Shown: positions 1-64,000 of the stretch, piece by piece
Layout of the letters: every line of letters starts with the position of its first letter
Numbering within the stretch: position 1 is the first letter of the stretch
From: a virus
Taxonomy: Duplodnaviria > Caudoviricetes
Strand: one strand, 5' to 3'
Virus record (IMG/VR): IMGVR_UViG_3300037454_000078
Coordinates: 17,435 to 81,434 of that record
DNA length: 64,000 nucleotides
Made by a program: the position numbers and the translations under genes
Notes under the pieces: generated by a model
What the model saw: only the letters and a program-made list of their open reading frames with translations
Told to the model about the DNA's origin: nothing
Databases searched by the model: none

Positions 1-2
1 CA

Positions 3-3000
3 TTGGACGACATTGCATACAAAATGCAAAGACTTCAAGCATATAGACAAGGAATCGACTTGACTAAGCCAGGAGCCGAGAACGAGATAAAGCAGGTTGA
101 CGACAAACTGAAAGAACTGCAAAGGGACGCTGACAAGTGGATTTCTAAGTCTAAAGAAATTGAAAATCGCAACAACGCTCTTGGGCGCTCGTGGAACTAC
201 ATGAAGAACCGTCTTGCGTTCTACTTTACAGTAGGAGCAAGCACAGCGTTCATAAAGAACTTGATTGAGATACGCTCCCAGTACGAGATGAACGAGCGTG
301 CCCTTGGAATTCTCATCAACTCTGCAGAAAGAGGAACGCAAATATTCAAGGAGCTGTCAGACATGGCTCTCGTTTCCCCATACACGCTTATCGAACTGTC
401 AAACGCAGCGAAACAGTTGACCGCATACGACATCGCAGCAAAGAACGTTGTCGACACGACAAGACGTCTTGCTGACATGGCTTCTGCCGTCGGTGTTCCA
501 ATGGAACGTCTGACATACGCACTTGGTCAGATTAAGGCTTACGGCTATCTGAACAGCCGAGATGCCCGTATGTTCGCAAACGCAGGTATCCCTCTTGTCC
601 GCGAATTGTCAAAGTACTATACGGAACTTGAAGGTAAAATCGTTAGCGTGGGGGATGTGTACGACAGGATGAAGAAGAAGTCCATCGACTACAACGACGT
701 AATGGCTGTCGTTACAAAGATGACAGACGAAGGAGGCAAGTTCTTTGACTTCCAAGCAAAGATGGCAGACACACTGAAAGTGCGTCTTGCCAACCTGACT
801 CTTGCGTGGAACAACATGCTGAACGAAATAGGGGCATCAGAGCAGGGGGTTCTTACAACAGGAATAGGCATGCTGAAAGACTTCTTCTTGCACTGGAAGG
901 ACATAGAAGAAATCATCAGGAAAGTTGTATACGCGTTCGGATTGTTCAAAGCGGCTCAGATGATAACTCTTGCATTTATGGGAGAGTTGAACACGGCAAT
1001 GGGAATGCAGGTACTGCTTGGCACTAAACTTCAGACAAAGCTTGCTGCATTGACTTCTAGCACAAAAGCTTTGTCAGTTGGATTGTCTGCGTTCGGAATG
1101 GCATTTTGGGCTATTCTTGCAGACGCTTATGTTACATACAGCAGAAACGCTGAAGAAATAGAGAGACTTAACAAAACCATTGCAGATGGAGCAAAAGAAG
1201 CGTCCGAAGCCCTTGACAAAATGCTGCATTCTTCAGAAATGGTAAGCTCAAGAATGTCTGCAATGCAAGGAAAACTCTCAGCAACAGACGCAGCAAAGAC
1301 TTGGGAAGCGCTGCGTGAACAGATAGAGTTGTCCGCAATATCTTCAAAGAGCGTTGTTGCAGAAATCGTTGAAGAGATACAAAAAAACGGTTTTGACAGA
1401 GGAATAGAAAAAGCTTTCGGTTTTGCAGAAAGCATTCAAAAAGTCACAAGCAAACTGAGCGACCTGAACGACAAGCTTCAAATAACTCAAGATGAAATGC
1501 TGGGAGGGCTGTTTGGTGAAGGTGTCGTTGAGGATATTGAGGATTACAACGAAAGGTTAAAATACGAAGCCGAACTTGCAGAATGGGCTGCAAACAAGAA
1601 TAGCGGATTCTGGGAAAACGCTGTAATGGGACTTAAAGGTCTGTTCCATTCTGTAAAAGAAGACCTTGGAAGTTCAAAGGAAGAAGCAGAGAAAGAAATA
1701 AAGAAGTTTGCTGAAGACGCTGCACAGGTCATTAAAGACGAACTTGGAGAGGAGGGCTTGAAAGACAAAATTCAAGTAAATGAAGCCATTGCTCGCGTTC
1801 TTCAGGGGTTCGAACAGATGTATCCTCAGATACGTGGGAAGGGGAAAGTCTTGTTTGAGACACTGTTCAACGAAACGATGGCAAAAGAGTTTGAGGGTTC
1901 TGTAGACAAACAAGCATATTATTATGAGAAATTCTTGGAGCAACTCAAGAAAGACCACGGAAGTGCTTTTAATGAAGTTACTGACGAAATACTCAAAGAC
2001 ACGCACAAGTGGTCTTCCTCGCAATTGGACGCCATACAGAAAACTGCAGATAAAGTCAGAAAAGACCTTCCAGAAGCTTCGCAAGATGCAATTGACAAAA
2101 TCCTAAGACAACTCAATTCTACAGAGTTCAAAGTTCGAATTGTCGCAGAGATGGCCACAACTTCCGTTGATGAAGTACAAAGACAATTCAACGAGAAATT
2201 CATTAAGAAGCCTGGGATTGAAGACCAGAAAGAAAGAGAGAAGGCTGAGGCTGAGGCTGCTCAGAAATACGGTACTCTTAGGCGTAAATCAACAGAGAGC
2301 AATGTCGAGTACGAAAAGCGAATCAGCGACGAACGAAATAAACAGTTTGAGTTGTCTCAAAAGAACGCAGATATTATATCTGCAAACAAAAGCAAACAAG
2401 ACGAATACTCAAAGGCAGTAGTAAAAGACGCTGAAAACGCAAAGGCTGCAGCAGACGCGTGGCTGAAAGCTGCTGACGAAGTCGAAAAGGCTGGTGGATA
2501 TGACTTCAGTACAAAGAGCGAGCGTTCTGCTGCGTCGAAAGCTCAGAAAGCTGCAGAGTCAGAGCTTCAGAAAGCGTTGAAGGAAGAGATAAAGCTTATT
2601 GACGAAGCGACGAACATGTATAAGAAGATGACGGATTCTGGAATCAACAGGACAACCGCACTCACTTACATCACCAACAAGTTCGGAGACTCAATCGAGC
2701 ATATCAACAGTGTTCTTGGTAAGAACAATATACCAAAGTTCGACATAAGAAGGTTTGCTGGAACAGATGACCCGCATAAGCTCCTTCAGATGCTTGAGGA
2801 GCAGAGAGCTGCTGCAAAACTGTCAAGGAACGTAAAGCCAGAAGAAATCAGCGAACTGCAGATAAAATACGACAAGGTTGATGTTGATGCAAAAGTCTTT
2901 GATGCTACAAAGATTACAAAAGGCTTGAACAACGAGCTCGGACACCTGAAGGACGAGTACGAGCTTGCTGTGGAGCTTGACGCCAATCCAGAGTTCGGCA

Positions 3001-5252
3001 ATATGTTCGCAGAAATGTTCGACCTCGACTTGGACACAATGCCAAAAACGGCCAAAGAGTACGCTGACGCATACACCAAGCAACTTAACAAGTATTTCCA
3101 AGACCAAAAGACGGACATCAGGCTTCCGAATCTCCTGAACGTGACGAAGGACGACATGGAAGAGTTCAGGAAGCAGATGGAAGAAGGAAAACTTGAGATG
3201 GTATATTACGACCTTATAAAAGAAGCGTACAAAGAGACTCAGGCAGCCAGAAAGAAGGAGACGACGGACACAATCAACGAATGGAACAAGCTTGTTGAGA
3301 AATACGGTGAGTTCGAAGCCAAAATCACAAAGATAAACAACGACGCTGAAAAGGAACGGAAGATTGCGACCTTGATGAACGCTCCGAAAAGTCTTTTTGA
3401 GGCTATCGACTTAAAGCAAAGACAGCTTACGGCGAAAGCCGCGTTCGAGAGGTTCCAAGGCTCTTCTGAGTGGATTGTAGCCACTGGTGACTTGACTGGT
3501 ATGACAAAGGAGGCAATAGGCAGTCTGATAGACAGCATAGAAGAGTACAAGAAGAAAGCCAAATACCTAGACCCGAAGCAGATTAAGCAGATTAACAACG
3601 CCCTGAAAGCATTGCATAAGGAGCAGAGGAAAAACAACCCGTTCAAGTCTCTCTCAAACGCAATGGATGAAGCAAAGGACAAGGCCGAAGTGTTCCAAGA
3701 AGAGATAGACAGTGAGCAGGAGAAGCTGAACAAACTCAGCTCGGAAATGATTCAAAGCGGTCAGGTGACAGAAGAGACAACAGGGAAAATAGGAACAATA
3801 ATAGAAAGGATAAAAGAACTCAAAAAAGCACAAGAAGAAGTTCTGGAAGTAGACATAAACACCATAATAGAAGGTCTTAAATCCGTCATGTCCACAGTAA
3901 AGCAGGCCACTGGACTGTTTACGGACATGTTTGGTGCTATCGGAGGAGATGAAGTCAAGAAAGATATAGAGGATATGTTCTCTGTTGTAGACAATACTTT
4001 GAAAGGACTTGAGATTGGTGCGGCAATAGGCGGCAAATGGGGTGCTGTCATTGGCGGTATTGTCGGAATGCTTACGAGTGTCGTTTCAAAAATAGGAGAC
4101 ATCATCAGCGGAAACGAAGGCATTAACAGTTCGATTGAGGTCTCTGAAAGAAGAGTAAGGGGTCTTGAACTCGCGTATGTCGATTTGCAGCGCGCCGTAG
4201 ACGATGCCTACGGCTCTGCCGTCATCGGTGCAAAGAAGGCGACTGTATACAACAAAGAACTGCAACTTGCGGAACTGAAACGGCAGTTGGCGCTTGAACA
4301 GTCGAGAAAGAGCAAGAACATTGACCAAGACAGGATTGTAGAACTGCGGAAACAGATTCGTGAACTGGAATACGACATCATCGACTCGATAAAAGAAATA
4401 ACGAACTCAATGCTTGGCATATCAAGCGTTGGAGACGCTGCGGAGGCGCTTGTGTCGAACATGATAGAGTCCTTCAGGAAAGGCGAGGACTATATGCTCA
4501 GTCTCAAGGATTCGTATGACGACATGATAGACAACATGATTATGAAGAGCATCGTCGCAAACGTAATCGGCAAAAAAATAGATGAGTTGTTCGCGAAGGT
4601 CTCTGAGGCCGCTTCACAGAGAGCCAGTGCAGAAGAGGCAAGATACGAGGAAGCCGTGAAGAAATACAGCGATGCCATGAGTCGAATCACGAACCCAGAC
4701 TGGTGGGAATACTACAGTTTCGACCCTTATGGGGAAAACGTGGAAAGACAAGAACAGTCAAAGATTTCGTTTGAAGAGTGGCAGGACTTGTGGGAGAAGA
4801 GAATAGAGTATCTGAGAAAGCAGTACGAAGAAGCCGCAACGCCGACACCTGACGACGTGAAGGCGATTGAAGAGATGCGTGATGGGTGGTACGGAGGAAT
4901 AAAAGAAGAGTTCGAGGCGTGGATGAACGCATTCGGAATAAAATACGGGCAGGACGCTACGAACCAGCTCTCGGCATTGCAGCAAGGCATATCTGGAATC
5001 ACAGAGACTCAGGCAGGCGCATTGGAAGCCTACTGGAATGCGAACACGCAGCAGCAGTACGTGCATAGCGATTTGCTCACGCAGATAAGAGACGCCGTAC
5101 AGTCGTTCGACATGGACTTACAGCTTGGCGTCTTCTCTCAGATGCTTCTGCAATTGCAGACGAACTATACGGTCATGATGTCGATGCATTCCATGATGGA
5201 GGGATGGACTGTGGCTAGCGGACAAGGCATACGTGTCGAACTTATAAGTTAG
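3..5252 (+). CDS. Tail tape measure protein (5' end outside window)
   Basis: 1749+ aa Ala/Glu/Lys-rich helical ORF with tape-measure N-terminal motif (ELSNAAKQLTAY...LTYALGQIKAYGYL...FANAGIP); frame open from window start. Confidence 0.92.
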   Translation: MDDIAYKMQRLQAYRQGIDLTKPGAENEIKQVDDKLKELQRDADKWISKSKEIENRNNALGRSWNYMKNRLAFYFTVGASTAFIKNLIEIRSQYEMNERALGILINSAERGTQIFKELSDMALVSPYTLIELSNAAKQLTAYDIAAKNVVDTTRRLADMASAVGVPMERLTYALGQIKAYGYLNSRDARMFANAGIPLVRELSKYYTELEGKIVSVGDVYDRMKKKSIDYNDVMAVVTKMTDEGGKFFDFQAKMADTLKVRLANLTLAWNNMLNEIGASEQGVLTTGIGMLKDFFLHWKDIEEIIRKVVYAFGLFKAAQMITLAFMGELNTAMGMQVLLGTKLQTKLAALTSSTKALSVGLSAFGMAFWAILADAYVTYSRNAEEIERLNKTIADGAKEASEALDKMLHSSEMVSSRMSAMQGKLSATDAAKTWEALREQIELSAISSKSVVAEIVEEIQKNGFDRGIEKAFGFAESIQKVTSKLSDLNDKLQITQDEMLGGLFGEGVVEDIEDYNERLKYEAELAEWAANKNSGFWENAVMGLKGLFHSVKEDLGSSKEEAEKEIKKFAEDAAQVIKDELGEEGLKDKIQVNEAIARVLQGFEQMYPQIRGKGKVLFETLFNETMAKEFEGSVDKQAYYYEKFLEQLKKDHGSAFNEVTDEILKDTHKWSSSQLDAIQKTADKVRKDLPEASQDAIDKILRQLNSTEFKVRIVAEMATTSVDEVQRQFNEKFIKKPGIEDQKEREKAEAEAAQKYGTLRRKSTESNVEYEKRISDERNKQFELSQKNADIISANKSKQDEYSKAVVKDAENAKAAADAWLKAADEVEKAGGYDFSTKSERSAASKAQKAAESELQKALKEEIKLIDEATNMYKKMTDSGINRTTALTYITNKFGDSIEHINSVLGKNNIPKFDIRRFAGTDDPHKLLQMLEEQRAAAKLSRNVKPEEISELQIKYDKVDVDAKVFDATKITKGLNNELGHLKDEYELAVELDANPEFGNMFAEMFDLDLDTMPKTAKEYADAYTKQLNKYFQDQKTDIRLPNLLNVTKDDMEEFRKQMEEGKLEMVYYDLIKEAYKETQAARKKETTDTINEWNKLVEKYGEFEAKITKINNDAEKERKIATLMNAPKSLFEAIDLKQRQLTAKAAFERFQGSSEWIVATGDLTGMTKEAIGSLIDSIEEYKKKAKYLDPKQIKQINNALKALHKEQRKNNPFKSLSNAMDEAKDKAEVFQEEIDSEQEKLNKLSSEMIQSGQVTEETTGKIGTIIERIKELKKAQEEVLEVDINTIIEGLKSVMSTVKQATGLFTDMFGAIGGDEVKKDIEDMFSVVDNTLKGLEIGAAIGGKWGAVIGGIVGMLTSVVSKIGDIISGNEGINSSIEVSERRVRGLELAYVDLQRAVDDAYGSAVIGAKKATVYNKELQLAELKRQLALEQSRKSKNIDQDRIVELRKQIRELEYDIIDSIKEITNSMLGISSVGDAAEALVSNMIESFRKGEDYMLSLKDSYDDMIDNMIMKSIVANVIGKKIDELFAKVSEAASQRASAEEARYEEAVKKYSDAMSRITNPDWWEYYSFDPYGENVERQEQSKISFEEWQDLWEKRIEYLRKQYEEAATPTPDDVKAIEEMRDGWYGGIKEEFEAWMNAFGIKYGQDATNQLSALQQGISGITETQAGALEAYWNANTQQQYVHSDLLTQIRDAVQSFDMDLQLGVFSQMLLQLQTNYTVMMSMHSMMEGWTVASGQGIRVELIS

Positions 5253-5257
5253 TTGAT

Positions 5258-5845
5258 ATGGACAAGATGCAAGAATACTACAAGAGCGCGCTTCTGGAAG
5301 ACCTTTGTTCAGAGTACAAGGGTCTGTGGCAGGCTGCGATGAACGACAAGGAAAGCCTGCTGAAGCTGTCATTGTGCCAGCAGGCGATTCCACACGTCGT
5401 GACGTTCGCGTACGAGGGAAAGGGGCTTACGAGGGAATATGTGAAGGAGAACTTCCGTGAGTACATAAACGGACACACGGTCATGGACGCTGACGGGGTA
5501 GATGGTTTCACTTATGGATTGTACGCCGACTATGACTACGACAACGCCCTTGTTCTTGACAAGGACGTGTGCTCTGTCATGTGGACACACTGCGACAGCG
5601 TATTCGTACCAAAGACGAAGGCTGTCACTCTGTACGTGAGCAACAGAAGCGACATAAGCATCGTCTGCGACGGGTACAACTCACTCAGAATCTATCTCTT
5701 CGACGAATCGAAGGTGACGTTGGAAGACGTGGACGACGACAGCACGGTGACTGTGTACAACTACGGGAAATGCTCTGTCGTAGAGAGAGGGAAGTACTGC
5801 CTGTCTGGGCACATACAAGAATTCAGGAAACAATTAAGACTTTAG
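5258..5845 (+). CDS. Hypothetical protein following tape measure (beta-rich C-terminal half)
   Basis: 195-aa ORF tightly coupled to TMP stop; phage-like codon usage. Confidence 0.75.
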   Translation: MDKMQEYYKSALLEDLCSEYKGLWQAAMNDKESLLKLSLCQQAIPHVVTFAYEGKGLTREYVKENFREYINGHTVMDADGVDGFTYGLYADYDYDNALVLDKDVCSVMWTHCDSVFVPKTKAVTLYVSNRSDISIVCDGYNSLRIYLFDESKVTLEDVDDDSTVTVYNYGKCSVVERGKYCLSGHIQEFRKQLRL

Positions 5846-5849
5846 AAAT

Positions 5850-6326
5850 ATGGCAAACGAATTAAAGGGTAAATATTACACGAAGAACACGTTGTCTGGT
5901 TCGTATCAGGACTTCGCAACGAAGTTCGACGGTCTTCGTGTCTTGGCGATAAGCGGTCTCGACAGCAAAGGGAAGGCTCTGAACGTGTACGTCGCGCAGT
6001 GGATGAACTCTCAGACTGAGGATTTCATGATTACGACGAACAACGGTGTGATAGTAAGGGAGAACGTGGACGTGCAGGTCGTGTTCGCTATAAGCAGACG
6101 CTACGCAAGCACCTCCATCAACGAGCAGACCGTTTACGACACGTTCATCGACTACATGACGAACACGGACGTGTGGGTGGCGAGCAGGTATGTCGGGAAG
6201 CAAGTCCATTGCGTATCTATGGACAAGTTCGAGCCAGAGAAGATAAAACTGAACAGAGGGAACAACTCCTACATATTTGGAAAAGTCACCCTTCATGCTC
6301 TTGAGAAGCCTACCGCCTACACCTGA
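5850..6326 (+). CDS. Putative tail component (distal-tail-like)
   Basis: 158-aa beta-rich ORF, last gene of tail operon; function from position only. Confidence 0.55.
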   Translation: MANELKGKYYTKNTLSGSYQDFATKFDGLRVLAISGLDSKGKALNVYVAQWMNSQTEDFMITTNNGVIVRENVDVQVVFAISRRYASTSINEQTVYDTFIDYMTNTDVWVASRYVGKQVHCVSMDKFEPEKIKLNRGNNSYIFGKVTLHALEKPTAYT

Positions 6327-6338
6327 CAGGATATTTGT

Positions 6339-6701
6339 TCAGAAGATTCTCTTCCACCAAGGCTTCGCTGGCTTCGACAGCTCCGCAGCAAGTCTGTCCG
6401 CCTCGCTCTTAAACTCGCCAATCCTGTCGTTGAGGACGAGCACTTGGTCTTTGTACGACTCAATCTGACCGCGAAGCTGCGCGTTGGTCTTCTCCAGAAC
6501 GTCGACCTGCTTCAGCAAGGAGTCGCACTCCGCAATCTTCCCTTCGTAGAGATGGTCTCCCTCCAAGTCGAGCGACTTGTACTTCCTGACCTGCTCCTGC
6601 AAGACGGAGATTTGTCCTCTTATGCCAGCGTTCTGTTTGCGCAGGAACTTGACTTCCTCTTCAACACTCTCAAAATGGTTTTCTTTCTTTACCTTTTTCA
6701 T
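6339..6701 (-). CDS. Coiled-coil hypothetical protein
   Basis: 120 aa heptad-rich, ends PWWKRIF; downstream of ssb. Confidence 0.7.
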   Translation of the reverse strand: MKKVKKENHFESVEEEVKFLRKQNAGIRGQISVLQEQVRKYKSLDLEGDHLYEGKIAECDSLLKQVDVLEKTNAQLRGQIESYKDQVLVLNDRIGEFKSEADRLAAELSKPAKPWWKRIF

Positions 6702-6729
6702 AAGATTGCAATTTTAAGTTTATGATATT

Positions 6730-7137
6730 TTAAAAGTCTGGTTTGTTGTAAGACTCCAAGTCTGGAGTACCGCTTGAGTGCAGTTGGGAGTCCTTCTGCA
6801 TTCTCGCTTCCTGTCTCTGGTACAGCCTTGGAACGCTGAACACGTTCAGTGTCTGTCCGATGACGCTGTATCCGTCTATGGTCTCTCCGTTCTCTATGGC
6901 GTATGGCAGCACTTCCCCCTTAACTTCCACGACCATACCGTTCGAGAAGTGGTTGTTGACGTAGTTGACCAGTCCCTGCTTGTAGATGACTTTCCATGAG
7001 AGATACTTGTCTTCCACGCGAGTCCCGTCTGATTTTCTGTAGCCTTTTCTGTACTCCGACAGGAAGACGAAGCATCCGCCGCCGTTGGGGATGAACTTGA
7101 CTGACTCGATTATGCCTATGATGTTTACACTTGCCAT
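6730..7137 (-). CDS. ssb: Single-stranded DNA-binding protein (OB fold)
   Basis: NIIGIIESVKF...WKVIY...NGMVVEVKGEV pattern and acidic C-tail ending DF. Confidence 0.7.
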   Translation of the reverse strand: MASVNIIGIIESVKFIPNGGGCFVFLSEYRKGYRKSDGTRVEDKYLSWKVIYKQGLVNYVNNHFSNGMVVEVKGEVLPYAIENGETIDGYSVIGQTLNVFSVPRLYQRQEARMQKDSQLHSSGTPDLESYNKPDF

Positions 7138-7229
7138 TTCTGTATTCTAATATCCTCTTTACGGGCTTCTTCTTCAAAAAGACGCTCGTATTCCTCCAAT
7201 ATCGGTTCTATATATTCCCATTCAATCAT
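7125..7229 (-). CDS. Small hypothetical peptide (34 aa, MIEWEYIEPILEEYERLFEEE...)
   Basis: Manually translated; overlaps ssb start, lies downstream of promoter at 7359-7390. Confidence 0.4.
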   Translation of the reverse strand: MIEWEYIEPILEEYERLFEEEARKEDIRIQKWQV

Positions 7230-7358
7230 ACATCTTCTCGTCTTTGCCGCTTTTCAGCCTTTCTGACGGCTTCCAACGCTCGTTGCGGTATAGTTGTCCA
7301 CCTCGTGAATTTTCGCCGCCCAGAGAGTCTGTTTTCGGCTTGTCCTCGTTTCTGGTTG

Positions 7359-7390
7359 CAAATATAGCTCATAATTTGGAATATTCCAAG
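7359..7390 (-). promoter_or_regulatory. Bacteroidetes sigma-A promoter with perfect palindrome TTGGAATATTCCAA (7376-7389)
   Basis: Minus strand CTTG-N20-TATATTTG. Confidence 0.75.
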
Positions 7391-7404
7391 TTTTTAAATG
7401 ATTT

Positions 7405-8061
7405 TTAACCAAAAAAGGCCTTGAGAGCTCCAGACACGCTCTCCCCCTTGGCTTCCTTCATCCTCTTGTACTCCTCGAACGTAACCACTCCCTTGTTCCC
7501 CTCTTCGATGCGCCTTACGTTCTCCGTGCGCTCTATTTCCGCGTAGTAGTCTCCGCGTTCAGCCATGAACTTGTTCAGTGACTCTGTTATGACGAGGGCA
7601 TACGAGTCTCCGCCATAGAAGCGCCCGTACTTTCCAGCCATGAAGCGAGAAACGAACAGCAGTATTTCCTCAACCTTGAGCGTCTTGTACTGTGTGGATA
7701 TTGTCTGAGCCAACATGTACACCTGTTCTTTCGAGAACTTGTCGTTCGTCACGTTGAGGAATACAAGCATCGACTGCAGGACGCCGAAGAGCCATGTGGC
7801 AGACGAATTCTTCCCGTATGTGACATCTATTCTAACGAGCGTCGGCGATTCGCGCTTGAACACGTCTATCGGATTCTGCACGATTGAGTTCATGTTGGCA
7901 TACGAGAATCTGTTGCAGAACCCTCTTATGTCCCCGTACTCATTCCTTATCTCCGCCACCCATGTCGGCTGGCTCTCCGATGTTGCCAAAGAGCCGTTCC
8001 ATGAACGAGTCTGCTTCGGCAATAGTTCTCCCAACTTTTTCGGTTGCTGTTTCTCTTCCAT
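7405..8061 (-). CDS. Hypothetical protein downstream of replication initiator (possible helicase-loader-like partner)
   Basis: 218 aa; overlaps 3' end of initiator gene; function inferred from position. Confidence 0.6.
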   Translation of the reverse strand: MEEKQQPKKLGELLPKQTRSWNGSLATSESQPTWVAEIRNEYGDIRGFCNRFSYANMNSIVQNPIDVFKRESPTLVRIDVTYGKNSSATWLFGVLQSMLVFLNVTNDKFSKEQVYMLAQTISTQYKTLKVEEILLFVSRFMAGKYGRFYGGDSYALVITESLNKFMAERGDYYAEIERTENVRRIEEGNKGVVTFEEYKRMKEAKGESVSGALKAFFG

Positions 8062-8767
8062 AGTTGTTGTTGTTATTTTTATTCTTAGACCATGTCGTGC
8101 AGGCTGCTTTCCAGCTCTTCATAGGATTACGGCCTACTTTCCATCCGTTGCTCTCATAATGTGCAAAGAAGGCTTCCGCATCGAACGTATAGCCCTTCTC
8201 GTTGATGTAAGCCTGTATTTCGTCAACGGTAGGCTTAACAAATCGTTTCTCTTTCTTTATAGAAGACACGTTAGTGTCTGATATTTCTTTAATATTATCT
8301 TTCTTTTCCTTTCTTCTAGATAGTTGTTCATTTTGTTGTTCATTTTGTTGTTCATCATCAACAGTGCCACTCATACTTAAATCATTGATTTCCAACGTGT
8401 TCTGTTGTTCATTTTGTTGTTCAATTACTAAGTATTTCTTGATGGTTATAATATTAATCAGCTTACTCGTTGTCTGTTCGATGATTCCAGACGAAAGAAG
8501 TTCTGACAAGAACTTGCGTACAGTATTCCTGCTCCACTGCCACTTTTCTGCGAGGTTTGCTTCTGATATAGCAATCTCGTATGGTTTCAGCGTAACCTTG
8601 ATGCCTCTCACAAAAAATTCGCGCTCCTTATATGCAGCTTGGAAACAAAGGTCTATAAACGCCTGAGCACGAGTAAACCTCTCTGACGAGAAGAAGTCCT
8701 CGTCATAAAGCCCTCTATCCAACTTTATAAAACCCTTATTCAACTTGTAGCAGTCTTTAAAAGCCAA
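7940..8767 (-). CDS. Phage replication initiator (replisome organiser, lambda O-like architecture), TTG start
   Basis: N-terminal FIKLDR...wHTH (LAEKWQWSRNTVRKFL), central repeat linker, C-terminal FVKPTVDEI...HYESNGWKVG..PMKSWKAA domain. Confidence 0.8.
   Translation of the reverse strand: MAFKDCYKLNKGFIKLDRGLYDEDFFSSERFTRAQAFIDLCFQAAYKEREFFVRGIKVTLKPYEIAISEANLAEKWQWSRNTVRKFLSELLSSGIIEQTTSKLINIITIKKYLVIEQQNEQQNTLEINDLSMSGTVDDEQQNEQQNEQLSRRKEKKDNIKEISDTNVSSIKKEKRFVKPTVDEIQAYINEKGYTFDAEAFFAHYESNGWKVGRNPMKSWKAACTTWSKNKNNNNNYGRETATEKVGRTIAEADSFMERLFGNIGEPADMGGGDKE
8323..8423. repeat. Iteron-like 12-bp repeats (GTTGTTCATTTT) inside initiator gene
   Basis: GTTGTTCA core at 8323, 8335, 8347, 8404 and 8416; adjacent AT/pyrimidine tract 8281-8320. 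Confidence 0.7.
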
Positions 8768-8878
8768 ACAAGCGGTTCTACTCTTCAGCTGCTACTCCGA
8801 ATTTCGAACCGCCTGTTGTGGCAAGTTGTTATAACATTTATGTCTCCATCGCTTTATCACCTATAGTAGCAGACGGCG
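8767..8878 (-). promoter_or_regulatory. Structured 5' leader of initiator with complementary hairpin loops
   Basis: Loop CUGCUACU (8865-8872) is the exact complement of loop AGUAGCAG (8789-8796); 12-bp stem 8767-8778/8806-8817 reaches the start codon. Confidence 0.65.
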
Positions 8879-8909
8879 TTCAAGCGTGCGATTTCAATGA
8901 ATCACGGTG

Positions 8910-8941
8910 CAAAGATAGCAATTATCCGCTCATATTCCAAA
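8910..8941 (-). promoter_or_regulatory. Bacteroidetes promoter
   Basis: TTTG-N20-TATCTTTG perfect consensus on minus strand. Confidence 0.85.
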
Positions 8942-8961
8942 CATTTTATGCATTTTTATGA

Positions 8962-9303
8962 TTATTCGTCATTCAAAGCGCGTAGTTCACTTCCCAACAT
9001 CAAAGCACTAATCTTTGAGTAGATGCCAACTCTTCTAAGAGTCCTGACTCTCTCGAAGTCGCCGTCCTCGTACGCACGTCTGTACGACTTTCCGAGCACT
9101 TTAGGAACGTCTTGTCTGCTGATGCGCTCGTCGTCGCATGCTCGGGAGAGGAGCTCTACCTCCGACTCCGTGGCAGAACACTCCCTCCTGTAGTTCATGC
9201 GTATCATGTCGTACGTGAAGCTTCCAAGACCGAACTTCCTTGCAATCGGCATCAATCTCAGCAGATAGCGTCGGCAGATGCGCTGAAGCGTGTCATTCCT
9301 CAT
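8962..9303 (-). CDS. Hypothetical protein
   Basis: 113-aa ORF in tandem leftward operon. Confidence 0.65.
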   Translation of the reverse strand: MRNDTLQRICRRYLLRLMPIARKFGLGSFTYDMIRMNYRRECSATESEVELLSRACDDERISRQDVPKVLGKSYRRAYEDGDFERVRTLRRVGIYSKISALMLGSELRALNDE

Positions 9304-9583
9304 CTTCTGCTGTCTCGAAGCTTACGTTGTACTTCTCCTTCAGATACCAATAAGGAATGGCATCAAGTACCAAAGCAACCTTGTACTCAGGCTTGAAGTG
9401 CTCCCTGACATTGGAAGGCAAGTCTTTCAGCGTATCCTCGTTCACGCACTCCTTCACGAGCGACACGTTCAGCGGATTCAGCGGTACGCACATCTTCAGC
9501 CTGCTACCTGTCGCAAACACAATCTCAGCGTCGTCTGGCAATGCAGCGAACACTTCGTTCTCCAAAAATTCCTTCTTTGTCAT
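9293..9583 (-). CDS. Hypothetical protein (likely start MTKKEFLENE)
   Basis: ORF track; start moved to the ATG after the upstream stop. Confidence 0.65.
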   Translation of the reverse strand: MTKKEFLENEVFAALPDDAEIVFATGSRLKMCVPLNPLNVSLVKECVNEDTLKDLPSNVREHFKPEYKVALVLDAIPYWYLKEKYNVSFETAEDEE

Positions 9584-9603
9584 GATTCTCTGTTTTTTAT
9601 TGG

Positions 9604-10227
9604 TTAATATCCTTTGCCATGTTTGTTCGGGCGGGACTCGTTGTAGGCCATCTTGTGCTCTATGTGCCACTCGAGGTCTATTTTGTGGAAATCAGCGAAA
9701 TCAAAGCACCATGCAAGAGAAGCACCAAGAAGGCAGAAAATGTCGTCCGCCGACGTATATTTGTCAATACGGATTATAATCCTCGCCAATCCGTAGCATT
9801 GCTCGTTGATAGAGTCCTTACCCCAAATGTTAGCCCAATCGTCGCTTGTAGATGCTTCCTCAAGGACAAGCGGCTCTATATGCCGTGTTCCCAAGAAATC
9901 GCATATACGGATAACGACGTCGGCCAATTCGTCCTCCAACGTGTCCTTGATGTGTTCAACAAAGCACTTGTTGACGTATTCGGCGTATTCGGCATCGCTA
10001 CCGATACGGATTTCCTCTAACGCCTTAAATGCACCAACATCGGCGCGGCGGTTCTTCCTATCCGCCTCCACCATCTCGCCGATTTCACTGATAACAAGCA
10101 TCATCCAGTGCTCGTCAGAACGCTCCTCGTCGTGGAAGCCGTGCCCGCAGGCCGTTTTGTATGCACGGCTGATAAACTCGTTGATTTTTTCTTTTGATAC
10201 CATAATTCTCTTGTTTTCGTTAATCAT
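9604..10227 (-). CDS. MazG-like nucleotide pyrophosphohydrolase
   Basis: LVISEIGEMVEADRK and LEDELADVVIRICDF acidic motifs of the all-alpha NTP-PPase fold. Confidence 0.8.
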   Translation of the reverse strand: MINENKRIMVSKEKINEFISRAYKTACGHGFHDEERSDEHWMMLVISEIGEMVEADRKNRRADVGAFKALEEIRIGSDAEYAEYVNKCFVEHIKDTLEDELADVVIRICDFLGTRHIEPLVLEEASTSDDWANIWGKDSINEQCYGLARIIIRIDKYTSADDIFCLLGASLAWCFDFADFHKIDLEWHIEHKMAYNESRPNKHGKGY

Positions 10228-10272
10228 TGATTATATCCGTAACTCTCAAATAATTTAACGATTTTTATAAAA

Positions 10273-10644
10273 CTAAAAAGGCAATTGACTATCGTCAGTA
10301 TTCGCATTCTTCTGCTGCGGAGTATTCTGAGGTTGGGCGCTTGCACCCTGCTGCGGCTGCTGCACTCCACCAATCGTCGAGCAATAGTAACAGCTTGCCG
10401 TGGTGAACCAACGTCCCTGATACTCCCTCGACGTCACGTTGAACTTGACCAACACCTCGTGGCCGACCACGACGGCGTTCTTCATCTTTTCGAACTTGTC
10501 GCTGCCCATGACCTCAAGGCATAGCTTCTGCTCGTACTGTCCGTCCATCCAGCTAACTACGAACTGGTGCTTCTCCCAATCTCCCCTGCTGCTCGTACCA
10601 CTCTGCACTGGCAGCACTTCAATAATCTTTGCGTTTAACTCCAT
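10273..10644 (-). CDS. DUF3127-type OB-fold protein (SSB-like)
   Basis: MELNAKIIEVLPVQSGTSSRGDWEKHQFVV...FNVTSREYQGRWFT..., Q-rich tail ending LPF. Confidence 0.8.
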   Translation of the reverse strand: MELNAKIIEVLPVQSGTSSRGDWEKHQFVVSWMDGQYEQKLCLEVMGSDKFEKMKNAVVVGHEVLVKFNVTSREYQGRWFTTASCYYCSTIGGVQQPQQGASAQPQNTPQQKNANTDDSQLPF

Positions 10645-10672
10645 CTGTTATAATATATTTAATCTTTAATAA

Positions 10673-10795
10673 CTATCTCAATGCCAATATCACAAGCATT
10701 GCACAAAGCACGATGCACACAATAAACAAGCTGTGAGCAACCGACTCTAATGCGCACACGACGCGCTCTCTAAATTCATCACTCGGCATAATCAT
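10673..10795 (-). CDS. Small membrane protein (40 aa)
   Basis: Manually translated; C-terminal hydrophobic helix LFIVCIVLCAMLVILAL. Confidence 0.5.
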   Translation of the reverse strand: MIMPSDEFRERVVCALESVAHSLFIVCIVLCAMLVILALR

Positions 10796-11100
10796 CCACT
10801 ACTGTCACAGTGCCAGTACAGGCTCAAGGACTTGCAGCACGAGTGGTGGTCTGTCTTAGCCCAACCGTCGCTGTGACTCTCAACTTCAAATCCATACTTC
10901 TCTCTCTGCTCCCAGAACGCCTTCATAATCAGACGAGGAAGCATGACGTCCAGCCACATGTGGGTACTACTCCAAAAAGGAGGATACCAGCCGTTCTCGT
11001 AGCCAAGGTCGCCAATCGGGGCAAGCTTGCGCAGGTCACTAAGACCGAACAGACCAACCTTCCTCGTCAGTTCCCATTTCCGTTCCCTTGTCAAATACAT
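10792..11100 (-). CDS. Hypothetical protein (first gene of leftward operon, MYLTRERKW)
   Basis: ORF track; start placed downstream of promoter 11143-11175. Confidence 0.65.
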   Translation of the reverse strand: MYLTRERKWELTRKVGLFGLSDLRKLAPIGDLGYENGWYPPFWSSTHMWLDVMLPRLIMKAFWEQREKYGFEVESHSDGWAKTDHHSCCKSLSLYWHCDSSG

Positions 11101-11142
11101 AATATCCCTCTGTTTAACGTAAGTAAATAATGAAATTCGCTG

Positions 11143-11175
11143 CAAATATAGACATAGTTCTTGAAATATTCCAAA
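11143..11175 (-). promoter_or_regulatory. Bacteroidetes promoter (leftward arm) with near-palindrome TTGAAATATTCCAA
   Basis: TTTG-N21-TATATTTG on minus strand. Confidence 0.8.
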
Positions 11176-11179
11176 TTTA

Positions 11180-12240
11180 TAACACTATTTAATAGTATTA
11201 ACTATTTTTTAGTAATACTATAACATAGTATACATTATATTAATGTATATACATATACACACACGCGCGTAAAATCAGCTCTTTTCTTGAAATCCATGGC
11301 AGAAAACAGAAGAAAACTGAACCCTAAAATAAAAGAAACGCGTTTTAAGGCGTCCTGAGACGTTTTTTCGACCTCAGACGATAAATTGTACTCAAAAACT
11401 ATTTGAAGCCGCCAGAGAGCTCGAAAACAGCGTTTTTGACAATTCTGCATCACAACACACACTCTTTATCTCTGGGATTTTTATTTTTTCGTTTTTCTTT
11501 TTTTCTTTTTTGAGGAAAGGACTGTTTGCACCATATCTTTTCGCTTTGCGGTTCACCCCGTCCCCGTCTATTTGTTTTCGTCTGTTTTCGTACCTTTTAA
11601 GCCGTATTTTATCTGCTATCTTTTTAGGGTTAAAAATACGTTTTAAATACGTTCATTTATTATCATTATCACTTCTTTTGCAAGTCTATAACAAAAACGC
11701 CAAAACGCCAACAAACTAAAAAACGTATCATTTTGGAAAAACAATGTACCAAAATTAAACATATCTAAATATTCACGCCTATCTATCTATTATCTTTTTA
11801 TCTATTCTATTAACCAACAACTAACTAATAATCTATACTAACATATTATATTAATCTTATTAACTCTATATTAATTCTATACTATACTATACTATACTAT
11901 TCTATAACTTTCGCGTGCGTACATTATTATAATAAAATAAAGTGTACTACTAATATAGTACACAGATACAGTTTTTACGCTATAAAAAAAATATTAACAT
12001 TACTGTAAATAATTCAGAAAAAATAAATATTTACACTAAAAAACTCTATTTTTTAGGAAAAACTCTCTATTTATTAGTGTTTCAGAAAATAAAAATTTTC
12101 TATAAATTACTAATATTAATTTACAATATACATTTTTTAAGATTTATATCAATATAAAATTAACATATTAAATCTTTCAAAACAGCCTTAAATAAAGGAA
12201 TTTTGTGTAAAATATTATTTTATTTGTTAAAAACTTATTC
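11180..12240. other. AT-rich non-coding divergence region (candidate origin/terminus/packaging region)
   Basis: No credible ORF; 135-nt G-free tract 11778-11912; palindromes at 11229-11249 and 11942-11963. Confidence 0.6.
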
Positions 12241-12244
12241 TTAC

Positions 12245-12275
12245 TTTGATATATGGAAAATTAACTGTACCTTTG
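12245..12275 (+). promoter_or_regulatory. Bacteroidetes promoter (rightward early arm)
   Basis: TTTG-N19-TACCTTTG. Confidence 0.8.
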
Positions 12276-12314
12276 CACCAAAATTAAGATAATAACAATT
12301 TAAAACATTAAGTT

Positions 12315-12599
12315 ATGAACACGAAGAATAAAAGCAAATATCAATATTTAGGTGAAAACCTTTATAATGATACAGATATTTTTTGTTTGGTACATAAAGC
12401 CACAAGAATAGTATTTTTAGAATTTATTGCAACAGATTTTATTGATTATTGCATAAACAATAATATTCGTTTTGTGGATTATTTGCAAAAAAGAAAAGAG
12501 TATATTTGTAAAAGCCGCAACTATTCGCCAGAGTTATTTGGTGTATCTTATAAAAATTATGGTTACGAAACATATAATTTTAATTTAATGTGTGAATAA
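12315..12599 (+). CDS. Hypothetical early protein
   Basis: 94 aa, AT-rich, AAAACATT..TTATG leader. Confidence 0.65.
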   Translation: MNTKNKSKYQYLGENLYNDTDIFCLVHKATRIVFLEFIATDFIDYCINNNIRFVDYLQKRKEYICKSRNYSPELFGVSYKNYGYETYNFNLMCE

Positions 12600-12657
12600 T
12601 GTATTTATTACATATATAGTCAATTTATAGTATTCATCAATTTAAAACATTAAAGTT

Positions 12658-13284
12658 ATGAAAACAAAGAATTTAAGCACAAAGGAATTTAACGAAGTAG
12701 TTAAGGGTGCAAAGGTGGAAATTAACGGAACTTTCAAAAACCCGTTTGTAGTGATTAACTTATTAAATAAAGCCGTAAAAGGTGATTTTGCAAAGGTTGC
12801 AAATTGTGAGATTAATCCAGAAAATCTTAAAAAGGTTGCAAAGGTGTGCAAAGGTATGCACGCAAATAGATACGCTTTTGATGTATGCTTATTTGAAAAA
12901 GATTCATTTGGGCGTTTTTGTGCGATGTCACCTTTTAAGGGCGCAAAGGGCGATTTATTTGCAGATTATTACGACATTAACAATATGTCTGTATTAGTTT
13001 ATACTGATAACAAAGGGCGTGAAATTGTAGAAAATGAAAAGGGCGATTTATACACGTGTGCGCCTATCTCACTAACTATTAACGGCGTTTTTAACGCTTT
13101 TGCAAAGGTTGCAAAGGTGGACATTATCGAAAAAGATAAGGCCGCGAAAGAGTTTCAAAAGGCCGCAAAAAAGGCAGAAAGAATCAGGGCTACAAAGTTA
13201 CGTGAACTTGACAGGGCAAAGGACAAAGGTATTATAACGGAATTTGAATATAACGAAAAACTAAAGTTAATAAAAGCCGCGTAA
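12658..13284 (+). CDS. Hypothetical early protein (Lys/Ala-rich)
   Basis: 208 aa, same leader motif. Confidence 0.7.
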   Translation: MKTKNLSTKEFNEVVKGAKVEINGTFKNPFVVINLLNKAVKGDFAKVANCEINPENLKKVAKVCKGMHANRYAFDVCLFEKDSFGRFCAMSPFKGAKGDLFADYYDINNMSVLVYTDNKGREIVENEKGDLYTCAPISLTINGVFNAFAKVAKVDIIEKDKAAKEFQKAAKKAERIRATKLRELDRAKDKGIITEFEYNEKLKLIKAA

Positions 13285-13289
13285 AAGGG

Positions 13290-14062
13290 CTGCAAAGGGC
13301 TGCAAACGTACATAATATATTGGGGCGTACACTGCAAAAGTATTGCAGCCTACAAAAAGGGCGTTATAAAGAGTTATAACGTACCTTGCACCAAATAAGG
13401 TGTACAAAGGGCGCAAAATGTATCTTTTTAGCGCAAAGGGCGCAAAGTTACTACCTTATTAAAAGCGCAAAGTGCGCAAAGGTAGTACAAAGGGTACAAA
13501 GTAGCAAACGGCGTAATTTTTGACAATTTGAAAAGAATCATTATCACTTCTGCGAAAAAGTGTTGAAGGGGTGTAATTACTTTTTGTAGGTATACGTGCA
13601 CTTTAAAGAAATAAGCGTATAAACCGCAAAAGGGACAGGGAAAAGGCCGAAAAATCAAACGGGCGCCGTATCTATTAGCGTACGCGATTTGTAGGACGTA
13701 TTAACCTTTGCACTGAATAATTATATACAAGTATCAAAGAAGTGATAAAAAGCATAAAGCGATAATAACTTTATGGGTGATAGATATAACGGCAACGGAA
13801 ATGCAAAAGGGCGCAAGTATGGCTTGTTAAATGTCTGGTAGCGCAAAAAAAGTGAAAGTGTTTCGTTAAAATTTAATCCAGAATTATAGTTAGCAAAATA
13901 ACTGCATCGACTAACTCTTTTGCATGAAAGTGGATGAAATATAGCGTGCATGTGATGTAACGAAAGCGAACAAGTTCGCATGGCAGATTACTTGCATAAA
14001 GATATGCACAGGATAAAAGAGATTGTTGCATCGTAATTGCGTCGGCAGCATGCACGCACTAA
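13290..14062 (+). ncRNA. Candidate large ornate structured RNA
   Basis: ORF-free ~770 nt with many nested helices (see findings); strand assumed from operon context. Confidence 0.45.
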
Positions 14063-14078
14063 CCAAAATTTAAAAGAT

Positions 14079-14393
14079 ATGGCAAACTTAAAAGAATTGT
14101 GCGGAAGCATTCCGCAAAGCATCATTCACACCGCAACAAACTACGAAGTAGCAAGGCGCAAGGTTGCAGCGCACAGAAGGCAGCAGAAGGAATATAATGC
14201 ACGCATGCAGGCTCTGGATATGGAAAGATGCATCTTCGAGCAGTGCAAACGTAGCCGCACACAAAAGCGGGTGCGCAACTCCTTCAGCACTGAGGAGGCT
14301 GGGCGCAGCGGCGGCGGCACTATAATTGCAACCATACGGAATAATAGCACACATATACACCAAGTGTGCAGGGTGTCGGCAAACAGATATTAA
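14079..14393 (+). CDS. Hypothetical early protein
   Basis: ORF track, start MANLKELC after A-rich leader. Confidence 0.55.
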   Translation: MANLKELCGSIPQSIIHTATNYEVARRKVAAHRRQQKEYNARMQALDMERCIFEQCKRSRTQKRVRNSFSTEEAGRSGGGTIIATIRNNSTHIHQVCRVSANRY

Positions 14394-14432
14394 TCATAGG
14401 AGGCACATACATCAATTTAAAACAAAAGCATT

Positions 14433-14618
14433 ATGAGACAAAGAATCAAAAAGCAGGGCGCAGTCCGTGTAGGCACTGGCTATTGCCCGAAAGTAGCGGT
14501 ATTGTGGGCAGTCGTAGTGGCTGGCGTAGTGTTGTTCCAAGACACAAAGCAGGTGTGTGACGATTTGTGTGTGCAGATGCGCATGCACAATCAGCGTGCA
14601 GAGGTCATAAAGTTATAG
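14433..14618 (+). CDS. Small hypothetical protein with hydrophobic segment
   Basis: 61 aa, leader motif. Confidence 0.5.
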   Translation: MRQRIKKQGAVRVGTGYCPKVAVLWAVVVAGVVLFQDTKQVCDDLCVQMRMHNQRAEVIKL

Positions 14619-14629
14619 GAGGGCGAAAT

Positions 14630-14797
14630 ATGAGGACACGTGTATATCCAGCAGACGCAAGGGGCTATTGTCTGAGAGGCTTCTGCCCGACCATCTGCAA
14701 AAGCATCGAGAAGGCACAGAGAGAGGCGCTTGAGCTGGAGTTCAGCCTGCGCAAGTACGGATTCAAGTATCATCACATAGTAATAGAGGAGGCATAA
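14630..14797 (+). CDS. Small hypothetical protein
   Basis: 55 aa, GGAGG upstream. Confidence 0.5.
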   Translation: MRTRVYPADARGYCLRGFCPTICKSIEKAQREALELEFSLRKYGFKYHHIVIEEA

Positions 14798-14798
14798 C

Positions 14799-14993
14799 AT
14801 GAAGTACATCTTATATTTCAGTTCGCGCAAGAACTTTGGCGACAAAAGTACGTGGAGCAAGGAGGCATACCCGTCTGACGCGTCAATCCCCGAAGTCCGC
14901 AGGGCTGCAATGCTCGCAGGGTGCGAAGGTTTCGCAATAGTTAATTTCAAGACAAAGAAGACGCATCACTTTGAGTGGTTTGTAAACGCATAG
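14799..14993 (+). CDS. Small hypothetical protein
   Basis: 64 aa tandem gene. Confidence 0.55.
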   Translation: MKYILYFSSRKNFGDKSTWSKEAYPSDASIPEVRRAAMLAGCEGFAIVNFKTKKTHHFEWFVNA

Positions 14994-15004
14994 GAGGCAT
15001 AATT

Positions 15005-15235
15005 ATGAATACAGATAAATTATGGAATGTTCGCGATGAAATCATCTGCGAACTCGCTACGGCATCAATGAAGTTGGACAGACTGCACGTTGAATTGTGC
15101 GATGAAAGTCCGTATGAAGTGCCGAGCATTGATGAGATACGTGTGCGCATACTTTCAGCAATGAATGCACTTGCACGTCTTGAAACGCACGTAAACGAAT
15201 TTGGAACAGAAATTAAAAAATTGGAATCATGTTAG
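15005..15235 (+). CDS. Small helical hypothetical protein
   Basis: 76 aa, GGAGG upstream. Confidence 0.55.
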   Translation: MNTDKLWNVRDEIICELATASMKLDRLHVELCDESPYEVPSIDEIRVRILSAMNALARLETHVNEFGTEIKKLESC

Positions 15236-15516
15236 TAAGTGAGTTTATAGGTATGAAGAAAAGCAAAGAGCAAAAACGTGAAGAGGCACGAATGCGCCAG
15301 AATGCGCATAGTTGGCAGCGTGTGGACATTCCTCTCGACATGCCGTTTCTCGCAGGCGGTTACACTCAGACGGATTGGGATTGTCTTGTTCGTGGAAACA
15401 TGAGTGACGACGAAATAGAGGCGCTTGACTATATGTGGGAGTCATGCGAGACACTTGAGGAGCAGCACGACTATTTTAAAGACCAGTTGTTAAGTACAAA
15501 ACCATATTGGGCATGA
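15229..15516 (+). CDS. Hypothetical protein
   Basis: 95 aa, overlaps upstream stop. Confidence 0.6.
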   Translation: MLVSEFIGMKKSKEQKREEARMRQNAHSWQRVDIPLDMPFLAGGYTQTDWDCLVRGNMSDDEIEALDYMWESCETLEEQHDYFKDQLLSTKPYWA

Positions 15517-15613
15517 TTACATTATCTATCATCGTGGGCATCGTCATGGTCGCAGGCGGTGCATGTATATACAGCGACATGGAAAAAGAGTATCAATTTA
15601 AAAAGTAAGCATT

Positions 15614-15862
15614 ATGACAAACAAGCAATTGAAAGAGCTGAAGTCACTCTTCAGACGGCTCAACGAGAAAAACAAGTGCCACGACAGAAAGTATGTGTGC
15701 ATGGTTGAAAAGTATAAATATAACGGATATGCTATGAGCATAAATTTTGAGATTCTTTTCAGCACAGACCACGAAACCATCATGAAGTGGGTGTTCAAGA
15801 ATGGACTACTTTGCAGAATCGGCCCACTCAGTGAGGATATTGCATACATGGGCATACAGTAA
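15614..15862 (+). CDS. Hypothetical protein
   Basis: 82 aa, leader motif. Confidence 0.6.
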   Translation: MTNKQLKELKSLFRRLNEKNKCHDRKYVCMVEKYKYNGYAMSINFEILFSTDHETIMKWVFKNGLLCRIGPLSEDIAYMGIQ

Positions 15863-15946
15863 ACGGCAGAAGGTGGGCGCAGCCACTATCGACACGCCCG
15901 CCACGCTGACAGACATCAATCGACAAACATCAAACATTTAAGCAAT

Positions 15947-16633
15947 ATGGCAAGAATATCACAAGAAGTTCGTGACTTAATGTTCACGAAAGCGAGAGAA
16001 ATAGAGAGCCGTGACGAATACTTAAATTTCGTCAGCAACTACTGTGACAACAATAGCTTGGACTATTGGCAGGTGTGGCAAGGCTGCGCACGTTCTTTCT
16101 TTTACATGAACGAGGAGCGTCGTATGCGTCAGCGCTGCATAGAGGCAGTAAACAACACGTTCGCATACTTCCCGAGTTACGACCTTGCACGCATGGAGCA
16201 TTGGAGTGAGGAAGACATCGAGAAGAAAATCGAAATCGAAGACTGGGGTGGCACATGGGTGGTCACAAAGATTTTTGGCATCGAGGTTGACGTGCATAAC
16301 AGGGAGTGCAGATGCTTTGCACTACGTTGGAGAGAGGAAGACGAACGTGCTGACGGAACACCGATAGAGTGGAAGACACTGCTGACCACATTCGACTTCT
16401 CGACCATTAAAGAGGGCGACAAAGAAAAGAATATGGTGTGGTCTGGTGGATACTTCGCAGGACGTGAATACAACCGATACAAGTACATTCCGAGAGCCCT
16501 GTACTTCTCGCTCGAAGAGTTTATTGAGACATACAAAACGTTCGCAGACGAGCGATATGACGCAGACAAGTTGGTCATGGTGGACGATACGCCTGAGCCA
16601 ATCAACTACGACTATGACGACTACGAAGAGTAA
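15947..16633 (+). CDS. Hypothetical acidic/aromatic early protein
   Basis: 228 aa. Confidence 0.75.
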   Translation: MARISQEVRDLMFTKAREIESRDEYLNFVSNYCDNNSLDYWQVWQGCARSFFYMNEERRMRQRCIEAVNNTFAYFPSYDLARMEHWSEEDIEKKIEIEDWGGTWVVTKIFGIEVDVHNRECRCFALRWREEDERADGTPIEWKTLLTTFDFSTIKEGDKEKNMVWSGGYFAGREYNRYKYIPRALYFSLEEFIETYKTFADERYDADKLVMVDDTPEPINYDYDDYEE

Positions 16634-16667
16634 ACATATAGTATCAACATTTTAAAACATTGCAACA

Positions 16668-16850
16668 ATGAAAGCAAAGGCATTTTTGGTGCTTGTCACA
16701 TTGGCAAGCGGCATTGTGATTCCGTGCAGTGGAATCGGTGAGAACAAGGACGAGGCATTGATGGACGCATGTTCGTACCTCGCAAGTACGGATTTCCCAG
16801 AAGAGGACATCGAGGACGTGGACGTAGTAAATCCAGACGACAACAAGTAA
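16668..16850 (+). CDS. Small protein, hydrophobic N-terminus and acidic tail
   Basis: 60 aa, leader motif. Confidence 0.5.
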   Translation: MKAKAFLVLVTLASGIVIPCSGIGENKDEALMDACSYLASTDFPEEDIEDVDVVNPDDNK

Positions 16851-16883
16851 ACAACAGTATTAACAATTTAAAACAGAAACATT

Positions 16884-18689
16884 ATGGCAAGCAACGCAAC
16901 TATCGCACACAGGTTTGCGAACAAAGACAACAATTTTGAGAGAGGACTGAAGGGTTCAAGTGTACACATCGAGGGGCGCAACTACTACAGCTATTCGACT
17001 GTCTTTGGGCAGTGGGTGGATAAGAAAGTCTGCCTCGTGTATCACGGAGAGACAAGCATCACGTCGAACGGACATAAGTTGTGGGACGGCGACTTCCCGA
17101 AGGACGTGACGCTATTCCCCTACGATGACGGCGGCAGAGGGCCGTATTACAACAACTGGCACGGCTGCGACCTGCTCGGATGGCGCGGAGAGTTCGACTA
17201 CGATGCACGCGTCCGACTCATGGACTATTGGGTAGGCGAGATATACGATGCACTTAATGCTATGGTAGGCGGCAAGAAGAAAGATTTGGACAGCAATGCC
17301 ACGATTGTAATAGCAGAATATTGGGCATACGTGGAGAAGTTGTGCTCCATGTACAAGGACACGAGCGTCCCCAAGTGGCTCAAGAAGAAACGCATCGACA
17401 TGGACGGCATGTGGAAGAAAAAGAAGGTCGTCGTGAAAGCCTTGTACAATGGTGAGAGAGGTGTCGAAGCGCTTGTTGATGCTGCCTTCGGTCTTGGAAC
17501 GTACAAGAAATACTACAACTACTGCGCACGCTACCGCAAAGCAGCAGACAAGCGTGCAAAGGTTGAGGTATTGTGTGAGCGTCTTGGCATTGCAAGTCCT
17601 TATGAAAGTTGGAGTCGTGGACGTATGGACACAGGTCTTACAGCCGACCAGATTCGAAAGTTAAGTGCAAAGGAGCGTCTTGACCTGCACTTTGCAAGCA
17701 TCATGCGTGACGATGAGCGCAAAGAAGAGAGTGCAGTCGAAGAGAAGTACAACAAGAACTTCCGCAACGCTTACAAGTGGATTGTAGGTTTCGAGCCGAA
17801 AGAGAAGTGGAACGGCTACGAGAAAGATGTACACAACAACTGCATCAACAAGGACAACGGAGTGGTATATGAGTGCAGTGGAGAATATATCTACGGATTC
17901 TACTGGTGCGATACAAGCGTGGCTTTCAACTACGATTCTTTCCGCAAGAGCGAGGACAAGGAGCAGTGGATTGCAGGATTCTATGCAAAGTGCAAAGAGG
18001 CTGCGATGAACCGCAAGGCAATCTGCATCCTCAAGCGCATCAATGCACACAAGAAAGAGAAGGAACACTCTTATGACGATGACGTGTATCTTAACGACGA
18101 CTACCTGCGTGAGAGTACGACAGAGCCAGAGTACATCATCTGTTCTGAGTTCATAGACAAACAGGACAAGCACTATGCAGACGAGGAAGCCCGCAAACGT
18201 GCTCAGGAGATTGAGCGTCAGCGTCAGGCAGAGGAGAGAAGACGCGAGGAAGAGTATCGTGCAAAAGTCAAGCAGGAGCAGATTGACGCTTGCCTGTCCC
18301 GTGGAACAGAAGGCGCACGTGACTTGTGGCGTCTGCATCTTGCGGAGATATACAAAGCAGAGGGCATGAACGACACCATTGGCGACAAGAGTCACGATGA
18401 CTTCTTTCTCGGTGGCAACGTCCTGCTTCGTCTCAACCTCGACAAGACACACGTGGAGTCGAGCAAGGGTGTGCGTGTGCCTGTGGCGGTTGCTAAGTTG
18501 TGGTTCAAGAAGGTCAAGCAGTGGCACGACGACCCTAAGTCGTTCAAGCCTATTGAGTGGAACACGAAGGGCAACGGCACTTACACGGTCAGCGAGTACA
18601 AGAACGACATCCTGACTGCTGGCTGTCACGACATCGCATACGCAGAGATGGAGCGCATGTACAACGAGATTGTGTCGCTCGGAATCTGA
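16884..18689 (+). CDS. Large hypothetical early protein
   Basis: 601 aa; C-terminal LRL..VESSKGVRVP...LTAGCHDIAYAE segment resembles a phage hypothetical family (recollection, unverified). Confidence 0.8.
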   Translation: MASNATIAHRFANKDNNFERGLKGSSVHIEGRNYYSYSTVFGQWVDKKVCLVYHGETSITSNGHKLWDGDFPKDVTLFPYDDGGRGPYYNNWHGCDLLGWRGEFDYDARVRLMDYWVGEIYDALNAMVGGKKKDLDSNATIVIAEYWAYVEKLCSMYKDTSVPKWLKKKRIDMDGMWKKKKVVVKALYNGERGVEALVDAAFGLGTYKKYYNYCARYRKAADKRAKVEVLCERLGIASPYESWSRGRMDTGLTADQIRKLSAKERLDLHFASIMRDDERKEESAVEEKYNKNFRNAYKWIVGFEPKEKWNGYEKDVHNNCINKDNGVVYECSGEYIYGFYWCDTSVAFNYDSFRKSEDKEQWIAGFYAKCKEAAMNRKAICILKRINAHKKEKEHSYDDDVYLNDDYLRESTTEPEYIICSEFIDKQDKHYADEEARKRAQEIERQRQAEERRREEEYRAKVKQEQIDACLSRGTEGARDLWRLHLAEIYKAEGMNDTIGDKSHDDFFLGGNVLLRLNLDKTHVESSKGVRVPVAVAKLWFKKVKQWHDDPKSFKPIEWNTKGNGTYTVSEYKNDILTAGCHDIAYAEMERMYNEIVSLGI

Positions 18690-18701
18690 TTCACTATCGA
18701 C

Positions 18702-18770
18702 GCGCGGTGGTCATGGCGACTAAGCAACTCTAAAGGTTGTGGCTGAGGGTTCGATTCCCTCGCCGCTTCA
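18702..18770 (+). tRNA. tRNA-like element, anticodon ambiguous (CUA or UAA), degenerate acceptor stem
   Basis: T-arm GAGGG-TTCGATT-CCCTC; D-arm GGTC-ATGGC-GACT; GCAAC/GTTGT stem around TCTAAAG. Confidence 0.55.
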
Positions 18771-18806
18771 ATATGTTTGCTTAATGTTTAGATTGATGCT
18801 TTAAGT

Positions 18807-18837
18807 CCTGTGGGTGGTGGTGCTCATCATCCACAGG
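18807..18837 (+). terminator. Strong hairpin (terminator or processing stem)
   Basis: CCTGTGGGTGGTG/CATCATCCACAGG followed by caattttct. Confidence 0.45.
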
Positions 18838-18905
18838 CAATTTTCTAAACATTGGGCGACGAAAAAGACAATTCACATTATTAACAAATAAAACATTAAA
18901 GCATT

Positions 18906-19148
18906 ATGGGACTGACAGAAACACTGAAAGAACAGTTGAAAAGCGAAGACGAAAAGGTAATGCAAGACGCAAAAGATTGCCTTGCTATTGCCGAGAAACT
19001 CAAGGAGATAAACGGTGACGGCGCTATATGGTCGAGTCAGTGGCGTGTACTCGCGGACGTACGATGGGTCGGAAAGTACCCAGACTGCACAAAGTTGTAC
19101 AGACCGAGCAAGATTGGAGAGGTTTTTCTGAAAGGTATTAACGCATAA
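18906..19148 (+). CDS. Hypothetical protein
   Basis: 80 aa, leader motif. Confidence 0.65.
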   Translation: MGLTETLKEQLKSEDEKVMQDAKDCLAIAEKLKEINGDGAIWSSQWRVLADVRWVGKYPDCTKLYRPSKIGEVFLKGINA

Positions 19149-19160
19149 AACATTAGCATT

Positions 19161-19430
19161 ATGATTGAAAAGATTTGGTTAGTTACTCAAGAAAGTAACG
19201 TTGATGGAGAAATTATGTTCAATGTAGTCCCTTGCATAAGCGAAGAGACGGCAAAGAAAGTAATGCAGGACGAGATTAGAACGTTGTTGAATGAGAGCCA
19301 CTTTATCGCTTTCATAGACAGACCTGACGACTTTATTCTTGAACAGACGGAGACCTCGTACTATATCGAGGACACCTGTGACGACTACTACGAGGACATC
19401 AATATTGAAGAGAAACAAATTCAGTATTAA
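19161..19430 (+). CDS. Acidic hypothetical protein
   Basis: 89 aa, leader motif. Confidence 0.7.
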   Translation: MIEKIWLVTQESNVDGEIMFNVVPCISEETAKKVMQDEIRTLLNESHFIAFIDRPDDFILEQTETSYYIEDTCDDYYEDINIEEKQIQY

Positions 19431-19432
19431 CT

Positions 19433-19681
19433 ATGGCAAAAGTAATCCTTACCGATGCTATCATCAATGAGATGAGCATCAGAGAAATCAACAGGCACTT
19501 CCGCAGCGAGGACGAGTCGGACAAGTGGCCTATTTGCGGAAAGTTCAACGTGACCGAGAGAGCCATCCGAAAGCTGCGCAAGTTTCGCCATGACGGACTC
19601 TGTGTAAGCGAGGGACTTGAGTACTACCTCACCCTTGAGAATATGATTGGAGAGATTGTAAACGACGAGAGAAATTGGTAA
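19433..19681 (+). CDS. Hypothetical protein
   Basis: 82 aa tandem gene. Confidence 0.65.
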   Translation: MAKVILTDAIINEMSIREINRHFRSEDESDKWPICGKFNVTERAIRKLRKFRHDGLCVSEGLEYYLTLENMIGEIVNDERNW

Positions 19682-19701
19682 TAACATAAAACATTACGAC
19701 T

Positions 19702-19956
19702 ATGATTACAGTAAAGAAGACAACTTACGAAGTTGAAGGCTGCAAAGAGCCATGCTTCGAGGTTACGGACGGATTCACAATGGTACGAATCGCAAAGATG
19801 TACCACTACATCGGAAAAGACACGCTCGCCATGTCTGAGTATCTTGACGGAGAATGGAACAGTTCAGACGAATGGACTGGCGACTTCGACTCCCTCACGG
19901 CTACAGAAGCAAAGAGACTTGCACAAGAGTATAGCGTATATCTCAGTAAAAATTAA
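19702..19956 (+). CDS. Hypothetical protein
   Basis: 84 aa, leader motif. Confidence 0.65.
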   Translation: MITVKKTTYEVEGCKEPCFEVTDGFTMVRIAKMYHYIGKDTLAMSEYLDGEWNSSDEWTGDFDSLTATEAKRLAQEYSVYLSKN

Positions 19957-19969
19957 AAACATCAGCATT

Positions 19970-20365
19970 ATGGAGACAACAATCAATTACAACGGAACGG
20001 AAATTATTCTCTACGGGAATTATGTTGGTACTGCAACACCTTGGGGTGAGAAGTACGTCAAGCAGCATTTTGAGATTGACGTGACAATCAACAACAGAAC
20101 TGTTACGTTCGACTTCTACTGCAATGACTCATACCTTGACGACGAGCAGTTGTGCGAAGCATTCTACTACTTTCTGTCTGACGGCATTTCATACGACAAT
20201 GCACGCGACGTTGACGATTTCCAGAGCGAGTTTGGCTACGAGAAAGTTTCTGAATGTCTCGAGGCTTACAACGGGTGCAAGGATTCATTTGAGCAATGGA
20301 AGAGCATCACAGACATCGACATCTACGAGATTGCAAACTGGTTACAGGACAAGTATAACTTTTAA
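19970..20365 (+). CDS. Acidic hypothetical protein (METTINYNG...)
   Basis: 131 aa; start placed at leader motif. Confidence 0.7.
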   Translation: METTINYNGTEIILYGNYVGTATPWGEKYVKQHFEIDVTINNRTVTFDFYCNDSYLDDEQLCEAFYYFLSDGISYDNARDVDDFQSEFGYEKVSECLEAYNGCKDSFEQWKSITDIDIYEIANWLQDKYNF

Positions 20366-20379
20366 AACATTTAAGCATT

Positions 20380-20658
20380 ATGAAGTACATTTGCGAGTGC
20401 AGCCTCGAGGACTTCGAGGCATGGTCAGGCGGCAAGGACACGCTTGACACTTTGAGAGAAAAGGGTGACTGCGATGCAGTCGAGTCGTTAATCGAGGAAA
20501 TGATGTGTTGTCAAGAGGAGCCGTGGAATGACACTGGCATCAACGACTTCCTGTGGTTTGAGCGTGACACGATTGCAGAGCATCTTGGCTACAGAGACTG
20601 GGATGAGTATGAGTACGGAAACGAAGAAGAGGAAGATGAAGAAGATGAGGAAGATTGA
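20380..20658 (+). CDS. Highly acidic small protein (FEAWSGGKDTL...INDFLWFE)
   Basis: 92 aa with poly-E/D tail; possible DNA mimic. Confidence 0.7.
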   Translation: MKYICECSLEDFEAWSGGKDTLDTLREKGDCDAVESLIEEMMCCQEEPWNDTGINDFLWFERDTIAEHLGYRDWDEYEYGNEEEEDEEDEED

Positions 20659-20784
20659 TTGGGAGTTCGTCGGAGGGCTTGTGTGCTGCATCATAATTTT
20701 GGCGCTCACATGGGCTTTCCTTTGCGTAGCGTACGCATGAATATAATAATTAATATATAAATAATTAATAAAAGCATATACATT

Positions 20785-21690
20785 ATGGAGGATTATGTAA
20801 AGAGATACGTCACAAAGGACGGAAAACAGAGATTAACGATATATCGTGACGAGCATGCAGACAATCCTCGTTACAATACTGACGAGCCGTTGCACTGCGA
20901 AGACTGGTGTCGCGAATACTCCATCATGGACAAGAAAGATTGTGAGACGAAGTCAAGCTCTGCTCTGGAGCTCATCAGATACTTGCTCGAGAAGTACGGC
21001 AACGTGAAAGAGATGGTCGGAGTGCTGCGAGAGAACGCGAAGAAAGAGACGCACGCAAACGGTGACATGAAGCTCACGTACGACGCGTCGCGACACGAGT
21101 GGATTCTCAGCTACTGGATTGATAAGTGGACAGACTACAGCGGAGAGATTCACGGGAACAGATGGAGCGAAGAAACGTCGTGGAGCTCAAAGCTGAAAGA
21201 CTTGGACGCATACGACATCGCATCTTACTTGTCAAAAGAGATGATTGAAGAGTTCGCAGACCAGAAGTACTTCACAGACGCAGTGAAGATTGGCTCGTAC
21301 GAGTTCAGATACTATGGCTATATAGTCTTCTACGACGAGTTCAACGCGAAGTCTGACGGTATCTGCTGGCTCGAGAAAGAAGAGTTCTTGAAGTACTCTG
21401 GCTGCAAAGAAGAGTACTGGAAGTCGAAGACGCTGAAAGAGATTGAGTGGCTTTGCGAAGAGATTACAGCGTGGTCAGAGGGAGAAGTGTACGGATATGT
21501 GGTCGAGAACGCAGTGAGAATACAAGGTGTCAAGACGTACTTCGACGGAGAACGTGAGGACGAACCGTACGTAGAGGAACAATGGGAGGAAGAAGATTCC
21601 TGCTGGGGATTCTACGGAGAACTAGACAAGTCTATCGACTGGATACTTGAGACTGCAGGGTTCAAGAAAGAAGAACTAATCGAAGAGTGA
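20785..21690 (+). CDS. Acidic aromatic hypothetical protein (DEHADNPR...GEVYGY...DSCWGFYG)
   Basis: 301 aa. Confidence 0.8.
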   Translation: MEDYVKRYVTKDGKQRLTIYRDEHADNPRYNTDEPLHCEDWCREYSIMDKKDCETKSSSALELIRYLLEKYGNVKEMVGVLRENAKKETHANGDMKLTYDASRHEWILSYWIDKWTDYSGEIHGNRWSEETSWSSKLKDLDAYDIASYLSKEMIEEFADQKYFTDAVKIGSYEFRYYGYIVFYDEFNAKSDGICWLEKEEFLKYSGCKEEYWKSKTLKEIEWLCEEITAWSEGEVYGYVVENAVRIQGVKTYFDGEREDEPYVEEQWEEEDSCWGFYGELDKSIDWILETAGFKKEELIEE

Positions 21691-21691
21691 C

Positions 21692-21895
21692 ATGAGTTTA
21701 GAGAAAATAAAGATTACGTATGATAGGGACGGTGTGTATGATAAAGATTCTGTACACGAAGTCATGGACGTGATTGAAAGCTATTGCAGTTGCGCTACAG
21801 ACAAGAGCTTGGTTGACTATATTGAAAGGATTCCAATTCCGTCTGCCATCGCATTCATTGCAGACGCATGGGGACTTAATTACGAGTTTGTTTAA
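21692..21895 (+). CDS. Hypothetical protein
   Basis: 67 aa tandem gene. Confidence 0.6.
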   Translation: MSLEKIKITYDRDGVYDKDSVHEVMDVIESYCSCATDKSLVDYIERIPIPSAIAFIADAWGLNYEFV

Positions 21896-21914
21896 AAATT
21901 AAAACATTACAATT

Positions 21915-22262
21915 ATGCTAAGAGTAAACTATCAGATTGAGTACGGCTCAGTCAAAGTTAAGAACAACGATAAGACGAAGGTTCTCACGGTGAAGATACA
22001 TCAAGCCAATGCGCTATGCGCATTCATCTATCACTATCAACGCGAGGACGGTCAGAGAATGGCTCAGCTGTGGAGCTTCCTCTGTGACCTCAACCACGCA
22101 AAGAGACTCATCAAGAATACATCAGACCACACGCTGCTCGGAACGTCTGTCGTCAGCGTCAAGCTGAACGTCTACTACAAGGAAGCCCGCCAGCTCATCA
22201 TGCCGATGGCTCAGAGCGGATACAAAGTGACAGTTTATTACAAAGAACCCAAAAAGAAGTAA
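21915..22262 (+). CDS. Hypothetical protein
   Basis: 115 aa, leader motif. Confidence 0.7.
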   Translation: MLRVNYQIEYGSVKVKNNDKTKVLTVKIHQANALCAFIYHYQREDGQRMAQLWSFLCDLNHAKRLIKNTSDHTLLGTSVVSVKLNVYYKEARQLIMPMAQSGYKVTVYYKEPKKK

Positions 22263-22264
22263 TT

Positions 22265-22468
22265 ATGGCAAACAAGTTATCGTTCATCATCAAGAAAGAT
22301 GAAAACGCCGAACCGCGCAACAGATACATACTGTCAGTCAAAGTGTATGGTAAGTGTGTAATTGCGCCGAGATACGAAGAATTGAACTCTGCTCTTTTTG
22401 AAATTCCTGTTTGGGTTAATGAGTTCAGCAAAGACTCGGTTGAATACGATATAAAGGTAAGATTATGA
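22265..22468 (+). CDS. Hypothetical protein
   Basis: 67 aa. Confidence 0.55.
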   Translation: MANKLSFIIKKDENAEPRNRYILSVKVYGKCVIAPRYEELNSALFEIPVWVNEFSKDSVEYDIKVRL

Positions 22469-22647
22469 AAACACTTGAGTTCAACGGCAAATCTTATATT
22501 CTCAATCAGTGCAAGGATATATGGAAGTGGTTCTCTGAATCGAAAGTCGGTGAGTACACTCGGTTCTTCTCTCGTGCCGTGTTCCATACGGAAGACGGAT
22601 TCTATGCAGCATATATTGACGATTTAAGCAACTATGCAAAGGTATAA
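22465..22647 (+). CDS. Hypothetical protein
   Basis: 60 aa, ATGA overlap. Confidence 0.55.
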   Translation: MKTLEFNGKSYILNQCKDIWKWFSESKVGEYTRFFSRAVFHTEDGFYAAYIDDLSNYAKV

Positions 22648-22652
22648 ATATT

Positions 22653-22946
22653 ATGAAAATTGACAGTTACATGATGAGCAACGAGGAAGTCTTGAGGGCT
22701 CTTCGCATGTTCAACGATGAGATATGGGACGACGGCAAGTATCACCTTGTCAGCGTCGAGAGTATTTGGGAGAACGGAGAAAAAATAGAAGACTTCATTA
22801 AAGGAAACAACGAGTCTGAAATTCCAGAAGAAATCTTAAAGCAGATGTACAGATTTGTTATGGAGTTCGACAACAACTGGCTTGTCTACGTGTCATACAT
22901 GGACGGAGAGGTTTTCGGAATCATCGCATTCAGCGAGTGGTATTAA
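22653..22946 (+). CDS. Acidic hypothetical protein
   Basis: 97 aa. Confidence 0.65.
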   Translation: MKIDSYMMSNEEVLRALRMFNDEIWDDGKYHLVSVESIWENGEKIEDFIKGNNESEIPEEILKQMYRFVMEFDNNWLVYVSYMDGEVFGIIAFSEWY

Positions 22947-22966
22947 TAATTAAAGCAACAAGAATT

Positions 22967-23146
22967 ATGAAACTTACAGAATTTTCAGTATCAATCGACA
23001 TAGTTGTGTCAAAGACAATCTATGTCGATGCCGAGAACGAGGAACAGGCAAAGCAGCTCGCCATCAAGAAAGTGCGCGACGAGCCGTTCTACTATGCACG
23101 TACCGCAGATGCGTACGTCGGAGCAAAGGTGATTGATGTTTATTGA
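22967..23146 (+). CDS. Small hypothetical protein
   Basis: 59 aa (MKLTEFSV...). Confidence 0.55.
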   Translation: MKLTEFSVSIDIVVSKTIYVDAENEEQAKQLAIKKVRDEPFYYARTADAYVGAKVIDVY

Positions 23147-23165
23147 AGTTAAAAGTGTTAAAATG

Positions 23166-23197
23166 CTTGCAAGGTTTAAATATTTAAAGTAACTTTG
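23166..23197 (+). promoter_or_regulatory. Bacteroidetes promoter with spacer palindrome TTTAAATATTTAAA (23175-23188)
   Basis: CTTG-N20-TAACTTTG. Confidence 0.75.
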
Positions 23198-23222
23198 CGG
23201 CGTCAATTTAAAGCATTAAGTT

Positions 23223-23399
23223 ATGGATGTAAGAATAAAGTATAAATCAGCAAAAAATGCGCAGGACGCAGCAAGTAAGCTGCCAATAGCATGCAGGTTC
23301 TTGATTGTTACAGACAAGACAACAGATTGCTATTTGCAAATTCCAGAAGAATACGAGGACTACGTAATGAATTTCTTAAACCCAGACAAGTATGTGTAG
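23223..23399 (+). CDS. Small hypothetical protein (58 aa)
   Basis: Manually translated; first gene after promoter, overlaps recombinase start. Confidence 0.55.
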   Translation: MDVRIKYKSAKNAQDAASKLPIACRFLIVTDKTTDCYLQIPEEYEDYVMNFLNPDKYV

Positions 23400-24231
23400 G
23401 GTATTCTTATACAGCCGCATCAGTACAGACCAGCAGTCTCTTGCACAACAGGAGAGGACTGTATACGAGTGGCTTGGCCGCAACAACATGTCAGTCACTG
23501 ACGTTGTGAGCGACGAGGGAATCAGCGGTGGCGTGTCGTATAAGGAACGCAAGCTTGGAAAGGAGCTGCTTCCGATTATGATTGCTGGCGACATGCTCAT
23601 CGTATCAGAGATTTCACGTCTTGGACGTTCGATGTTCGACCTCAGTAAGCTTATCAACGAGGAGTTGAAGCCGCGTAAGATTCGTCTTGTTGTGGTAAGT
23701 ATGGGACTGGATTTGCGATGCGACCATATCACTGCGCTGGACGAACTGATTCTTCAGAACTTCTCGTTTGCCGCCCAGTTGGAGAAGGAGCTTATAAGCA
23801 GCCGCACGCGCTCTGCGCTTGAAGTGAAGAAGAAACAGGGCATTAAGATGGGCGCTGCGTCTGACATCTATAAATCAAACAAATCAAAGAAGAGTAAAGA
23901 ACAGATAGGTAAAGAGATTATGCTTAGAGGCAGGATGAAGAACAAGAGGCACATGGAGTCGAAGGAAGCGCAGATGTTCCTCAAAGCACTGAAGAAAGCG
24001 TTCCCAGAGTACTGCGAGGACGAAGACTTCACGAAGTGGGATTGGGAATTGGGTCTGCGTCTTCGTTGCGGAAAACTTGAGAAGCTGGTCGAAGTTATGA
24101 AAGACATTCACGACGTAGACCAGACAGTCTTTGCCAAGTGGCAATTTGACAGTCCTTTGCTTGCCCGCCGTCTGCGTGCCCACATGCAGCAGTTCAAGAA
24201 GAGTGTAAAGAATTATTCGTCTAACAACTAA
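23392..24231 (+). CDS. Serine recombinase, resolvase/invertase family, with extended C-terminal domain
   Basis: LYSRISTDQQS catalytic motif, DEGISG, GDMLIVSEISRLGRS, EKELISSRTRSAL. Confidence 0.9.
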   Translation: MCRVFLYSRISTDQQSLAQQERTVYEWLGRNNMSVTDVVSDEGISGGVSYKERKLGKELLPIMIAGDMLIVSEISRLGRSMFDLSKLINEELKPRKIRLVVVSMGLDLRCDHITALDELILQNFSFAAQLEKELISSRTRSALEVKKKQGIKMGAASDIYKSNKSKKSKEQIGKEIMLRGRMKNKRHMESKEAQMFLKALKKAFPEYCEDEDFTKWDWELGLRLRCGKLEKLVEVMKDIHDVDQTVFAKWQFDSPLLARRLRAHMQQFKKSVKNYSSNN

Positions 24232-24396
24232 ATAGTACTGCGTATGATTACACTGATGATTATCATTACCATCATTCTGCGTCCAGACATTCTGATAAAG
24301 ATGGGAGGTCGCGGATTCAGAAAGTAGCGTTCACTATCTGCAACGCGAGGGTGGGTGGTCGGCAAACATTTATTAACAACTAAAAACAAGAGAATT

Positions 24397-24708
24397 ATGG
24401 AAACAACAACGAAAATTTGTAAGGTTTGTGGGCGCGAGTTAAGCATCGAAAACTTCTCGAAGCATCCGAAGACAAGCGACGGTTACTCTTCCGTCTGCAA
24501 AGAGTGCATGCACAGGCTGCAGTCCGAAGGTCACAAGAACCAGAAAGAGAACAAGATGAAGGAGCTCAAGTCTGAAGTCGAGAACGCTCGCAACCTGCGT
24601 CTGCAGGACTTCACTCCGAGACAACTGATGTCAGAGCTTGTGAGAAGAGGCTACGAGTTTGAGGCTACTTACACTGAAGTACACAAGATTAGTTCAAAAG
24701 ATTTATGA
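24397..24708 (+). CDS. Zinc-finger-like protein (CKVC...CKEC)
   Basis: 103 aa. Confidence 0.7.
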   Translation: METTTKICKVCGRELSIENFSKHPKTSDGYSSVCKECMHRLQSEGHKNQKENKMKELKSEVENARNLRLQDFTPRQLMSELVRRGYEFEATYTEVHKISSKDL

Positions 24709-24941
24709 TTATGGCAAACATCAACGACAACGAGAAGAGCAGTCTCTCCCAGAACAAGCAGATTGCAGAGTACCTGAACAACGGAGGAGTGCTTACACAG
24801 ATGGATGCGCTGAAAATGTTCAATTGCTTCAGACTTGCGTCACGTATAAACGACCTTCGCAACAAAGGGCTTGACATAGTCACTGAGAAAATAATAACCG
24901 CAAGCGGTAAAACGGTTGCGCAGTACAGATTAAACAAATAA
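24705..24941 (+). CDS. Small winged helix-turn-helix protein
   Basis: YLNNGGVLTQMDALKMFNCFRLASRINDLRNKG pattern. Confidence 0.75.
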   Translation: MIMANINDNEKSSLSQNKQIAEYLNNGGVLTQMDALKMFNCFRLASRINDLRNKGLDIVTEKIITASGKTVAQYRLNK

Positions 24942-24953
24942 ACATCAGAAATC

Positions 24954-25343
24954 ATGAACATCAGAATCAAGAGGAACGACTACGTACAGCCTACGGAAGT
25001 CAGGGAGAGAATCGTGCAGGACATCTGCGACGTCATGCTGGAATATACAGACAAGCTGTTGCCGTTGACAGTATTCGCAAAGGACAACGCACTGTATCTC
25101 GGAACGACGAAAGACGGACAGTACAAGACTGTCACACACGCTACGTCGAACAGCATCTATGACTGTGTCAGAATACACGGCACAGAGATGGAGGCAGCAT
25201 TCAAGGCGTTTCAGGACGCTGGGTACTTCATCTATGCTGAGAAAGACAAGAAGACGCGCAACACCACGTACCGCTTCTCCAAGAAGCCCGTTATGTGGGG
25301 AATCGCATCCAAGACGGTAGAGTTTGATATGTTTATCGACTAA
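24954..25343 (+). CDS. Hypothetical protein
   Basis: 129 aa. Confidence 0.7.
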   Translation: MNIRIKRNDYVQPTEVRERIVQDICDVMLEYTDKLLPLTVFAKDNALYLGTTKDGQYKTVTHATSNSIYDCVRIHGTEMEAAFKAFQDAGYFIYAEKDKKTRNTTYRFSKKPVMWGIASKTVEFDMFID

Positions 25344-25373
25344 GTTTAACCAAATAAAAAAACAGAGAAGATT

Positions 25374-25607
25374 ATGAATAAGGACAGAAGAAACAGAATC
25401 TCAAAGTGTATCGAGCAGTTGGAAGACATCAAGACGGAGCTTGAGTATATAATGGACGAAGAGCAAGAAGCGTACGACAACCTGCCAGAAGGCATCCAGA
25501 TGTCAGAGCGCGGTGACACGATGCAAGAGTGCGTTGACGGGCTTGACGACGCTGTCAGCAACTTCGACGACATCATAGACCAGTTGAACGAAGTAATGGA
25601 GAAGTGA
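25374..25607 (+). CDS. Acidic helical-hairpin hypothetical protein
   Basis: 77 aa MNKDRRNRI...EEQEAYDNLPEGIQ. Confidence 0.7.
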   Translation: MNKDRRNRISKCIEQLEDIKTELEYIMDEEQEAYDNLPEGIQMSERGDTMQECVDGLDDAVSNFDDIIDQLNEVMEK

Positions 25608-25608
25608 T

Positions 25609-25740
25609 ATGATAGATTTTAACTGCCAACATTTCAGAAACGATGACGGATGCAGGTGGTGTGACAAGTTCCACCACTTCATCTGCGACCTGTGCCACGA
25701 TGACGACGAAGACGACAGTCTCGACAGAATCGAGTACTGA
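25609..25740 (+). CDS. Small Cys/His-rich peptide (43 aa)
   Basis: Manually translated MIDFNCQHF...CRWCDKFHHFICDLCHD. Confidence 0.5.
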   Translation: MIDFNCQHFRNDDGCRWCDKFHHFICDLCHDDDEDDSLDRIEY

Positions 25741-25762
25741 AAAGTTAAATCTTGCAAAGAAA

Positions 25763-25794
25763 CTTGCAATATTCAAAATGTTGCACTATCTTTG
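25763..25794 (+). promoter_or_regulatory. Bacteroidetes promoter for tRNA cluster
   Basis: CTTG-N20-TATCTTTG. Confidence 0.75.
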
Positions 25795-25877
25795 CAACGT
25801 AATATTCGTATTATTTAATTTTCGTCTTGACTGGTTCAGCCGAGTGCTTGTGAAGGTCGTTAGGCTGTTTTTTAAAT

Positions 25878-25950
25878 CGCGGGATGGAGTTGTTGGAAGC
25901 TCGCAATGTTCATATCATTGAGGTCGGCGATTCGAGTTCGCCTCCCGCTA
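25878..25950 (+). tRNA. tRNA-Met(CAT), initiator-like acceptor arm
   Basis: Full cloverleaf; anticodon arm CAATG-TTCATAT-CATTG; C1:U72 mismatch. Confidence 0.85.
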
Positions 25951-26030
25951 CATCTGATTGTCTTTCATGATGAAAATGTTTTAAATTGAATCTTAGGCAA
26001 GAGCTCGTGAGAGTCAGTAGCCTATTCTTT

Positions 26031-26111
26031 GGGGATGTAGCTCAGTTGGTTAGAGCGCACAGAACGGCCAGTCTTCTGTGGTGGTCGCGTGTTCAAGTCA
26101 CGTCATCCCTT
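26031..26111 (+). tRNA. tRNA scaffold with enlarged non-canonical anticodon arm (undetermined)
   Basis: Acceptor GGGGATG/CATCCCT, D-arm GCTC-AGTTGGTTA-GAGC, T-arm GCGTG-TTCAAGT-CACGT; anticodon arm CACAGAA-CGGCCAGTC-TTCTGTG. Confidence 0.75.
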
Positions 26112-26389
26112 CTATGAACGAAGACAAGATTGGGTTCGTGTACATCGCAGGAAAAGAGCACGGACGAGCAACAATAACAAGAGAACAGTACAGTAAAGTT
26201 TTGAACATCATCTATGGCAAGGAAAAGGCGTAGGAAAGGCAAGATTCGCATCAGGAAATCGGTTGCTCTTGTTCATAAGAGCGACGCTACGAGGGTGTCG
26301 AAGCCTGATACTACGCGCTATCCACGTATAGAAGGACGACCACCTGCAAGCGTTGCTCCAGTATTCAGAGTTAAGATAAGGAAAAAACA

Positions 26390-26794
26390 ATGATAAACAA
26401 GTTCAGAAGGTTACTTATAAGAATCGGCAAAACTCTGCCATTCATTATTTGTTTTCTTGCTTGTTTAAATTACTTGGAAATCATGTTTGCTTTGTCGACA
26501 TGCGACTATCTTGACTGGAATGGTGCAGTAATACCGAACACAAGGATTTCGTTCTTTATCGGTCAATACTTTGATTACAATATACAGATGGTTGTTGTAT
26601 TATGGGTGCTCAGTGTCGCAACGAGCACTTGCATTTACAATAAGCTCGCTTGCTTATATTTGACGTGTAATTTAGTTGAAAAGTCTTACTATAACACAGT
26701 TGAACTGTACCCTGAGCAAGTGGCAGTAATAATCACTATCAACCTGCTCGTCTGCGCTTGGCTGTGCTGGAAAGGTGTTCAAATGCTAAAATAA
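26390..26794 (+). CDS. Multi-pass membrane protein
   Basis: 134 aa with about four hydrophobic segments. Confidence 0.7.
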   Translation: MINKFRRLLIRIGKTLPFIICFLACLNYLEIMFALSTCDYLDWNGAVIPNTRISFFIGQYFDYNIQMVVVLWVLSVATSTCIYNKLACLYLTCNLVEKSYYNTVELYPEQVAVIITINLLVCAWLCWKGVQMLK

Positions 26795-26813
26795 CTTAAT
26801 AATTCGCTCAAAA

Positions 26814-26845
26814 TTTGGAATATATCAAATATCGTCGTATATTTG
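26814..26845 (+). promoter_or_regulatory. Bacteroidetes promoter
   Basis: TTTG-N20-TATATTTG. Confidence 0.8.
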
Positions 26846-26860
26846 CAGTGCTTTTAGGAA

Positions 26861-27028
26861 GTGGGAACTCTTAGGAGCAGACATTTGGAAGAACGTTGAG
26901 ATAACGGACATACGTTTATACATAATCGTCGGATTTCGGAGAGTTCCCACTGTTGCGAAAGCAACATCCGACAATGCGACGAACCTATTCAGAGCTACCT
27001 GTCGGATTTCCGATGGGTAGTTTTGTTT
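26861..27028 (+). promoter_or_regulatory. Attenuator-like structured leader
   Basis: 11-bp stem 26861-71/26940-50; GAAA hairpin 26951-66; terminator-like 26998-27017 plus U-rich tail. Confidence 0.55.
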
Positions 27029-27040
27029 AGGTGAACGTAG

Positions 27041-27793
27041 ATGCAGATACGACGAAAGATAATGAACGAATGCAAGGGACAGCCAAAGCTCCAGAAAGCT
27101 CTGGCAATTGCAGTCTTGCTCAAGCAACGTCTCGGACGCTCGTCTATGATGCGTAACTATTCAATAAACAAGATTCATACACTGACAAAGATTTCCGCTA
27201 CGACGATAAACAAATACATGCCGATTCTCATAGAGAACGGATGGGTGTCGTTCTGCGGAAAGAACAACCAGCACTTAATCGTAAGCAAGCTGTGTTCTCA
27301 CACTGATGGTCGAAATATCTGCGTGGACAAGTTCTGCTTCGAATCGTTTGCTGACGTATATCGCTCACTGCGTGCTTTCTTGGCACTCATCATACAATCA
27401 CACAAGGACTTTATCAAACGCACGATTCAGATTGCAACCGACCCAAAACGAGGGCAAAATTTCAAGGGTGCAAGGAAGTTAGTGAAACGTCTCGTAAGAC
27501 AAGGTCTTCTTCGCTCGATTTATGATGCGTACAAAGAGTATGGACTGGGCTATAAGAGAATAGCTGAAGAGACTGGAAACTGTATTCGCACAGCACAGCG
27601 AATCATGCAGTATGCAGTCAGAAAGAGATGGACTAAGAAGCAGAGCCATTACGAACGTGTGTATGCACCAAATTATTTTTCTGACGACTATACTTATCAT
27701 AAAGATAAGTTTATGTATATTGTACACGCTAATACTTACGAACTCAGCAAAGCAGTCTCAAGCAGCATCTCGCATGGTAATAATAGTTGGTAA
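27041..27793 (+). CDS. Basic putative DNA-binding protein (two HTH-like segments)
   Basis: 250 aa; SINKIHTLTKISATTINKY and GYKRIAEETGNCIRTAQR. Confidence 0.65.
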   Translation: MQIRRKIMNECKGQPKLQKALAIAVLLKQRLGRSSMMRNYSINKIHTLTKISATTINKYMPILIENGWVSFCGKNNQHLIVSKLCSHTDGRNICVDKFCFESFADVYRSLRAFLALIIQSHKDFIKRTIQIATDPKRGQNFKGARKLVKRLVRQGLLRSIYDAYKEYGLGYKRIAEETGNCIRTAQRIMQYAVRKRWTKKQSHYERVYAPNYFSDDYTYHKDKFMYIVHANTYELSKAVSSSISHGNNSW

Positions 27794-27811
27794 AAAATAA
27801 AGGGTATATTT

Positions 27812-28279
27812 ATGACGTTTAATAAAGTTGAAATAGGAATACCAACCGTTGAGCAAATAAAAGAGTGTGCTGATAAGTTTGGGTACAAGTTTAATCCAGT
27901 TGACTGCTATGCCTACTTTAATAAAAAGAAATGGAAAACTGAAAAAGGCCGAGATTATTGGTCTCTCGAATTTGCATGCACTGTATACAATGGAGTTTAT
28001 GTTTATAAAAAACAAAAGAAAGTTGACGTTTCCAATTTCAACACTTTATCTTATGAAGGCTCTCCATACAAAGAGCAGTTGTTGGATAAACGTTGGAGGC
28101 TCTTTAGAGAGTTTGCCATTGAAGCAAGAGGCGGAGTTTGTGAAAATTGTGGTTCAAAGAAAAACTTGGTAATACATCATTTAATATACAAGGACGGTTA
28201 CAACGCATGGGACTACAGCGTAAGAGACGTTGTGTGCTTGTGTAATAATTGTCACAAGAAAATACATAACATTAAATAA
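27812..28279 (+). CDS. HNH endonuclease domain protein
   Basis: CENCGSKKNLVIHH...VCLCNNCHKKIH; AT-rich. Confidence 0.8.
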   Translation: MTFNKVEIGIPTVEQIKECADKFGYKFNPVDCYAYFNKKKWKTEKGRDYWSLEFACTVYNGVYVYKKQKKVDVSNFNTLSYEGSPYKEQLLDKRWRLFREFAIEARGGVCENCGSKKNLVIHHLIYKDGYNAWDYSVRDVVCLCNNCHKKIHNIK

Positions 28280-28286
28280 TAACAAT

Positions 28287-28934
28287 ATGAGAAGTGAAGT
28301 TTACAACATTGACTGTATGGAGTACATGAAAACTCTACCAGACAAGTATTTCGACCTTTGCATAGCAGACCCTCCATTTGGGATAAGTTATGCAAGAGGT
28401 AAGAATGGTTGGGGTGTATGCGACAACCGTCCAGACCTCAAAGATGTGAAGTGGGATAAAGAAATTCCACAAAAAGAGTTCTTTGATGAACTGCTTAGAG
28501 TAAGCGACAAAGTTATCATTTGGGGTGGCAATTACTTTACGCATTTATTGCCAGTATCTAAGTGCTGGATTGTTTGGGATAAGTGTAATGGCACTACCAA
28601 CAAAAGCGTGTTTGCTGATGCCGAACTTGCTTGGACTAACATGACAAAGGTGGTTAAGATGTTTCATTTGCGTCAGATGGGTTTTATTAGCGATACGAAA
28701 GACGGAAAGCGAATCCATCCTACGCAGAAACCCACAGAGTTGTATGAGTGGTTGGTTAAGAACTATGCGAAGGACGGAGATACAATTTTCGACCCGATGA
28801 TGGGTTCACAATCATCACGTATCGCTGCTCATCGACTTGGCTTTGATTATGTAGGCTGCGAACTTGATAGGGAATAATTCGACAAAGGAAATGAAAGATT
28901 TAAAGCGGAAACTGCACAATTAAGATTATTCTAA
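28287..28934 (+). pseudogene. N4/N6 DNA methyltransferase (beta class) with premature TAA at 28875-28877
   Basis: ADPPF, IIWGGNYF, HPTQKP, DPMMGSQS motifs; frame continues after the stop as FDKGNERFKAETAQLRLF to 28934. Confidence 0.75.
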
Positions 28935-28935
28935 T

Positions 28936-29694
28936 ATGATTGAACCGAATACAATTTATTGTGGCGACTGTTTGGACTTGATGCCACAAATCGCAGAAAA
29001 CAGTGTTGACATGATACTCTGCGACCTGCCATACGGAACTACGTCTTGTAAATGGGATATTGTAATACCATTTGACAAACTTTGGGAACAATACAAACGT
29101 ATATGCAAGCCTAATGCTGCAATCGTTTTGTTTTGTCAAGGTAATTTTACCATTGATTTAATACTCTCAAACAAAAGTAATTTCCGCTACAAATTGATAT
29201 GGAAGAAAAATGTTCCAACAGGAATGTCAAGTGCAAAATATCGTCCAATGAAATACTATGAGGAAATATGCATATTCGGAAATGCTAACAGTACATATAA
29301 TCCACAAATGAAAGACAGAGTTGGAAAAGGTAAAGATTGTTATAGATATGACCACTATTGCGGAAATAGCAATCATATACAACTCGGTAAGGTAAAAAAG
29401 AAATACGACCCACAGAAGGTTCAGCCGTCAGACGTGCTTGAATTTAATGTAGTACCAAACAGAAAAGGCAAGCATCATCCAACACAAAAACCTGTCGAAC
29501 TACTCCGTTACTTAATCCGCACATACACGAACGAAACCGATGTAGTGCTTGATAATACAATGGGTAGCGGTAGTACAATAGTTGCTGCAATCAGAGAGAA
29601 TAGGCAGTACATCGGAATAGAGAAAGATGAGCATTACTTTGAGATAGCAAACGAGCGCATCGCAGCAGAGACTTCGCAACTGTCACTTTTCTAA
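28936..29694 (+). CDS. N4/N6 DNA methyltransferase (beta class)
   Basis: CDLPYG, HPTQKPVELL, DNTMGSGST motifs. Confidence 0.9.
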   Translation: MIEPNTIYCGDCLDLMPQIAENSVDMILCDLPYGTTSCKWDIVIPFDKLWEQYKRICKPNAAIVLFCQGNFTIDLILSNKSNFRYKLIWKKNVPTGMSSAKYRPMKYYEEICIFGNANSTYNPQMKDRVGKGKDCYRYDHYCGNSNHIQLGKVKKKYDPQKVQPSDVLEFNVVPNRKGKHHPTQKPVELLRYLIRTYTNETDVVLDNTMGSGSTIVAAIRENRQYIGIEKDEHYFEIANERIAAETSQLSLF

Positions 29695-29728
29695 CAAACA
29701 AATTTATAAATAAACAAACAACAAGGCT

Positions 29729-29875
29729 ATGGATTATAAAAAGAAATACGAAAAAGCAAACACGGTTCTTGTAAAAATACAAAAAATGATAGACGACAAC
29801 AACATTGATGCCCTTGACTTTTGCGAGAATGTTTGTCGTTTACTTCGTGAATATAACAATAAAAAACTTCAATAA
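29729..29875 (+). CDS. Small hypothetical protein (48 aa)
   Basis: Manually translated MDYKKKYEKA... Confidence 0.45.
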   Translation: MDYKKKYEKANTVLVKIQKMIDDNNIDALDFCENVCRLLREYNNKKLQ

Positions 29876-29905
29876 GTATATGGAACTAACTCAAAATAAA
29901 CGACT

Positions 29906-30097
29906 ATGAAGTTCAGACAAGCAAAGAAAATCTTAAAAAAGTACGCTAAGAAAGCTGCGAATTGTTTCGGACGGAAATTCAAGACAAGACATTGCAACTA
30001 CGATAAAGCTTGTACGGTGTACGACAGGCACTTTAAAAGAAGGAAGAAGAATGTAACATCGAGCACCATTATGACGTTTTTTATTCCTTGTGTTTAA
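29906..30097 (+). CDS. Small basic hypothetical protein
   Basis: 63 aa MKFRQAKKILK. Confidence 0.5.
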   Translation: MKFRQAKKILKKYAKKAANCFGRKFKTRHCNYDKACTVYDRHFKRRKKNVTSSTIMTFFIPCV

Positions 30098-30116
30098 CAA
30101 CTCAAAACAAACGCTT

Positions 30117-30368
30117 ATGACATACGAAGACATGGTCGAAATATCTGCAAGGATAGACGACGTTATAACAGAAAAAGCGCTGACAGTTTCAGAAGCTGTA
30201 CACGTATTTGTGTTCAACATCACGAAGATGATGTTTTTGCTTGGAGTCAGAGAAGAAGATATAGACGACGCGATAGACGCAATCGCGCAAGACATGAAAG
30301 ACGGATTCAGAAGAATCGCTGACTCTGTCGAGATGATATACGAACAAGACGAAAAGATGGCAAACTGA
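30117..30368 (+). CDS. Hypothetical protein
   Basis: 83 aa acidic. Confidence 0.6.
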   Translation: MTYEDMVEISARIDDVITEKALTVSEAVHVFVFNITKMMFLLGVREEDIDDAIDAIAQDMKDGFRRIADSVEMIYEQDEKMAN

Positions 30369-30374
30369 ACGCTT

Positions 30375-30740
30375 ATGAGAAGAAAGAAGTACAAGGTCGG
30401 CGACAGGGTGTTCTACGACGACTACAAGGGCGATGTCGCATCTTCAGTCATCCTCGGAATCGAAGAGTGCGAGATGGACTCAGACATATATGGAAGACCA
30501 GCTAAGAAAGGAAGCAAGGTGAAGTACAGACTGTACATGACTGGAAAATGCACAGCCATCGAGGACTACAACTGCCTTCCAGAGAACGACCCTCGCGTCA
30601 GGAAGTACAAGGACGGTCGCACGTTCATCGCCTCCAACTTCCGCGAGCAGCTCGTCGAGTGGCTGACTGCTCATGGAGCTCACAAGGGCGACCAAGACGT
30701 TTCAGAGATTCTGTACGACCTTTCACTTGAATACGAATAA
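30375..30740 (+). CDS. Hypothetical protein (SH3-like KYKVGDRV start)
   Basis: 121 aa. Confidence 0.65.
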   Translation: MRRKKYKVGDRVFYDDYKGDVASSVILGIEECEMDSDIYGRPAKKGSKVKYRLYMTGKCTAIEDYNCLPENDPRVRKYKDGRTFIASNFREQLVEWLTAHGAHKGDQDVSEILYDLSLEYE

Positions 30741-30845
30741 GACATGGACACGACGACATTCAAACAGAGAACAAAGCGTCCGACTGTCAGTTGGGAAGAC
30801 GCAGTAAGATTTGCAAACATCAATCAAACCAACAGCTAAGCAATT

Positions 30846-31220
30846 ATGGACAGGGATATTTTAAAGAGGAATATCGAGCAGGTCATCAAGCAGCCGTGCG
30901 TCGCAAGCCCTTGGATGAAAGGATGTACTTCTGTCAAACCTAACGGTCTGTCTGAAGACGGCAAGTACATCATGGTCAAGACGCTACCAGACGACACGAG
31001 CACGAAGATATTCCTTACCGACAAGTATTGGGAGAAGATTGCTGCTGCTCTTCCATTGAAGTACCAAGACCATCTCGTCACGCTCCGACACGACGAGGAA
31101 TGGATAAGCTACTCGTACCTTCCTGTGTTCGACACAGACACGCAAGCCATGTGGGATGATGAGCTCAAGCACTTCATGGACGCAAAGCAAGAGTGGTGTG
31201 ACAAGTACGGATGTGACTGA
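30846..31220 (+). CDS. Hypothetical protein
   Basis: 124 aa. Confidence 0.7.
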   Translation: MDRDILKRNIEQVIKQPCVASPWMKGCTSVKPNGLSEDGKYIMVKTLPDDTSTKIFLTDKYWEKIAAALPLKYQDHLVTLRHDEEWISYSYLPVFDTDTQAMWDDELKHFMDAKQEWCDKYGCD

Positions 31221-31249
31221 ATGTTAAATCAGTTAATAGATGTATAAAC

Positions 31250-31282
31250 TTTGAATATTTCAAATTATTATTAGTAAATTTG
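31250..31282 (+). promoter_or_regulatory. Bacteroidetes promoter for recombination block
   Basis: TTTG-N21-TAAATTTG. Confidence 0.75.
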
Positions 31283-31308
31283 CAGTGTAAAACGAAAACA
31301 GAAGTATT

Positions 31309-31500
31309 ATGGAATTAAAGGTAAAGGCATTCGTAGCAAGGGACAAGAACGGAGAGCTGTATTTCTACACGGAGAAGCCGAGGATGAGGGAGGACGGCAC
31401 GTTTATCGGTGGTGGCGTGGTGTCAGACAGGTCTTTCATGCCTTTCATTGGAAAGGGCAAGGCTTTTGCATGTAAGATAACCGTCGAGTCGGAGGATTAA
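31309..31500 (+). CDS. Small hypothetical protein (FVARDKNGELYFY..KP)
   Basis: 63 aa. Confidence 0.65.
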   Translation: MELKVKAFVARDKNGELYFYTEKPRMREDGTFIGGGVVSDRSFMPFIGKGKAFACKITVESED

Positions 31501-31502
31501 GC

Positions 31503-31847
31503 ATGGCATTCTTCGAGAACAGGTTCTATATGGCTGGTGTCGTTGACAGCGACGTCAAGTACGACAAGACGGTAAACGGTGAGCCGTACGCGTGGTTCGC
31601 GCTCTCAATCGAGAACAGCCAAGCCAAGAACAGCACAGAGAGCAACATCCACCAGAATGTCAGCATCATGGTGTTCCAGAAGAAACTCATAGACTACATT
31701 AAGTCAGTGAATCTGAAGAGAAACGACTTGTGCGTTGTGTTCGGATGGGTGAGCGCGTTCAAGAGAGAGATAAAGGGAAGGGAGTTCTCTGGAAACGGAA
31801 TCAACGCGACACAGGTGTTCGCAGTCAAGAGAAAGAACGAAAAATAA
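31503..31847 (+). CDS. OB-fold SSB-like protein
   Basis: NRFYMAGVV..D...YAWFALS...IMVF...VVFGWV pattern; no acidic tail. Confidence 0.55.
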   Translation: MAFFENRFYMAGVVDSDVKYDKTVNGEPYAWFALSIENSQAKNSTESNIHQNVSIMVFQKKLIDYIKSVNLKRNDLCVVFGWVSAFKREIKGREFSGNGINATQVFAVKRKNEK

Positions 31848-31863
31848 CTTTATTTATTGAGAA

Positions 31864-32853
31864 ATGGAACAGGATTACAAACAAGACATCATCAACACCA
31901 GAAAAGGGTGTCTGGGAGGCTCTGACGCGAGAATGCTACAGGGCATCGCAACGCTGGGAGCAGTTCCCAAGTCAGCCATGAAGAGACTTGCAGTGTGCAA
32001 GGGATTCGTAGAGCAAGAGCAGTTCACGAACCAAGCAATGCAGTTCGGAGACTTCATCGAGAACCAAGTATTCGAGAGCCTGAAGCTGAGCGACTCGAGA
32101 TGGGAGTCGAATCCGTGTCTCGTCAGCAAGAAGTACTCTCGCAAGAACGTGCGCATCATAGACCACGTCGACTTCTTCTTGCGAGACGACGAAAAGAAGA
32201 CAATAACAATCGGAGAGTGCAAGGCAACGCGATACAAGTACGAGACGACAAGAAGAGATTACGAAGAGCAGCTGTGCCACCACTTGCTGATGGGAGAAGA
32301 GATTGCGAAGGAACTAGGCAGGTACAAAGTAAGAGTGCTGCTCTGCCACTACTGCACAGACGGTCTTGACTTGGACAAACCGTTCGAGTTCGACGAGTCC
32401 AGACTCACCGTCAAGCCGCTCAGACTCTCAAAAGCAGAGTACGACCTTCCAAAAGCAGTCGACATCGTCGACGAGTTTCTAGAGACGTTTGACTACTACA
32501 CTGAGGACGAGTCTATTCCGTACGAGTTTTTGCCAGAGAGCGTCCAAAAAGAGTTCGACGGCATAACAGCACTGCTGACGGAAATCAAGCAGCGAGAAGC
32601 GACTGTAGACGCCTTCAAGGAGAAACTGTACAGGTTCCTCACAGAGAAGAACATCAAGAGCATCAAGAACGACTCTTGGAGCATCACTCGCGTCGACCCG
32701 ACCACGAGCATATCGTTCGACTCCAAGAAGTTCCTGACAGACTACGCAGCAGAACACCCCAAGCTCTACAAGCGCCTGCGAGCTGAGTACGACAAGACGA
32801 CCAACAAGAAAGGATACGTGACAATCAAGATTAACAATAATAAAAACGATTAA
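31864..32853 (+). CDS. YqaJ/lambda-exonuclease family protein
   Basis: RKGCLGGSDA, MQFGDFIE, IIDHVDF, IGECK, YEEQL motifs. Confidence 0.8.
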   Translation: MEQDYKQDIINTRKGCLGGSDARMLQGIATLGAVPKSAMKRLAVCKGFVEQEQFTNQAMQFGDFIENQVFESLKLSDSRWESNPCLVSKKYSRKNVRIIDHVDFFLRDDEKKTITIGECKATRYKYETTRRDYEEQLCHHLLMGEEIAKELGRYKVRVLLCHYCTDGLDLDKPFEFDESRLTVKPLRLSKAEYDLPKAVDIVDEFLETFDYYTEDESIPYEFLPESVQKEFDGITALLTEIKQREATVDAFKEKLYRFLTEKNIKSIKNDSWSITRVDPTTSISFDSKKFLTDYAAEHPKLYKRLRAEYDKTTNKKGYVTIKINNNKND

Positions 32854-32858
32854 CGATT

Positions 32859-33698
32859 ATGGACAACGAGATTCAGACACTGGAGTCACAAGAATGTGAA
32901 GTAATGCAAGTGAACAACGCAGAGACGCTGATGGCTCTGACAAAGGGTGAGATTGACGCACAGATTGCGACAGCAAAGCAGTATCCGCGTAATCTGGCGC
33001 GAGTTCTTAACAACATCGAGACGCTTGCAACGATGGACGAAGACGTCGCTGGAAGCTGCTTCTACACGCTCAGACGCCAAGGGAAAGTCATCGAGGGCGC
33101 AAGCGTACGCATGGCTGAGATTGTAGCTTCGTCGTGGGGAAATCTCAGAACGCAGGCTAGAATCATCGCAAACGACGGTAAGACAATCACTGCGCAGGGC
33201 GTGTGTCACGACTTGGAGACAAACACAGCCATCTCTGTCGAAGTGAAGCGCAGAATCACTGACAAGAACGGCAAGACGTACAACGACGACATGCAAATCA
33301 TGACTGGCAACGCAGCATGCGCAATCGCTCTCAGAAACGCTGTGTTCAAAGTGGTTCCTGCAGCGCTCATCAAGAAAGCCATCGACAAAGCAAAGAAAGT
33401 GTCTATTGGAGAGTCAATGACTTTGGAAACAAGTCGTGCGAAGATGCTTGATTACTTCAAGACGATTGGAGTTGATGAAAAGCAAATCTTTGACTATCTG
33501 TCAGTGGAGAAGATTGAAGAGATTGACATCGACATGGTTATCGAGCTTCGTGGTCTTGCGACTGCAATCAAAGAAGGCACGACGACTGTGAAAGAAGCGT
33601 TCGAGCCGAAAGTAGACCCGAAGAAAGCTCAAGCTGTTGCAGACAAGTTCGCCGACTTCGGCGAAGGAGACGACGAGAAGAAAGGAGAAAAGAAATGA
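32859..33698 (+). CDS. Putative ssDNA-annealing protein (recombinase partner)
   Basis: 279 aa directly after the exonuclease; EIDAQIATAKQYPR, IEGASVRMAE motifs; family assignment uncertain. Confidence 0.6.
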   Translation: MDNEIQTLESQECEVMQVNNAETLMALTKGEIDAQIATAKQYPRNLARVLNNIETLATMDEDVAGSCFYTLRRQGKVIEGASVRMAEIVASSWGNLRTQARIIANDGKTITAQGVCHDLETNTAISVEVKRRITDKNGKTYNDDMQIMTGNAACAIALRNAVFKVVPAALIKKAIDKAKKVSIGESMTLETSRAKMLDYFKTIGVDEKQIFDYLSVEKIEEIDIDMVIELRGLATAIKEGTTTVKEAFEPKVDPKKAQAVADKFADFGEGDDEKKGEKK

Positions 33699-33901
33699 GC
33701 AAGGGAATTACGTATCTTCACTCGCACAGCACGATAGAGCGAGAAAAGAAACTGCCTAAGCACTTTGTACTTGTGGATGAGGAGTATGCTGGACTTTTCC
33801 AGAAACCTCATCCTTTTGAGTACAAGCGCAAGATGTACATGAAAGTTGACATACTTGATTTTGTCAACAACGGTGGAGTATTTAAGAACTTTGAAGAATG
33901 A
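33695..33901 (+). CDS. Hypothetical protein
   Basis: 68 aa. Confidence 0.55.
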   Translation: MSKGITYLHSHSTIEREKKLPKHFVLVDEEYAGLFQKPHPFEYKRKMYMKVDILDFVNNGGVFKNFEE

Positions 33902-34185
33902 ACTGGATAGAAAACAGAATACGCTCGTTGTTCAATTACGGGAAAGAGAGAAAACGTGAACGCAGAAAGAGAAAGGCTGAGATTCGTGCAGAATTCCTGT
34001 ATCAGATATGCGAGTACGACAAAAACATCTGGCTCACTTACGACAGCCATCTCATCATGCCAATGTCTATCATCACTGACTGCACGGACAGCGCAGGGTG
34101 CGTAGGCTTTCTGAATGCCATCCGTGATTTGTATGTGCAGCGTGAGATTAAAACAGGAATGACGATAAAAGACAACTGTCTATGA
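33898..34185 (+). CDS. Hypothetical protein
   Basis: 95 aa. Confidence 0.6.
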   Translation: MNWIENRIRSLFNYGKERKRERRKRKAEIRAEFLYQICEYDKNIWLTYDSHLIMPMSIITDCTDSAGCVGFLNAIRDLYVQREIKTGMTIKDNCL

Positions 34186-34340
34186 ATATTTACATTGTAA
34201 TGGTAGATGATGAGGATAGTTACATTTTGTTGGATTGGCTGAATAAAAAGATGTTTGACTATCGTGGACTAATTGAAAAAGGTCTTGCAATTGAAGCACC
34301 CAAAGGAATGTATAACACAGAAGAAATTTTTAGATTATGA
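34182..34340 (+). CDS. Small protein or C-terminal remnant (WLNKKMFDYRGLIEKGLAIEAPKGMY)
   Basis: 52 aa manually translated; start of AT-rich array. Confidence 0.5.
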   Translation: MNIYIVMVDDEDSYILLDWLNKKMFDYRGLIEKGLAIEAPKGMYNTEEIFRL

Positions 34341-34445
34341 ACGGATTAGGTCATTTTGTTATGGGTTATATTTGTGCATTCCTCACAATTTATCTTATAT
34401 GCGTCGTATATGATTTTTACAAGGAATTTAAAAAGAAAAAAACAA

Positions 34446-35948
34446 ATGATTATGACACAAGAAGATAAAGCAAAAGCATACGACGAGGCTTTGGAAAGAG
34501 CAAGAAAGTGGGAAGGAAATCCTGCTGCCGTTGATTACATTTTCCCAAAAATCAAAGAGAGTGAGGATGAGAAGATAAGGAAAGAACTTATATCGTTTGT
34601 AAGGGGATTTATAGAATGTCACGACAAACCATATGCAGAGCGTGACGAGAAATATGAATCTTGGCTTGCTTGGCTTGAAAAGCAAGGTGAGCAAAAGCCT
34701 AAAGGTAAGTCAGCACTTGAAGCAGTTAAGGAAGAAAAGGTTGATAATCAGAATTGCGTAAAGCCTGATAAGGTTGAACCAAAGTTCAAGGTTGGTGATT
34801 GGGTAGTGAATAAATTTGGTGATGTTTGGCATATAGATAGTTTTGATAAGAAGAACTATCAAGTCTCTAATGGTAATGAATATAATTACTTTCCGATTTC
34901 TAAACAAAATGAAATGCATCTTTGGACTATCCAAGATGCCAAGGATGGTGATGTGCTTGTGATAGAAAGTGGTAGAAGAAATGATAAGTGCTTATTTATT
35001 TTTAAGTGCAGGGCAGACAGGGAAATTCTCGAATATTGTTATTACCGATGCAGTAGCGATACTTTTTCTACAACAGGTTCTTATATCGGTTATCTTGACA
35101 ATATTTATCATCCCGCCACCAAAGAACAGCGTTACCTCTTATTCCAAAAGATGGTAGAAGCAGGTTATGCATGGGATGATAGACAGTTAAAACTAATAAA
35201 GATTGAGCAGAAGCCTGTAAAAGAAATTAAAAGTGAAGAATGGAGGAAAGAACTATCTCTTAGTTTACAAATACAAGCATATCTAAATACTGCAAGTGAT
35301 GAATTGTATGCAAAAGATAAACCTCTTTATTCAGAGAAAAGAATTGAAGATATACATAAGTGCATGAAGATGTGGACTAAGTTACATAATTTCTATTTCT
35401 ATAATTATAGTGAGCAGAAGCCTACTTATCATAAGTTTAGAGCAGGTGATGTAATACGTCATATTAAGCAAGGATTCACTTGTAAGATAGATTCTGTAGA
35501 CACAGAATACAGAATATCTAAATGTAATCTTGGTAATCATTTACCTTTTGAAGCAGAAGATTACTATGAACTTGTAGAGCAGAAGCCTGAGTGGAGTAAT
35601 GAGTATAAAGGACTATTAGAAGCCCAATATCAACAAGGCTATGAGGATGGTAAGAAAGTACATGTGAATGTAGAGTGGAGTGAAGAAGATGAGAGTTGCA
35701 TAAATTATATATTGATAAACTGCATGCACTACGCAGAGGAGTGCGGGCATGTTGAAGAACTGCATAATGACGAATTACACAAGCAGGCAAAGGAATGGCT
35801 CAAATCCCTCAGACATCAGAACAGATGGAAGCCGAGTGATGAGCAGATGGAAGCGATGGAAGATGCTATTTGTCACTGTGAGAATGATAAAATGTCGTAT
35901 ACCTCATCAGTTCTTAAAAATCTTCTAGAACAATTAAAGAAATTATAG
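34446..35948 (+). CDS. Mosaic multi-module protein with EQKP linkers
   Basis: 500 aa; GAGCA(A/G)AAGCCT at 34689, 35205, 35412, 35577. Confidence 0.8.
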   Translation: MIMTQEDKAKAYDEALERARKWEGNPAAVDYIFPKIKESEDEKIRKELISFVRGFIECHDKPYAERDEKYESWLAWLEKQGEQKPKGKSALEAVKEEKVDNQNCVKPDKVEPKFKVGDWVVNKFGDVWHIDSFDKKNYQVSNGNEYNYFPISKQNEMHLWTIQDAKDGDVLVIESGRRNDKCLFIFKCRADREILEYCYYRCSSDTFSTTGSYIGYLDNIYHPATKEQRYLLFQKMVEAGYAWDDRQLKLIKIEQKPVKEIKSEEWRKELSLSLQIQAYLNTASDELYAKDKPLYSEKRIEDIHKCMKMWTKLHNFYFYNYSEQKPTYHKFRAGDVIRHIKQGFTCKIDSVDTEYRISKCNLGNHLPFEAEDYYELVEQKPEWSNEYKGLLEAQYQQGYEDGKKVHVNVEWSEEDESCINYILINCMHYAEECGHVEELHNDELHKQAKEWLKSLRHQNRWKPSDEQMEAMEDAICHCENDKMSYTSSVLKNLLEQLKKL

Positions 35949-35950
35949 TT

Positions 35951-36322
35951 ATGAGTAAATCTTATACAACTATTGAACAATCCAAGAAACTCATAGAGTT
36001 AGGGATTGATGTGAATACTGCGGATATGGTTTATTTGTTAGATATAACAATGCCAAATGGACAATGCAGACTTCTGCCAAAGGATGATTTTGCCACCACT
36101 GATGGTGACAATTTACAAGCATGGAGTCTTTCTGCTTTGTTTGAAATGATGCCTAAAATAGATAACTTTTACTATCCATCTATTTACAAAGGAAGTTATG
36201 GTTTAATAGCATGTATGTATTCTATTGAAGATAATAAAATTCTCAAAGTATTTCGTGGAGATACACCTATCGATGCAGCATTTGAAATGGTTTGTTGGTT
36301 GTTAGAAAATAAGAAAATATGA
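35951..36322 (+). CDS. Hypothetical protein
   Basis: 123 aa (YTTIEQSKKLIELG...AWSLSAL...DAAFEMVCWLLENK). Confidence 0.75.
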   Translation: MSKSYTTIEQSKKLIELGIDVNTADMVYLLDITMPNGQCRLLPKDDFATTDGDNLQAWSLSALFEMMPKIDNFYYPSIYKGSYGLIACMYSIEDNKILKVFRGDTPIDAAFEMVCWLLENKKI

Positions 36323-36597
36323 GCAAAGCAGAACAATACATCAAGGACAGCACAAGGAATGACAGCAATCGCCTTGTGTCGATAGCAGAGAAGGATTATG
36401 AGAGGGTTATCTCATATCGTGAATGGCTCACTCCTGATGCTGCCTTAGAAGCAGTCAGGATAGCAAGGGAAGAGGTGATAGAAAGAGCGTGTGAGTGGCT
36501 AAAGAATAATGTTACAGAAAAAGGTGCTTTCAGTGTCTTATCGTTTAAAAAAGAGGATATAGAATCATTCAAACAGGCAATGGAAAAAGGAGAATAA
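36319..36597 (+). CDS. Hypothetical protein ending KGE
   Basis: 92 aa. Confidence 0.7.
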   Translation: MSKAEQYIKDSTRNDSNRLVSIAEKDYERVISYREWLTPDAALEAVRIAREEVIERACEWLKNNVTEKGAFSVLSFKKEDIESFKQAMEKGE

Positions 36598-36598
36598 A

Positions 36599-36820
36599 AT
36601 GAAGAAGTTACTATTATTAGCACTTACAGCCGTGATGATGGCTGGGTGTAAGAATTTCTCTACTCCTACAGCATATCGCATTGGGGAAAGGTATTATATT
36701 GGAGAATGTGAATATGTATTTGGAGGACAGAATTTTACTCATGCAGGAGATTGTAAGTATTGCCAAGAGCGCAGGGAGAAGGAGTTAAGAGAACTTTTAA
36801 GAGAAATTAAAGAGAAATAG
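36599..36820 (+). CDS. Putative lipoprotein
   Basis: MKKLLLLALTAVMMAG-C signal/lipobox; HAGDCKYC motif. Confidence 0.7.
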   Translation: MKKLLLLALTAVMMAGCKNFSTPTAYRIGERYYIGECEYVFGGQNFTHAGDCKYCQERREKELRELLREIKEK

Positions 36821-36822
36821 AT

Positions 36823-37008
36823 ATGAAAGCAAAGGAATTGTTAGACAAGGCACTTGATTTCATCGTGGAAACACAGGAGGAAAATGACTATATCTGTGAG
36901 CAGATGGTAGAAGAATATGTTGATGATTACTGTGTAAATAATTGCCAAAATCTTAATAAGCAGTGCGTTAAGTTGTTTTTACAAAAAGTTTATAAGAAAG
37001 ATGAGTAA
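36823..37008 (+). CDS. Small Cys-containing hypothetical protein
   Basis: 61 aa. Confidence 0.6.
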   Translation: MKAKELLDKALDFIVETQEENDYICEQMVEEYVDDYCVNNCQNLNKQCVKLFLQKVYKKDE

Positions 37009-37264
37009 GGCAGAAGATAGAGCCTGTCAATATACAGGCTATTGTAAAAACCAATCATATAGTGATTTCCTAAATGGCTACCACCAAGCAGAGAAAGACC
37101 TTGAATTGACTTGGGAAGATATGAGAGAGTTGTATATCATGTTTGCTGAGGTTGATGTTGAAATCGAACTCTGTAAGGCTGATATTCAGGCAGAAACGCT
37201 TGGCTATTATCAAGAAGTATTGAAACGGTTTAAAGATTTGAAAAATGGTACTACAAAACGATGA
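37001..37264 (+). CDS. Hypothetical protein
   Basis: 87 aa. Confidence 0.65.
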   Translation: MSKAEDRACQYTGYCKNQSYSDFLNGYHQAEKDLELTWEDMRELYIMFAEVDVEIELCKADIQAETLGYYQEVLKRFKDLKNGTTKR

Positions 37265-37460
37265 ATTTAAAATCCAAGATGACGGCATCTGGATTTCCAA
37301 GAAAGCACTGGAAGAATGCCGTGACCACTATTTCAAAGTAGCCGACAAGTTCAAGCCAAAACCAAAGAGACAAGACTTGGATTTCCGCTGGCCTTTCTAT
37401 GTAGGTAAGGCTGATGTGTGTATTGACTTATTGAAGCATTTTGAACCGTTGGAATTATAA
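37245..37460 (+). CDS. Hypothetical protein
   Basis: 71 aa. Confidence 0.6.
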   Translation: MVLQNDEFKIQDDGIWISKKALEECRDHYFKVADKFKPKPKRQDLDFRWPFYVGKADVCIDLLKHFEPLEL

Positions 37461-37471
37461 AAGCAAAGCGT

Positions 37472-37855
37472 ATGGAAAAACTTAGATTTGGAGACATAAA
37501 GAAACTTGACTACAACGACGATACGCCGTTTGAGTATGTTCTTGTGGACTTGCTTTATAAGAAAGTGATTGACGTGAACTATGTACTTTCTTGCTATACC
37601 GATGCACTTGACAAAGAACGCCATATGAATGCAATGCGCTTCATCGAAGCCTGTGTAAACCTGACACAGATTCTTGGTGACAATTTCAAGGGTAAGGAAA
37701 AGCAGAAAGCCATCAAACGCGCCATCCATACATTTAACCTCAATACAACACTTGTACCACATATACATGATGAAAAATACGGCTATACAAGTGATGATGA
37801 AAAGGAGTGGGATGAGTTTTGTGAGCTTATCTACGGTACTGATTTAAAGAAATAA
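37472..37855 (+). CDS. Hypothetical protein
   Basis: 127 aa. Confidence 0.7.
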   Translation: MEKLRFGDIKKLDYNDDTPFEYVLVDLLYKKVIDVNYVLSCYTDALDKERHMNAMRFIEACVNLTQILGDNFKGKEKQKAIKRAIHTFNLNTTLVPHIHDEKYGYTSDDEKEWDEFCELIYGTDLKK

Positions 37856-37859
37856 GCAT

Positions 37860-38054
37860 ATGAAAAGTATTAAGGAAAAGGCTCAAGAATGGGCAGATAT
37901 GTACCCTTCTTGTGGTATGGCTGACAAGTCATTTGAGGCAGGTGCAAACTATGTGCTTGAGCAAATTGAGCAGTTGATTTACGAAAAGCATATTGAAGGT
38001 AATCTACCATTGTTTGACTTGACACATCTTATTGATAAATTAAAGGAGAAATAA
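37860..38054 (+). CDS. Hypothetical protein
   Basis: 64 aa. Confidence 0.6.
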   Translation: MKSIKEKAQEWADMYPSCGMADKSFEAGANYVLEQIEQLIYEKHIEGNLPLFDLTHLIDKLKEK

Positions 38055-38122
38055 CTATGGAACAGAATTTAAAGCAATTATTATTGAAAGTTTTAGGAAA
38101 TCGTTAGAGAAAGGAGGCAAAG

Positions 38123-38416
38123 ATGAAAAATAGAGATAAAATTCTGGAAGAATTGTTGTCTGCTTCAAGGCAGATGTTTGTTGATGGTAGTTATCCTGTG
38201 ACTGAGGATGAACTTGTCAAGTATCATAGTTCCTCTTTTGAGTTTGGATTTGCTTGTGGTGCTTTATGGATGCGAAAGACCATAGCAGACGAGATAGATA
38301 TGGATAAGATGATTTGCAAATTCGATAGCCATCCTATCATGCTGCGTACAAATGATGAATTGGATGCTTATAGAAAAGGCATAGAAGATACATTAAAAAC
38401 AATAAAAGGAGAATAA
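38123..38416 (+). CDS. Hypothetical protein ending KGE
   Basis: 97 aa. Confidence 0.65.
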   Translation: MKNRDKILEELLSASRQMFVDGSYPVTEDELVKYHSSSFEFGFACGALWMRKTIADEIDMDKMICKFDSHPIMLRTNDELDAYRKGIEDTLKTIKGE

Positions 38417-38507
38417 TTATGGAGGCAAAAGACTGTAAGTGTTCAAAAGAACAGGCAAAGAAAGCAGTAGAGAAATATAAAACACACTAAAGAAAGGAGA
38501 ATAGCGT

Positions 38508-39167
38508 ATGACAGACAAAGAGATTTCGTCGTATGCAGAAGATTATGCTTCTAAGTACGAAAACCTGACCCTTAATGTGGTTCTACAGAGAAGAGAGTTT
38601 ATCATCAAAAAACAGGCGTTTATCAAAGGCTATAAAAAAGCATTGAGCGACCTTAAACAATTACCAAAGGAGGAATGTATGACAGATAAAGAAAAGTTAA
38701 AAGCAATAAAGGCTGAGATTGAAAAGAAAATAAAAGTGTTATCTCCATTTACACATCAAGGAAGTGACACTTGTGGTAAAGTTATAAGACAACTAGAAAG
38801 TCTTGTTAGTTTCATTGATTCTCTCCCCGAAGAGCCTGTAAACAGTGTTTGGCATGACTCCAATAAAGAACAGCCAAAAAACATGAGTACTGTAGTTGTA
38901 TGGGATGGCAGTTATGGCGAAGTGCTAACCAATTGTGTTAAGGTAAATCCTGGCAGAATGTGGGCTTACATGGACGATATGCTCAACAAGAAAGAAGAAG
39001 ATCCTGTAAGCAATGATTTGGAGGAAGAAATAGAAAGACATATTAAAGAGTGCTTAGATATAAAGTTCCCGACAACTAACATTAAGATGATTGCGAAGGA
39101 TGTTGAATATACAGCTCGTAAGTTCTTCGAACTTGGATTAAAAGTGCAGAAAGGAGAAAAGGTATGA
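38508..39167 (+). CDS. Mosaic hypothetical protein (internal second MTDKE start-like module)
   Basis: 219 aa; modules separated by PKEE/PEEP/EEDP linkers. Confidence 0.7.
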   Translation: MTDKEISSYAEDYASKYENLTLNVVLQRREFIIKKQAFIKGYKKALSDLKQLPKEECMTDKEKLKAIKAEIEKKIKVLSPFTHQGSDTCGKVIRQLESLVSFIDSLPEEPVNSVWHDSNKEQPKNMSTVVVWDGSYGEVLTNCVKVNPGRMWAYMDDMLNKKEEDPVSNDLEEEIERHIKECLDIKFPTTNIKMIAKDVEYTARKFFELGLKVQKGEKV

Positions 39168-39313
39168 CGGTTAATGCAAAACAGTTAGCGCAATATTTAC
39201 TTAGACACCCAGATTATGAGGTGCTTATACCTACAAAAAGCGGTGTTTATTATCCAGTTGTTGATGCACAAGTTGGAGAAAATGTATTCTATTTAATTGG
39301 ATATACTGGATAA
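39164..39313 (+). CDS. Small hypothetical protein (49 aa)
   Basis: Manually translated; ATGA overlap. Confidence 0.5.
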   Translation: MTVNAKQLAQYLLRHPDYEVLIPTKSGVYYPVVDAQVGENVFYLIGYTG

Positions 39314-39350
39314 TAAAAATGCGACAAATAATAACAGAAAAAGAAGAGGT

Positions 39351-39506
39351 ATGAGTAAAGTACTACAATGTCCCCACTTCTACAGTTTAAGTGGAGTTAT
39401 ATATGGATGCTTACTTGGTAGATTTCCGTGCAACTGTGAGGAATGTGACTGCACAGATAAGCGTTATGTTGAAGTTACAACCACTACATCAACAACATGT
39501 AAATAG
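39351..39506 (+). CDS. Small Cys-rich protein (51 aa)
   Basis: CPHF...CLLGRFPCNCEECDC. Confidence 0.55.
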   Translation: MSKVLQCPHFYSLSGVIYGCLLGRFPCNCEECDCTDKRYVEVTTTTSTTCK

Positions 39507-39569
39507 TAATAGGAATAATTATTTTAAAGGAGAAGAGGTCTGAAAACTGGGCATCTAACAGAAGCTATA

Positions 39570-39764
39570 ATGCACTACAAGCACATTGGAATTGTAGAAA
39601 TGGCTAACAAAATAGGAATATCAGAATCGTCTATGTCAACACTCATTGCTGGTAGAAGAAATATAACTCCTACACTTGCAAAGAAAATTGGAGGTGTGCT
39701 TGATATAGACCCGTTAGTAATTATGACAAATAGAATGTGTGAAGAACTACAGAAAGGAGAATAA
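39570..39764 (+). CDS. XRE/HigA-like helix-turn-helix protein (possibly N-truncated)
   Basis: EMANKIGISESSMSTLIAGRRNITPTLAKKIG. Confidence 0.75.
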   Translation: MHYKHIGIVEMANKIGISESSMSTLIAGRRNITPTLAKKIGGVLDIDPLVIMTNRMCEELQKGE

Positions 39765-39766
39765 CA

Positions 39767-40075
39767 ATGACAAAAGAAGAAGCAATAAAGTACCTACAGC
39801 AGCTCTACCCCAATGGAGGACACTGCTGGCTCGACGAACAGAGAATAGAGGCTATTGGTATGGCTGTAAACGCTTTGCAAAAAGTTCCTGAGAGTATATG
39901 GCATGATGCAAATCAGCAACCTACAATGTACCGAAAGTATCTTATAAGATATTCCGACGGTAGAGTCAGTGGCTCTTGGGAAAGGCACGATGATGGTTTT
40001 ATTCCTTGGAAAGATGTAGTAAAAGAACACGGTTTTACGCATTGGTGCTATGTTGAAGATTTAATAAAACTATAA
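39767..40075 (+). CDS. Two-module hypothetical protein
   Basis: 102 aa (MTKEEAIKYL... / SIWHDANQQP...THWCYVEDL). Confidence 0.7.
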   Translation: MTKEEAIKYLQQLYPNGGHCWLDEQRIEAIGMAVNALQKVPESIWHDANQQPTMYRKYLIRYSDGRVSGSWERHDDGFIPWKDVVKEHGFTHWCYVEDLIKL

Positions 40076-40129
40076 TAGTATGACGTCAGACTTTGCACAG
40101 GATTACAAAGAATATATGGAGGACAGCGT

Positions 40130-40411
40130 ATGAAAGATATTTTTAAGATGAATGTTGATGACTATATAGATGAATTAACAAAAGATGCATCAGACATGAT
40201 AAAATGAGTTAAGAATACCATATCATATACAACAGCACAGGCTTTGTCCTCCGACCTTAACAAACTTTCGTGTGAATACGAAATCCGCAAAGAAAATGTA
40301 GCGGAGGTTATTATGGCTGCGAAGACCCTCCACGACAACCCAGAACTTGGAAAACTGACGGATAAAGAGATTGAGGAACTTGAAAACAAAACTGTAGATT
40401 TAGGCGTATGA
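40130..40411 (+). pseudogene. Reading frame interrupted by in-frame TGA at 40205-40207
   Basis: MKDIF...DMIK*VKNTISY...TVDLGV, same frame on both sides. Confidence 0.5.
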
Positions 40412-40547
40412 TTACACCTTACGACATTCCAAAACCGATTGCGCCTTGCATCGTCGACGTAATAGTAATACGGATGGTTTTCCTGTAACGCTACCGAATG
40501 GCACAAGTGTATATAACAGCAAATTAACAAACTTTAAATATGTAAAT

Positions 40548-40579
40548 ATTGAAATATTGCAAATAAGTTGTTATCTTTG
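40548..40579 (+). promoter_or_regulatory. Bacteroidetes promoter
   Basis: ATTG-N20-TATCTTTG with TTGAAATATTGCAA. Confidence 0.7.
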
Positions 40580-40606
40580 CACACGTAACTTTTAATTCAT
40601 TCAGAT

Positions 40607-41131
40607 ATGGTATTTTTTGAAAACGAAATTTGCGAAGCACTCAGACTACCGAAAATCCCCAAGAAGAAGTGGGACGGGAAGAGCAGCTTCAACAAATGCG
40701 TGGCTGTCATAAGCCTCTCTTATGGTGGAAAAGCCTACGCTGTGGCGTCGTACGATTCAGAGAAAGACGAAAAGCCAAGAATAGTAAAAGTATTCTCTCA
40801 AGAGCCTTTCTGTGACGTTCTTGAAGTATTCATCGTTCCTCAGTACATGGACGTCGAGGACATTAAAGACGCAGACCTTGACGACGAGTCGAAGAAGCGC
40901 GCCGAAGAGCTTGCAAAAGAAGCCAAGGAGATTGAGGATGAAGGTGTTGAAGAAGAGACGAAAGAGCCAGAGAACGAGTACTTCTTTGACCACATCAAGG
41001 ATGACGATATGGCAAGAGCCTATATTGCTGCGTACAACAAAGCAAACAAGATTAAGGGACGTGTTCCGAAGACTCACGAAGGGCTTGTAATGCGTCTGTC
41101 AGTCATCCACGCGGAAACAAACAAAAAATAA
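40607..41131 (+). CDS. Hypothetical protein
   Basis: 174 aa, acidic central linker. Confidence 0.75.
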   Translation: MVFFENEICEALRLPKIPKKKWDGKSSFNKCVAVISLSYGGKAYAVASYDSEKDEKPRIVKVFSQEPFCDVLEVFIVPQYMDVEDIKDADLDDESKKRAEELAKEAKEIEDEGVEEETKEPENEYFFDHIKDDDMARAYIAAYNKANKIKGRVPKTHEGLVMRLSVIHAETNKK

Positions 41132-41134
41132 AGC

Positions 41135-41329
41135 ATGAGTGCACTGGCATACATAGGAATCGCTTTCCTGCTTCTTTCTGGATGCGGAATTGCTGTTTTT
41201 TTCTATGAAATAGCGCACGCGATTCCTGAAGAAGAACTTTACAAAACAAAAGAACAACATGGAACAGAAGAAGAAACTTACGAACGCACAACTGGTGCGA
41301 AGAATATCAAAAGCGGTAGTGCATCTTGA
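41135..41329 (+). CDS. Small membrane-anchored protein
   Basis: N-terminal hydrophobic helix; real stop may lie earlier. Confidence 0.4.
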   Translation: MSALAYIGIAFLLLSGCGIAVFFYEIAHAIPEEELYKTKEQHGTEEETYERTTGAKNIKSGSAS

Positions 41330-41912
41330 CAGAACAAAGAACACAAGTGAGATTTTCTTTTCAGATAAAGGCTTGCGCCTCGTGTCAGACAACGACTACT
41401 GCGTAATCGAGACAGGATACCATCGTCACGTCTTTTCCAATATAACGTCTTCTGGAATATCTCGCCCTTGGCTGTACACAAAGAGACTCGTGGAGATAGC
41501 AAACGAACATCTCGATGGCTGTAAGACGGAGAGTGGATACTCATTTGGCAGGCTCATAGATTTCCTGAAGACCAAAGAGGATAGGACGGAGTACAATATC
41601 TGCGTATTCGTTGACTGGTGGCTTTTCAATATTTTCCAGCCACTGTTCTCTGTCGGCGAGACGGAAGCAGAGCAATTCCTTGTCTACGAGTCATACATCC
41701 ACAATATCGCACGCAACTCGATTCTGTTGAGCGAGAAGACGGAAGACATGACAAACAAGCAGTTCCTCGATAAGATGATTGAGAGTATCCGCGAGTTCAC
41801 TGCAGACATGGACGAACGCGTTCTGTTCGAGAAGAAGACAGATGAAGAAGTTGCAAGAGAGAGCATAGAAGCAATTCAAGAACAAGAGTTGAACGAACAG
41901 ACGAAGCAATGA
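41259..41912 (+). CDS. Hypothetical protein
   Basis: 217 aa. Confidence 0.75.
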   Translation: MEQKKKLTNAQLVRRISKAVVHLDRTKNTSEIFFSDKGLRLVSDNDYCVIETGYHRHVFSNITSSGISRPWLYTKRLVEIANEHLDGCKTESGYSFGRLIDFLKTKEDRTEYNICVFVDWWLFNIFQPLFSVGETEAEQFLVYESYIHNIARNSILLSEKTEDMTNKQFLDKMIESIREFTADMDERVLFEKKTDEEVARESIEAIQEQELNEQTKQ

Positions 41913-42067
41913 ACGAAGAGTGGATAGGAATATCAGAGTACGCTAAGAGAGTAGGCAAGTCTAAGCAGACCATCTACAACTGGGTTCGGAGCGGCAAGGT
42001 CGAGAGTAAGACGTTCCGCAGAGGTACTATGCAGGGAATACTTATAAAAGTGGCAGACAATGAATAA
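41909..42067 (+). CDS. Excisionase/MerR-like small HTH protein (52 aa)
   Basis: Manually translated WIGISEYAKRVGKSKQTIYNWVRSGKV. Confidence 0.7.
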   Translation: MNEEWIGISEYAKRVGKSKQTIYNWVRSGKVESKTFRRGTMQGILIKVADNE

Positions 42068-42458
42068 GACGACCGACGCAGTCAAGCGCATGCTCAAAGA
42101 GCAATGGGAGAAAGCCTGCAACGGCTATCTCGTTGAGCTTGCACGAATGTGGGAGTGGGATTTGGAATCTTACGGATTCTGGATTGGCAACGAAGTTGGT
42201 GGCGTGTTCAGCTATGGGGACTGCTATCACGTCGACATGGAAGACGTTATATACTGTGTTGAGCATGACGTGACGAGCGACGAGTACCTTTCTCACAACG
42301 ACTACTGGCTCAAGTGCGACGAGTACAATTTAAACAAGTTGTCGCTCAAGGCGTGGCACGAAGGTGCTCCGAGAATACCGCAGGAAGTGTTTGACAAACT
42401 CGACGCGCTGAAGAAGAATCTTAATGACGAAATAGACAACGTAAAAAATCGGTTTTGA
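42060..42458 (+). CDS. Hypothetical protein
   Basis: 132 aa. Confidence 0.7.
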   Translation: MNKTTDAVKRMLKEQWEKACNGYLVELARMWEWDLESYGFWIGNEVGGVFSYGDCYHVDMEDVIYCVEHDVTSDEYLSHNDYWLKCDEYNLNKLSLKAWHEGAPRIPQEVFDKLDALKKNLNDEIDNVKNRF

Positions 42459-42459
42459 T

Positions 42460-42654
42460 ATGGCAACAGAAAAAGAGAAACAGGACTGGCAGGCTCAGGA
42501 CGACGCCTACACTATGGCTCGCTATCAGGAGATAATGGCAGACAAGAAACGTGCCGCACGCGCAGTCAAGGCTGCAAGACAACAGGCAGACGCCATGAAG
42601 AGCGCCGCGATAAAAAGAGACAGTGTTATATACAAACAAAAGAAAAAGAAGTGA
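42460..42654 (+). CDS. Small basic hypothetical protein
   Basis: 64 aa. Confidence 0.65.
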   Translation: MATEKEKQDWQAQDDAYTMARYQEIMADKKRAARAVKAARQQADAMKSAAIKRDSVIYKQKKKK

Positions 42655-42655
42655 T

Positions 42656-42940
42656 ATGGCAAGCAAATCGGCAGAATACTATCGCACGCACCCAAAAGCG
42701 CGGGAGAAGAAGAAGCAGTACGACACGGAGTTCGAGAAGAAGCCAGAGCAGCGCAAGAAACGCTCTGAGCTGACTCAGCACAACAGGGAGCACGACGAGA
42801 AGTACGGCAAAGCGTCACGTAAAGGGAAGGATGCGTCGCATACGTCTCACGGCATAGTCTACAAGTCTTCTTCAGTGAACAGAGGAAGCAAGTCTGACAC
42901 TGCTGGCGACAGAAGAGCAAGGGGCGGAAAGAAGAAGTGA
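42656..42940 (+). CDS. Basic protein with minimal HNH-like motif (KDASH...NR)
   Basis: 94 aa. Confidence 0.55.
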   Translation: MASKSAEYYRTHPKAREKKKQYDTEFEKKPEQRKKRSELTQHNREHDEKYGKASRKGKDASHTSHGIVYKSSSVNRGSKSDTAGDRRARGGKKK

Positions 42941-42969
42941 TAAACAACCTACGAAAACAAAAGAAAGAT

Positions 42970-44112
42970 ATGAAAGTAACATTTGAAACCAACGAAGTGC
43001 TGCCGAAACTCATGCAAGCAGCATCTGTAATCAACAGCAAGAACAGCATCTCCGTACTGTCTGACGTGTGCTTCACGATAAGCGAAGATAACATCATCAT
43101 GACAGCAAGCGACGGAGAGAACTGGGTGACAGAGAGAGCCGACGTCGTTATCTCAGACATGGACGCGTCAATATGCGTCGCTGCAAAAGACATCATCAAC
43201 TGCCTGAAGACGCTTTCTGACGAGAACGTAACGATGACGATTGACAAGGACGCGTCGACTGTTACGCTCGACTATGGAAGTGGAAAGATTAATCTTCCGT
43301 ACGATGCGTCTGATGACTTCCCTACGCCTAATCTCAGCGTTGACGGAGCAAGCGAGATAATCGTTTACAGCAATCTCATAAAGACAGCCATAAGTCTTGC
43401 AAGAGCGTCTACAGAGAACAGCATCGTACGACCAATCATGAGCGGAGTGCATTTCTTGTTCTCAGACGGAACGATGACTGTGAACGGAGCAAGCCATGCA
43501 AGGGTTGTCAAGTTTGTGGAACATGTGAAAGCAGACAGCGACATGTCTTACTTCGAGTTCACTCTTCCACCGAAAGCGTATTCAGTCATAACGAGCGTTC
43601 TTGAAGGCGTTAGCGAAGACGTGAAGCTGAAGTTCACAGACAAAGCAGTGTCAGTAAGCAACCGAAACTTCAGAATCACAGCACGACTGTTGGAAGGTGC
43701 TTATCCAGACTGCAACCTCGTCATACCTCAGAACAGTCCAATCAAGATAGAAGTTGACAAGGAGTGCATGTTCCAAGCTCTCAGACGAGTTCTGTCTATT
43801 GACAACAGCAACAGACTGTTCACGCTATACGTCAACAGAGACACGATTACGGTAAGCGCAGAAGACATCAGCTTCGGAAGAACCTCAGAAGAAGAGATGC
43901 GGTGCGTCAATCCAACTGACAGCGAGTTGCAGATATGCTTCAACGGAGACGTCGTCTCAGATGTATTGAGAAGCATAGACGACGAAGAAGTCGTGATTGA
44001 GATGTCTGCTCCAACGCTTCCAGCCGTTTTCCATGCGAAAGACGAAGTTAAGAGCGAAAAGTATATGTCTGTAGTAATGCCAATGCAGATTCAAGCCCCA
44101 ATCGTACGATGA
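42970..44112 (+). CDS. dnaN: DNA polymerase III beta subunit (sliding clamp)
   Basis: 380 aa; ITARLLEGAYPDC, ICFNGDVVSDVL, VVMPMQI motifs. Confidence 0.92.
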   Translation: MKVTFETNEVLPKLMQAASVINSKNSISVLSDVCFTISEDNIIMTASDGENWVTERADVVISDMDASICVAAKDIINCLKTLSDENVTMTIDKDASTVTLDYGSGKINLPYDASDDFPTPNLSVDGASEIIVYSNLIKTAISLARASTENSIVRPIMSGVHFLFSDGTMTVNGASHARVVKFVEHVKADSDMSYFEFTLPPKAYSVITSVLEGVSEDVKLKFTDKAVSVSNRNFRITARLLEGAYPDCNLVIPQNSPIKIEVDKECMFQALRRVLSIDNSNRLFTLYVNRDTITVSAEDISFGRTSEEEMRCVNPTDSELQICFNGDVVSDVLRSIDDEEVVIEMSAPTLPAVFHAKDEVKSEKYMSVVMPMQIQAPIVR

Positions 44113-44537
44113 ACGACTACTCAGTACACACGAACGGGTTCATAGAAAGAAAGAACGGTGGACGATACGAAGGGGTCGTCAGAGTGGAAGGTATCGACTT
44201 GTCGCCAATTGAAGCCACGTTCTTCACTGACGACTACTGCGAGAAGTACCTCTGGCTCAAGCGCAAGCCAATCATGGAGTACGACATGGAATCGCAGTCG
44301 TACAAGACACGACCCCGAAACCCACCGTTCGAAGCCTATCTCAAGAAGCTGTCTGATAGTGGAGTCGTCGCGTATAAAGGCGAGTTCATGTTCATGAGAT
44401 TCAAGTTCTCGATTGTAGGCGTATGGGACGAAGTGGCAGGAAAAGACGCCCAAAGAATGAACCTGTTCGTAGAACGTCTTCCAATCTCAGAACAGGCAAT
44501 ACTTAAAGACATAAACAAGAGAAAGAGAACTGTATGA
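44109..44537 (+). CDS. Hypothetical protein
   Basis: 142 aa beta-rich. Confidence 0.7.
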   Translation: MNDYSVHTNGFIERKNGGRYEGVVRVEGIDLSPIEATFFTDDYCEKYLWLKRKPIMEYDMESQSYKTRPRNPPFEAYLKKLSDSGVVAYKGEFMFMRFKFSIVGVWDEVAGKDAQRMNLFVERLPISEQAILKDINKRKRTV

Positions 44538-45016
44538 TTAATGACGAGATGATAGCTTCCGACTGGCGCAACTTGGACAGCATAGACGACATACTCACAG
44601 CTGTCAGACAACACGAGATGGACATCATGACGTATCTTGCAGACACGGTCGCTTCCTTGTGCAACATAGAACGCAACGACATGCTAAGAGCTTGCAGCGA
44701 AGCACATTTAGCACAACCACGATGGCTATTCTGGTACGCATACAGATACATGACTGGAGAGACACTTGAGAAGGTTTCTGAGATGACAGAGCGTTGCTGC
44801 GGTCACAGATTCACGCCGAACGGCATAGGGCAGTGCGTGAACAAGATGTCTCAGATGATTAGCTCTGAGCCAATGTGGACTAAGAGATGGACTATCATCA
44901 AGCGCATCATAAAACTTCGCGACACAGACGTCAAGAAGAACTCAGACAACACGATAACGATAACTGTTCCAAGAGAGCTTAAAGACATTATTAATATAGA
45001 AATAAAAGAGAAATAG
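44534..45016 (+). CDS. DnaA domain-IV-like HTH protein
   Basis: VASLCNIERNDML...AQPRWLFWYAYRYMTGETLEKV resembles the Bac_DnaA_C pattern. Confidence 0.55.
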   Translation: MINDEMIASDWRNLDSIDDILTAVRQHEMDIMTYLADTVASLCNIERNDMLRACSEAHLAQPRWLFWYAYRYMTGETLEKVSEMTERCCGHRFTPNGIGQCVNKMSQMISSEPMWTKRWTIIKRIIKLRDTDVKKNSDNTITITVPRELKDIINIEIKEK

Positions 45017-45047
45017 GAAATCAGGATTTCAGATATGATTAAGTAAT

Positions 45048-45539
45048 ATGGGAAAGGTTTATATAGGTTTGGACAATGGTACTACAGGCACAATAGGTAT
45101 TGTCGGCGATGACATAGCACCGCAGATATACCATACTCCAACAAAGGTGGAGCAGGATTATACAAAAGCCAAGAAGAACATCACGCGGCTGGATTGCGGT
45201 AGGTTCTTGGAGATATTGGGACAGTTCAACAAGAACGATGTAAGGGTCGTATGTGAACGCCCGATGATTAATCCGACAAGATGGAATGCCACGATTACGG
45301 CAGTAAGATGTTGGGAAGCACAGCTGATTTTACTTGAGACTCTTGAAATACCGCACATGTTCGTAGACAGCAAGGAATGGCAGAAGGAACTTCTTCCGAA
45401 GGGTATAAAGGGTTCTGACGAGCAGAAGAAGGCAAGCAAGGATATTGGCAAGCGATTGTTTCCACAACTTGCAGACTTTAAGCATAGTGACTTCGATGGA
45501 CTCCTCATCGCGGAGTACGCAAGACGCAAAAACTTATAG
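45048..45539 (+). CDS. RuvC-like Holliday junction resolvase
   Basis: YIGLDNG, VVCERP, DGLLIAEY acidic triad pattern. Confidence 0.8.
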   Translation: MGKVYIGLDNGTTGTIGIVGDDIAPQIYHTPTKVEQDYTKAKKNITRLDCGRFLEILGQFNKNDVRVVCERPMINPTRWNATITAVRCWEAQLILLETLEIPHMFVDSKEWQKELLPKGIKGSDEQKKASKDIGKRLFPQLADFKHSDFDGLLIAEYARRKNL

Positions 45540-45541
45540 AT

Positions 45542-46162
45542 ATGCTGGATTTACTTTCTACACAGAACGCATTGCACACAAGGCTTATTGACTTCAGCCT
45601 GCAGCAGTATTTGTTCGTCCTTCAAGTCGTACTTGGAGAGAGAATAGAAGTTGCGTACGCGAACACGTTCGACACCGCTGAGTTTAAGCGCAACGTGCCA
45701 AGCGAGGACGAAGAAGACTATCTCGCTAAACTCAGACGCGACGCAGAGAACATGATGGATACTCAAGAGTGTGTACAGCTTAGGGACGAGCTCGAGTCTT
45801 TGTACAACTCTGACATACAAGCGAAAGCAACCAATTTCAAAGGGTATCGCTTCAGTGGTGAGGATGTGCAGAAGCTTCTTGCGGACTTGTTGCACGATAG
45901 AACGTCCGACCTCTCAGAGGCAAGTGTCAGGGATATTCTCGCACTACTGAAGATGATGTACGAGAATGGGTCTCTCGACTCTGGAGACACGTTCCAACGA
46001 CATTGGGTGACTCTCCCAAAGAAGTACGACTGCATCTGCCCCAACTGCAACCACGAAATCTATCTGGTAGAAGGAGTTGATAACAGATGCAACCACTGCT
46101 CTCATATCATCAGGTGGTCAGAAGAAGAGCAGAGATTCTACCCGAATCCAGATAAACTGTAA
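45542..46162 (+). CDS. Hypothetical protein with C-terminal zinc ribbon (possible small terminase-like)
   Basis: CPNC...CNHC; TerS call is speculative. Confidence 0.55.
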   Translation: MLDLLSTQNALHTRLIDFSLQQYLFVLQVVLGERIEVAYANTFDTAEFKRNVPSEDEEDYLAKLRRDAENMMDTQECVQLRDELESLYNSDIQAKATNFKGYRFSGEDVQKLLADLLHDRTSDLSEASVRDILALLKMMYENGSLDSGDTFQRHWVTLPKKYDCICPNCNHEIYLVEGVDNRCNHCSHIIRWSEEEQRFYPNPDKL

Positions 46163-46165
46163 GTT

Positions 46166-46555
46166 ATGATTGCGACGATTAACATAGACATATATTTGAA
46201 CTGCGTCATCATCGCGGCAGGAATCGACGAGAAAGAGTTCGACAGGCTGTACTACAACAACGTTACAAAAATCACTGACGATGAGTACAAAGCCATAAGA
46301 AAAGACATTGCTGACAAGGGTTCGTGCGACGGCTTAACAACTACCCTTGATTGTGGCAACGTATTCGTGTTTATACGCAAGGGTCGGGAGAGGTACGATT
46401 TGACTGTGGCGCACGAATTATATCACGCCACAAATAGAGTTCTTATGCGAGCAGGCGTCTTACATGATGAACATGACGAGCCATACGCATACTTGCTTGC
46501 ATGGCTCACGAACGAATACTACAACAGACTTGATGACTTCGAAAATGGAAGATAA
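46166..46555 (+). CDS. Small HExxH (zincin-like) protein
   Basis: VAHELYHA...DEPYAYLL. Confidence 0.7.
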   Translation: MIATINIDIYLNCVIIAAGIDEKEFDRLYYNNVTKITDDEYKAIRKDIADKGSCDGLTTTLDCGNVFVFIRKGRERYDLTVAHELYHATNRVLMRAGVLHDEHDEPYAYLLAWLTNEYYNRLDDFENGR

Positions 46556-46832
46556 GTGCTTTATATTGAAAGAGAACGGCGAGGCGAACCGCAGACGCAT
46601 CGAAAACGCAGGCATCAGGGTCTGCCCATGTGCGAAGTACGCAGACGCAGACTGGCTCGACTACCACACATCTGTAGCAAACGGCGTTCACGGCAACGGA
46701 TACCCTTACGAAGGAATGACCAAGGAAGAAACGCGCGCATTGTTCTTGTATGAGGTACAAAACCCTGTGTACTGCAATGATGTTGGCGAGTTTATAAGGC
46801 TAATTAAAGAATTTGAAGCAACAAAAGGATAA
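46545..46832 (+). CDS. Hypothetical protein
   Basis: 95 aa MEDKCFILKE... Confidence 0.65.
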   Translation: MEDKCFILKENGEANRRRIENAGIRVCPCAKYADADWLDYHTSVANGVHGNGYPYEGMTKEETRALFLYEVQNPVYCNDVGEFIRLIKEFEATKG

Positions 46833-46838
46833 AAGAAT

Positions 46839-46878
46839 GCCGCCAGACTTATTTTAATGGTCTTTGGCGGCTTTTCTT
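46839..46878 (+). terminator. Intrinsic terminator
   Basis: GCCGCCA.../...TGGCGGC followed by TTTTCTT. Confidence 0.7.
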
Positions 46879-46962
46879 ATGCTTTCCTTGATAGTTGTCC
46901 ACCGAACAAAAGAAGTGTGCTTAAAACGGCTTATTTGCAATTTACTAATTATTCTTAATACA

Positions 46963-46994
46963 TTTGGAAGTTTCAAACTTTATTCGTATCTTTG
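46963..46994 (+). promoter_or_regulatory. Bacteroidetes promoter for HNH gene
   Basis: TTTG-N20-TATCTTTG. Confidence 0.8.
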
Positions 46995-47008
46995 CAACAT
47001 CAAACAAT

Positions 47009-47104
47009 GGTATGTACGAGATACCGAATGTTTAAGACTTATTGCTCCTTGTTAGTAAGATATGCTCGTACCATATCTGAACACTTGGAGCACTTTTTAT
47101 TTTT
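47009..47104 (+). promoter_or_regulatory. Structured leader with complementary hairpin loops
   Basis: GGTAT-GTACGAG-ATACC and AGATATG-CTCGTAC-CATATCT inside TGCTCC/GGAGCA plus U-tract. Confidence 0.7.
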
Positions 47105-47746
47105 ATGGAACAGGAAATTTGGAAAGATGTTAAAGGTTTTGAAGGTTTTTATGAAATAAGCAATTTTGGTAGGGTCAAGTCTTTGGAAAGAACCTACAAG
47201 ACAAGGAATAATAAAACGTGGCACGTCGGGGAAAAAATCTTGAAGATAGTACCGTTTCACGGTTATCCTGCTGTTGTGCTTAGTAAAAATAGCGTTTGTA
47301 GAAGATATGCTATTCACAGATTGATTGCAGAAGCATTTATACCCAACCCAGAAAACAAGCCTTTTATAGACCATATTAACACGAATACAATGGATTACGG
47401 ATTGTCTAATTTGAGATGGGTAACTGCAAAAGAGAACTGTAACAACCCAATAACAAGAAGTAGAAATAAAATAAATCCGCACACTAAAGAAGTAAAAGAA
47501 AAAAGACTCAATACTCGTATAATCCATAGGACTGCAAGTTCACCAAATCGTGTCTATCAGTACACAAAAGATTTAGTATTTGTTGCATCTTATGTTTCAA
47601 TAGCAGAAGCATCGAGACAAACAAATATATCAGAAGGGTGTATAAGGGTCGCAAGAGACAGTTCATACATCAAAGATGGTAAGGAGTTTCTCAAAACTGG
47701 TGGAGGGTTTGTTTGGAAATCTGCATTGATAGAGCCTAACAAGTAG
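47105..47746 (+). CDS. NUMOD4-HNH homing endonuclease
   Basis: EIWKDVKGFEGFYEISNFGRVKS; IHRLIAEAFIPNPENKPFIDHINT...NLRWVTAKENCNN; AT-rich. Confidence 0.92.
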   Translation: MEQEIWKDVKGFEGFYEISNFGRVKSLERTYKTRNNKTWHVGEKILKIVPFHGYPAVVLSKNSVCRRYAIHRLIAEAFIPNPENKPFIDHINTNTMDYGLSNLRWVTAKENCNNPITRSRNKINPHTKEVKEKRLNTRIIHRTASSPNRVYQYTKDLVFVASYVSIAEASRQTNISEGCIRVARDSSYIKDGKEFLKTGGGFVWKSALIEPNK

Positions 47747-47749
47747 GCT

Positions 47750-48142
47750 CTATCTGCAAGGCTCTCCAACCAATTCAACGATTTCTTTTGTCATAAAGCC
47801 GACCAAATACGCACTTGGTTCTCCATGCCAACTTTCGCCGTACCAATCCAAGATAGAATCGGCGACATGAATACACTCATGTATTGCCGTTGAATAAAAT
47901 TCGCTTGGGGAGGTAGATTTGCTTATGTATATTGCTGACATCTTCAAGTCTGGCACTGAAACAGCCATTCCTGTGTTGTATTTGGAAAGAATGCTTAGTG
48001 CTTTGTCTGCGCTCTTTGACGATAGACCAAAACTCCTAAGTTGTGCTTTTAGTTCAACGTATTCTTCGTCTACATCAAAGTCCGTAACCACAACGATGCC
48101 CCATGTTCCTTTTGGTGGTATTCCAAAATAGTGCTGTTCCAT
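47750..48142 (-). CDS. Small HExxH (zincin-like) protein
   Basis: AIHECIHVA...GEPSAYLVG. Confidence 0.7.
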   Translation of the reverse strand: MEQHYFGIPPKGTWGIVVVTDFDVDEEYVELKAQLRSFGLSSKSADKALSILSKYNTGMAVSVPDLKMSAIYISKSTSPSEFYSTAIHECIHVADSILDWYGESWHGEPSAYLVGFMTKEIVELVGEPCR

Positions 48143-48145
48143 AAC

Positions 48146-48568
48146 CTAAATCATCATGTCCCAAAATATCACACAACCCTTTGCGCTACAATCTGCAAGG
48201 AAACGGGAAAACACAATACCCTCATATCCATCAGGGTCACACAGCACATCACCTACATACTTTGCAAGATGTTCTTCATCTTCTATGCTGCTTCCCCAAA
48301 AATCCGATTTCACCATGTTTGCGAGATACAAAGCATCGTACCAGTCGTTGCTTTCAATCTCAATCTTGTGCTTTTCAAGGATAGGCTTCAATTCCTCAAG
48401 TTTCATTGGTGTAATCTTTTTCATTATACCAGTAGCTTTGTCCTCTTTCTCCATCTTATCTACTGCAAAGTCGCAAAGTTTTTTATTGAAGTGCATACCG
48501 TAGAAAGACATATACTGTTCCATATCCGACGGAATCAGGTAATTCATTAACGTATTTGCCATAATCAA
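48146..48568 (-). CDS. Hypothetical cassette protein
   Basis: 140 aa. Confidence 0.75.
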   Translation of the reverse strand: MIMANTLMNYLIPSDMEQYMSFYGMHFNKKLCDFAVDKMEKEDKATGIMKKITPMKLEELKPILEKHKIEIESNDWYDALYLANMVKSDFWGSSIEDEEHLAKYVGDVLCDPDGYEGIVFSRFLADCSAKGCVIFWDMMI

Positions 48569-48604
48569 ATCCTTTCTAATTTATTCTAATTGTTTAAACA
48601 TTGG

Positions 48605-48637
48605 AAAGGATTGGACGGGCAAACACCCACCCAATCC
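48605..48637 (-). terminator. Hairpin/weak terminator inside cassette
   Basis: GGATTGG/CCAATCC stem, short U-run on minus strand. Confidence 0.45.
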
Positions 48638-48651
48638 CCAAAAGTTAATTA

Positions 48652-48876
48652 CTAAAGATACCTCCCACGACTATCGCGCTGACGGCGATAGTGTTCTTCG
48701 TCGGCATCTTCCCAGCCGTGCTTGAAACCAAGTTCGTATGCACGTTCGTGGTCATAGTCCTCATGGTGGCGCATGTAAGGCATAGTGCCAGTGTGACGCA
48801 TCATCGTGCGGCGCATGTTGTGGCGCAAGCCCTCCATCTCGTCGTCTCGGTCTGTGTTAAGAATGATATAACCCAT
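48652..48876 (-). CDS. Small Met/Arg/His/Asp-rich cassette protein
   Basis: 74 aa. Confidence 0.7.
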   Translation of the reverse strand: MGYIILNTDRDDEMEGLRHNMRRTMMRHTGTMPYMRHHEDYDHERAYELGFKHGWEDADEEHYRRQRDSRGRYL

Positions 48877-48902
48877 CGTATTTCCCTTTCTTCTTTAGTG
48901 GA

Positions 48903-49424
48903 TTACACAGCATTCGGAGACGGCGAGTCGAGCTTCTGCAGTATGGACAGTATGCTGTCAAGTTTCCTGTCAGTGTCTGCCTGACGCTTCTCCAAGTCGC
49001 TTATAGTTCTCGCCTGACGCTTTTCCTCTGCGTATCGAGGATTCAATACCTCAAGCATCTTCTCGCTCTCAGCGATGACTCCCTTATGGTACGGAATCTG
49101 GTCAAGAGCCTTCTTCGATGTCTGAAGCATGGCGTCCACGGCCTGAAGCATGGCTTCTCTGCTGCCACTGAACGTATCGTTGCCCCTTGCGGCTATCTCA
49201 ACATTAATCGGTATCTCGGAAAACGTCTCGTCCTTGCCGTTGATGGTTGCTACGACGTCGATGACTTGCTGTATCTGCAGTCCAGACATTACGTTAGGCG
49301 TCTGCGTAGGGAATTTTGCTCTTGGCTGTGACTTACTCTTTACGACACCAACCTCAAGGATTGGTTTTTCGGCCTTGCGCAGTACATAGAACGGCGCGCC
49401 GCTTGAAATGCTGTTGAAATCCAT
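48903..49424 (-). CDS. Cassette protein, beta N-domain plus C-terminal coiled coil
   Basis: 173 aa. Confidence 0.75.
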   Translation of the reverse strand: MDFNSISSGAPFYVLRKAEKPILEVGVVKSKSQPRAKFPTQTPNVMSGLQIQQVIDVVATINGKDETFSEIPINVEIAARGNDTFSGSREAMLQAVDAMLQTSKKALDQIPYHKGVIAESEKMLEVLNPRYAEEKRQARTISDLEKRQADTDRKLDSILSILQKLDSPSPNAV

Positions 49425-49453
49425 AATTGTTATTTTTGCTTGTTAATTGTTAA

Positions 49454-49792
49454 TTATACAGTGGTTCGAGACATCAACTGTAGGATATTGTCGAATCGGT
49501 TGTTGAACACAAGGAACACGCCAGTGCCGCCGATAAGTTCAGCAACGGTGATAGGTGTTCCGTCAAAAAGGGTCAACGCACGTGTCACCCCGTTCATCGA
49601 AAGAGTAACTGGTAACGTTGTCGTTGTAGCATCAGGTATTGCGTCCGTAAGCCGCACCGTGAAATATCCTATTGGTTGGATGCGACGGAAACCAAGTGCA
49701 ATGTCAACACTTTCCGTGCCGACGGTTATGTTAGTGGAATTGATAAAAGGAATACCACCAGCATTCGTTGTTATATTGTTCAAACACATCAT
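49454..49792 (-). CDS. Cassette protein, Thr-rich all-beta
   Basis: 112 aa. Confidence 0.75.
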   Translation of the reverse strand: MMCLNNITTNAGGIPFINSTNITVGTESVDIALGFRRIQPIGYFTVRLTDAIPDATTTTLPVTLSMNGVTRALTLFDGTPITVAELIGGTGVFLVFNNRFDNILQLMSRTTV

Positions 49793-49818
49793 GCCTTTAA
49801 CCTCCTATCCTTAAATCA

Positions 49819-50733
49819 TTAGAAAACTACGCTACCGCCGAATCCGTTGCCGTAGAAACCTCCGTTGTACGGTGTGTTGTTTACCGCTGTTACGTTCGGA
49901 TATACGACTGGGATGGTGTTTGGCTGCTTGTTGGCAATCTCGTTCACCTTTGCCTGCAACGGATTGATGGCTGCAAACAACTGGCTTGTCTGGCGGTCAT
50001 TGTCCAACTGGTTGCGCAGCTGCGTGATGATGTCTGCCTGTGTGTCAATCTTTGACTGCATTTCGCGCTCGCGGATGTCACAGAATTCTTTGGTGACGTT
50101 TGTCTGCAATGCTGCAATCTGAGCCTGAATTGACGCAGTGTTGCGGTCTGCCTGATTCGACAATGTGCCAGTCTGCTCGATGGTGCGAATCTGGTTTTCG
50201 TAGCCTTGAGCCATAATCTGCTGCTGAGTCTGGCAACAGCACTGACAGAACTGCTGAGACAACTGCTGATTTCCGCTCTGAATAGAGTTGATAATCTGCG
50301 GTACACTGACTGCCTGCTGCAATGCGAGCGTCTGCAGTGCGTTCTGCACGTTCTGTACTGCGCCGTTGACGAGGTTGAAGTCCTGACCAAGCATGGTGCT
50401 CAGTGTCTGAATAGCCTGACGACTGGACTCACCCTGTGCAGTTACGGCCTGCATGATAAGTTCGCGCCCCGCATCGTTATTGAGTTGATTACTAAGAAAA
50501 CCTGCTGCTCCAGCGCCTCCGCCAAAGCCTCCATTGCCAAATCCGCCACCGTTCCAGCCGAACATTGAAGCAATGATAGCAAGTCCAAACAGGTCAGCAA
50601 TCCCGTTCATGCCGTAGCCGAATCCGTTGCCGAAACCGCCGAACCCGCCAAAGCCGCCGATGGGAATTGAAAATGGTACGTTCCCAAAACCAGAGTTTCC
50701 GTTGTTCTCAGGTAATTGAATAATTTCTGCCAT
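49819..50733 (-). CDS. Gly-rich/TM/Gln-rich coiled-coil protein with CQCCC motif
   Basis: 304 aa; first gene of cassette. Confidence 0.8.
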   Translation of the reverse strand: MAEIIQLPENNGNSGFGNVPFSIPIGGFGGFGGFGNGFGYGMNGIADLFGLAIIASMFGWNGGGFGNGGFGGGAGAAGFLSNQLNNDAGRELIMQAVTAQGESSRQAIQTLSTMLGQDFNLVNGAVQNVQNALQTLALQQAVSVPQIINSIQSGNQQLSQQFCQCCCQTQQQIMAQGYENQIRTIEQTGTLSNQADRNTASIQAQIAALQTNVTKEFCDIREREMQSKIDTQADIITQLRNQLDNDRQTSQLFAAINPLQAKVNEIANKQPNTIPVVYPNVTAVNNTPYNGGFYGNGFGGSVVF

Positions 50734-50793
50734 AGTTTAAATCTTTAAATTGTTAATTATTAATTGAATACACACGTTGTAACGTTACGTGTG

Positions 50794-50801
50794 CAAATTT
50801 A
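50794..50801 (-). promoter_or_regulatory. -7 box of cassette promoter
   Basis: TAAATTTG(CAC) on minus strand; no clear -33 box. Confidence 0.5.
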
Positions 50802-50853
50802 CGACTTAAAGATATTGTCTATGGCTTGAACTTTTTTGAGTCCACGTAAGGAC

Positions 50854-50889
50854 AAAAAAAGAGCACAACCAAGTGATTGCGCTCTTTTT
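50854..50889 (-). terminator. Bidirectional-type intrinsic terminator ending tail-fibre operon
   Basis: AAAAAAAGAGCACAA...TTGCGCTCTTTTT. Confidence 0.8.
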
Positions 50890-50933
50890 CTATTGTGTGG
50901 TTGATACTTTTTTACTAGATAAGATACTTAAAG

Positions 50934-51410
50934 TTATGCCGTTATGATTTCCGCAAGTGCCACGACCTTGTCCATCGTCCAGTCGTTGCTCGACATCAGT
51001 TTGCCGAAGGCATCCTCAGACAGCGGCTCGAACTCAATCTCCACCTCTTTCTCCGAGAACTCCTTGACGGCATCGCCCACGAGGTTGTTGTATTTCTTGA
51101 ACTCTTCGATGAAAGCCTCGTACTGTGCCGCACCGATGGGCAGTTTCGACATGTCGGCGTTCTGGTCGCGGCGCATACGCTCGTACTCCTGTGCCTTTCC
51201 GAGCATCTCGTCGAAGCCGCCCTCAATCTCTGGCTTCATCTTCTCGGCGGCATCCTTGCTGTCCTCCTCAAACTTCGTTGCTACTGGCTTCAATGTGCGT
51301 GCAATCTTCCATACCTTAATCTTGTCGGCATCTTCAAGGGATGCGTACTTGGCTGTGTTCAATACGTTGAATGCTGCGAGAACCTCGCTGGTCTTAATAC
51401 TCTTTTTCAT
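50934..51410 (-). CDS. Hypothetical helical protein (possible tail-fibre assembly factor)
   Basis: 158 aa; last gene of fibre operon. Confidence 0.7.
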   Translation of the reverse strand: MKKSIKTSEVLAAFNVLNTAKYASLEDADKIKVWKIARTLKPVATKFEEDSKDAAEKMKPEIEGGFDEMLGKAQEYERMRRDQNADMSKLPIGAAQYEAFIEEFKKYNNLVGDAVKEFSEKEVEIEFEPLSEDAFGKLMSSNDWTMDKVVALAEIITA

Positions 51411-51492
51411 AATCTTCTTTTGTTTTTGTCTTACTTTTGTTTTCTTTTGGATTCAATGTGCAGAGCGGCTATTGCACCGCCCTGCCTCAGTG

Positions 51493-51789
51493 TCATGCGT
51501 CAACGGGGATAATCTCGCCCTCGATGTCCTCGATAGCACCCCATACGAGGTTGCTGTCCTGACGTGTCATCTCGGAAAGTGAGTACTTAACCTCTTCGCC
51601 TCGCATGTAGCCGTTGAAGTTGCCGATGTACTCGCCCTGCTCGTTCTGGTTGTTACGGTAGCACGAGCCGCTGATGTTCTGCAAGTTGCCGTTTGTGGCG
51701 TCCTTTGCGTAGTTACCCTGCACGATGATACCAGTGTTCTTGTACTCATACTGTGCGTTGTTTGTCTCAGAAATAATCCTAAATTCCAT
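51493..51789 (-). CDS. Hypothetical protein
   Basis: 98 aa. Confidence 0.7.
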   Translation of the reverse strand: MEFRIISETNNAQYEYKNTGIIVQGNYAKDATNGNLQNISGSCYRNNQNEQGEYIGNFNGYMRGEEVKYSLSEMTRQDSNLVWGAIEDIEGEIIPVDA

Positions 51790-51831
51790 AATCGTAAAAT
51801 TTAAATTGTTAATAATATGTGAACTGTAAAA

Positions 51832-53289
51832 CTATAATGCCGATATACTGATATTGAGTTTGCCTGATGTGCTGAACATATCGCCAAACACTGCTATTGG
51901 TATTGCTGGGAACTCGTCGCCGCTATTCGTATTTTTCAGCCATATACTGATGCGGTCAACCGTGCCGCCATAGGTCACGTCACACAACGGGTCTTCCGCC
52001 TCATTGTGCAGTACGTTATAACAGGCGAGGTAACATGTTCCAGTAGTTCCAGGTGGTATCACAACTTGCTCAGACGTACCCCAGTCAGCCGCCGTCGTTA
52101 CATCTGTTGTCTTTGTCACGAACCTTGTTGACGGGCTACCAACGTGATAGAACTGATAATAGACTTGGTTTGTGCTACTATATCTGTTTGTAAACCGTCC
52201 GCCAAACTCTATCTTAAACGAATCTTCTTTCAGCATCATCGCCGAATTTGTATCGTTTGTGATTGTCATCTTAAAATACAGGTACTGACAATTGCCGAAC
52301 GAAACATTCTTTGCCACGTTTGCGTAACTGTTTGCGTAGTTCGTCTTGTACTGTATTGTTATCTTATTGTTTACGCCCGTGCCAAGTCTCCATATTTTCC
52401 ACGCAAGAGTTCCTGGCTGGTAGTCAAACGTGAGGTTTGGAGTGTCACCACCAGATTGCATAAGCGGAACGTAATAGCCGTTTACCACCATACAATAGAT
52501 ACCAAGATAACTATACCCGCTATCCAATGTTTCAAAATATATGGTGTCGAACATTGTACCACTATTGGTAGACTTGTTGTGCGTAGGGTTGGCAACGGAA
52601 TTGATAGACATATTATCGTTCAACTTTCCGACAACGACCTCAAAAGAGGCGTTAGCATCCAGTGCCGCAAAGACTTCGTTGAATGTCAGCGTCAACGCAG
52701 GTGCATAGTTTGTGATGGAACATGCGTAGTGTCGTGCCGTAGTGTCGTTCACGTTGATATACGTTATTCCTTGCGATGTCATATAATCGGTAAAACCAGC
52801 GAAGTGGGCATCGTGCTTGTAGTAATTGAAATCCGTCAGTCTGTACGGTTCGTTTGTACCACCAGCAGGCGGTACGTGAGAAAAGTTCTGTGCAAAAATA
52901 CCACCTTGCTGCGTTACCCAGTGGTTGTTGGCAACATTAAAGATATTCAAAACGTCAATCTTTGCGGAAAAACCAAGATACTTGACACCACAGATGGTTA
53001 TCCACGCGGCTGTATATTGGTTCGTCTTGTTTAAGAATGTCGTTCCAACAGGTATCGTTGTAATGGACGTGTTGCCTTTCCACCACGTAGCCGTGCTTTT
53101 CCACGTCTTGTCTGTTTCCATTTCGTCAAGTGTGGAAATCTTGTTTTTACCAACAGGCTTGTACTTTGCCCACCTGTTGATGTTCCCGTCTCTACACAAC
53201 TGTCCCAAGTCTGTATGCGCTGTTGCCAAAACGTAGTTCACGTCCGCAAAACTTACTGGTGCATATACTACTCCGTTACTGTTTGCCAT
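51832..53289 (-). CDS. Putative virion/receptor-binding protein
   Basis: 485 aa; N-term (DLGQLCRDGNINRWAKYKPV, PYRLTDFNYY) plus aromatic/Asn/Thr-rich beta C-terminus; in fibre operon. Confidence 0.65.
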   Translation of the reverse strand: MANSNGVVYAPVSFADVNYVLATAHTDLGQLCRDGNINRWAKYKPVGKNKISTLDEMETDKTWKSTATWWKGNTSITTIPVGTTFLNKTNQYTAAWITICGVKYLGFSAKIDVLNIFNVANNHWVTQQGGIFAQNFSHVPPAGGTNEPYRLTDFNYYKHDAHFAGFTDYMTSQGITYINVNDTTARHYACSITNYAPALTLTFNEVFAALDANASFEVVVGKLNDNMSINSVANPTHNKSTNSGTMFDTIYFETLDSGYSYLGIYCMVVNGYYVPLMQSGGDTPNLTFDYQPGTLAWKIWRLGTGVNNKITIQYKTNYANSYANVAKNVSFGNCQYLYFKMTITNDTNSAMMLKEDSFKIEFGGRFTNRYSSTNQVYYQFYHVGSPSTRFVTKTTDVTTAADWGTSEQVVIPPGTTGTCYLACYNVLHNEAEDPLCDVTYGGTVDRISIWLKNTNSGDEFPAIPIAVFGDMFSTSGKLNISISAL

Positions 53290-53292
53290 ATC

Positions 53293-53541
53293 CTATCCCT
53301 CCATATTTTTAAAATTCATACACGCAACAATACCGTCCACATAGAGGTTTCCATTTAGGCGGTAACTTGCTGTCACGTCATCATAGGTGAACGGATGCTC
53401 GACGGGTGCATATACTGTCACCGTCTTTTCTTTCTCCACCGTCTTTACGACTTCTGTGCGTCTGCCGTTCTTCAATGCTATCACAAGAGCGGCGATGCTT
53501 GCCGCCAACGCGATAATTGATAATACCAATGCTATTGCCAT
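53293..53541 (-). CDS. Small membrane-anchored protein with fibre-like C-terminal motif
   Basis: N-terminal TM helix; YRLNGNLYVDGIVAC. Confidence 0.7.
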   Translation of the reverse strand: MAIALVLSIIALAASIAALVIALKNGRRTEVVKTVEKEKTVTVYAPVEHPFTYDDVTASYRLNGNLYVDGIVACMNFKNMEG

Positions 53542-53543
53542 AG

Positions 53544-56500
53544 TTACGCTGCTTTTAATTGTTCAACTTCATATCTTAGTCTCTCGTTCTCTTTTTCAAG
53601 TTCGGCTATCCTGCGCTCATGGTCAACGACCTTCTTTGCCGTGACAATAGTGGCGACAACGGCGGCAACACCATATTGCATGCTGAGTTCGCCACTCTTA
53701 TCCTTTACAACTTCTGGAAGTACCTTCTGCCAGTATTGTGCTATCGTACCAGCCTGTTCGCCCTCCGAGCGGTTGTCCTTCCATAAGAACCGTATCGCTG
53801 GCGCGTCAGCCACTTGCTCTACCGTAAGCGGAAGGTCGCACAGGATATTCTTGTACCTTATGTCGGAAAGACAGGTCACACCGCCAGTAGCGTAGATGTC
53901 ACCATCCACGTCGAGTTTGTATGACGGCGTACCTGTACCTATCCTCACGTTTCCGTTGCTGCTGATGCGGAACACCTGCGGCTGACTGCTTGTACCGCAA
54001 AAAATCCTTATGTAACTCTTTGCGTAGATGTTGGTATAGTAGCCGTACAAGGTGGTTGTCATCGTATTGTCGTACATGCCACGACCGATGCTCAACACGT
54101 TGCTGTTGCTGACATTTATGCAGTCAAGGTCAACGGGTGTGCCAGACGATACAAACGATTCCATGTAGAGTGATTTGCCGTTCTCCATATATACGTTACC
54201 GCTGAACCTTGTCGTCGCAGCCGTCACGCACAGGTCTGAACCAGTACTGTCAAGCGCAATCGTTCCGACGGACGTGCCGCTAAACTTAAACGACAAGGAG
54301 GAATTGTTTATCTCCGTGGTGAGCGGGTTGCTTCCGCCTCCGTACACCGACTTTCCGTAGATAGTCTGCGTGGCATTGCTCATTGAGCCGTTTGTCAGCG
54401 TGCCTACAGTAAGGTCGTTGTTGACGGTCACGTTGCCGCTGCTGTCGAGCGTCAGTCCAGTAGTGCGCGACGTGCCGTACCTAAGATAGACATTGTTTCC
54501 GTTTATGTAGGTACTATATCCTTGCCCAGACATTCCGTAAGCAAGGTGTATGGAGTTTGTAGTATCAACGGAAAGAACGGAATAACTTTGCGCAGTCCCA
54601 GACGATGGGTTGTTTTTCCAGAATATAGCCTTGTCATTGCTCATATAGACACCATTCGCAATAGACAAACTACCATTATAATCAAGCGTGAGTCCGTTCG
54701 TCCTTGTCGTTCCGTAATTAAAAAAGATATTATACCCGTAGATATACGTGCTATACCCAGCACCAGCCGTTCCGTAACCGAAGAATAACGAGTTGCTGTC
54801 GTTCAGACCGATGGTATTGTATGCTACGGCATCGCCTGACGCAGGTTCGTTATACCAGTACAGGCTCTTGTTGTTGGCAAGGTAGATATGGTTGTTTGCT
54901 GTCAACGTGCCTGTAATCGTCGCAGCACTTGCAACACTCAATGTTCCGCCGATATTGCTGTTTCCAGTGGCATTAAATGTTCCGTTGACATGGAGTTTAT
55001 ATGATGGAGACGACGTGCCAATACCAATGTTTCCAGATTCATTTATAAATAAACCAGTAGTACGTGCCGTACCATATCTAAGATTTATAATCCTACCATA
55101 AATATTTGTTGAATAACCTGCGGCAGCAGTACCATAACCTAATAGCAAAGCGTTGTTTTGGCTCAAGCCAAGCGCAGTGTAGTCGGTTGCCGTCTCTCCC
55201 TCGGCAGGATTGTCCTTAACACATATATAGGAACCATTGTTAAGATAAAGACTGCCCGTTATATCAGCCGTACCGTTAAAGGACTGACCCCATATTGTTC
55301 TCGACGTGTTAAGTTGTTCTGCCTTGTTGGCAACGCCGTTTGTGAAGTAACCTTCAAGTGTGGTTACACGTGATGATGTCGCATAAGTACCAGATATGTC
55401 TGGAATGTCCGCAGCAGCAAGCGTCTTGCTTGAAACGCTTGTGACGTGACCGAGGCTGTTGACGGTTATCGCGCCAAGAACCTTTCCGCTTGCGGCACTG
55501 ATGGTTGTGTTCGCGCCGTTTGTCGGATGCGAATACGACAATGTTATGTACTTGTTTGTCGTGTCATTTGTGATGGTTATATCGCCGCCTGACTTGATGT
55601 AAAGGCTTGCGTTGGCATTCGGCTTGAAATCAAGCACCTTTGTCGTATTACCGTAAACAGAAAGCGTGTAAAGCGTTTGGTGCGCCGTCAATACTTTCGT
55701 ACTGTTGGAGTAAAGGCAGTTGTCCGTTCCGATATAGACGTTGCTGTTCGAGTATGTCTGCGGGTTTGCTCCCTGCGATGTAGCACCGACGAGGAACATC
55801 TTCGTGGAAGCCTTGTTCGTTGTTCCAGCGGTATTCTTTGTGTCGGTGTACGTGGTAAGGTAGCCCTGGCCCTGAACCCATGTCTGCGTCGCATATCCGC
55901 CGCTTGTGAGCGCGGCGGTAATGTATGACAGGTGGATAGTCCTGTTGCTCGTCGCCTGTGCTGCAAGGGCATCCCACGTGACATCGCCGCCACCACCGCC
56001 GCCATCACTACCTTGTCCGAGTGCAGAAATGAAGGAATCAGTGTAAAGACCGTAGTTCGCCTTGATGACATACGGGTCTGACGGAGTACCTGAACCCTCA
56101 CGTGTAAACATAGCCCACAGCGTGTTTACCATGTCCTTCAATGTCGTGGTGAAGCCCTCATATCCGCTTGCATAGGTCAATGCGAGTGTGCCTGTCTTAC
56201 TGATTGGAGTACCGCTAACAGAGAACCCCGTAGGCACTGTCATAGAAACGCTTGTGACAGGCGTGATAGTACTACTGCCAAGCGTGATTACGCCGCTTGC
56301 TATCTTGGCGTCTGTAATACCATAACCACTAAGTGTCGTCGGCTTATCAGATGTAATTTTATTCCATGACAAGTCTGGAATCCTCGCCGCATCAAAAGTG
56401 CCGCTCGTTATCTTGCTTGCGGCAAGGTTCGGAATGTCTGCCGACACAAGTTTGCGGAACGTCGCCACACCACTACTTCCGTTCGGTGCGGCAAGCACAT

Positions 56501-59500
56501 AGTTGGCCGTCCTACTTGTAGACGCATCGTAAACCTTTGTCGAGAAGTTTGTCAGGTTCTCGATGCTGGGTACTTGTGATGCCGTCGCCGTACCAGTTAT
56601 CTCACTGAAAGCGTAACTTGGTTTAGTTGACGCTTTCGCCCATGATGATATATCCGAGGAAAGCAGATAATCACCAAGGTTGTCCTGTACGAGATACCAC
56701 GTCGCACTTGCGAAAGACCCGTTGCCGTCTGACGTGCGTTCATATACCTTCCGCGTGTTGTACTCCTGATAACGCTGCCTAACGTAATAACTATTACGCG
56801 ACTTTATAACCTCCAGACGGAAAGAATACTTGTTTGTCGTCGGTCTGTCTGTCACGTATTCCGTGCTTGCATCATTATACTGTGCGTATGTACCAGCCGT
56901 GTTTATAGTGTTAAGGCTTACCGTGTTTGTAGAACTTGCGCCTATTAGGGTGTACTCTCTAATTCCAAGGAATCGTCCGTCGCTTTCCGTCTTGGTGTAG
57001 GCATCGGTAATTCCATAGCCACTAAGTGTTGTTGCCTTTGTCGCATACCCAGCGAGTGCCGTTGTCAGGTGCGATATGTTTATCTGTTCTGTGGTAGAAC
57101 CAGCCAATGCCCGCCAAGTGACATCGCCTTGACCGCCACCACCGCTGTCAGACCCCATACCCAAGGCGGACACAGCACCTCTTGCATATAGGTTTGCGGC
57201 AACATGTGTAGTACCGCTTAACTTGTATATCTCAATCGCTCCGTTTGTATGGTCGTAACCAAGATAAATGTTACCTATCTTGATGTATGCGCCATCATTT
57301 GTGGAGGTCTGTATGTTTCCAGATGCCGTAAGCAGGCCAGATATTGTCGCAGTGCTGCCGATGTTAAGCGTCGTCCCGTAGATGGCATTCCACCTTGCAG
57401 ACGATGTACCGAGACTGAACAGCCCAGTACATACGTTCAGCGGCTTGAATGCCGTGCCGTTGAAAATAAGACCAAGCGTTCCCTGCGTTGACGATGCAGA
57501 TGAAGAGCCGTAGCCAAGATACAGCCCTGCACTTTCCGCACTGTCGAGGTGCAAACCGTTTGAGTCCGAATAGATGTTACCACCTTCTGATGTTGATGAC
57601 AGACGGACACCGATGGTTCCAAGCACATCAAGTTTCCTTGTCGGAGACGATATGCCTACACCTACATTGCCTTGCGCCATCCAAGTGTTTGTGCCATTTG
57701 TTGCTATGACCCAAGTTCCGTTTGCGGCGCTTGTTCCGTTGTATATTCCCCTGTTACCGCTCGCACCCATAAGCAGTTCAATGGAACCCATACTGTTTGT
57801 CGCCTCGAAATAAGAGGCCGATGCGGTTGTTTTCGTAATGGTGTTGTTTCCGTCTGCGCTAATCGTCCCTACTCCAGTAAGATTGCCGCTTACGTCAGCC
57901 GTACCATCAAAGGACTGACCCCAGAGCGTCACAGAAGCAGCCAGTTTCGTCGCCGTGCTCGCATTGCCAGTGAGCGTAGCCTTTATCGTCGATGGCAGTT
58001 TCAGGGTGAAGTCCGAGCTGCCGTCTATGCTGTTGTTAGCCTTCGTGTTCGTGCCATCACTGTCGCTGATGGTGACAGTCCGCGCCGTACCCCACTTAGC
58101 CGTTGTGATGCTACTGCCGAGGCTTACGGATGTCCCGTTCACCGTCACCGAGGAGTTCACCAACTTAGAGTTGGCTATGCTGCCTGCAAGCATGGCGTTC
58201 GTCACCACGCCAGTACCTATAGTCGTGGTGATGCTTGCATCCGCGCTGCCGTCGAACGACACGGAACCAGTCACGTTACCCGTCAGGGAGATGGTGCATG
58301 CCGTCTGTAGTTTGGTCGCTGATGCAACATTTGATGTTGTGAATGCTACAGTTTTCCAGTTTCCACTCAGACTGTTAGAAGAACGTGAATAGATGTCACC
58401 AACACTGCTCACAACTATCTGACCATAGTAACTTGCTGCTGTCTTGAATGAGAACACTCCGAAAGCACCTACACCAGTTGGTTTGTCTTCAATGGTATTG
58501 CCACCACCAAACGCCTTATAAATAAGGTCTTTTGAATGTGTGAACGTACTGAGGCTTGTTACTGTCTCTGGATATTGAGCAAGTCCGTATGCACTATTAG
58601 CAACTTCATCTGTAAAGTACCCTTCTAATGTCGTAACACGGGAAACGGTGGAGTATATCGATGATAGGTCTGGAATCCTCGCTGCATCGAATGTCCCTGA
58701 CGTGATTTTGCTTGCCGCGAGGTTTGGTATGTCTGCTGCGACCAATGCACGGAAGGTAGCAGCACCGTTAGAGCCATTGGGTGCGGCAAGCACCGTGTTC
58801 TTTGTTCTGGTGTCGCCTGTCTTCCAGTAGTCGGTGGGTATCTGTGATGTCAGCGCATATCCGCTAAGTGCTCCTGTCAGGTGGCTGATGTTTATCGGTC
58901 TCGTGTCGTTGCTTTCAAGCAATTGCCACGTCACGTCACCCTGACCTCCACCGCCATCTGAACCCTGACCCAATGCGGACACCGCACCACGCGCATAGAG
59001 GTTGGCGGCGACATGGGTAGAGCCGCTGAGTTTGTATATCTCAAGATTGCCTTCAGAGTCCTCCCCGATGTAGATGCTGCCAATCTTGATATAGCCGCTC
59101 ATCGTGAGGTTCGCGACATAGTTGAGCGAAGCGTTGGAAGAACTTGTTCCTATGGATGTGGGTACACCGCCTGATGTCCAGTAGGTGTTGCCAAAGAGCG
59201 TCTTGCTGACAACAGACAGTTTATCTGCCGTCGTCGCTTTGGTGGCATACGGAATCGTCAGGTCGGCATCCGTGCCGTTGGTGTTCACGCGCAGGTAGTT
59301 GCCGCTGATACTCACGGAGCGTACACCGCTGTTGGTGATGCTGACGTTGAAGTAGTTGTCGCTTCCGCTCTTGCCTGTTCCTGTTCCTGCGGCTGCGTAG
59401 GCAATGGAGATACCATCACCCGCGTTGAAGTTGATGGCTTTCGTGTCCGTACCAGTGCCTACCTTGCTCGACCCTCCGACATAGACGTTACGCCATGTGT

Positions 59501-62500
59501 TCACGTCGGAACTCCAGAAAGGCACGCCAGAGCCGTTCATCTTCAGCACCTGCCCCTCCGTTCCTGCAGCGATGTAGGCGGTCGTTCCAGCGGCTGACTG
59601 ATAGGGGATAGAGCCTGCCGCACCGCCAGAGAGGTTCGTAGCCGATGCGACATTGCTGTCAAGGAACGCGAAGGTCTTCCATTCAGAGAAATTATATACA
59701 CCGTCTGATACCTTGTTTATCCTCCTGTACTTCAGCGTGTCGCTATAAGCAGCGCCCTTTATCTGCATTGTACGCAGGTTATAGCCGAAACTGGCGAGGA
59801 TGGTATATTTGCCTATATCATCCAATGTCACATCAGCAGATGTAAGACTGTTGAAGTTGACGGCTACGAAACTTCCCTTTTCAATGGTATAGTCTGTGTA
59901 TGTGTCGTAGTCGTCACCGCTTGCCATCCTGATAGGATACAAGCCCCATGCGTCTTTTGCGATGCCACTGGTGAAGTATCCCTCCAAGGTCGTTGCCCTT
60001 GCTGATGTCGCGTATGTCGATGACAGCTCAGGAATGTCAGATGCCGACAAGGTGTTTCCTGCCGTCACCCTTCCGTATGTGTCCACCGTGACCTTAGTGT
60101 ATGTGTCTGCCGTCACACCAGTAGCCTTGAGGTTAAGCACCTCACTGCTGATACTGAGTGTAGCGCCTACCTTGACACCTCCCTTTGTCGATGATGATGC
60201 CGTTGGAAGGGTGTAGTTGTTGAAGTTGGCAGACACCCAACTCTGTGTAGCGTAACTGCTGAGAGTACCAGCGATGTATGAGGCATCTATCCACCTATCG
60301 CTGCTTGCTGTACCCTTTAGCAAATCCCAAGTCACATCGCCCTGACCTCCACCGCCTCCGTCTGTTCCCATGCCCAAAGCAGAGACAGCACCCGTGGCGT
60401 AGAAGTTCGCTGCGGTCGTGCCATCGCTCTGCACTACCTTTATTGCGTTGTTTGTGGAGTCATAGACCAGACGGATACCGCCTACCTGCACGTAAGCGCC
60501 ATCAGATGAGCCAGTCTTTATGTTTCCGTTGGCGGTAAGCAATCCGGTCAGGGTCGTCGCACCAGAGACACTTAGCGTTCCTTTTACGGACACCGCGCCG
60601 TCGGAGATTAACAAGTCAATATTATTTGTGGTATTGGCGGCTTTTCCGTTGGTGACGAAACCAATCTTGCCACCAGACACAGCGGCCTGGATATAGTTGT
60701 AACTTCCCCTCGCGAATGATATGTGTGCAGTGGCAGACGTGTTGCTGATTGCAAGGGTGTCTGTAGTGGTAGTGCTACTTACGGAAAGCGTTGAACTCAG
60801 TGTCATCGCACCAGTGACGCCAAACGTGCCATCGATGTGTAATTTGTATGACGGTGAACTCGTTCCTACACCGAGCTTCGAAGTTGTGGTGTCGAAGTAG
60901 AGTAGTGAATCAATGTTCGTCACGTAGTTCAGTGCGGCTGGGGTGCTGCTTGTGCCAATAGAGGTAGGCACGCCTCCTGACGTCCAGTAGGTATTACCCC
61001 ATAGCGTCTTGCTCACGGTAGTCAGTTTCTTCGCACTGTTGGCATTCCCGCTTGCGTCAAAGTACCCCTGTAATGTGGTTACGTCAGAATCCTTTGCGAA
61101 ATATGATGAATCGTGGTTGTCGAGTTTGTCTGCATTATCCGCATAAGTCGCATTTGTAGCGCACGTGTCATCCACACTGACAAACTGAGTCTCATCAGCA
61201 GGAATGGTGTTGAAGATATAGTCGCCTGCCGTGTCGGATGAGGTGTTGAACAACTGCCATCTACTAACGGAAACAGCCCAGTTCCCCTCATCGAGAACCC
61301 TGAAGCGGGCGTGACGGTATGTTTCCGTTATCTTATAGTACAGTCTGCAAGTAAGGCTGTTGGAAGTCACCTTGGTCGTCAGGATGAAGTCACTCACATC
61401 GAGACCTGCCGCCTTGACTATCCACTTTGCGTATGTAATCGTGGTGTTGATGGTCGATGCTCCTGACTCCACACGCCCTTGGATGAGCAAAATGCCCCTT
61501 GCGTCAGAGTAGAAGTTATCCACTAAGAATACGATTGTCGTGTTCCTTGAGCCTGTTCCGTTTACGGTACACTCCCCTGCGAGGTGGTATGGGTTGGTCT
61601 TCCCCATGCCGCCATCATAGGCGTAACAGTACCTCAGTTGCGTCGCCACATTAGCGTTATTGGCGACACCATCGGTAAAGTACCCTTCCAGCGTAGCCAC
61701 CCTTGCGGATGTGGAATATGTAGATGAAAGGTCGGGTATGTCCGCTGCGACCAAGGCACGGAACGATGCCGTGCCGTTAGAGCCGTTCGGGGCTGCAAGG
61801 ACGGTGTTCTTCGTGCGTGAGTCGCCAGTCTTCCAGTAGTCGGTGGGATAGGCGGGAAGCGACACGATACCATTTGTGGGATTATAGGCGGTAGTACCCA
61901 CCTTTACCTGAGTGACCGTGCCGATATTGGTGGTATAGCCCTGCTGTTGCACCCATGACTGCGTGGCGTAACCGTTAAGCGCCGTTGTGAGGTGGCTGAT
62001 GTTTATCTGCTCAGAAGTGGCGTTCCCGAGCGCATTCCACACGGTATCCATATCGACGCTACCGCCACCGTCTGTTCCCTGACCCAAGGCACTGATGTAC
62101 TGCTGTGTCCAGAAGCCGAACATCGCCTTGATACTGTCAACATTTGACGTGTCGTTATTAGGCGTCACCTCGGTATTCCCGTTGTATGCCTTGAAGAGCG
62201 CACTGAAGAATGCGATGTCCAGTTTGCTGTCGAGAGCCGTCTGCAAGCCCGTTATCTTCGATATGGCGAGGCTCGGTATGCGGGCGGCGTCAAACGTTCC
62301 TGACGTTATCTTTGAGGCAGAGAGGTTAGGTATGTCTGCTGCTACCAGTGCGCGGAAAGTGGCGGCACCCGCACTCCCGTTTGGAGCGGCAAGCACCGTG
62401 TTCTTCGTGCGTGATGCGGAGGCATCATATACCTTCGTGGAGAAATTCGTCAATTCCTCTATACTCGGCAACTGCGACGCCGTCGCGCTACCCGTTATCT

Positions 62501-64000
62501 CGCTGAAGGCATAACTCGGCTTCGTAGCCGCCTTCGCCCATGCCGAAATGTCATCAGTGTCAAGGACGACCTTTCCATTTGAGTACAGTTTGTTGTCAGT
62601 GCCGATATATACGTTCACGTTACTGTACGTGACGGGGTTCGCGCTCTGCTCCATAGCGCCTACGAGGAACAACTTCGTCGCTGCCTTGTTCGTCGTGCCA
62701 GCCGTATTCTTAGTGTTGGCATCTGAAGCCCAATAGGGAACGCCTGAACTGTTCATCTTCAATACCTGTCCGTTTGAGCCTGCGGCAAGGAATGTGGTCG
62801 TCCCTTCGGCTGACTGGTAAGGGATTGAGCCAGCAGCACCTCCAGCGATGTTCGTAGCAGTTCCCACGCCTGGTATGCTGACATACAGATGGTTGTTGGC
62901 ATCCTTCTGTACGGCATAGTTGCTACCGCTTGTGGTATAGCCTGTAAGTATCGCAAGGGCGTTGGAAAGGTAGGAGATGTCTATCCACCTATCGCTGCTT
63001 GCTGTACCCTTTAGCGCATCCCACGTGACATCACCCGTACCGCCACCGCCATCAGAACCCATGCCGAGTGCCGAGATACCACCAAGGGCATAGAAGTTTG
63101 CCGCAACCTCGGTGCTGCCATTAAGTTTATAGACCTTGATAGCATTGTTTACCGAGTCGTAGGCAAGATATATATCACCTATCTTTAAGGTGTTCGCAGA
63201 GTCAATGACTATATCCTTCGCGTTCAACGTACCAGATAGCGTACCACCAGTGAGCAGAAGATACTTGTCGTACTCTGCCCTAAGTATTGATGCTTTCCAG
63301 ACACGGTTTGTCGTGTCCGTGCCTGCCGTCAGGATATCTGCCGTTCCCGCCGAGTAGGTTGTGTTGGTGTCCTTTACTTTCTGGGCTGTGTACGTTACAC
63401 CTGTGACGTGTCCCGCCGCGTCACGCTGCACCTTAACGCCAGTTAGGACTGTGTATTCAGTGTCCTTCGCATAAGCCCCAGCACTTCCGCTGATGCTTGC
63501 CGTTATCTCGGACAGCGCGTCTGCAACTGGGGTGTAGTGCTTTGCGACCTCCGTTACCGTTGTGTCAGTCCAAGGAACGCTCACGTATGCTTTCTGGCTT
63601 GACAGTTTAACGGCGTAGTTTTGCCCGCTTTGGCTATATCCTATCTTTATGCCTCCTAATGCGCTGGATGTGGCTGCTGGCAACGTGTAGTTGTTGAAGT
63701 TTTGACTTACCCACGCCTGCGTCGCGTAACCGTTAAGTGCCGTACTCAACGCGCTTGTCGTCACATAGTCCGACAACGCTCCAGTAAGGTGTGATATGTT
63801 TATGGGGCGGGAATCGGAACCCTCCAACGCATCCCACGTGACATCACCGCCGCCTCCTCCGCCGCCACCAGAGCCCATGCCGAGTGCCGAGATACCACCA
63901 AGGGCATAGAAGTTTGCCGCAACCTCGGTGCTGCCATTAAGTTTATAGACCTTGATAGCATTGTTTACCGAGTCGTAGGCAAGATATATATCACCTATCT
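53544..64000 (-). CDS. Giant mosaic tail fibre with C-terminal peptidase S74-type intramolecular chaperone (5' end outside window)
   Basis: >3480 aa, Gly/Thr/Ser-rich repeats; SDIRYKN...MQYG...RIAELEKENERL C-terminus; frame open to 64000. Confidence 0.9.
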   Translation of the reverse strand, partial: IGDIYLAYDSVNNAIKVYKLNGSTEVAANFYALGGISALGMGSGGGGGGGGDVTWDALEGSDSRPINISHLTGALSDYVTTSALSTALNGYATQAWVSQNFNNYTLPAATSSALGGIKIGYSQSGQNYAVKLSSQKAYVSVPWTDTTVTEVAKHYTPVADALSEITASISGSAGAYAKDTEYTVLTGVKVQRDAAGHVTGVTYTAQKVKDTNTTYSAGTADILTAGTDTTNRVWKASILRAEYDKYLLLTGGTLSGTLNAKDIVIDSANTLKIGDIYLAYDSVNNAIKVYKLNGSTEVAANFYALGGISALGMGSDGGGGTGDVTWDALKGTASSDRWIDISYLSNALAILTGYTTSGSNYAVQKDANNHLYVSIPGVGTATNIAGGAAGSIPYQSAEGTTTFLAAGSNGQVLKMNSSGVPYWASDANTKNTAGTTNKAATKLFLVGAMEQSANPVTYSNVNVYIGTDNKLYSNGKVVLDTDDISAWAKAATKPSYAFSEITGSATASQLPSIEELTNFSTKVYDASASRTKNTVLAAPNGSAGAATFRALVAADIPNLSASKITSGTFDAARIPSLAISKITGLQTALDSKLDIAFFSALFKAYNGNTEVTPNNDTSNVDSIKAMFGFWTQQYISALGQGTDGGGSVDMDTVWNALGNATSEQINISHLTTALNGYATQSWVQQQGYTTNIGTVTQVKVGTTAYNPTNGIVSLPAYPTDYWKTGDSRTKNTVLAAPNGSNGTASFRALVAADIPDLSSTYSTSARVATLEGYFTDGVANNANVATQLRYCYAYDGGMGKTNPYHLAGECTVNGTGSRNTTIVFLVDNFYSDARGILLIQGRVESGASTINTTITYAKWIVKAAGLDVSDFILTTKVTSNSLTCRLYYKITETYRHARFRVLDEGNWAVSVSRWQLFNTSSDTAGDYIFNTIPADETQFVSVDDTCATNATYADNADKLDNHDSSYFAKDSDVTTLQGYFDASGNANSAKKLTTVSKTLWGNTYWTSGGVPTSIGTSSTPAALNYVTNIDSLLYFDTTTSKLGVGTSSPSYKLHIDGTFGVTGAMTLSSTLSVSSTTTTDTLAISNTSATAHISFARGSYNYIQAAVSGGKIGFVTNGKAANTTNNIDLLISDGAVSVKGTLSVSGATTLTGLLTANGNIKTGSSDGAYVQVGGIRLVYDSTNNAIKVVQSDGTTAANFYATGAVSALGMGTDGGGGGQGDVTWDLLKGTASSDRWIDASYIAGTLSSYATQSWVSANFNNYTLPTASSSTKGGVKVGATLSISSEVLNLKATGVTADTYTKVTVDTYGRVTAGNTLSASDIPELSSTYATSARATTLEGYFTSGIAKDAWGLYPIRMASGDDYDTYTDYTIEKGSFVAVNFNSLTSADVTLDDIGKYTILASFGYNLRTMQIKGAAYSDTLKYRRINKVSDGVYNFSEWKTFAFLDSNVASATNLSGGAAGSIPYQSAAGTTAYIAAGTEGQVLKMNGSGVPFWSSDVNTWRNVYVGGSSKVGTGTDTKAINFNAGDGISIAYAAAGTGTGKSGSDNYFNVSITNSGVRSVSISGNYLRVNTNGTDADLTIPYATKATTADKLSVVSKTLFGNTYWTSGGVPTSIGTSSSNASLNYVANLTMSGYIKIGSIYIGEDSEGNLEIYKLSGSTHVAANLYARGAVSALGQGSDGGGGQGDVTWQLLESNDTRPINISHLTGALSGYALTSQIPTDYWKTGDTRTKNTVLAAPNGSNGAATFRALVAADIPNLAASKITSGTFDAARIPDLSSIYSTVSRVTTLEGYFTDEVANSAYGLAQYPETVTSLSTFTHSKDLIYKAFGGGNTIEDKPTGVGAFGVFSFKTAASYYGQIVVSSVGDIYSRSSNSLSGNWKTVAFTTSNVASATKLQTACTISLTGNVTGSVSFDGSADASITTTIGTGVVTNAMLAGSIANSKLVNSSVTVNGTSVSLGSSITTAKWGTARTVTISDSDGTNTKANNSIDGSSDFTLKLPSTIKATLTGNASTATKLAASVTLWGQSFDGTADVSGNLTGVGTISADGNNTITKTTASASYFEATNSMGSIELLMGASGNRGIYNGTSAANGTWVIATNGTNTWMAQGNVGVGISSPTRKLDVLGTIGVRLSSTSEGGNIYSDSNGLHLDSAESAGLYLGYGSSSASSTQGTLGLIFNGTAFKPLNVCTGLFSLGTSSARWNAIYGTTLNIGSTATISGLLTASGNIQTSTNDGAYIKIGNIYLGYDHTNGAIEIYKLSGTTHVAANLYARGAVSALGMGSDSGGGGQGDVTWRALAGSTTEQINISHLTTALAGYATKATTLSGYGITDAYTKTESDGRFLGIREYTLIGASSTNTVSLNTINTAGTYAQYNDASTEYVTDRPTTNKYSFRLEVIKSRNSYYVRQRYQEYNTRKVYERTSDGNGSFASATWYLVQDNLGDYLLSSDISSWAKASTKPSYAFSEITGTATASQVPSIENLTNFSTKVYDASTSRTANYVLAAPNGSSGVATFRKLVSADIPNLAASKITSGTFDAARIPDLSWNKITSDKPTTLSGYGITDAKIASGVITLGSSTITPVTSVSMTVPTGFSVSGTPISKTGTLALTYASGYEGFTTTLKDMVNTLWAMFTREGSGTPSDPYVIKANYGLYTDSFISALGQGSDGGGGGGDVTWDALAAQATSNRTIHLSYITAALTSGGYATQTWVQGQGYLTTYTDTKNTAGTTNKASTKMFLVGATSQGANPQTYSNSNVYIGTDNCLYSNSTKVLTAHQTLYTLSVYGNTTKVLDFKPNANASLYIKSGGDITITNDTTNKYITLSYSHPTNGANTTISAASGKVLGAITVNSLGHVTSVSSKTLAAADIPDISGTYATSSRVTTLEGYFTNGVANKAEQLNTSRTIWGQSFNGTADITGSLYLNNGSYICVKDNPAEGETATDYTALGLSQNNALLLGYGTAAAGYSTNIYGRIINLRYGTARTTGLFINESGNIGIGTSSPSYKLHVNGTFNATGNSNIGGTLSVASAATITGTLTANNHIYLANNKSLYWYNEPASGDAVAYNTIGLNDSNSLFFGYGTAGAGYSTYIYGYNIFFNYGTTRTNGLTLDYNGSLSIANGVYMSNDKAIFWKNNPSSGTAQSYSVLSVDTTNSIHLAYGMSGQGYSTYINGNNVYLRYGTSRTTGLTLDSSGNVTVNNDLTVGTLTNGSMSNATQTIYGKSVYGGGSNPLTTEINNSSLSFKFSGTSVGTIALDSTGSDLCVTAATTRFSGNVYMENGKSLYMESFVSSGTPVDLDCINVSNSNVLSIGRGMYDNTMTTTLYGYYTNIYAKSYIRIFCGTSSQPQVFRISSNGNVRIGTGTPSYKLDVDGDIYATGGVTCLSDIRYKNILCDLPLTVEQVADAPAIRFLWKDNRSEGEQAGTIAQYWQKVLPEVVKDKSGELSMQYGVAAVVATIVTAKKVVDHERRIAELEKENERLRYEVEQLKAA
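63058..64000. repeat. Exact in-frame direct repeat of at least 127 nt (63058-63184 = 63874-64000)
   Basis: Base-by-base identity, offset 816 nt; second copy runs off the window. Confidence 0.9.

Follow-up and report, generated by a model that had tools for sequence, protein, structure and literature searches.

A folded leader RNA with covarying kissing loops and a third covarying site at the start codon of a replication-initiator gene in a ruminant gut phage

Results

The phage and the initiator locus

The window analyzed here is a stretch of 64,000 nucleotides, corresponding to bases 17435-81434 of an 81,434-bp IMG/VR virus record that was judged complete. The record represents an uncultured 81-kb phage, and matching DNA was detected in bovine and goat gut metagenomes by a sequencing-run search, which points to the ruminant gut or rumen. 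A pattern scan found the Bacteroidota-type promoter pattern TTTG-~20 nt-TAnnTTTG 12 times in the window, compared with 1.96 expected occurrences.

The leader described in this study precedes the replication-initiator gene (Table 1). The gene product matched the PHROG families annotated as DnaD-like helicase loader and as replication initiator O-like in a PHROGs search, and its winged helix was recognized as a weak Pfam match. The gene call for P0001 and the homolog alignment A1 place the start at the same UUG codon, giving a protein that begins with MNKGF. All initiator homologs align from this MNKGF codon, and several use AUG there.

No tyrosine integrase, ParB, or any sign of lysogeny was found in the phage. 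The sole recombinase found was a serine recombinase of 279 aa (Resolvase domain, 91 bits) encoded at 23392-24231 on the plus strand, a size that suits an invertase or resolvase rather than an integrase. The promoter pattern of the leader had no match among 185,579 prokaryote genomes, and blastn of the region against phage GenBank sequences returned zero matches. In addition, a goat-gut contig is near-identical to the window over 8441-8958 and then continues with unrelated sequence, the break at 8958 lying just upstream of the promoter. This break suggests that the promoter, leader, and initiator move as one mosaic module.

Table 1. Positions of the initiator gene, of the two leaders in the window, and of example loci from other leader families
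Feature	Position	Strand	Description
Replication-initiator gene	7940-8743	minus	267 aa; UUG start 8743-8741; winged-helix N-domain and DnaD-like/O-like helicase-loader C-domain
Promoter	8910-8941	minus	-33 TTTG, 20-nt spacer, -7 TAtcTTTG; pattern scan
Hairpin 1	8857-8879	minus	5-bp stem 8879-8875/8861-8857, 13-nt loop; folds
Site 1	8872-8865	minus	loop-1 core CUGCUACU
Palindrome	8827-8836		10 bp, perfect; within the ~20-nt spacer between the hairpins
Hairpin-2 domain	8763-8822	minus	GCCA/UGGC base, 12-bp outer stem, internal loop, inner stem, 8-nt loop
Outer 12-bp stem	8817-8806 with 8778-8767	minus	
Hairpin-2 internal loop	8802-8805 and 8779-8783	minus	GAAA/GAGUA
Hairpin 2, inner part	8801-8784	minus	5-bp stem 8801-8797/8788-8784
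Site 2	8796-8789	minus	hairpin-2 loop AGUAGCAG
Site 3	8747-8753	minus	CUGCUAC, third copy of the loop-1 core; complementary to loop 2; 3 nt upstream of start
47-kb leader	46963-47104	plus	before NUMOD4/HNH gene, ATG at 47105; fold
47-kb leader promoter	46963-46994	plus	
47-kb hairpin 1	47009-47025	plus	loop 47014-47020
47-kb hairpin 2	47058-47078	plus	loop 47065-47071
47-kb outer stem	47043-47048 with 47087-47092	plus	
Type B leader, example	L083:2366-2500		
Type C1 leader, example	L093:1403-1500		
Type C2 leader, example	L094:1402-1500		
Type D leader, example	L119:560-700		

Parts and fold of the leader

The initiator leader is a 5' untranslated region of ~160 nt on the minus strand. The earlier note had described a promoter (8941-8910), two hairpins, and a 12-bp outer stem on this strand, all of which were recovered at the same positions, and its observation that the two loops are perfect 8-nt reverse complements was confirmed in the window, where both 8-mers are absent elsewhere in the 64 kb. 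The stem of hairpin 1 had been drawn with arms of 6 and 7 nt and has to be redrawn, the conserved stem having 4-5 bp around a 13-nt loop. The MFE fold includes both hairpins (-49.1 kcal/mol, z = -3.0). The promoter is almost unchanged in the homologous leaders L082, L095, L289, L292, and L304.

Translation had previously been linked to the fold through a UUG at 8767, taken as the start codon reached by the 12-bp stem. This assignment was abandoned, because gene callers and all homologs start at 8743-8741; the 3' arm of the stem stops 24 nt before this true start. The link to translation rests instead on site 3, which lies next to the true start and had been missed. Bases 8753-8746 form a one-mismatch copy of the 8-nt loop-1 sequence, and the site-3 7-mer adjoins a start codon nowhere else in the genome. 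The predicted accessibility of the start region (0.44-0.67 unpaired) was unremarkable and decides nothing.

The spacer with the palindrome is invariant in all leaders of this type (type A), while the flanking stems vary, and the 81-kb genome contains no second copy of the palindrome. A protein might recognize it on RNA or DNA, or processing might take place there. A two-codon mini-ORF, AUG UUA UAA, is also found in the spacer. The GAAA/GAGUA internal loop, which we take to resemble a loop-E/sarcin-ricin motif (AGUA with GAA), is kept in the window, L082, L084, L095, and L289, and not in L304. Small ORFs over hairpin 1 were considered as a leader peptide and rejected, the start, frame, and stop not being conserved in the five leaders read.

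The earlier note had also regarded the leader as a possible target for a trans RNA. Neither an antisense promoter nor a separate trans RNA was found, and the plus strand of 8741-8909 carries no Bacteroidota promoter consensus in a scan that misses weak promoters. The single RNA run found gave two read-sized contigs, neither of which reaches beyond the upstream gene.

The pattern in a single sequence

The chance level was set with 5000 dinucleotide shuffles of the leader. An 8-nt inverted pair occurred in 581 of them (12%), and a 7-mer present twice direct and once inverted occurred in 140. The same triple with one copy at most 14 nt from the start was found in 8 of the 5000 shuffles. In this one sequence, the pattern is only suggestive, weak evidence. 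The proof rests on homologs.

Covariation in homologous leaders

Type A homologs were found via close homologs of the initiator and their contigs, and by a scan with the invariant spacer that was blind to the loops. Scans of IMG/VR with the initiator alone returned only distant relatives without homologous leaders, a scan with P0014 gave no matches, and the first spacer pattern had no IMG/VR match. A shorter 17-mer spacer pattern gave mostly chance matches, among which the true leaders were only L217/L292, L289, and L304. The type A set consists of the window as reference, L082 (initiator 73% identical), L084 (cut inside hairpin 1), L095-97 with identical leaders, L304 and L292 (= L217) with identical leaders, and L289 as a separate variant. 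This sample holds four independent specificities in 5 full sequences, and the P0044 and P0059 leaders added no further specificity.

A covariance model, R1, was built solely from the window and L082 with a nested structure. It retrieved and aligned L289, L095, and L304 at E values of 1e-13 to 1e-16, and its weak matches to L190, L287, L235, and L294 (E 0.03-0.6) were taken as noise. The model-guided alignment A5 was used for counting; the MAFFT alignment A2 had misaligned the hairpin-2 stems. The loop columns were unpaired in R1, so the loop pair counts are unbiased by fitting.

In A5, 96.3% of the cells were paired and 17 pairs had changed on both sides, compared with 6.7 +/- 1.9 in shuffles, none of which reached 17 (0/500). 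When the partners were shifted by 1-3 columns as slid controls, pairing fell to 29-48%. Changes on both sides affected 3 of the 5 pairs in the hairpin-1 stem, 8/16 in the outer and 2/5 in the inner helix of hairpin 2, and the hairpin-2 domain is present in the MFE fold of every homolog. Compensatory loop-loop changes in homologous leaders, the test that the earlier note itself had proposed, were also found: of the 8 pairs in the loop1-loop2 helix, 4 had changed on both sides, and 97.7% of the helix cells were paired. The loop cores occur in four versions, UGCU, AACC, AGCU, and AGUC, within C-NNNN-AC, and each is matched exactly in GU-NNNN-G. The helix between loop 2 and site 3 has 7 pairs, 4 of which changed on both sides, and 100% of its cells are paired. 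The distance from site 3 to the start codon downstream is 1-3 nt throughout; two lineages start with UUG and two with AUG.

The paired cells contained 15 G.U/U.G and 0 A.C/C.A combinations, indicating that the structure is that of the sense-strand RNA. A G.U pair at alignment columns 79/121 is conserved in 5 of 6 rows. Between the window and L082, the leader is 93% identical and the gene 75%, so the leader is more constrained. The stems diverge as fast as the loop core, so no focus of diversifying selection on the core is apparent. A target-site duplication was considered as the origin of the direct copies and rejected, as it cannot give three-way covariation at one locus. Judged by its covariation, the leader is a real and uncatalogued folded RNA in which two loops covary as a kissing pair and a third site, at the start codon, covaries with them.

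Other leader families before homologous initiators

Homologous initiator genes on ruminant/gut phage contigs are also preceded by other leader types, which have no sequence similarity to type A. Type B leaders (L083, L085-L092) adopt a Y-shaped fold in which the loop of the second hairpin contains a perfect 11-nt complement to the sequence that stops 2 nt short of the AUG; a 7-nt complement to this loop lies another 21 nt upstream. Across contigs, type B leaders show 100% identity, compared with 78-90% identity for the promoter spacers and 83-91% for the coding sequences. Types C1 (L093, L099, L111) and C2 (L094, L309-311) have the Y-shaped fold of type B, with 7-9-nt loop complements that occur twice downstream. 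The second downstream copy lies 0-4 nt before the AUG, and its letters are wholly different between C1 and C2. A conserved UAGCU loop is shared by types B and C. In type D (L119, L124, L127, L133, L134), a hairpin loop is complementary to the internal loop of a second domain, and this pairing is kept in L134 via two double changes and one G.U; no copy was found at the start codon of type D leaders. On the basis of these folds and changes, B, C, and D appear as further families before homologous initiators, each with its own covarying loop pairing.

Leaders elsewhere in the genome

The earlier note had suggested that the design recurs at the 47-kb locus (47009-47104) and that the two leaders belong to a family of riboregulators. 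This suggestion is borne out by covariation of the loop complementarity at 47009-47092 in a homolog: the loops of the 47-kb leader are complementary over 7 nt, and the homolog L089:124-269 keeps 7/7 via 2 double changes, with compensatory changes in stem 1 as well. The 47-kb leader lacks a start-codon copy, and no homologs of it were found in the records behind L289, L292, L304, L004, and L001. In L089:264-1298, the homologous leader precedes another gene, which codes for a 344-aa Cys-rich DUF723 protein. The presence of this leader type before different genes suggests that it moves between different nuclease-like genes.

Another element lies at 26846-27040 on the plus strand, after a promoter at 26814-26845. 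It is a very stable leader or ncRNA of ~190 nt (-77.5 kcal/mol over 200 nt) with a strong terminator at its end. It has a three-copy design, with GUCGGAU twice direct and AUCCGACA once inverted, one copy being located in the 5' arm of the terminator. The element looks like a terminator/antiterminator switch. Its motif is, as it happens, identical to the one in type C1 initiator leaders.

Discussion

The covariation suggests that the leader acts as a three-site switch, in which loop 2 would pair either with loop 1 as a decoy or with site 3 and would thereby gate translation of the initiator, a reading that we favor with modest confidence. From the sequence comparisons, the leader most likely gates initiator synthesis; the translational nature of the gating, its repressive sign, and what flips the switch are points that we infer. 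What the comparisons show is the fold, the two mutually exclusive pairings of loop 2, and the three-way covariation of the sites. During transcription, loop 2 would kiss loop 1 first, and site 3 would stay free. In Bacteroidota, initiation is governed by mRNA structure and by nucleotides upstream, with no dependence on SD pairing (PMC6847099). Since SD-less initiation is tuned by structure near the start, pairing of loop 2 with site 3 should block 30S binding, and initiator synthesis would be off. In every design the decoy partner is transcribed ahead of the start-proximal copy, so the default cis state would leave the start free. Candidates for flipping the switch are leader RNA that accumulates and acts on other mRNA copies, loss of the 5' hairpin by processing, and a factor on the invariant spacer.

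That type A has a copy beside the start codon, and that types B and C have equivalent copies, speaks for regulation at the level of translation initiation. The three-site switch is also favored by the recurrence of this logic in unrelated leaders (B, C1, C2), with different letters in each. On the other hand, loop 2 tips a stack of ~20 bp and its target strand lies 9-14 nt beyond the base, so pairing in cis looks sterically hard, which counts against a cis switch. Bending of the internal loop, or pairing between molecules, would ease this difficulty. Type D and the 47-kb leader kiss without a start-codon copy; thus, the kiss must have a function independent of site 3.

The leader resembles known RNA systems and has no catalogued counterpart. 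The window had no Rfam match at gathering score, the leader region and 8 homologous loci had none at E <= 5, and the 47-kb leader had no match either (best E 0.93). Full-text literature searches found no description of kissing-loop leaders in Bacteroides phages. By analogy, the leader may work like the same-strand antisense systems of P4/P1 or like the IncI-alpha pseudoknot, and it is a member of neither family. In P4 immunity, the CI RNA (seqB) and its targets seqA and seqC are on the same strand and control replication genes (PMC4825925). The c4 RNA of P1/P7 is related to P4 CI, being represented by Rfam C4 RF01695 and the c4-a1b1 motif (PMC2864571). Similar to these systems, the leader holds an antisense segment with upstream and downstream copies in one untranslated stretch before replication genes, and specificity appears to be set by a few covarying nucleotides. 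However, there is no sequence or structure homology, as seen from the negative Rfam scan, and here the downstream copy lies against the start codon, a position that suggests control of translation and not termination. Moreover, no lysogeny module was found, and the host phylum would be Bacteroidota, not Proteobacteria. Members of the C4/CI clan serve as prophage immunity and are released by processing as mature small RNAs (RNase P, tRNA-like end), a step that would be putative for the present leader.

The rep pseudoknot of ColIb-P9 repZ (IncI-alpha/IncB/IncL-M) is reported to activate translation (pmid 9565606 and PMC1170848, via PMC10724649; Asano and Mizobuchi, 1998). There, the loop of an upstream hairpin pairs with a sequence beside the site where rep translation initiates, and expression is set by an RNA that competes for this loop, which is the likeness to our leader. 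ColIb-P9 is described as needing leader-peptide translation and as having an opposite-strand counter-transcript as competitor, whereas the competitor here would be loop 1 in the same RNA; in addition, no conserved leader peptide, antisense promoter, or SD sequence was seen here. Since the ColIb-P9 pseudoknot activates translation, the phage leader may act with either sign. The guanidine-IV (mepA) riboswitch and classical attenuators also show a likeness, with an upstream loop that kisses the loop of a terminator-like hairpin and one segment that has two exclusive partners. They differ in that the loop cores here vary in four versions, leaving no ligand pocket, and in that the leader has no canonical terminator and no Rfam match.

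Other explanations of the three sites have to be weighed against the switch. The leader RNA might act in trans as a same-strand antisense RNA, the hairpin-2 domain or the whole short leader, processed or terminated, accumulating as a stable small RNA and pairing with sites 1 and 3 on other mRNAs. This is rather unlikely in our view, and it would imply that the initiator is shut off in a dosage-dependent manner and that co-infecting relatives are silenced in a kin-specific manner via the 4-nt 'address'. The upstream copy, antisense loop, and downstream copy on one transcript reproduce the P4 seqA/CI (seqB)/seqC layout (PMC4825925), four addresses occur within otherwise similar leaders, and a U-rich run closes the folded domain of types B and C ahead of the two target copies. 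The steric difficulty of a cis pseudoknot would also favor intermolecular pairing. However, the search of the C4 clan at E <= 5 was negative, the phage showed neither a tyrosine integrase nor ParB nor signs of lysogeny, and the stems diverge as fast as the address without selection for diversity focused on it. A terminated type A leader would moreover hold loops 1 and 2 and be self-closed. The related proposal that the 4-nt core is an address through which the leader RNA of one genome would silence initiator translation on incoming or sibling genomes sharing it is similarly doubtful. We consider it still less likely that the leader is a transcription attenuator, in which hairpin 2 and its U-rich tail would form a terminator or pause and the kiss would modulate read-through in a guanidine-IV-like manner, either by RNA only or with a factor. 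A terminator scan of 8400-9400, defined by a G+C-rich stem with at least 5 U among the 8 nt directly after it, was empty. A U-rich stretch does follow each closing stem (window GGCUUUUAAA, 47-kb leader CUUUUUAUUUUU, type C UUUGCUUUUU), but the base helix of the window is followed by UUUUAAAG with just 4 U, and the run in L289 is interrupted. The kiss is the one feature common to all leader types, including those without a start-codon copy, as an attenuator would have it; the loops vary freely, so there is no conserved ligand pocket, and the covariation of site 3 and its position at the start codon would be left unexplained. Termination at hairpin 2 might nevertheless act as a second layer of control.

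A purely architectural or stability element is very improbable, since selection on pairing is needed for site 3 to covary perfectly in type A, as it is for the start-proximal copies in B, C1, and C2. Such an element would compact the 5' end against nucleases through the kissing fold, or bind a protein, with a non-regulatory copy at the start codon. It would be in line with the conserved single-stranded nucleotides (the GAAA/GAGUA internal loop and the palindrome-bearing invariant spacer) and with the kissing pairs of type D and the 47-kb leader. Least probable, and disfavored here, are sites at the DNA level, either operators or iterons for a phage protein or inverted repeats belonging to a small segment that inverts. 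The initiator gene does have a short motif beside it in three copies, one in inverted orientation, the genome encodes a small serine recombinase, and the motif differs where the initiator N-domain differs. However, the copies sit in the loops of hairpins whose stems covary with G.U and without A.C pairs, and contigs over the region show no inversion joints. A spacer of 68 bp is also very short for an inverton. The recognition helix of the winged helix is identical behind type A, B, and C1 leaders with unrelated motifs, and type A leaders precede three different initiator N-domains, indicating that these motifs are not sites to which the initiator itself binds.

Next to nothing is known about how the abundant phages of gut and rumen Bacteroidota time or limit their replication, or about the regulation of translation in a phylum that ignores Shine-Dalgarno sequences. 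A compact, well-delimited RNA element with three covarying sites, four natural specificities, and sister families offers a testable model of RNA-only control at SD-less starts, to which the second copy of the design in the same phage adds. The natural cores are ready-made orthogonal 'addresses' for reporters in Bacteroides/Prevotella. If the address reading is true, it would represent RNA-only replication control and kin exclusion in integrase-less Bacteroidota phages. The address system would then have arisen independently of the P1/P4 immunity RNAs, and would have been reused in unrelated leader families and for other genes.

Follow-up and report, generated by a model that had tools for sequence, protein, structure and literature searches.

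Well-supported bacterial and phage RNAs longer than about 500 nt are few, namely the rRNAs, RNase P, group I and II introns, OLE, GOLLD, ROOL and a handful more, and each of these large RNAs does, or is expected to do, something unusual. Smaller elements are found in phage early operons, where RNase III-type sites, stabilizing hairpins and translation-control structures occur between the early genes of T7-like and SPO1/SP82-like phages; the R-sites of T7 and the sites in SP82 and SPO1 early RNA are single irregular hairpins of about 60 nt, which act as RNase III processing or stabilizer sites. The protein-sponge RNAs CsrB and RsmZ carry a reiterated A(N)GGA loop motif. GOLLD and ROOL are large ornate RNAs of phages and prophages, often encoded near tRNA islands, which form cages and have no known function, and the cage of GOLLD is a homo-oligomeric assembly (PMC12286853). 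In addition, 8,495 candidate structured RNAs from the intergenic regions of IMG/VR have been catalogued on the basis of covariation (PMC10690425).

The window analyzed here, a stretch of 64,000 nucleotides, corresponds to bases 17435-81434 of an 81.4-kb IMG/VR virus record. The source phage is uncultivated, has a genome of about 81 kb and is of gut/rumen type. The window contains a gap of 794 nt without genes, and both genes flanking this gap have the + strand as their coding strand (Table 1). We are highly confident that the gap holds a conserved + strand RNA structure under selection, 0.55-1.0 kb long and new to Rfam. With moderate confidence, we read it as encoding a new class of large structured phage RNA with four closed domains (D1 to D4). 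A tape-measure protein gene is located at 3-5252 of the window, and a leftward replication module includes genes for a DnaD/O-like protein (7940-8767) and a DUF3127-type SSB (10273-10644). An AT-rich strand-switch region follows at about 11150-12300, where the cumulative GC skew has its minimum, and the rightward gene run begins at 12315. The gap thus lies beside replication genes, 1-2 kb from the AT-rich divergence point. The sole tRNA of the window was found at 26031-26111, 12 kb from the gap.

The initial annotation, which was made from the sequence alone, had described this region as free of ORFs. This holds for the + strand, which has no ORF longer than 45 aa, but not for the - strand, which contains mechanical ORFs of 76 and 86 aa that are not conserved. 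Among relatives, the longest ORF in the gap varies between 37 and 120 aa, the length of an alignment indel in the gap is a multiple of three in only 2 of 40 cases, and codon periodicity is absent in three of four alignment blocks. The composition of the D2 block is uneven over codon positions, but the pattern is not coding-like. Judged by reading frames, indels and periodicity, the gap is non-coding.

About 100 relatives of the 208-aa protein encoded upstream of the gap were identified, all of them metagenomic and with no family assigned, and the DNA gathered covers 16 distinct related loci. The next gene is visible in 13 of these sequences, and in all 13 a stretch of 550-1040 nt without genes lies downstream of the 208-aa homologue; the remaining 3 contigs stop 256-323 nt past the homologue with no gene up to that point. 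Beyond the gap, a homologue of the 104-aa gene is usually present. Sample labels, where given, are bovine gut and ruminant-type material. According to blastn, the first 260 nt of the gap are common to nearly all relatives, the middle is common to four loci, and the last 340 nt are common to L021, partly to L023, and to L020 as far as its contig end (about position 607 of the gap). This uneven sharing along the gap indicates that the region is modular: middle modules were swapped, lost or gained among relatives, while D1 and D4 were kept.

Protein-guided scans returned just three further contigs from IMG/VR, seven loci from JGI metagenomes and no locus from GTDB genomes, and the 104-aa protein as the lone query returned no locus. 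A DNA-pattern scan of IMG/VR for the conserved D2 loop did not find it, while a pattern of two D1 hairpins led back to these three IMG/VR contigs alone, all of which also carry the 208-aa gene. In GTDB genomes the latter pattern gave 30 matches, none of which was confirmed by the covariance model of D1 (R1, described below). These unconfirmed matches include a goat-rumen Eubacterium MAG. As all of them remained unconfirmed, they provide no prophage or host lead. No match to 12300-14500 was found by blastn among 50,697 phage records. With the sliding clamp as the query, tblastn revealed no close isolate phage. The family is narrow: it comprises 4 contigs in IMG/VR and, at the protein level, roughly 100 clusters from metagenomes.

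Table 1. Coordinates of the structured gap, its parts and its flanking genes, given as positions in the window.
Feature	Position	Strand	Remarks
Upstream gene, 208-aa Lys/Ala-rich protein	12658..13284	+	No known family; ~100 metagenomic relatives
Whole non-coding gap holding the structured RNA	13285..14078	+	No conserved ORF; gap kept in relatives
Hairpin H0, CTGCAA/TTGCAG	13332..13348	+	Present in the window
Domain D1	13351..13503	+	Covariance model R1, 17 loci
D1 long hairpin	13357-13387	+	
D1 second hairpin	13388-13403	+	
D1 closing helix of the three-way junction	13419-28/13489-98	+	
D1 hairpin inside the junction	13431-43	+	
D1 nested pair inside the junction	13449-57/13479-87	+	Around 13465-77
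Annotated arms TACCTT/AAGGTA	13452-57/13479-84		Confirmed
Annotated arms GCGC/GCGC	13465-68/13474-77		Confirmed
Linker, mostly unpaired, GCAAACGGCGTAA ... TGAAAAG ... ATCAYTATC	13503..13550	+	Near-invariant in alignments A3 and A8
Domain D2	13544..13714	+	Plain MAFFT, 5 sequences
D2 hairpin	13544-50/13560-66	+	
Annotated arms CACTT/AAGTG	13545-49/13558-62		Confirmed
D2 closing long-range helix	13570-76/13708-14	+	Span 145 nt
D2 17-bp hairpin with TATACG/CGTATA	13580-97/13615-33	+	
Annotated arms TATACG/CGTATA	13591-96/13616-21		Confirmed
D2 inner helices	13650-59/13686-93; 13664-66/13678-80	+	
Bovine-gut metatranscriptome contig, 236 nt	13699..13934	.	100% identical, depth 2.6
Domain D3	13753..13931	+	3 sequences; provisional, least secure
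D3 hairpin CATAAAG/CTTTATG	13753-60/13768-75	+	
Annotated arms CATAAAG/CTTTATG	13753-75		Confirmed
D3 closing helix	13801-10/13916-25	+	
D3 GCGC/GCGC	13811-14/13841-44	+	Other inner helices provisional
Domain D4, three-way junction	13944..14057	+	Model R3, 10 loci
D4 P1	13944-53/14048-57	+	
D4 P2	13954-63/14023-32	+	
D4 P2a	13966-70/13975-79	+	
D4 P2b	13991-98/14003-11	+	
D4 P3	14038-40/14045-47	+	
A-rich spacer without Shine-Dalgarno, P1 to start codon	14058..14078	+	
Downstream gene, 104-aa basic protein	14079..14393	+	No known family; homologues 3' of the RNA in relatives

All of the hairpin arms listed in the initial annotation were found where it had placed them, and most of its helices show compensatory changes. 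Such changes were observed in D1, D2, D3 and D4 across relatives, and this comparative evidence, which is the decisive kind, is strongly positive. In D1, a MAFFT alignment of 16 sequences, made without any structure fitting, presented three helices in which both partners had changed in 13 of 21 pairs. When each of the 16 sequences was folded singly, one plan emerged every time (16/16): first a 13-bp hairpin whose loop is RGNG, next another hairpin, then a three-way junction enclosing a GCGC-AAAGG-GCGC hairpin plus a nested hairpin pair. The covariance model R1, built from five sequences, matched each of 17 loci exactly once, over its full length and on the + strand, with E-values from 3e-38 to 2e-8, and detected a single copy in the phage's own genome. 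In the 17-locus alignment, 91.2% of 724 cells were paired, compared to 64.0% after shuffling and 35-53% with slid partners, and 36 of 45 pairs had changes on both sides; the observed pairing and covariation were reached by 0 of 500 shuffles. The outer helix of the junction was the weakest (74% paired), and one G-U pair was invariant over the 17 sequences. While the stems covary, approximately eight CAAAG-type words in loops and linkers are nearly invariant, and so is the GCGC-AAAGG-GCGC hairpin. This pattern suits sequence-specific recognition at several sites, a suggestion that is not backed by binding data. Upstream of D1, both differences between the H0 hairpin of L002 and that of the window retain pairing only as G-U, and other relatives have a different hairpin at this position.

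From the linker that follows D1, ACGGCG (13508-13) can pair with CGCCGT (13664-69), as initially annotated. This long-range helix is 96.7% paired, but it shows only one-sided G-C/G-U changes and no double change, and can be called compatible at most; it also competes with a local hairpin having two double changes. In D2, for which MAFFT and RNAalifold were used with five sequences, 93.3% of cells were paired compared to 29-51% in slid controls, 15 of 45 pairs were compensatory, and the observed values were again reached by 0 of 500 shuffles. The closing helix of D2 was 100% paired with three double changes, and the annotated TATACG/CGTATA hairpin proved to lie at the tip of a longer hairpin of 17 bp, which has seven double changes. 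For D3, 54 pairs were predicted from three sequences and 13 of them were compensatory. This provisional fold takes in the annotated CATAAAG/CTTTATG hairpin and the closing helix. The structures of D2 and D3 were derived from the same alignments that were used for counting, which comprised only 5 and 3 sequences, respectively.

A nested 3' domain had been noticed in the single sequence; it is present at 13944-14057 and corresponds to D4. In the window, L021 and L023, D4 has 36 pairs, 8 of them compensatory and none broken. Its three-way junction recurs in every relative folded, despite divergent sequence in the others, and + strand folding z-scores in ten sequences lie between -1.6 and -4.2; in several homologues the - strand folds almost equally well. 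When all D4 versions were aligned with plain MAFFT (A4), slipping GU repeats put the alignment out of register, and no usable consensus resulted; hence, covariance models were used. A three-sequence model detected divergent versions at the expected place in L016, L015 and L002, and a second model (R3), built from six sequences (the window, L021, L023, L016, L015 and L002), found D4 in 10 loci, 4 of which were outside the model. In the ten-sequence alignment, 95.6% of 317 cells were paired (65.7% in shuffled alignments and 20-54% in slid controls), 31 of 34 pairs were compensatory, and 0 of 500 shuffles reached the observed values. Since the D1 and D4 alignments were fitted to models, their pairing figures are inflated.

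The spacer from the 3' end of P1 to the next ATG is 21-27 nt long, A-rich and free of a Shine-Dalgarno sequence in 9 of 10 loci, and it is kept although the N-termini of the downstream proteins differ. A position of 21-27 nt before a start codon is about the upstream edge of the ribosome footprint on mRNA. A fixed position relative to the start codon, which is the mark of a cis leader, was found for D4 only, and on the strength of this spacing we infer that D4, at least, may act in cis, either in initiation or by defining or protecting a processed 5' end.

Single-sequence folding had been proposed as a check, and the whole region did fold better than dinucleotide-shuffled sequences (z = -2.6 on the + strand), though the - strand did so as well (z = -3.6); for the 3' domain alone, z was -3.0 on the + strand versus -1.1 on the - strand. 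As both strands of the region beat the shuffles, folding of one sequence cannot separate RNA structure from DNA palindromes. G-U or U-G pairs outnumber A-C or C-A combinations by 50 to 10 in D1, 22 to 1 in D2 and 27 to 6 in D4, and by 99 to 17 in sum. A G-U pair on the + strand would read as an A-C mismatch on the other strand, and this excess thus points to the + strand. Consensus folding energy also favored + over - in three of four alignments, the remaining one being the out-of-register A4, where - was marginally better (-3.9 versus -3.2). Taken together, the + strand bias, the multi-way junctions and the long-range helices point to RNA, and not to operators, iterons or cruciforms.

This evidence leaves little room for an element acting at the DNA level, such as single-stranded hairpins in replication or priming, or palindromic operator or iteron arrays made from the word GCAAAGG, and we regard such an element as very unlikely. 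It would fit the AT-rich divergence point, the GC-skew minimum and the replication genes nearby, the better-than-shuffled folding of both strands, and the abundance of GCAAAGG, which occurs 33 times in the window where 7.5 copies are expected, with a cluster at 12709-13711. The copies within the upstream ORF, however, are Ala-Lys-Gly/Val codons, for which no selection on DNA is needed. GCA-AAG was used for 7 of 9 Ala-Lys pairs there versus a 40% background (p ~0.025), and nucleotide-level selection on the word inside this ORF was rejected as mostly accounted for by the Ala-Lys codons. Moreover, the stems vary yet stay paired, unlike protein-binding half-sites and contrary to what defines an iteron or operator, a G-U excess is not expected for duplex palindromes, and neither multi-way junctions nor long-range helices of 125-145 nt are, to our knowledge, a known feature of operators or iterons. 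The same observation of stems that change sequence and stay paired across relatives answers a caveat of the initial annotation, that the small vocabulary of palindromic words from which the 5' half of the gap is built can mimic structure. That vocabulary is also what could be cited for chance structure in a low-complexity, palindrome-rich spacer, to which we give practically no credence: none of the 500 shuffles matched D1, D2 or D4, slid controls were far lower, and the models detect domains in sequences outside their training sets.

Searches for signals that would delimit a transcript were negative. No conserved promoter of sigma-70 type or Bacteroidetes type (-33/-7) was found in or just upstream of the gap, the near-invariant linker at 13503..13550 gave no conserved match to promoter patterns, and there was no terminator-like site on the + strand within the gap. 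A sigma-70-like site at 13208-13235 with an 11/12 match is conserved in no relative. The promoter rules of the host are unknown, and an internal promoter may have escaped the search. The 236-nt metatranscriptome contig, from one public RNA run, is the only real cover in 12300-15500. It shows no strand, ends or level, and DNA carry-over is possible; as evidence of transcription it is weak and can be taken only as a hint. Among the sequencing runs, a single RNA run covered any of the stretch, and only a small fraction of it; missing cover on the flanking genes is no evidence. With no promoter or terminator of its own found, co-transcription with the operon is the simplest reading, which remains an inference for a phage of unknown host.

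The comparison with described RNAs supports novelty. Rfam cmscan of the whole window at gathering scores (4227 Rfam 15 families) found nothing real in the gap, and a scan of 13200-14150 at E <= 5 gave a snoRNA model (E = 0.48) as the sole match. Covariance models of GOLLD and ROOL had no match in the window, and the tRNA-island neighborhood typical of both is absent, as protein genes flank the gap and the tRNA is 12 kb away. Of the two readings offered initially, membership of the GOLLD/ROOL type therefore had to be dropped, with no match even at E <= 5 and no tRNA nearby, while that of a new class in the early transcript gained support from a large, multi-domain, non-coding region with covariation in up to 17 loci and no Rfam family. 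The gap has what is generically expected of a large structured ncRNA, being several hundred nt long and non-coding, with compensatory pairs. No helix linking the four domains has been shown, and it is not proven that they form one RNA; the product may be a stable ncRNA in its own right or a structured stretch within the mRNA of the operon.

The 208-aa protein is the fixed 5' neighbor of the RNA in every locus and has a Lys/Ala-rich helical tail. Searches of Pfam, PHROG and Atlas gave no lead. A SHOCT-like match at its C-terminus is sub-threshold only. Its AlphaFold model (pLDDT 77) had no significant fold match with Foldseek and VIA-align and showed no recognizable RNA-binding fold; a few rows were to the T4 MotA C-terminal domain, with a probability of at most 0.1, and other matches were generic helical hairpins. 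That this protein binds RNA is a hypothesis for which there are no binding data. The 104-aa protein had no Pfam or PHROG match.

In the model that we propose, the gap RNA would be transcribed within the rightward early operon and not from its own promoter. D4 would act in cis on the gene at 14079-14393, either by holding the A-rich start, which lacks a Shine-Dalgarno sequence, in single-stranded form and setting a limit to where the ribosome lands, or as the mark of a processing site, which would give the downstream mRNA a defined and protected 5' end. D1 might serve as a multi-site protein platform through its invariant CAAAG-type words, with the adjacent 208-aa protein or a host RNA-binding factor as candidate partners. 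This specific division of labor among the domains is no more than tentative. Bolder still is the idea of a third giant phage RNA beside GOLLD and ROOL, 0.55-1.0 kb long, which is released from the early transcript and acts as an RNP. The CAAAG loops of D1 would then bind many copies of the 208-aa protein or sequester an RNA-binding protein of the host, and the particle would take over a host function early in infection. We consider this unlikely; if it were true, the RNA together with the orphan protein family would amount to a new RNP system in phages.

Two other explanations accept the RNA structure and differ from our reading in what it does. One is an ornate RNA of GOLLD/ROOL type that stands alone and acts in trans. 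It would be excised from the operon RNA or transcribed separately, build up as a stable particle, possibly by self-assembly or as a ribonucleoprotein, and act on the host or the infection cycle and not on its neighboring genes. Its size (794 nt, and up to ~1040 nt in relatives) and multi-junction complexity are far above those of usual leaders, and the invariant loops and junctions of D1 are like those of RNAs that make tertiary contacts or have proteins as partners. Over 3.2 kb, the one contig from an RNA library falls within the gap, with none on the genes at either side, and these are uncultivated phages of gut/rumen type, ROOL likewise being a phage/prophage RNA (PMC12286853). Nevertheless, Rfam shows no match to GOLLD, ROOL or another family, tRNAs are not nearby, and the bounds have no conserved promoter or terminator. 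The fixed spacing of D4 argues for a function in cis, at least at the 3' end, and the beads-on-a-string order, with free gain and loss of middle modules, is unlike a single compact fold, leaving the trans-acting particle quite unlikely.

The other is a set of independent cis-acting mRNA elements which have accumulated in one long spacer without a joint function, such as RNase III-type processing sites, stabilizing hairpins at 3' and 5' ends, and structures controlling translation. Every domain is closed by its own helix with no proven helix between domains, the middle modules come and go while D1 and D4 stay, and D4 is coupled to the next gene; its P1 and P2 amount to 20 stacked base pairs, the size class of RNase III substrates, for which cleavage data are lacking. 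On the other hand, the primary sequence of D1 is conserved over 150 nt, which simple stabilizers or cleavage sites do not need, the gap exceeds 550 nt in every relative, and the closing helices of D2 and D3 span 125-145 nt and covary, which suggests higher-order folding. Given these points, we find a mere collection of unrelated elements improbable, and prefer a new class of large structured phage RNA.

On this preferred reading, the gap adds one more large RNA to a short list; its covariation is unusually dense, its domains follow a clear plan, and two conserved genes for orphan proteins are its fixed neighbors. It also provides a second genomic context for large phage RNAs, the early operon rather than the tRNA island. 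Even if it were "only" a leader, 0.8 kb with four domains and a junction 21-27 nt before a start without a Shine-Dalgarno sequence would be an unusual form of early-gene control.

Compared with the systems described at the outset, the gap RNA is like GOLLD in being ~800 nt long, multi-domain, of phage or prophage origin and unknown function, with one conserved end and another part variable (PMC12286853). GOLLD is usually located beside tRNA islands, whereas the gap RNA lies between two protein genes of an early operon and conserves a 5' domain and a 3' junction architecture. With ROOL (Rumen-Originating, Ornate, Large) it shares a similar size class among large phage/prophage RNAs (PMC12286853), and both are known mainly from metagenomes; unlike ROOL, it is a chain of separately closed domains, the 3' domain is tied to a start codon, and no pseudoknots have been demonstrated. 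The IMG/VR catalogue has its data source and method family in common with this work, and the paper presenting it reports no comparable large element (PMC10690425); pieces of the gap RNA could be among its unnamed candidates. As in CsrB and RsmZ, a short purine-rich word is repeated in the hairpin loops and linkers of a non-coding RNA, but here the word is CAAAG(G) and no partner protein is known, and these RNAs are a mere working analogy for D1. The sites of T7, SP82 and SPO1 resemble the gap RNA in lying between early genes on the coding strand, with a stacked helix of ~20 bp and without a promoter or terminator of their own, while the gap RNA differs in its 550-1040 nt, four domains, multi-way junctions and invariant loops. 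By analogy, and with its function only inferred, the gap RNA may work more like an oversized structured spacer of an early operon to which a conserved platform domain has been added.

Some related metagenomic loci that carry a homologue of the 208-aa gene contain forms of the RNA that differ from that of the window. D1 is common to loci L013 (3646-4330) and L022 (3601-4250), in both of which D2-D4 are replaced by about 450 nt of different sequence, alike between the two, that makes up the middle and the 3′ part. The covariance models for D4, R2 and R3, found no D4 in either of these intervals. As far as sequence allows us to judge, the RNA appears to exist here in a second variant.

Most relatives have the word CTGCAAACGT, located at 13299-13309 in the window, right at the beginning of the gap. 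The word occurs again, at about 1469-1478 in L015, between P2 and P3 in a divergent version of D4 found in L015, L018, and L024, and this version is not present in the window itself. The longest gaps, about 1000-1040 nt, were those of L005, L024, and L026. Between their D1 and D4 lie additional conserved modules, one example being around GGTACGGCTG ... GAAACGAT, which the window lacks.

Upstream of the RNA, a promoter-like site was located within the 3′-terminal part of the 208-aa ORF. Since this sigma-70-like site was found in 0 of the 16 relatives checked, it is probably fortuitous or window-specific, an inference made from sequence comparison.

Positions of the promoter-like site and other features in the window
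Feature	Position	Orientation or context	Description
Gene-poor strand-switch region	11150-12300	between leftward replication genes and rightward early genes	25-31% G+C; cumulative GC skew minimum
Sigma-70-like promoter match	13208-13235	directed into the RNA	TTGACA, 16 nt, TATTAT; near-consensus, 11/12
Serine recombinase/invertase-like gene	23392-24231		PHROG 125
3444-aa protein	53544-63878	minus strand	C-terminus matches tail-fibre families

The strand-switch region could serve as an origin or as an early-promoter region. Contigs of five relatives (L015, L021, L026, L027, and L028) start 45-280 nt 5′ of the 208-aa gene, that of L026 being 82.6 kb in length, and those of L020 and L002 end soon 3′ of the gene. 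Either the upstream AT-rich region disrupts assembly, or a physical genome end is located there; the corresponding site is internal in the window's own record.

Among the weak matches that a Foldseek search returned for the 208-aa protein (P0002, encoded at 12658-13284), three were to the C-terminal DNA-binding domain of phage T4 MotA, with probability ≤ 0.1 and TM of about 0.2, far below significance. This model-based likeness to the MotA C-terminal domain can serve as a lead only.

Follow-up and report, generated by a model that had tools for sequence, protein, structure and literature searches.

Does the DNA between a phage homing-endonuclease gene and its promoter encode a structured RNA, and what would such an RNA do to the expression of the gene? 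The question is raised by a 64,000-nucleotide stretch of viral DNA (hereafter the window), in which a first-pass annotation had described two hairpins with complementary 7-nt loops in front of the gene, the second hairpin being nested in an outer stem that is followed by a run of U residues. All of these elements were found where the annotation had placed them (Table 1), and the leader that they compose is present in this rumen phage in a single copy.

Layout of the leader locus

Table 1. Predicted features of the nuclease leader and of its surroundings (window coordinates; L1 and L2, loops of hairpins 1 and 2)
Feature	Position	Strand	Details
Intrinsic terminator of the upstream operon	46839-46878	+	GCCGCCAGAC / GTCTTTGGCGGC followed by a U-run; hairpin energy -17 kcal/mol
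Cassette left junction	46929-46941		first copy of GGCTnTATnTGCAA, an imperfect direct repeat of ~13 nt; second copy at 47746-47761
Cassette promoter, Bacteroidota-type	46963-46994	+	-33 TTTG, 46963-46966; -7 box TATCTTTG, 46987-46994
Hairpin 1	47009-47025	+	stem GGTAT/ATACC, 47009-47013 with 47021-47025; loop L1 GUACGAG (GTACGAG in DNA), 47014-47020
Kissing helix	47014-47020 (L1) with 47065-47071 (L2)	+	seven Watson-Crick pairs
Single-stranded linker	47026-47042	+	17 nt; purine-rich core AAGACUUAU; family consensus roughly RGAAAYAUA (alignments A5, A6, A7)
Long bipartite hairpin	47043-47092	+	outer stem, 2-bp helix, internal loop and hairpin 2
Outer stem	47043-47048 with 47087-47092	+	TGCTCC/GGAGCA
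2-bp helix inside the outer stem	47051-47052 with 47083-47084	+	
Internal loop	47053-47057 opposite 47079-47082	+	UAGUA opposite GAAC
Hairpin 2	47058-47078	+	stem AGATATG/CATATCT, 47058-47064 with 47072-47078; loop L2 CUCGUAC (CTCGTAC in DNA), 47065-47071
U-run	47094-47104	+	UUUUUAUUUUU; begins 1 nt past the outer stem and runs up to the start codon
Start codon (ATG) of the nuclease gene	47105	+	
Free-standing homing-endonuclease gene	47105-47746	+	213 aa; NUMOD4, HNH_3 and NUMOD1 (Pfam)

In the minimum free energy (MFE) fold of the window leader both hairpins and the outer stem are formed, with a z-score of only -1.6. The energy of the long hairpin is -16.8 kcal/mol, and that of the duplex between L1 and L2 is -8.5 kcal/mol (-8.5 to -10.7 kcal/mol across the copies for which it was computed). 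First-order Markov simulations of the window, in which both strands were considered, yielded by chance about 1.0 twin hairpin with loops complementary over at least 7 nt per 64 kb, so the observation made in a single sequence is not significant alone.

The nuclease gene was also said to have its own promoter behind an upstream terminator, and both are indeed present in the window. The terminator, whose architecture is kept in relatives with different stem sequences, insulates the cassette. From the position of the Bacteroidota-type promoter the transcript is predicted to start near 47000. The -33 box sits in a near-palindrome, TTGGAAGTTTCAA (46964-46976), which reads TTGGAAGTTCCAA in relatives and is one base shorter than the TTGGAATATTCCAA palindrome. 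Through this TTGGAATATTCCAA-like sequence the cassette may be wired into the middle-gene regulon of the phage.

The heptamer of loop 1, GTACGAG, occurs 18 times in the window on both strands, compared with 6.6 expected occurrences, a number reached in none of 100 shuffles. Same-strand pairs of this heptamer, about 62 nt apart, are found inside coding regions (10531/10592 and 51117/51180).

Homologous leaders and compensatory changes

Homologs of the leader were gathered from contigs of rumen and gut phages. The first of them (L083) was retrieved with the exact sequence of hairpin 1, and an 18-mer taken from the linker, and thus blind to the loops and stems, retrieved about 20 more from metagenomes. 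A covariance model added diverged members located before other HNH genes (L005/L208 and L243). The final pattern was fixed only on the frame AGUAGG..UGCU....CCA....YYGAA, with the loop core left free. It gave 23 matches, and in 21 of these the exact reverse complement of loop 2 was found 36-39 nt upstream, the remaining two being chance hits without a promoter. With the covariance model R2 run over those contigs and genomes, the total came to 36 distinct leaders.

No homolog of the leader was found by blastn and tblastn among GenBank (cultured) phages, and at three HNH loci of Bacteroides and Parabacteroides phages (L204-L206) the gene is preceded by a plain terminator, with twin hairpins absent. 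The downstream gene, used as a query, retrieved only a contig with an empty site. Another 18-mer, GTTGTCCACCGAACAAAA, was tried as an upstream anchor and abandoned, as it mostly matched an unrelated conserved element. About 73 small viral contigs in IMG/VR (L085-L158) that match GTTGTCCACCGAACAAAA share this highly conserved element of ~100 nt (...CTAGACAGGCTCCCATGGGCTACTTGCCC...GTGGGGGACACAAACC...), at the start of which the 18-mer lies. It has the look of structured non-coding sequence from a different group of viruses.

Across the leaders, compensatory changes were seen in each of the four helices. In alignment A6 (36 sequences, 33 distinct rows) 94.2% of the cells are paired and 28 of the 33 pairs changed on both sides. 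None of 500 shuffles reached the observed values of pairing and covariation, and in controls with slid partners pairing fell to 35-46%. The kissing helix is the best-supported of the four, with 99.6% of cells paired and covariation at six of its seven pairs. The loops are complementary at all seven positions in 35 of the 36 leaders, which use 11 different 7-nt codes, including GUACGAG, GGUCGAG, GUUGCAG, GUGAGAG and AUGACGG. This support was not built in by the method, because pseudoknots were absent from the covariance model, which cannot represent them, and the loop core was unconstrained in the pattern scan. A lack of covariation between the loops in homologs, named beforehand as an observation that would speak against the proposed element, was therefore not seen, and the terminator-like stem with its U-run, the other part of the proposal, is present in all 35 copies measured.

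Covarying loop-loop pairs are accompanied by covariation in both hairpin stems, as in a kissing-loop complex. Double changes are found in the stem of hairpin 1 of the relatives, where changes from U-A to U.G wobbles fit only a plus-strand RNA, and compensatory changes in the outer stem and in the stem of hairpin 2. The structure is assigned to the plus-strand RNA, since the G.U pairs present at many stem positions would correspond to A.C mismatches in the complementary strand. A reading of the region as a DNA-level palindrome or operator was rejected for the same reason. Judging from these alignments, the segment 47000-47104 is a real folded 5′ leader RNA, with two loops that pair with each other.

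The layout of the leader is conserved as well, and four lineages independently give the same MFE architecture. L1 and L2 start 48-52 nt apart in 35/35 copies measured, and the linker between the two hairpins has 15-17 nt, with a purine-rich core that is kept in all lineages. In the internal loop beneath hairpin 2, AGUA stands opposite GAA in 35/35 leaders, a sequence signature from which we infer a loop-E / sarcin-ricin (bulged-G) / S-turn motif. A run of at least four U residues starts 21-26 nt after L2, i.e. 0-5 nt past the outer stem, in 35/35 copies measured, and it keeps this position also in copies whose AUG is found more than 20 nt farther downstream. The lineage L005/L208a, in which a U5 run begins 5 nt past the stem, has a weaker terminator signature.

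Several other pairings were considered and rejected. A P0 helix (47002-47006 with 47029-47033) is weakly supported and falls partly outside the transcript in other lineages. A long-range duplex that extends beyond the seven loop bases can be drawn in the window and is not kept in L083, and an anti-terminator pairing of the linker CUUAUU with AGUAAG is, by inspection, not conserved in other lineages.

A mobile promoter-leader module

An alignment with a relative that has an empty site (L159/L203) revealed the same terminator and flanks without the promoter, the leader and the HNH gene. As these are absent together, leader and gene can be regarded as one cassette of ~815 bp, covering roughly 46935-47757 and bounded by the imperfect direct repeat of Table 1. 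At the empty site (L203:2840-3050) the related phage carries a single copy-like version of the direct repeat. The cassette is separated from the bidirectional terminator by a stretch of ~50 nt (46880-46930; GCTTTCCTTGATAGTTGTCCACCGAACAAAAGAA...) that is strongly conserved among relatives, the phage with the empty site being one of them. This stretch could be the 3′ UTR of the convergent operon or a homing-site region.

Of the 36 leaders, 35 have a TAnnTTTG -7 box whose end lies 4-16 nt upstream of hairpin 1, and an endonuclease gene, intact or decayed, was identified behind 34 of the 36. Three classes of nucleases are represented, i.e. NUMOD4-HNH, HNH proteins of PHROG 374/953 and endonuclease VII-like proteins. 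In L299 the leader is followed by a 69-aa ORF with no family match, while at L315:2965 the ORF after the leader runs off the locus at 17 residues and was left out of the family scan. At L307:7790-8040 all that remains of the HNH endonuclease behind the leader is its C-terminal, NUMOD-like DNA-binding part. This is a decayed homing-endonuclease gene that retains its leader.

The leader is ~93% identical between phages that share 36-55% identity in their HNH proteins and no more than 67% in their backbone DNA. In relatives L177, L192, L167 and L195 the product of the downstream gene is 94-98% identical to that of the window, whereas the HNH protein encoded at the same site shows 36-50% identity, with conserved N-terminal (MEQEIWK) and C-terminal (KRIEP) ends. 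The near-constant flanking gene beside a divergent HNH protein indicates that the nuclease reading frame has apparently been swapped, and suggests that this occurred between a constant promoter-leader module and a constant right flank. This portable module stands before three nuclease classes, and its conservation far exceeds that of the genes it would control, so the question of how selfish nucleases stay harmless becomes directly testable.

Relation to known RNAs and probable control of the nuclease

Screening with cmscan gave no relevant Rfam match, either at the gathering threshold over the whole window or at E values up to 10 over 46850-47200, where the only matches, mir-9449 and AfaR, are at chance level. 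A relationship to c4-type RNAs, which the annotation had considered, did not survive this screen, as C4 was not matched at E values up to 10 over 46850-47200. The c4 RNA of P1/P7 and the CI RNA of P4 are likewise small phage RNAs that use short complementary seeds, but as repressors they act in trans, on separate target sites, and the nuclease leader has no such sites outside itself. A c4 antisense RNA was rejected on both grounds. Twin hairpins with complementary loops behind a phage promoter are also present in the leader of the replication-initiator gene of the window (8765-8880). The two leaders are unrelated in sequence, as had been claimed, but the topology that they were said to share was not borne out: the nuclease leader lacks a third complementary site at the start codon, where no match of at least 6 nt to L1 or L2 was found in five representatives of four lineages.

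A close architectural parallel is the guanidine-IV riboswitch (mepA motif), in which the loop of a 5′ hairpin kisses the loop of a terminator hairpin with a poly-U tail and controls read-through (PMC11611296). There, formation of the kiss is a steric obstacle to closing the full terminator stem, and linker length governs this competition (PMC11611296). Two kissing hairpins, the second of which is part of a terminator-like stem, likewise occur in the 36 leaders. However, the guanidine-IV kiss needs guanidine and conserved loop nucleotides, whereas that of the nuclease leader consists of seven Watson-Crick pairs in 11 interchangeable codes. The nuclease leader differs further in its additional AGUA/GAA internal loop, in the absence of an Rfam match and in its genetic context, i.e. 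homing endonucleases of Bacteroidota phages instead of guanidine exporter and detoxification genes. Guanidine-II (mini-ykkC) was rejected, since conserved ACGR tetraloops are expected in it, while the loops found here have 7 nt, are variable and in most codes lack ACGR.

Loop-loop pairing of this length is known from plasmids. RNA I and RNA II of ColE1 form kissing complexes through fully complementary 7-nt loops, and in pT181-type plasmids kissing decides whether the leader terminator forms. The partners in ColE1, pT181 and pIP501 are antisense transcripts of the opposite strand that act in trans, whereas both loops described here lie on one sense RNA. Two mutually complementary loops of a single RNA, covarying among related phages, are present in the pRNA of phi29. 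In that case, however, the pairing comprises 4 nt, takes place between molecules and builds a packaging ring, and the RNA, which has no terminator, is not an mRNA leader.

Homing-endonuclease genes of the T4 family (I-TevI/II/III, segB and mobE of Aeh1) are also preceded by leader RNA structures, which restrain their expression (PMC2988022). These hairpins hide the Shine-Dalgarno site and also contain a late promoter (PMC2988022). The nuclease leader resembles these in being an RNA structure before a selfish nuclease gene, within a cassette that has its own promoter, but it does not work by hiding a ribosome-binding site, as no helix includes the start codon: the AUG is at least 12 nt past the last pair, and the promoter is upstream of the whole fold. 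To our knowledge, Bacteroidota hosts do not rely on Shine-Dalgarno pairing, so the T4 solution would not be open to their phages.

The long hairpin is directly followed by the U-run and therefore reads as an intrinsic terminator; this signature, a stable stem (-16.8 kcal/mol) and then a U-run, was found in 35/35 copies. Most probably, though with considerable reservation, the leader is a cis-acting intrinsic terminator that is modulated by the kissing loops and gates expression of the nuclease. Placed between the cassette promoter and the start codon, such a terminator would cause transcripts from this promoter either to stop at the U-run or to read through into the nuclease gene. The ratio of the two outcomes would be set by the kissing interaction, and synthesis of the nuclease would be kept low and independent of the neighbouring operons. 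Both termination at the U-run and its modulation by the kiss are what we infer from the conserved layout. As to the direction of the effect, by analogy with guanidine-IV an anti-terminator role of the kiss appears at least as plausible as a pro-termination one, given the taut linker: its 15-17 nt must span ~30 stacked pairs, which makes antagonism between the kiss and the outer stem plausible. A plain terminator would suffice to limit expression, and the additional presence of a kiss, a conserved linker and an AGUA/GAA loop suggests that the leader does more than attenuate passively. In a bovine gut metatranscriptome we found a 151-nt contig identical to 47090-47240, spanning the U-run and the start codon, which, with assembled contigs and patchy cover, is indistinguishable from DNA carry-over.

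Other readings of the same structure were weighed against this terminator. L1 and L2 of one molecule can pair equally well with another molecule of the same code, and the differing codes of copies in one genome hint at interaction in trans. Five contigs carry several leaders (4, 4, 3, 2 and 2), and all codes differ inside each of them; moreover, leaders that share 87% identity outside the loops differ in code. A self-addressed riboregulator would account for these observations as follows. With the terminator stem closed, the short linker, which by our reasoning barely spans the stacked helices, could not hold the kiss; terminated RNAs of the same or of co-resident genomes would then expose L1 and L2 and bind nascent leaders of the same code, driving these to terminate as well and so feeding back on read-through, or forming dimers with them. 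The loop sequence would be the private address of each nuclease gene. If this were true, each selfish nuclease gene would have a sense-strand feedback dependent on copy number, and diversification of the loop codes would free co-resident nuclease genes from control by one another. Against this, the distinctness of codes within a genome is only suggestive and of doubtful significance, which depends on the null (P = 0.33 when codes are permuted within the multi-copy pool, 0.02 against the pooled frequencies), and the intramolecular kiss is kinetically favoured; we consider such a switch unlikely. The conserved unpaired nucleotides (RGAAAYAUA in the linker, AGUA/GAA) could alternatively make up a binding pocket, and a small molecule or protein bound there would stabilise or break the kiss. 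Across lineages, unpaired positions are conserved to the same degree as paired ones, and the topology is that of the guanidine-IV riboswitch (PMC11611296). However, seven Watson-Crick pairs (-8.5 to -10.7 kcal/mol) should form free of ligand, the loops, in which guanidine-IV has its ligand site, are free to vary in this family, no riboswitch of Rfam was matched, and the genes concerned are selfish nucleases, related neither to metabolism nor to transport, all of which makes a sensor very unlikely.

Two further readings concern translation. In many copies the stem and the AUG are separated by a near-constant 12-14 nt, a spacing compatible with a translational role as well, in which a rigid kissing-loop domain hinders or positions the Bacteroidota 30S subunit and the U-rich stretch before the AUG could serve translation initiation as a ribosome landing site. 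Translation is the step at which the T4 homing nucleases are controlled (PMC2988022), and at the Firmicutes-type HNH loci L245, L247, L273 and L283 loop 1 complements the Shine-Dalgarno sequence in loop 2. Yet the U-run tracks the stem and not the AUG where the two are separated (L299, L290), the AUG and its flank lie outside every conserved helix, and the third complementary site near the start codon is absent, so that we hold this reading to be distinctly unlikely, if less so than a sensor. The leader might itself be translated, since a 50-codon frame (ATG 47007 to TAA 47159) passes through the fold and could be coupled to the nuclease start or gate it. All window-type copies with the CAATGG context keep this frame open and have its ATG 7 nt ahead of L1; L160 lacks it. 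In 16 of the 36 leaders, however, no open frame runs through the fold, most of the open frames have no ATG, and the substitutions are compensatory for RNA pairing without a synonymous pattern; a translated leader is accordingly the most improbable of these explanations, with hardly any weight left to it.

Full-text searches found no description of such a leader in the literature. The general kind, a structured attenuator or gate, is already known; the leader-RNA family is new. As judged from the comparisons presented here, it is an undescribed family of structured leaders on free-standing homing-endonuclease genes of rumen and gut Bacteroidota phages, with unusually clean covariation and a 7-bp kissing helix in at least 11 interchangeable codes. 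It is also the first regulatory RNA design that our literature search found for homing-endonuclease genes of Bacteroidota phages. As natural orthogonal kissing codes on one scaffold, the loops are of possible use in RNA engineering.

Different structured leaders were observed before other HNH genes. The Firmicutes-type NUMOD4-HNH loci mentioned above carry a different twin hairpin ~20-60 nt before the HNH start, and their loop 1 (CUCCAAU, CCCAAAU, CCUUUAU or CUUACUC) exactly complements 7 nt of the loop 2 that bears the Shine-Dalgarno sequence; a loop match of at least 7 nt was found in 0 of 383 control regions. In two other IMG/VR phages (L003 and L004, ~2900-3000) the HNH gene is preceded by a terminator-like GCGCGG/CCGCGC stem with a U-run, which encloses an inner hairpin with GCCGATA. 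Two copies of TATCGGC lie downstream, and alternative pairings between them and GCCGATA are possible.
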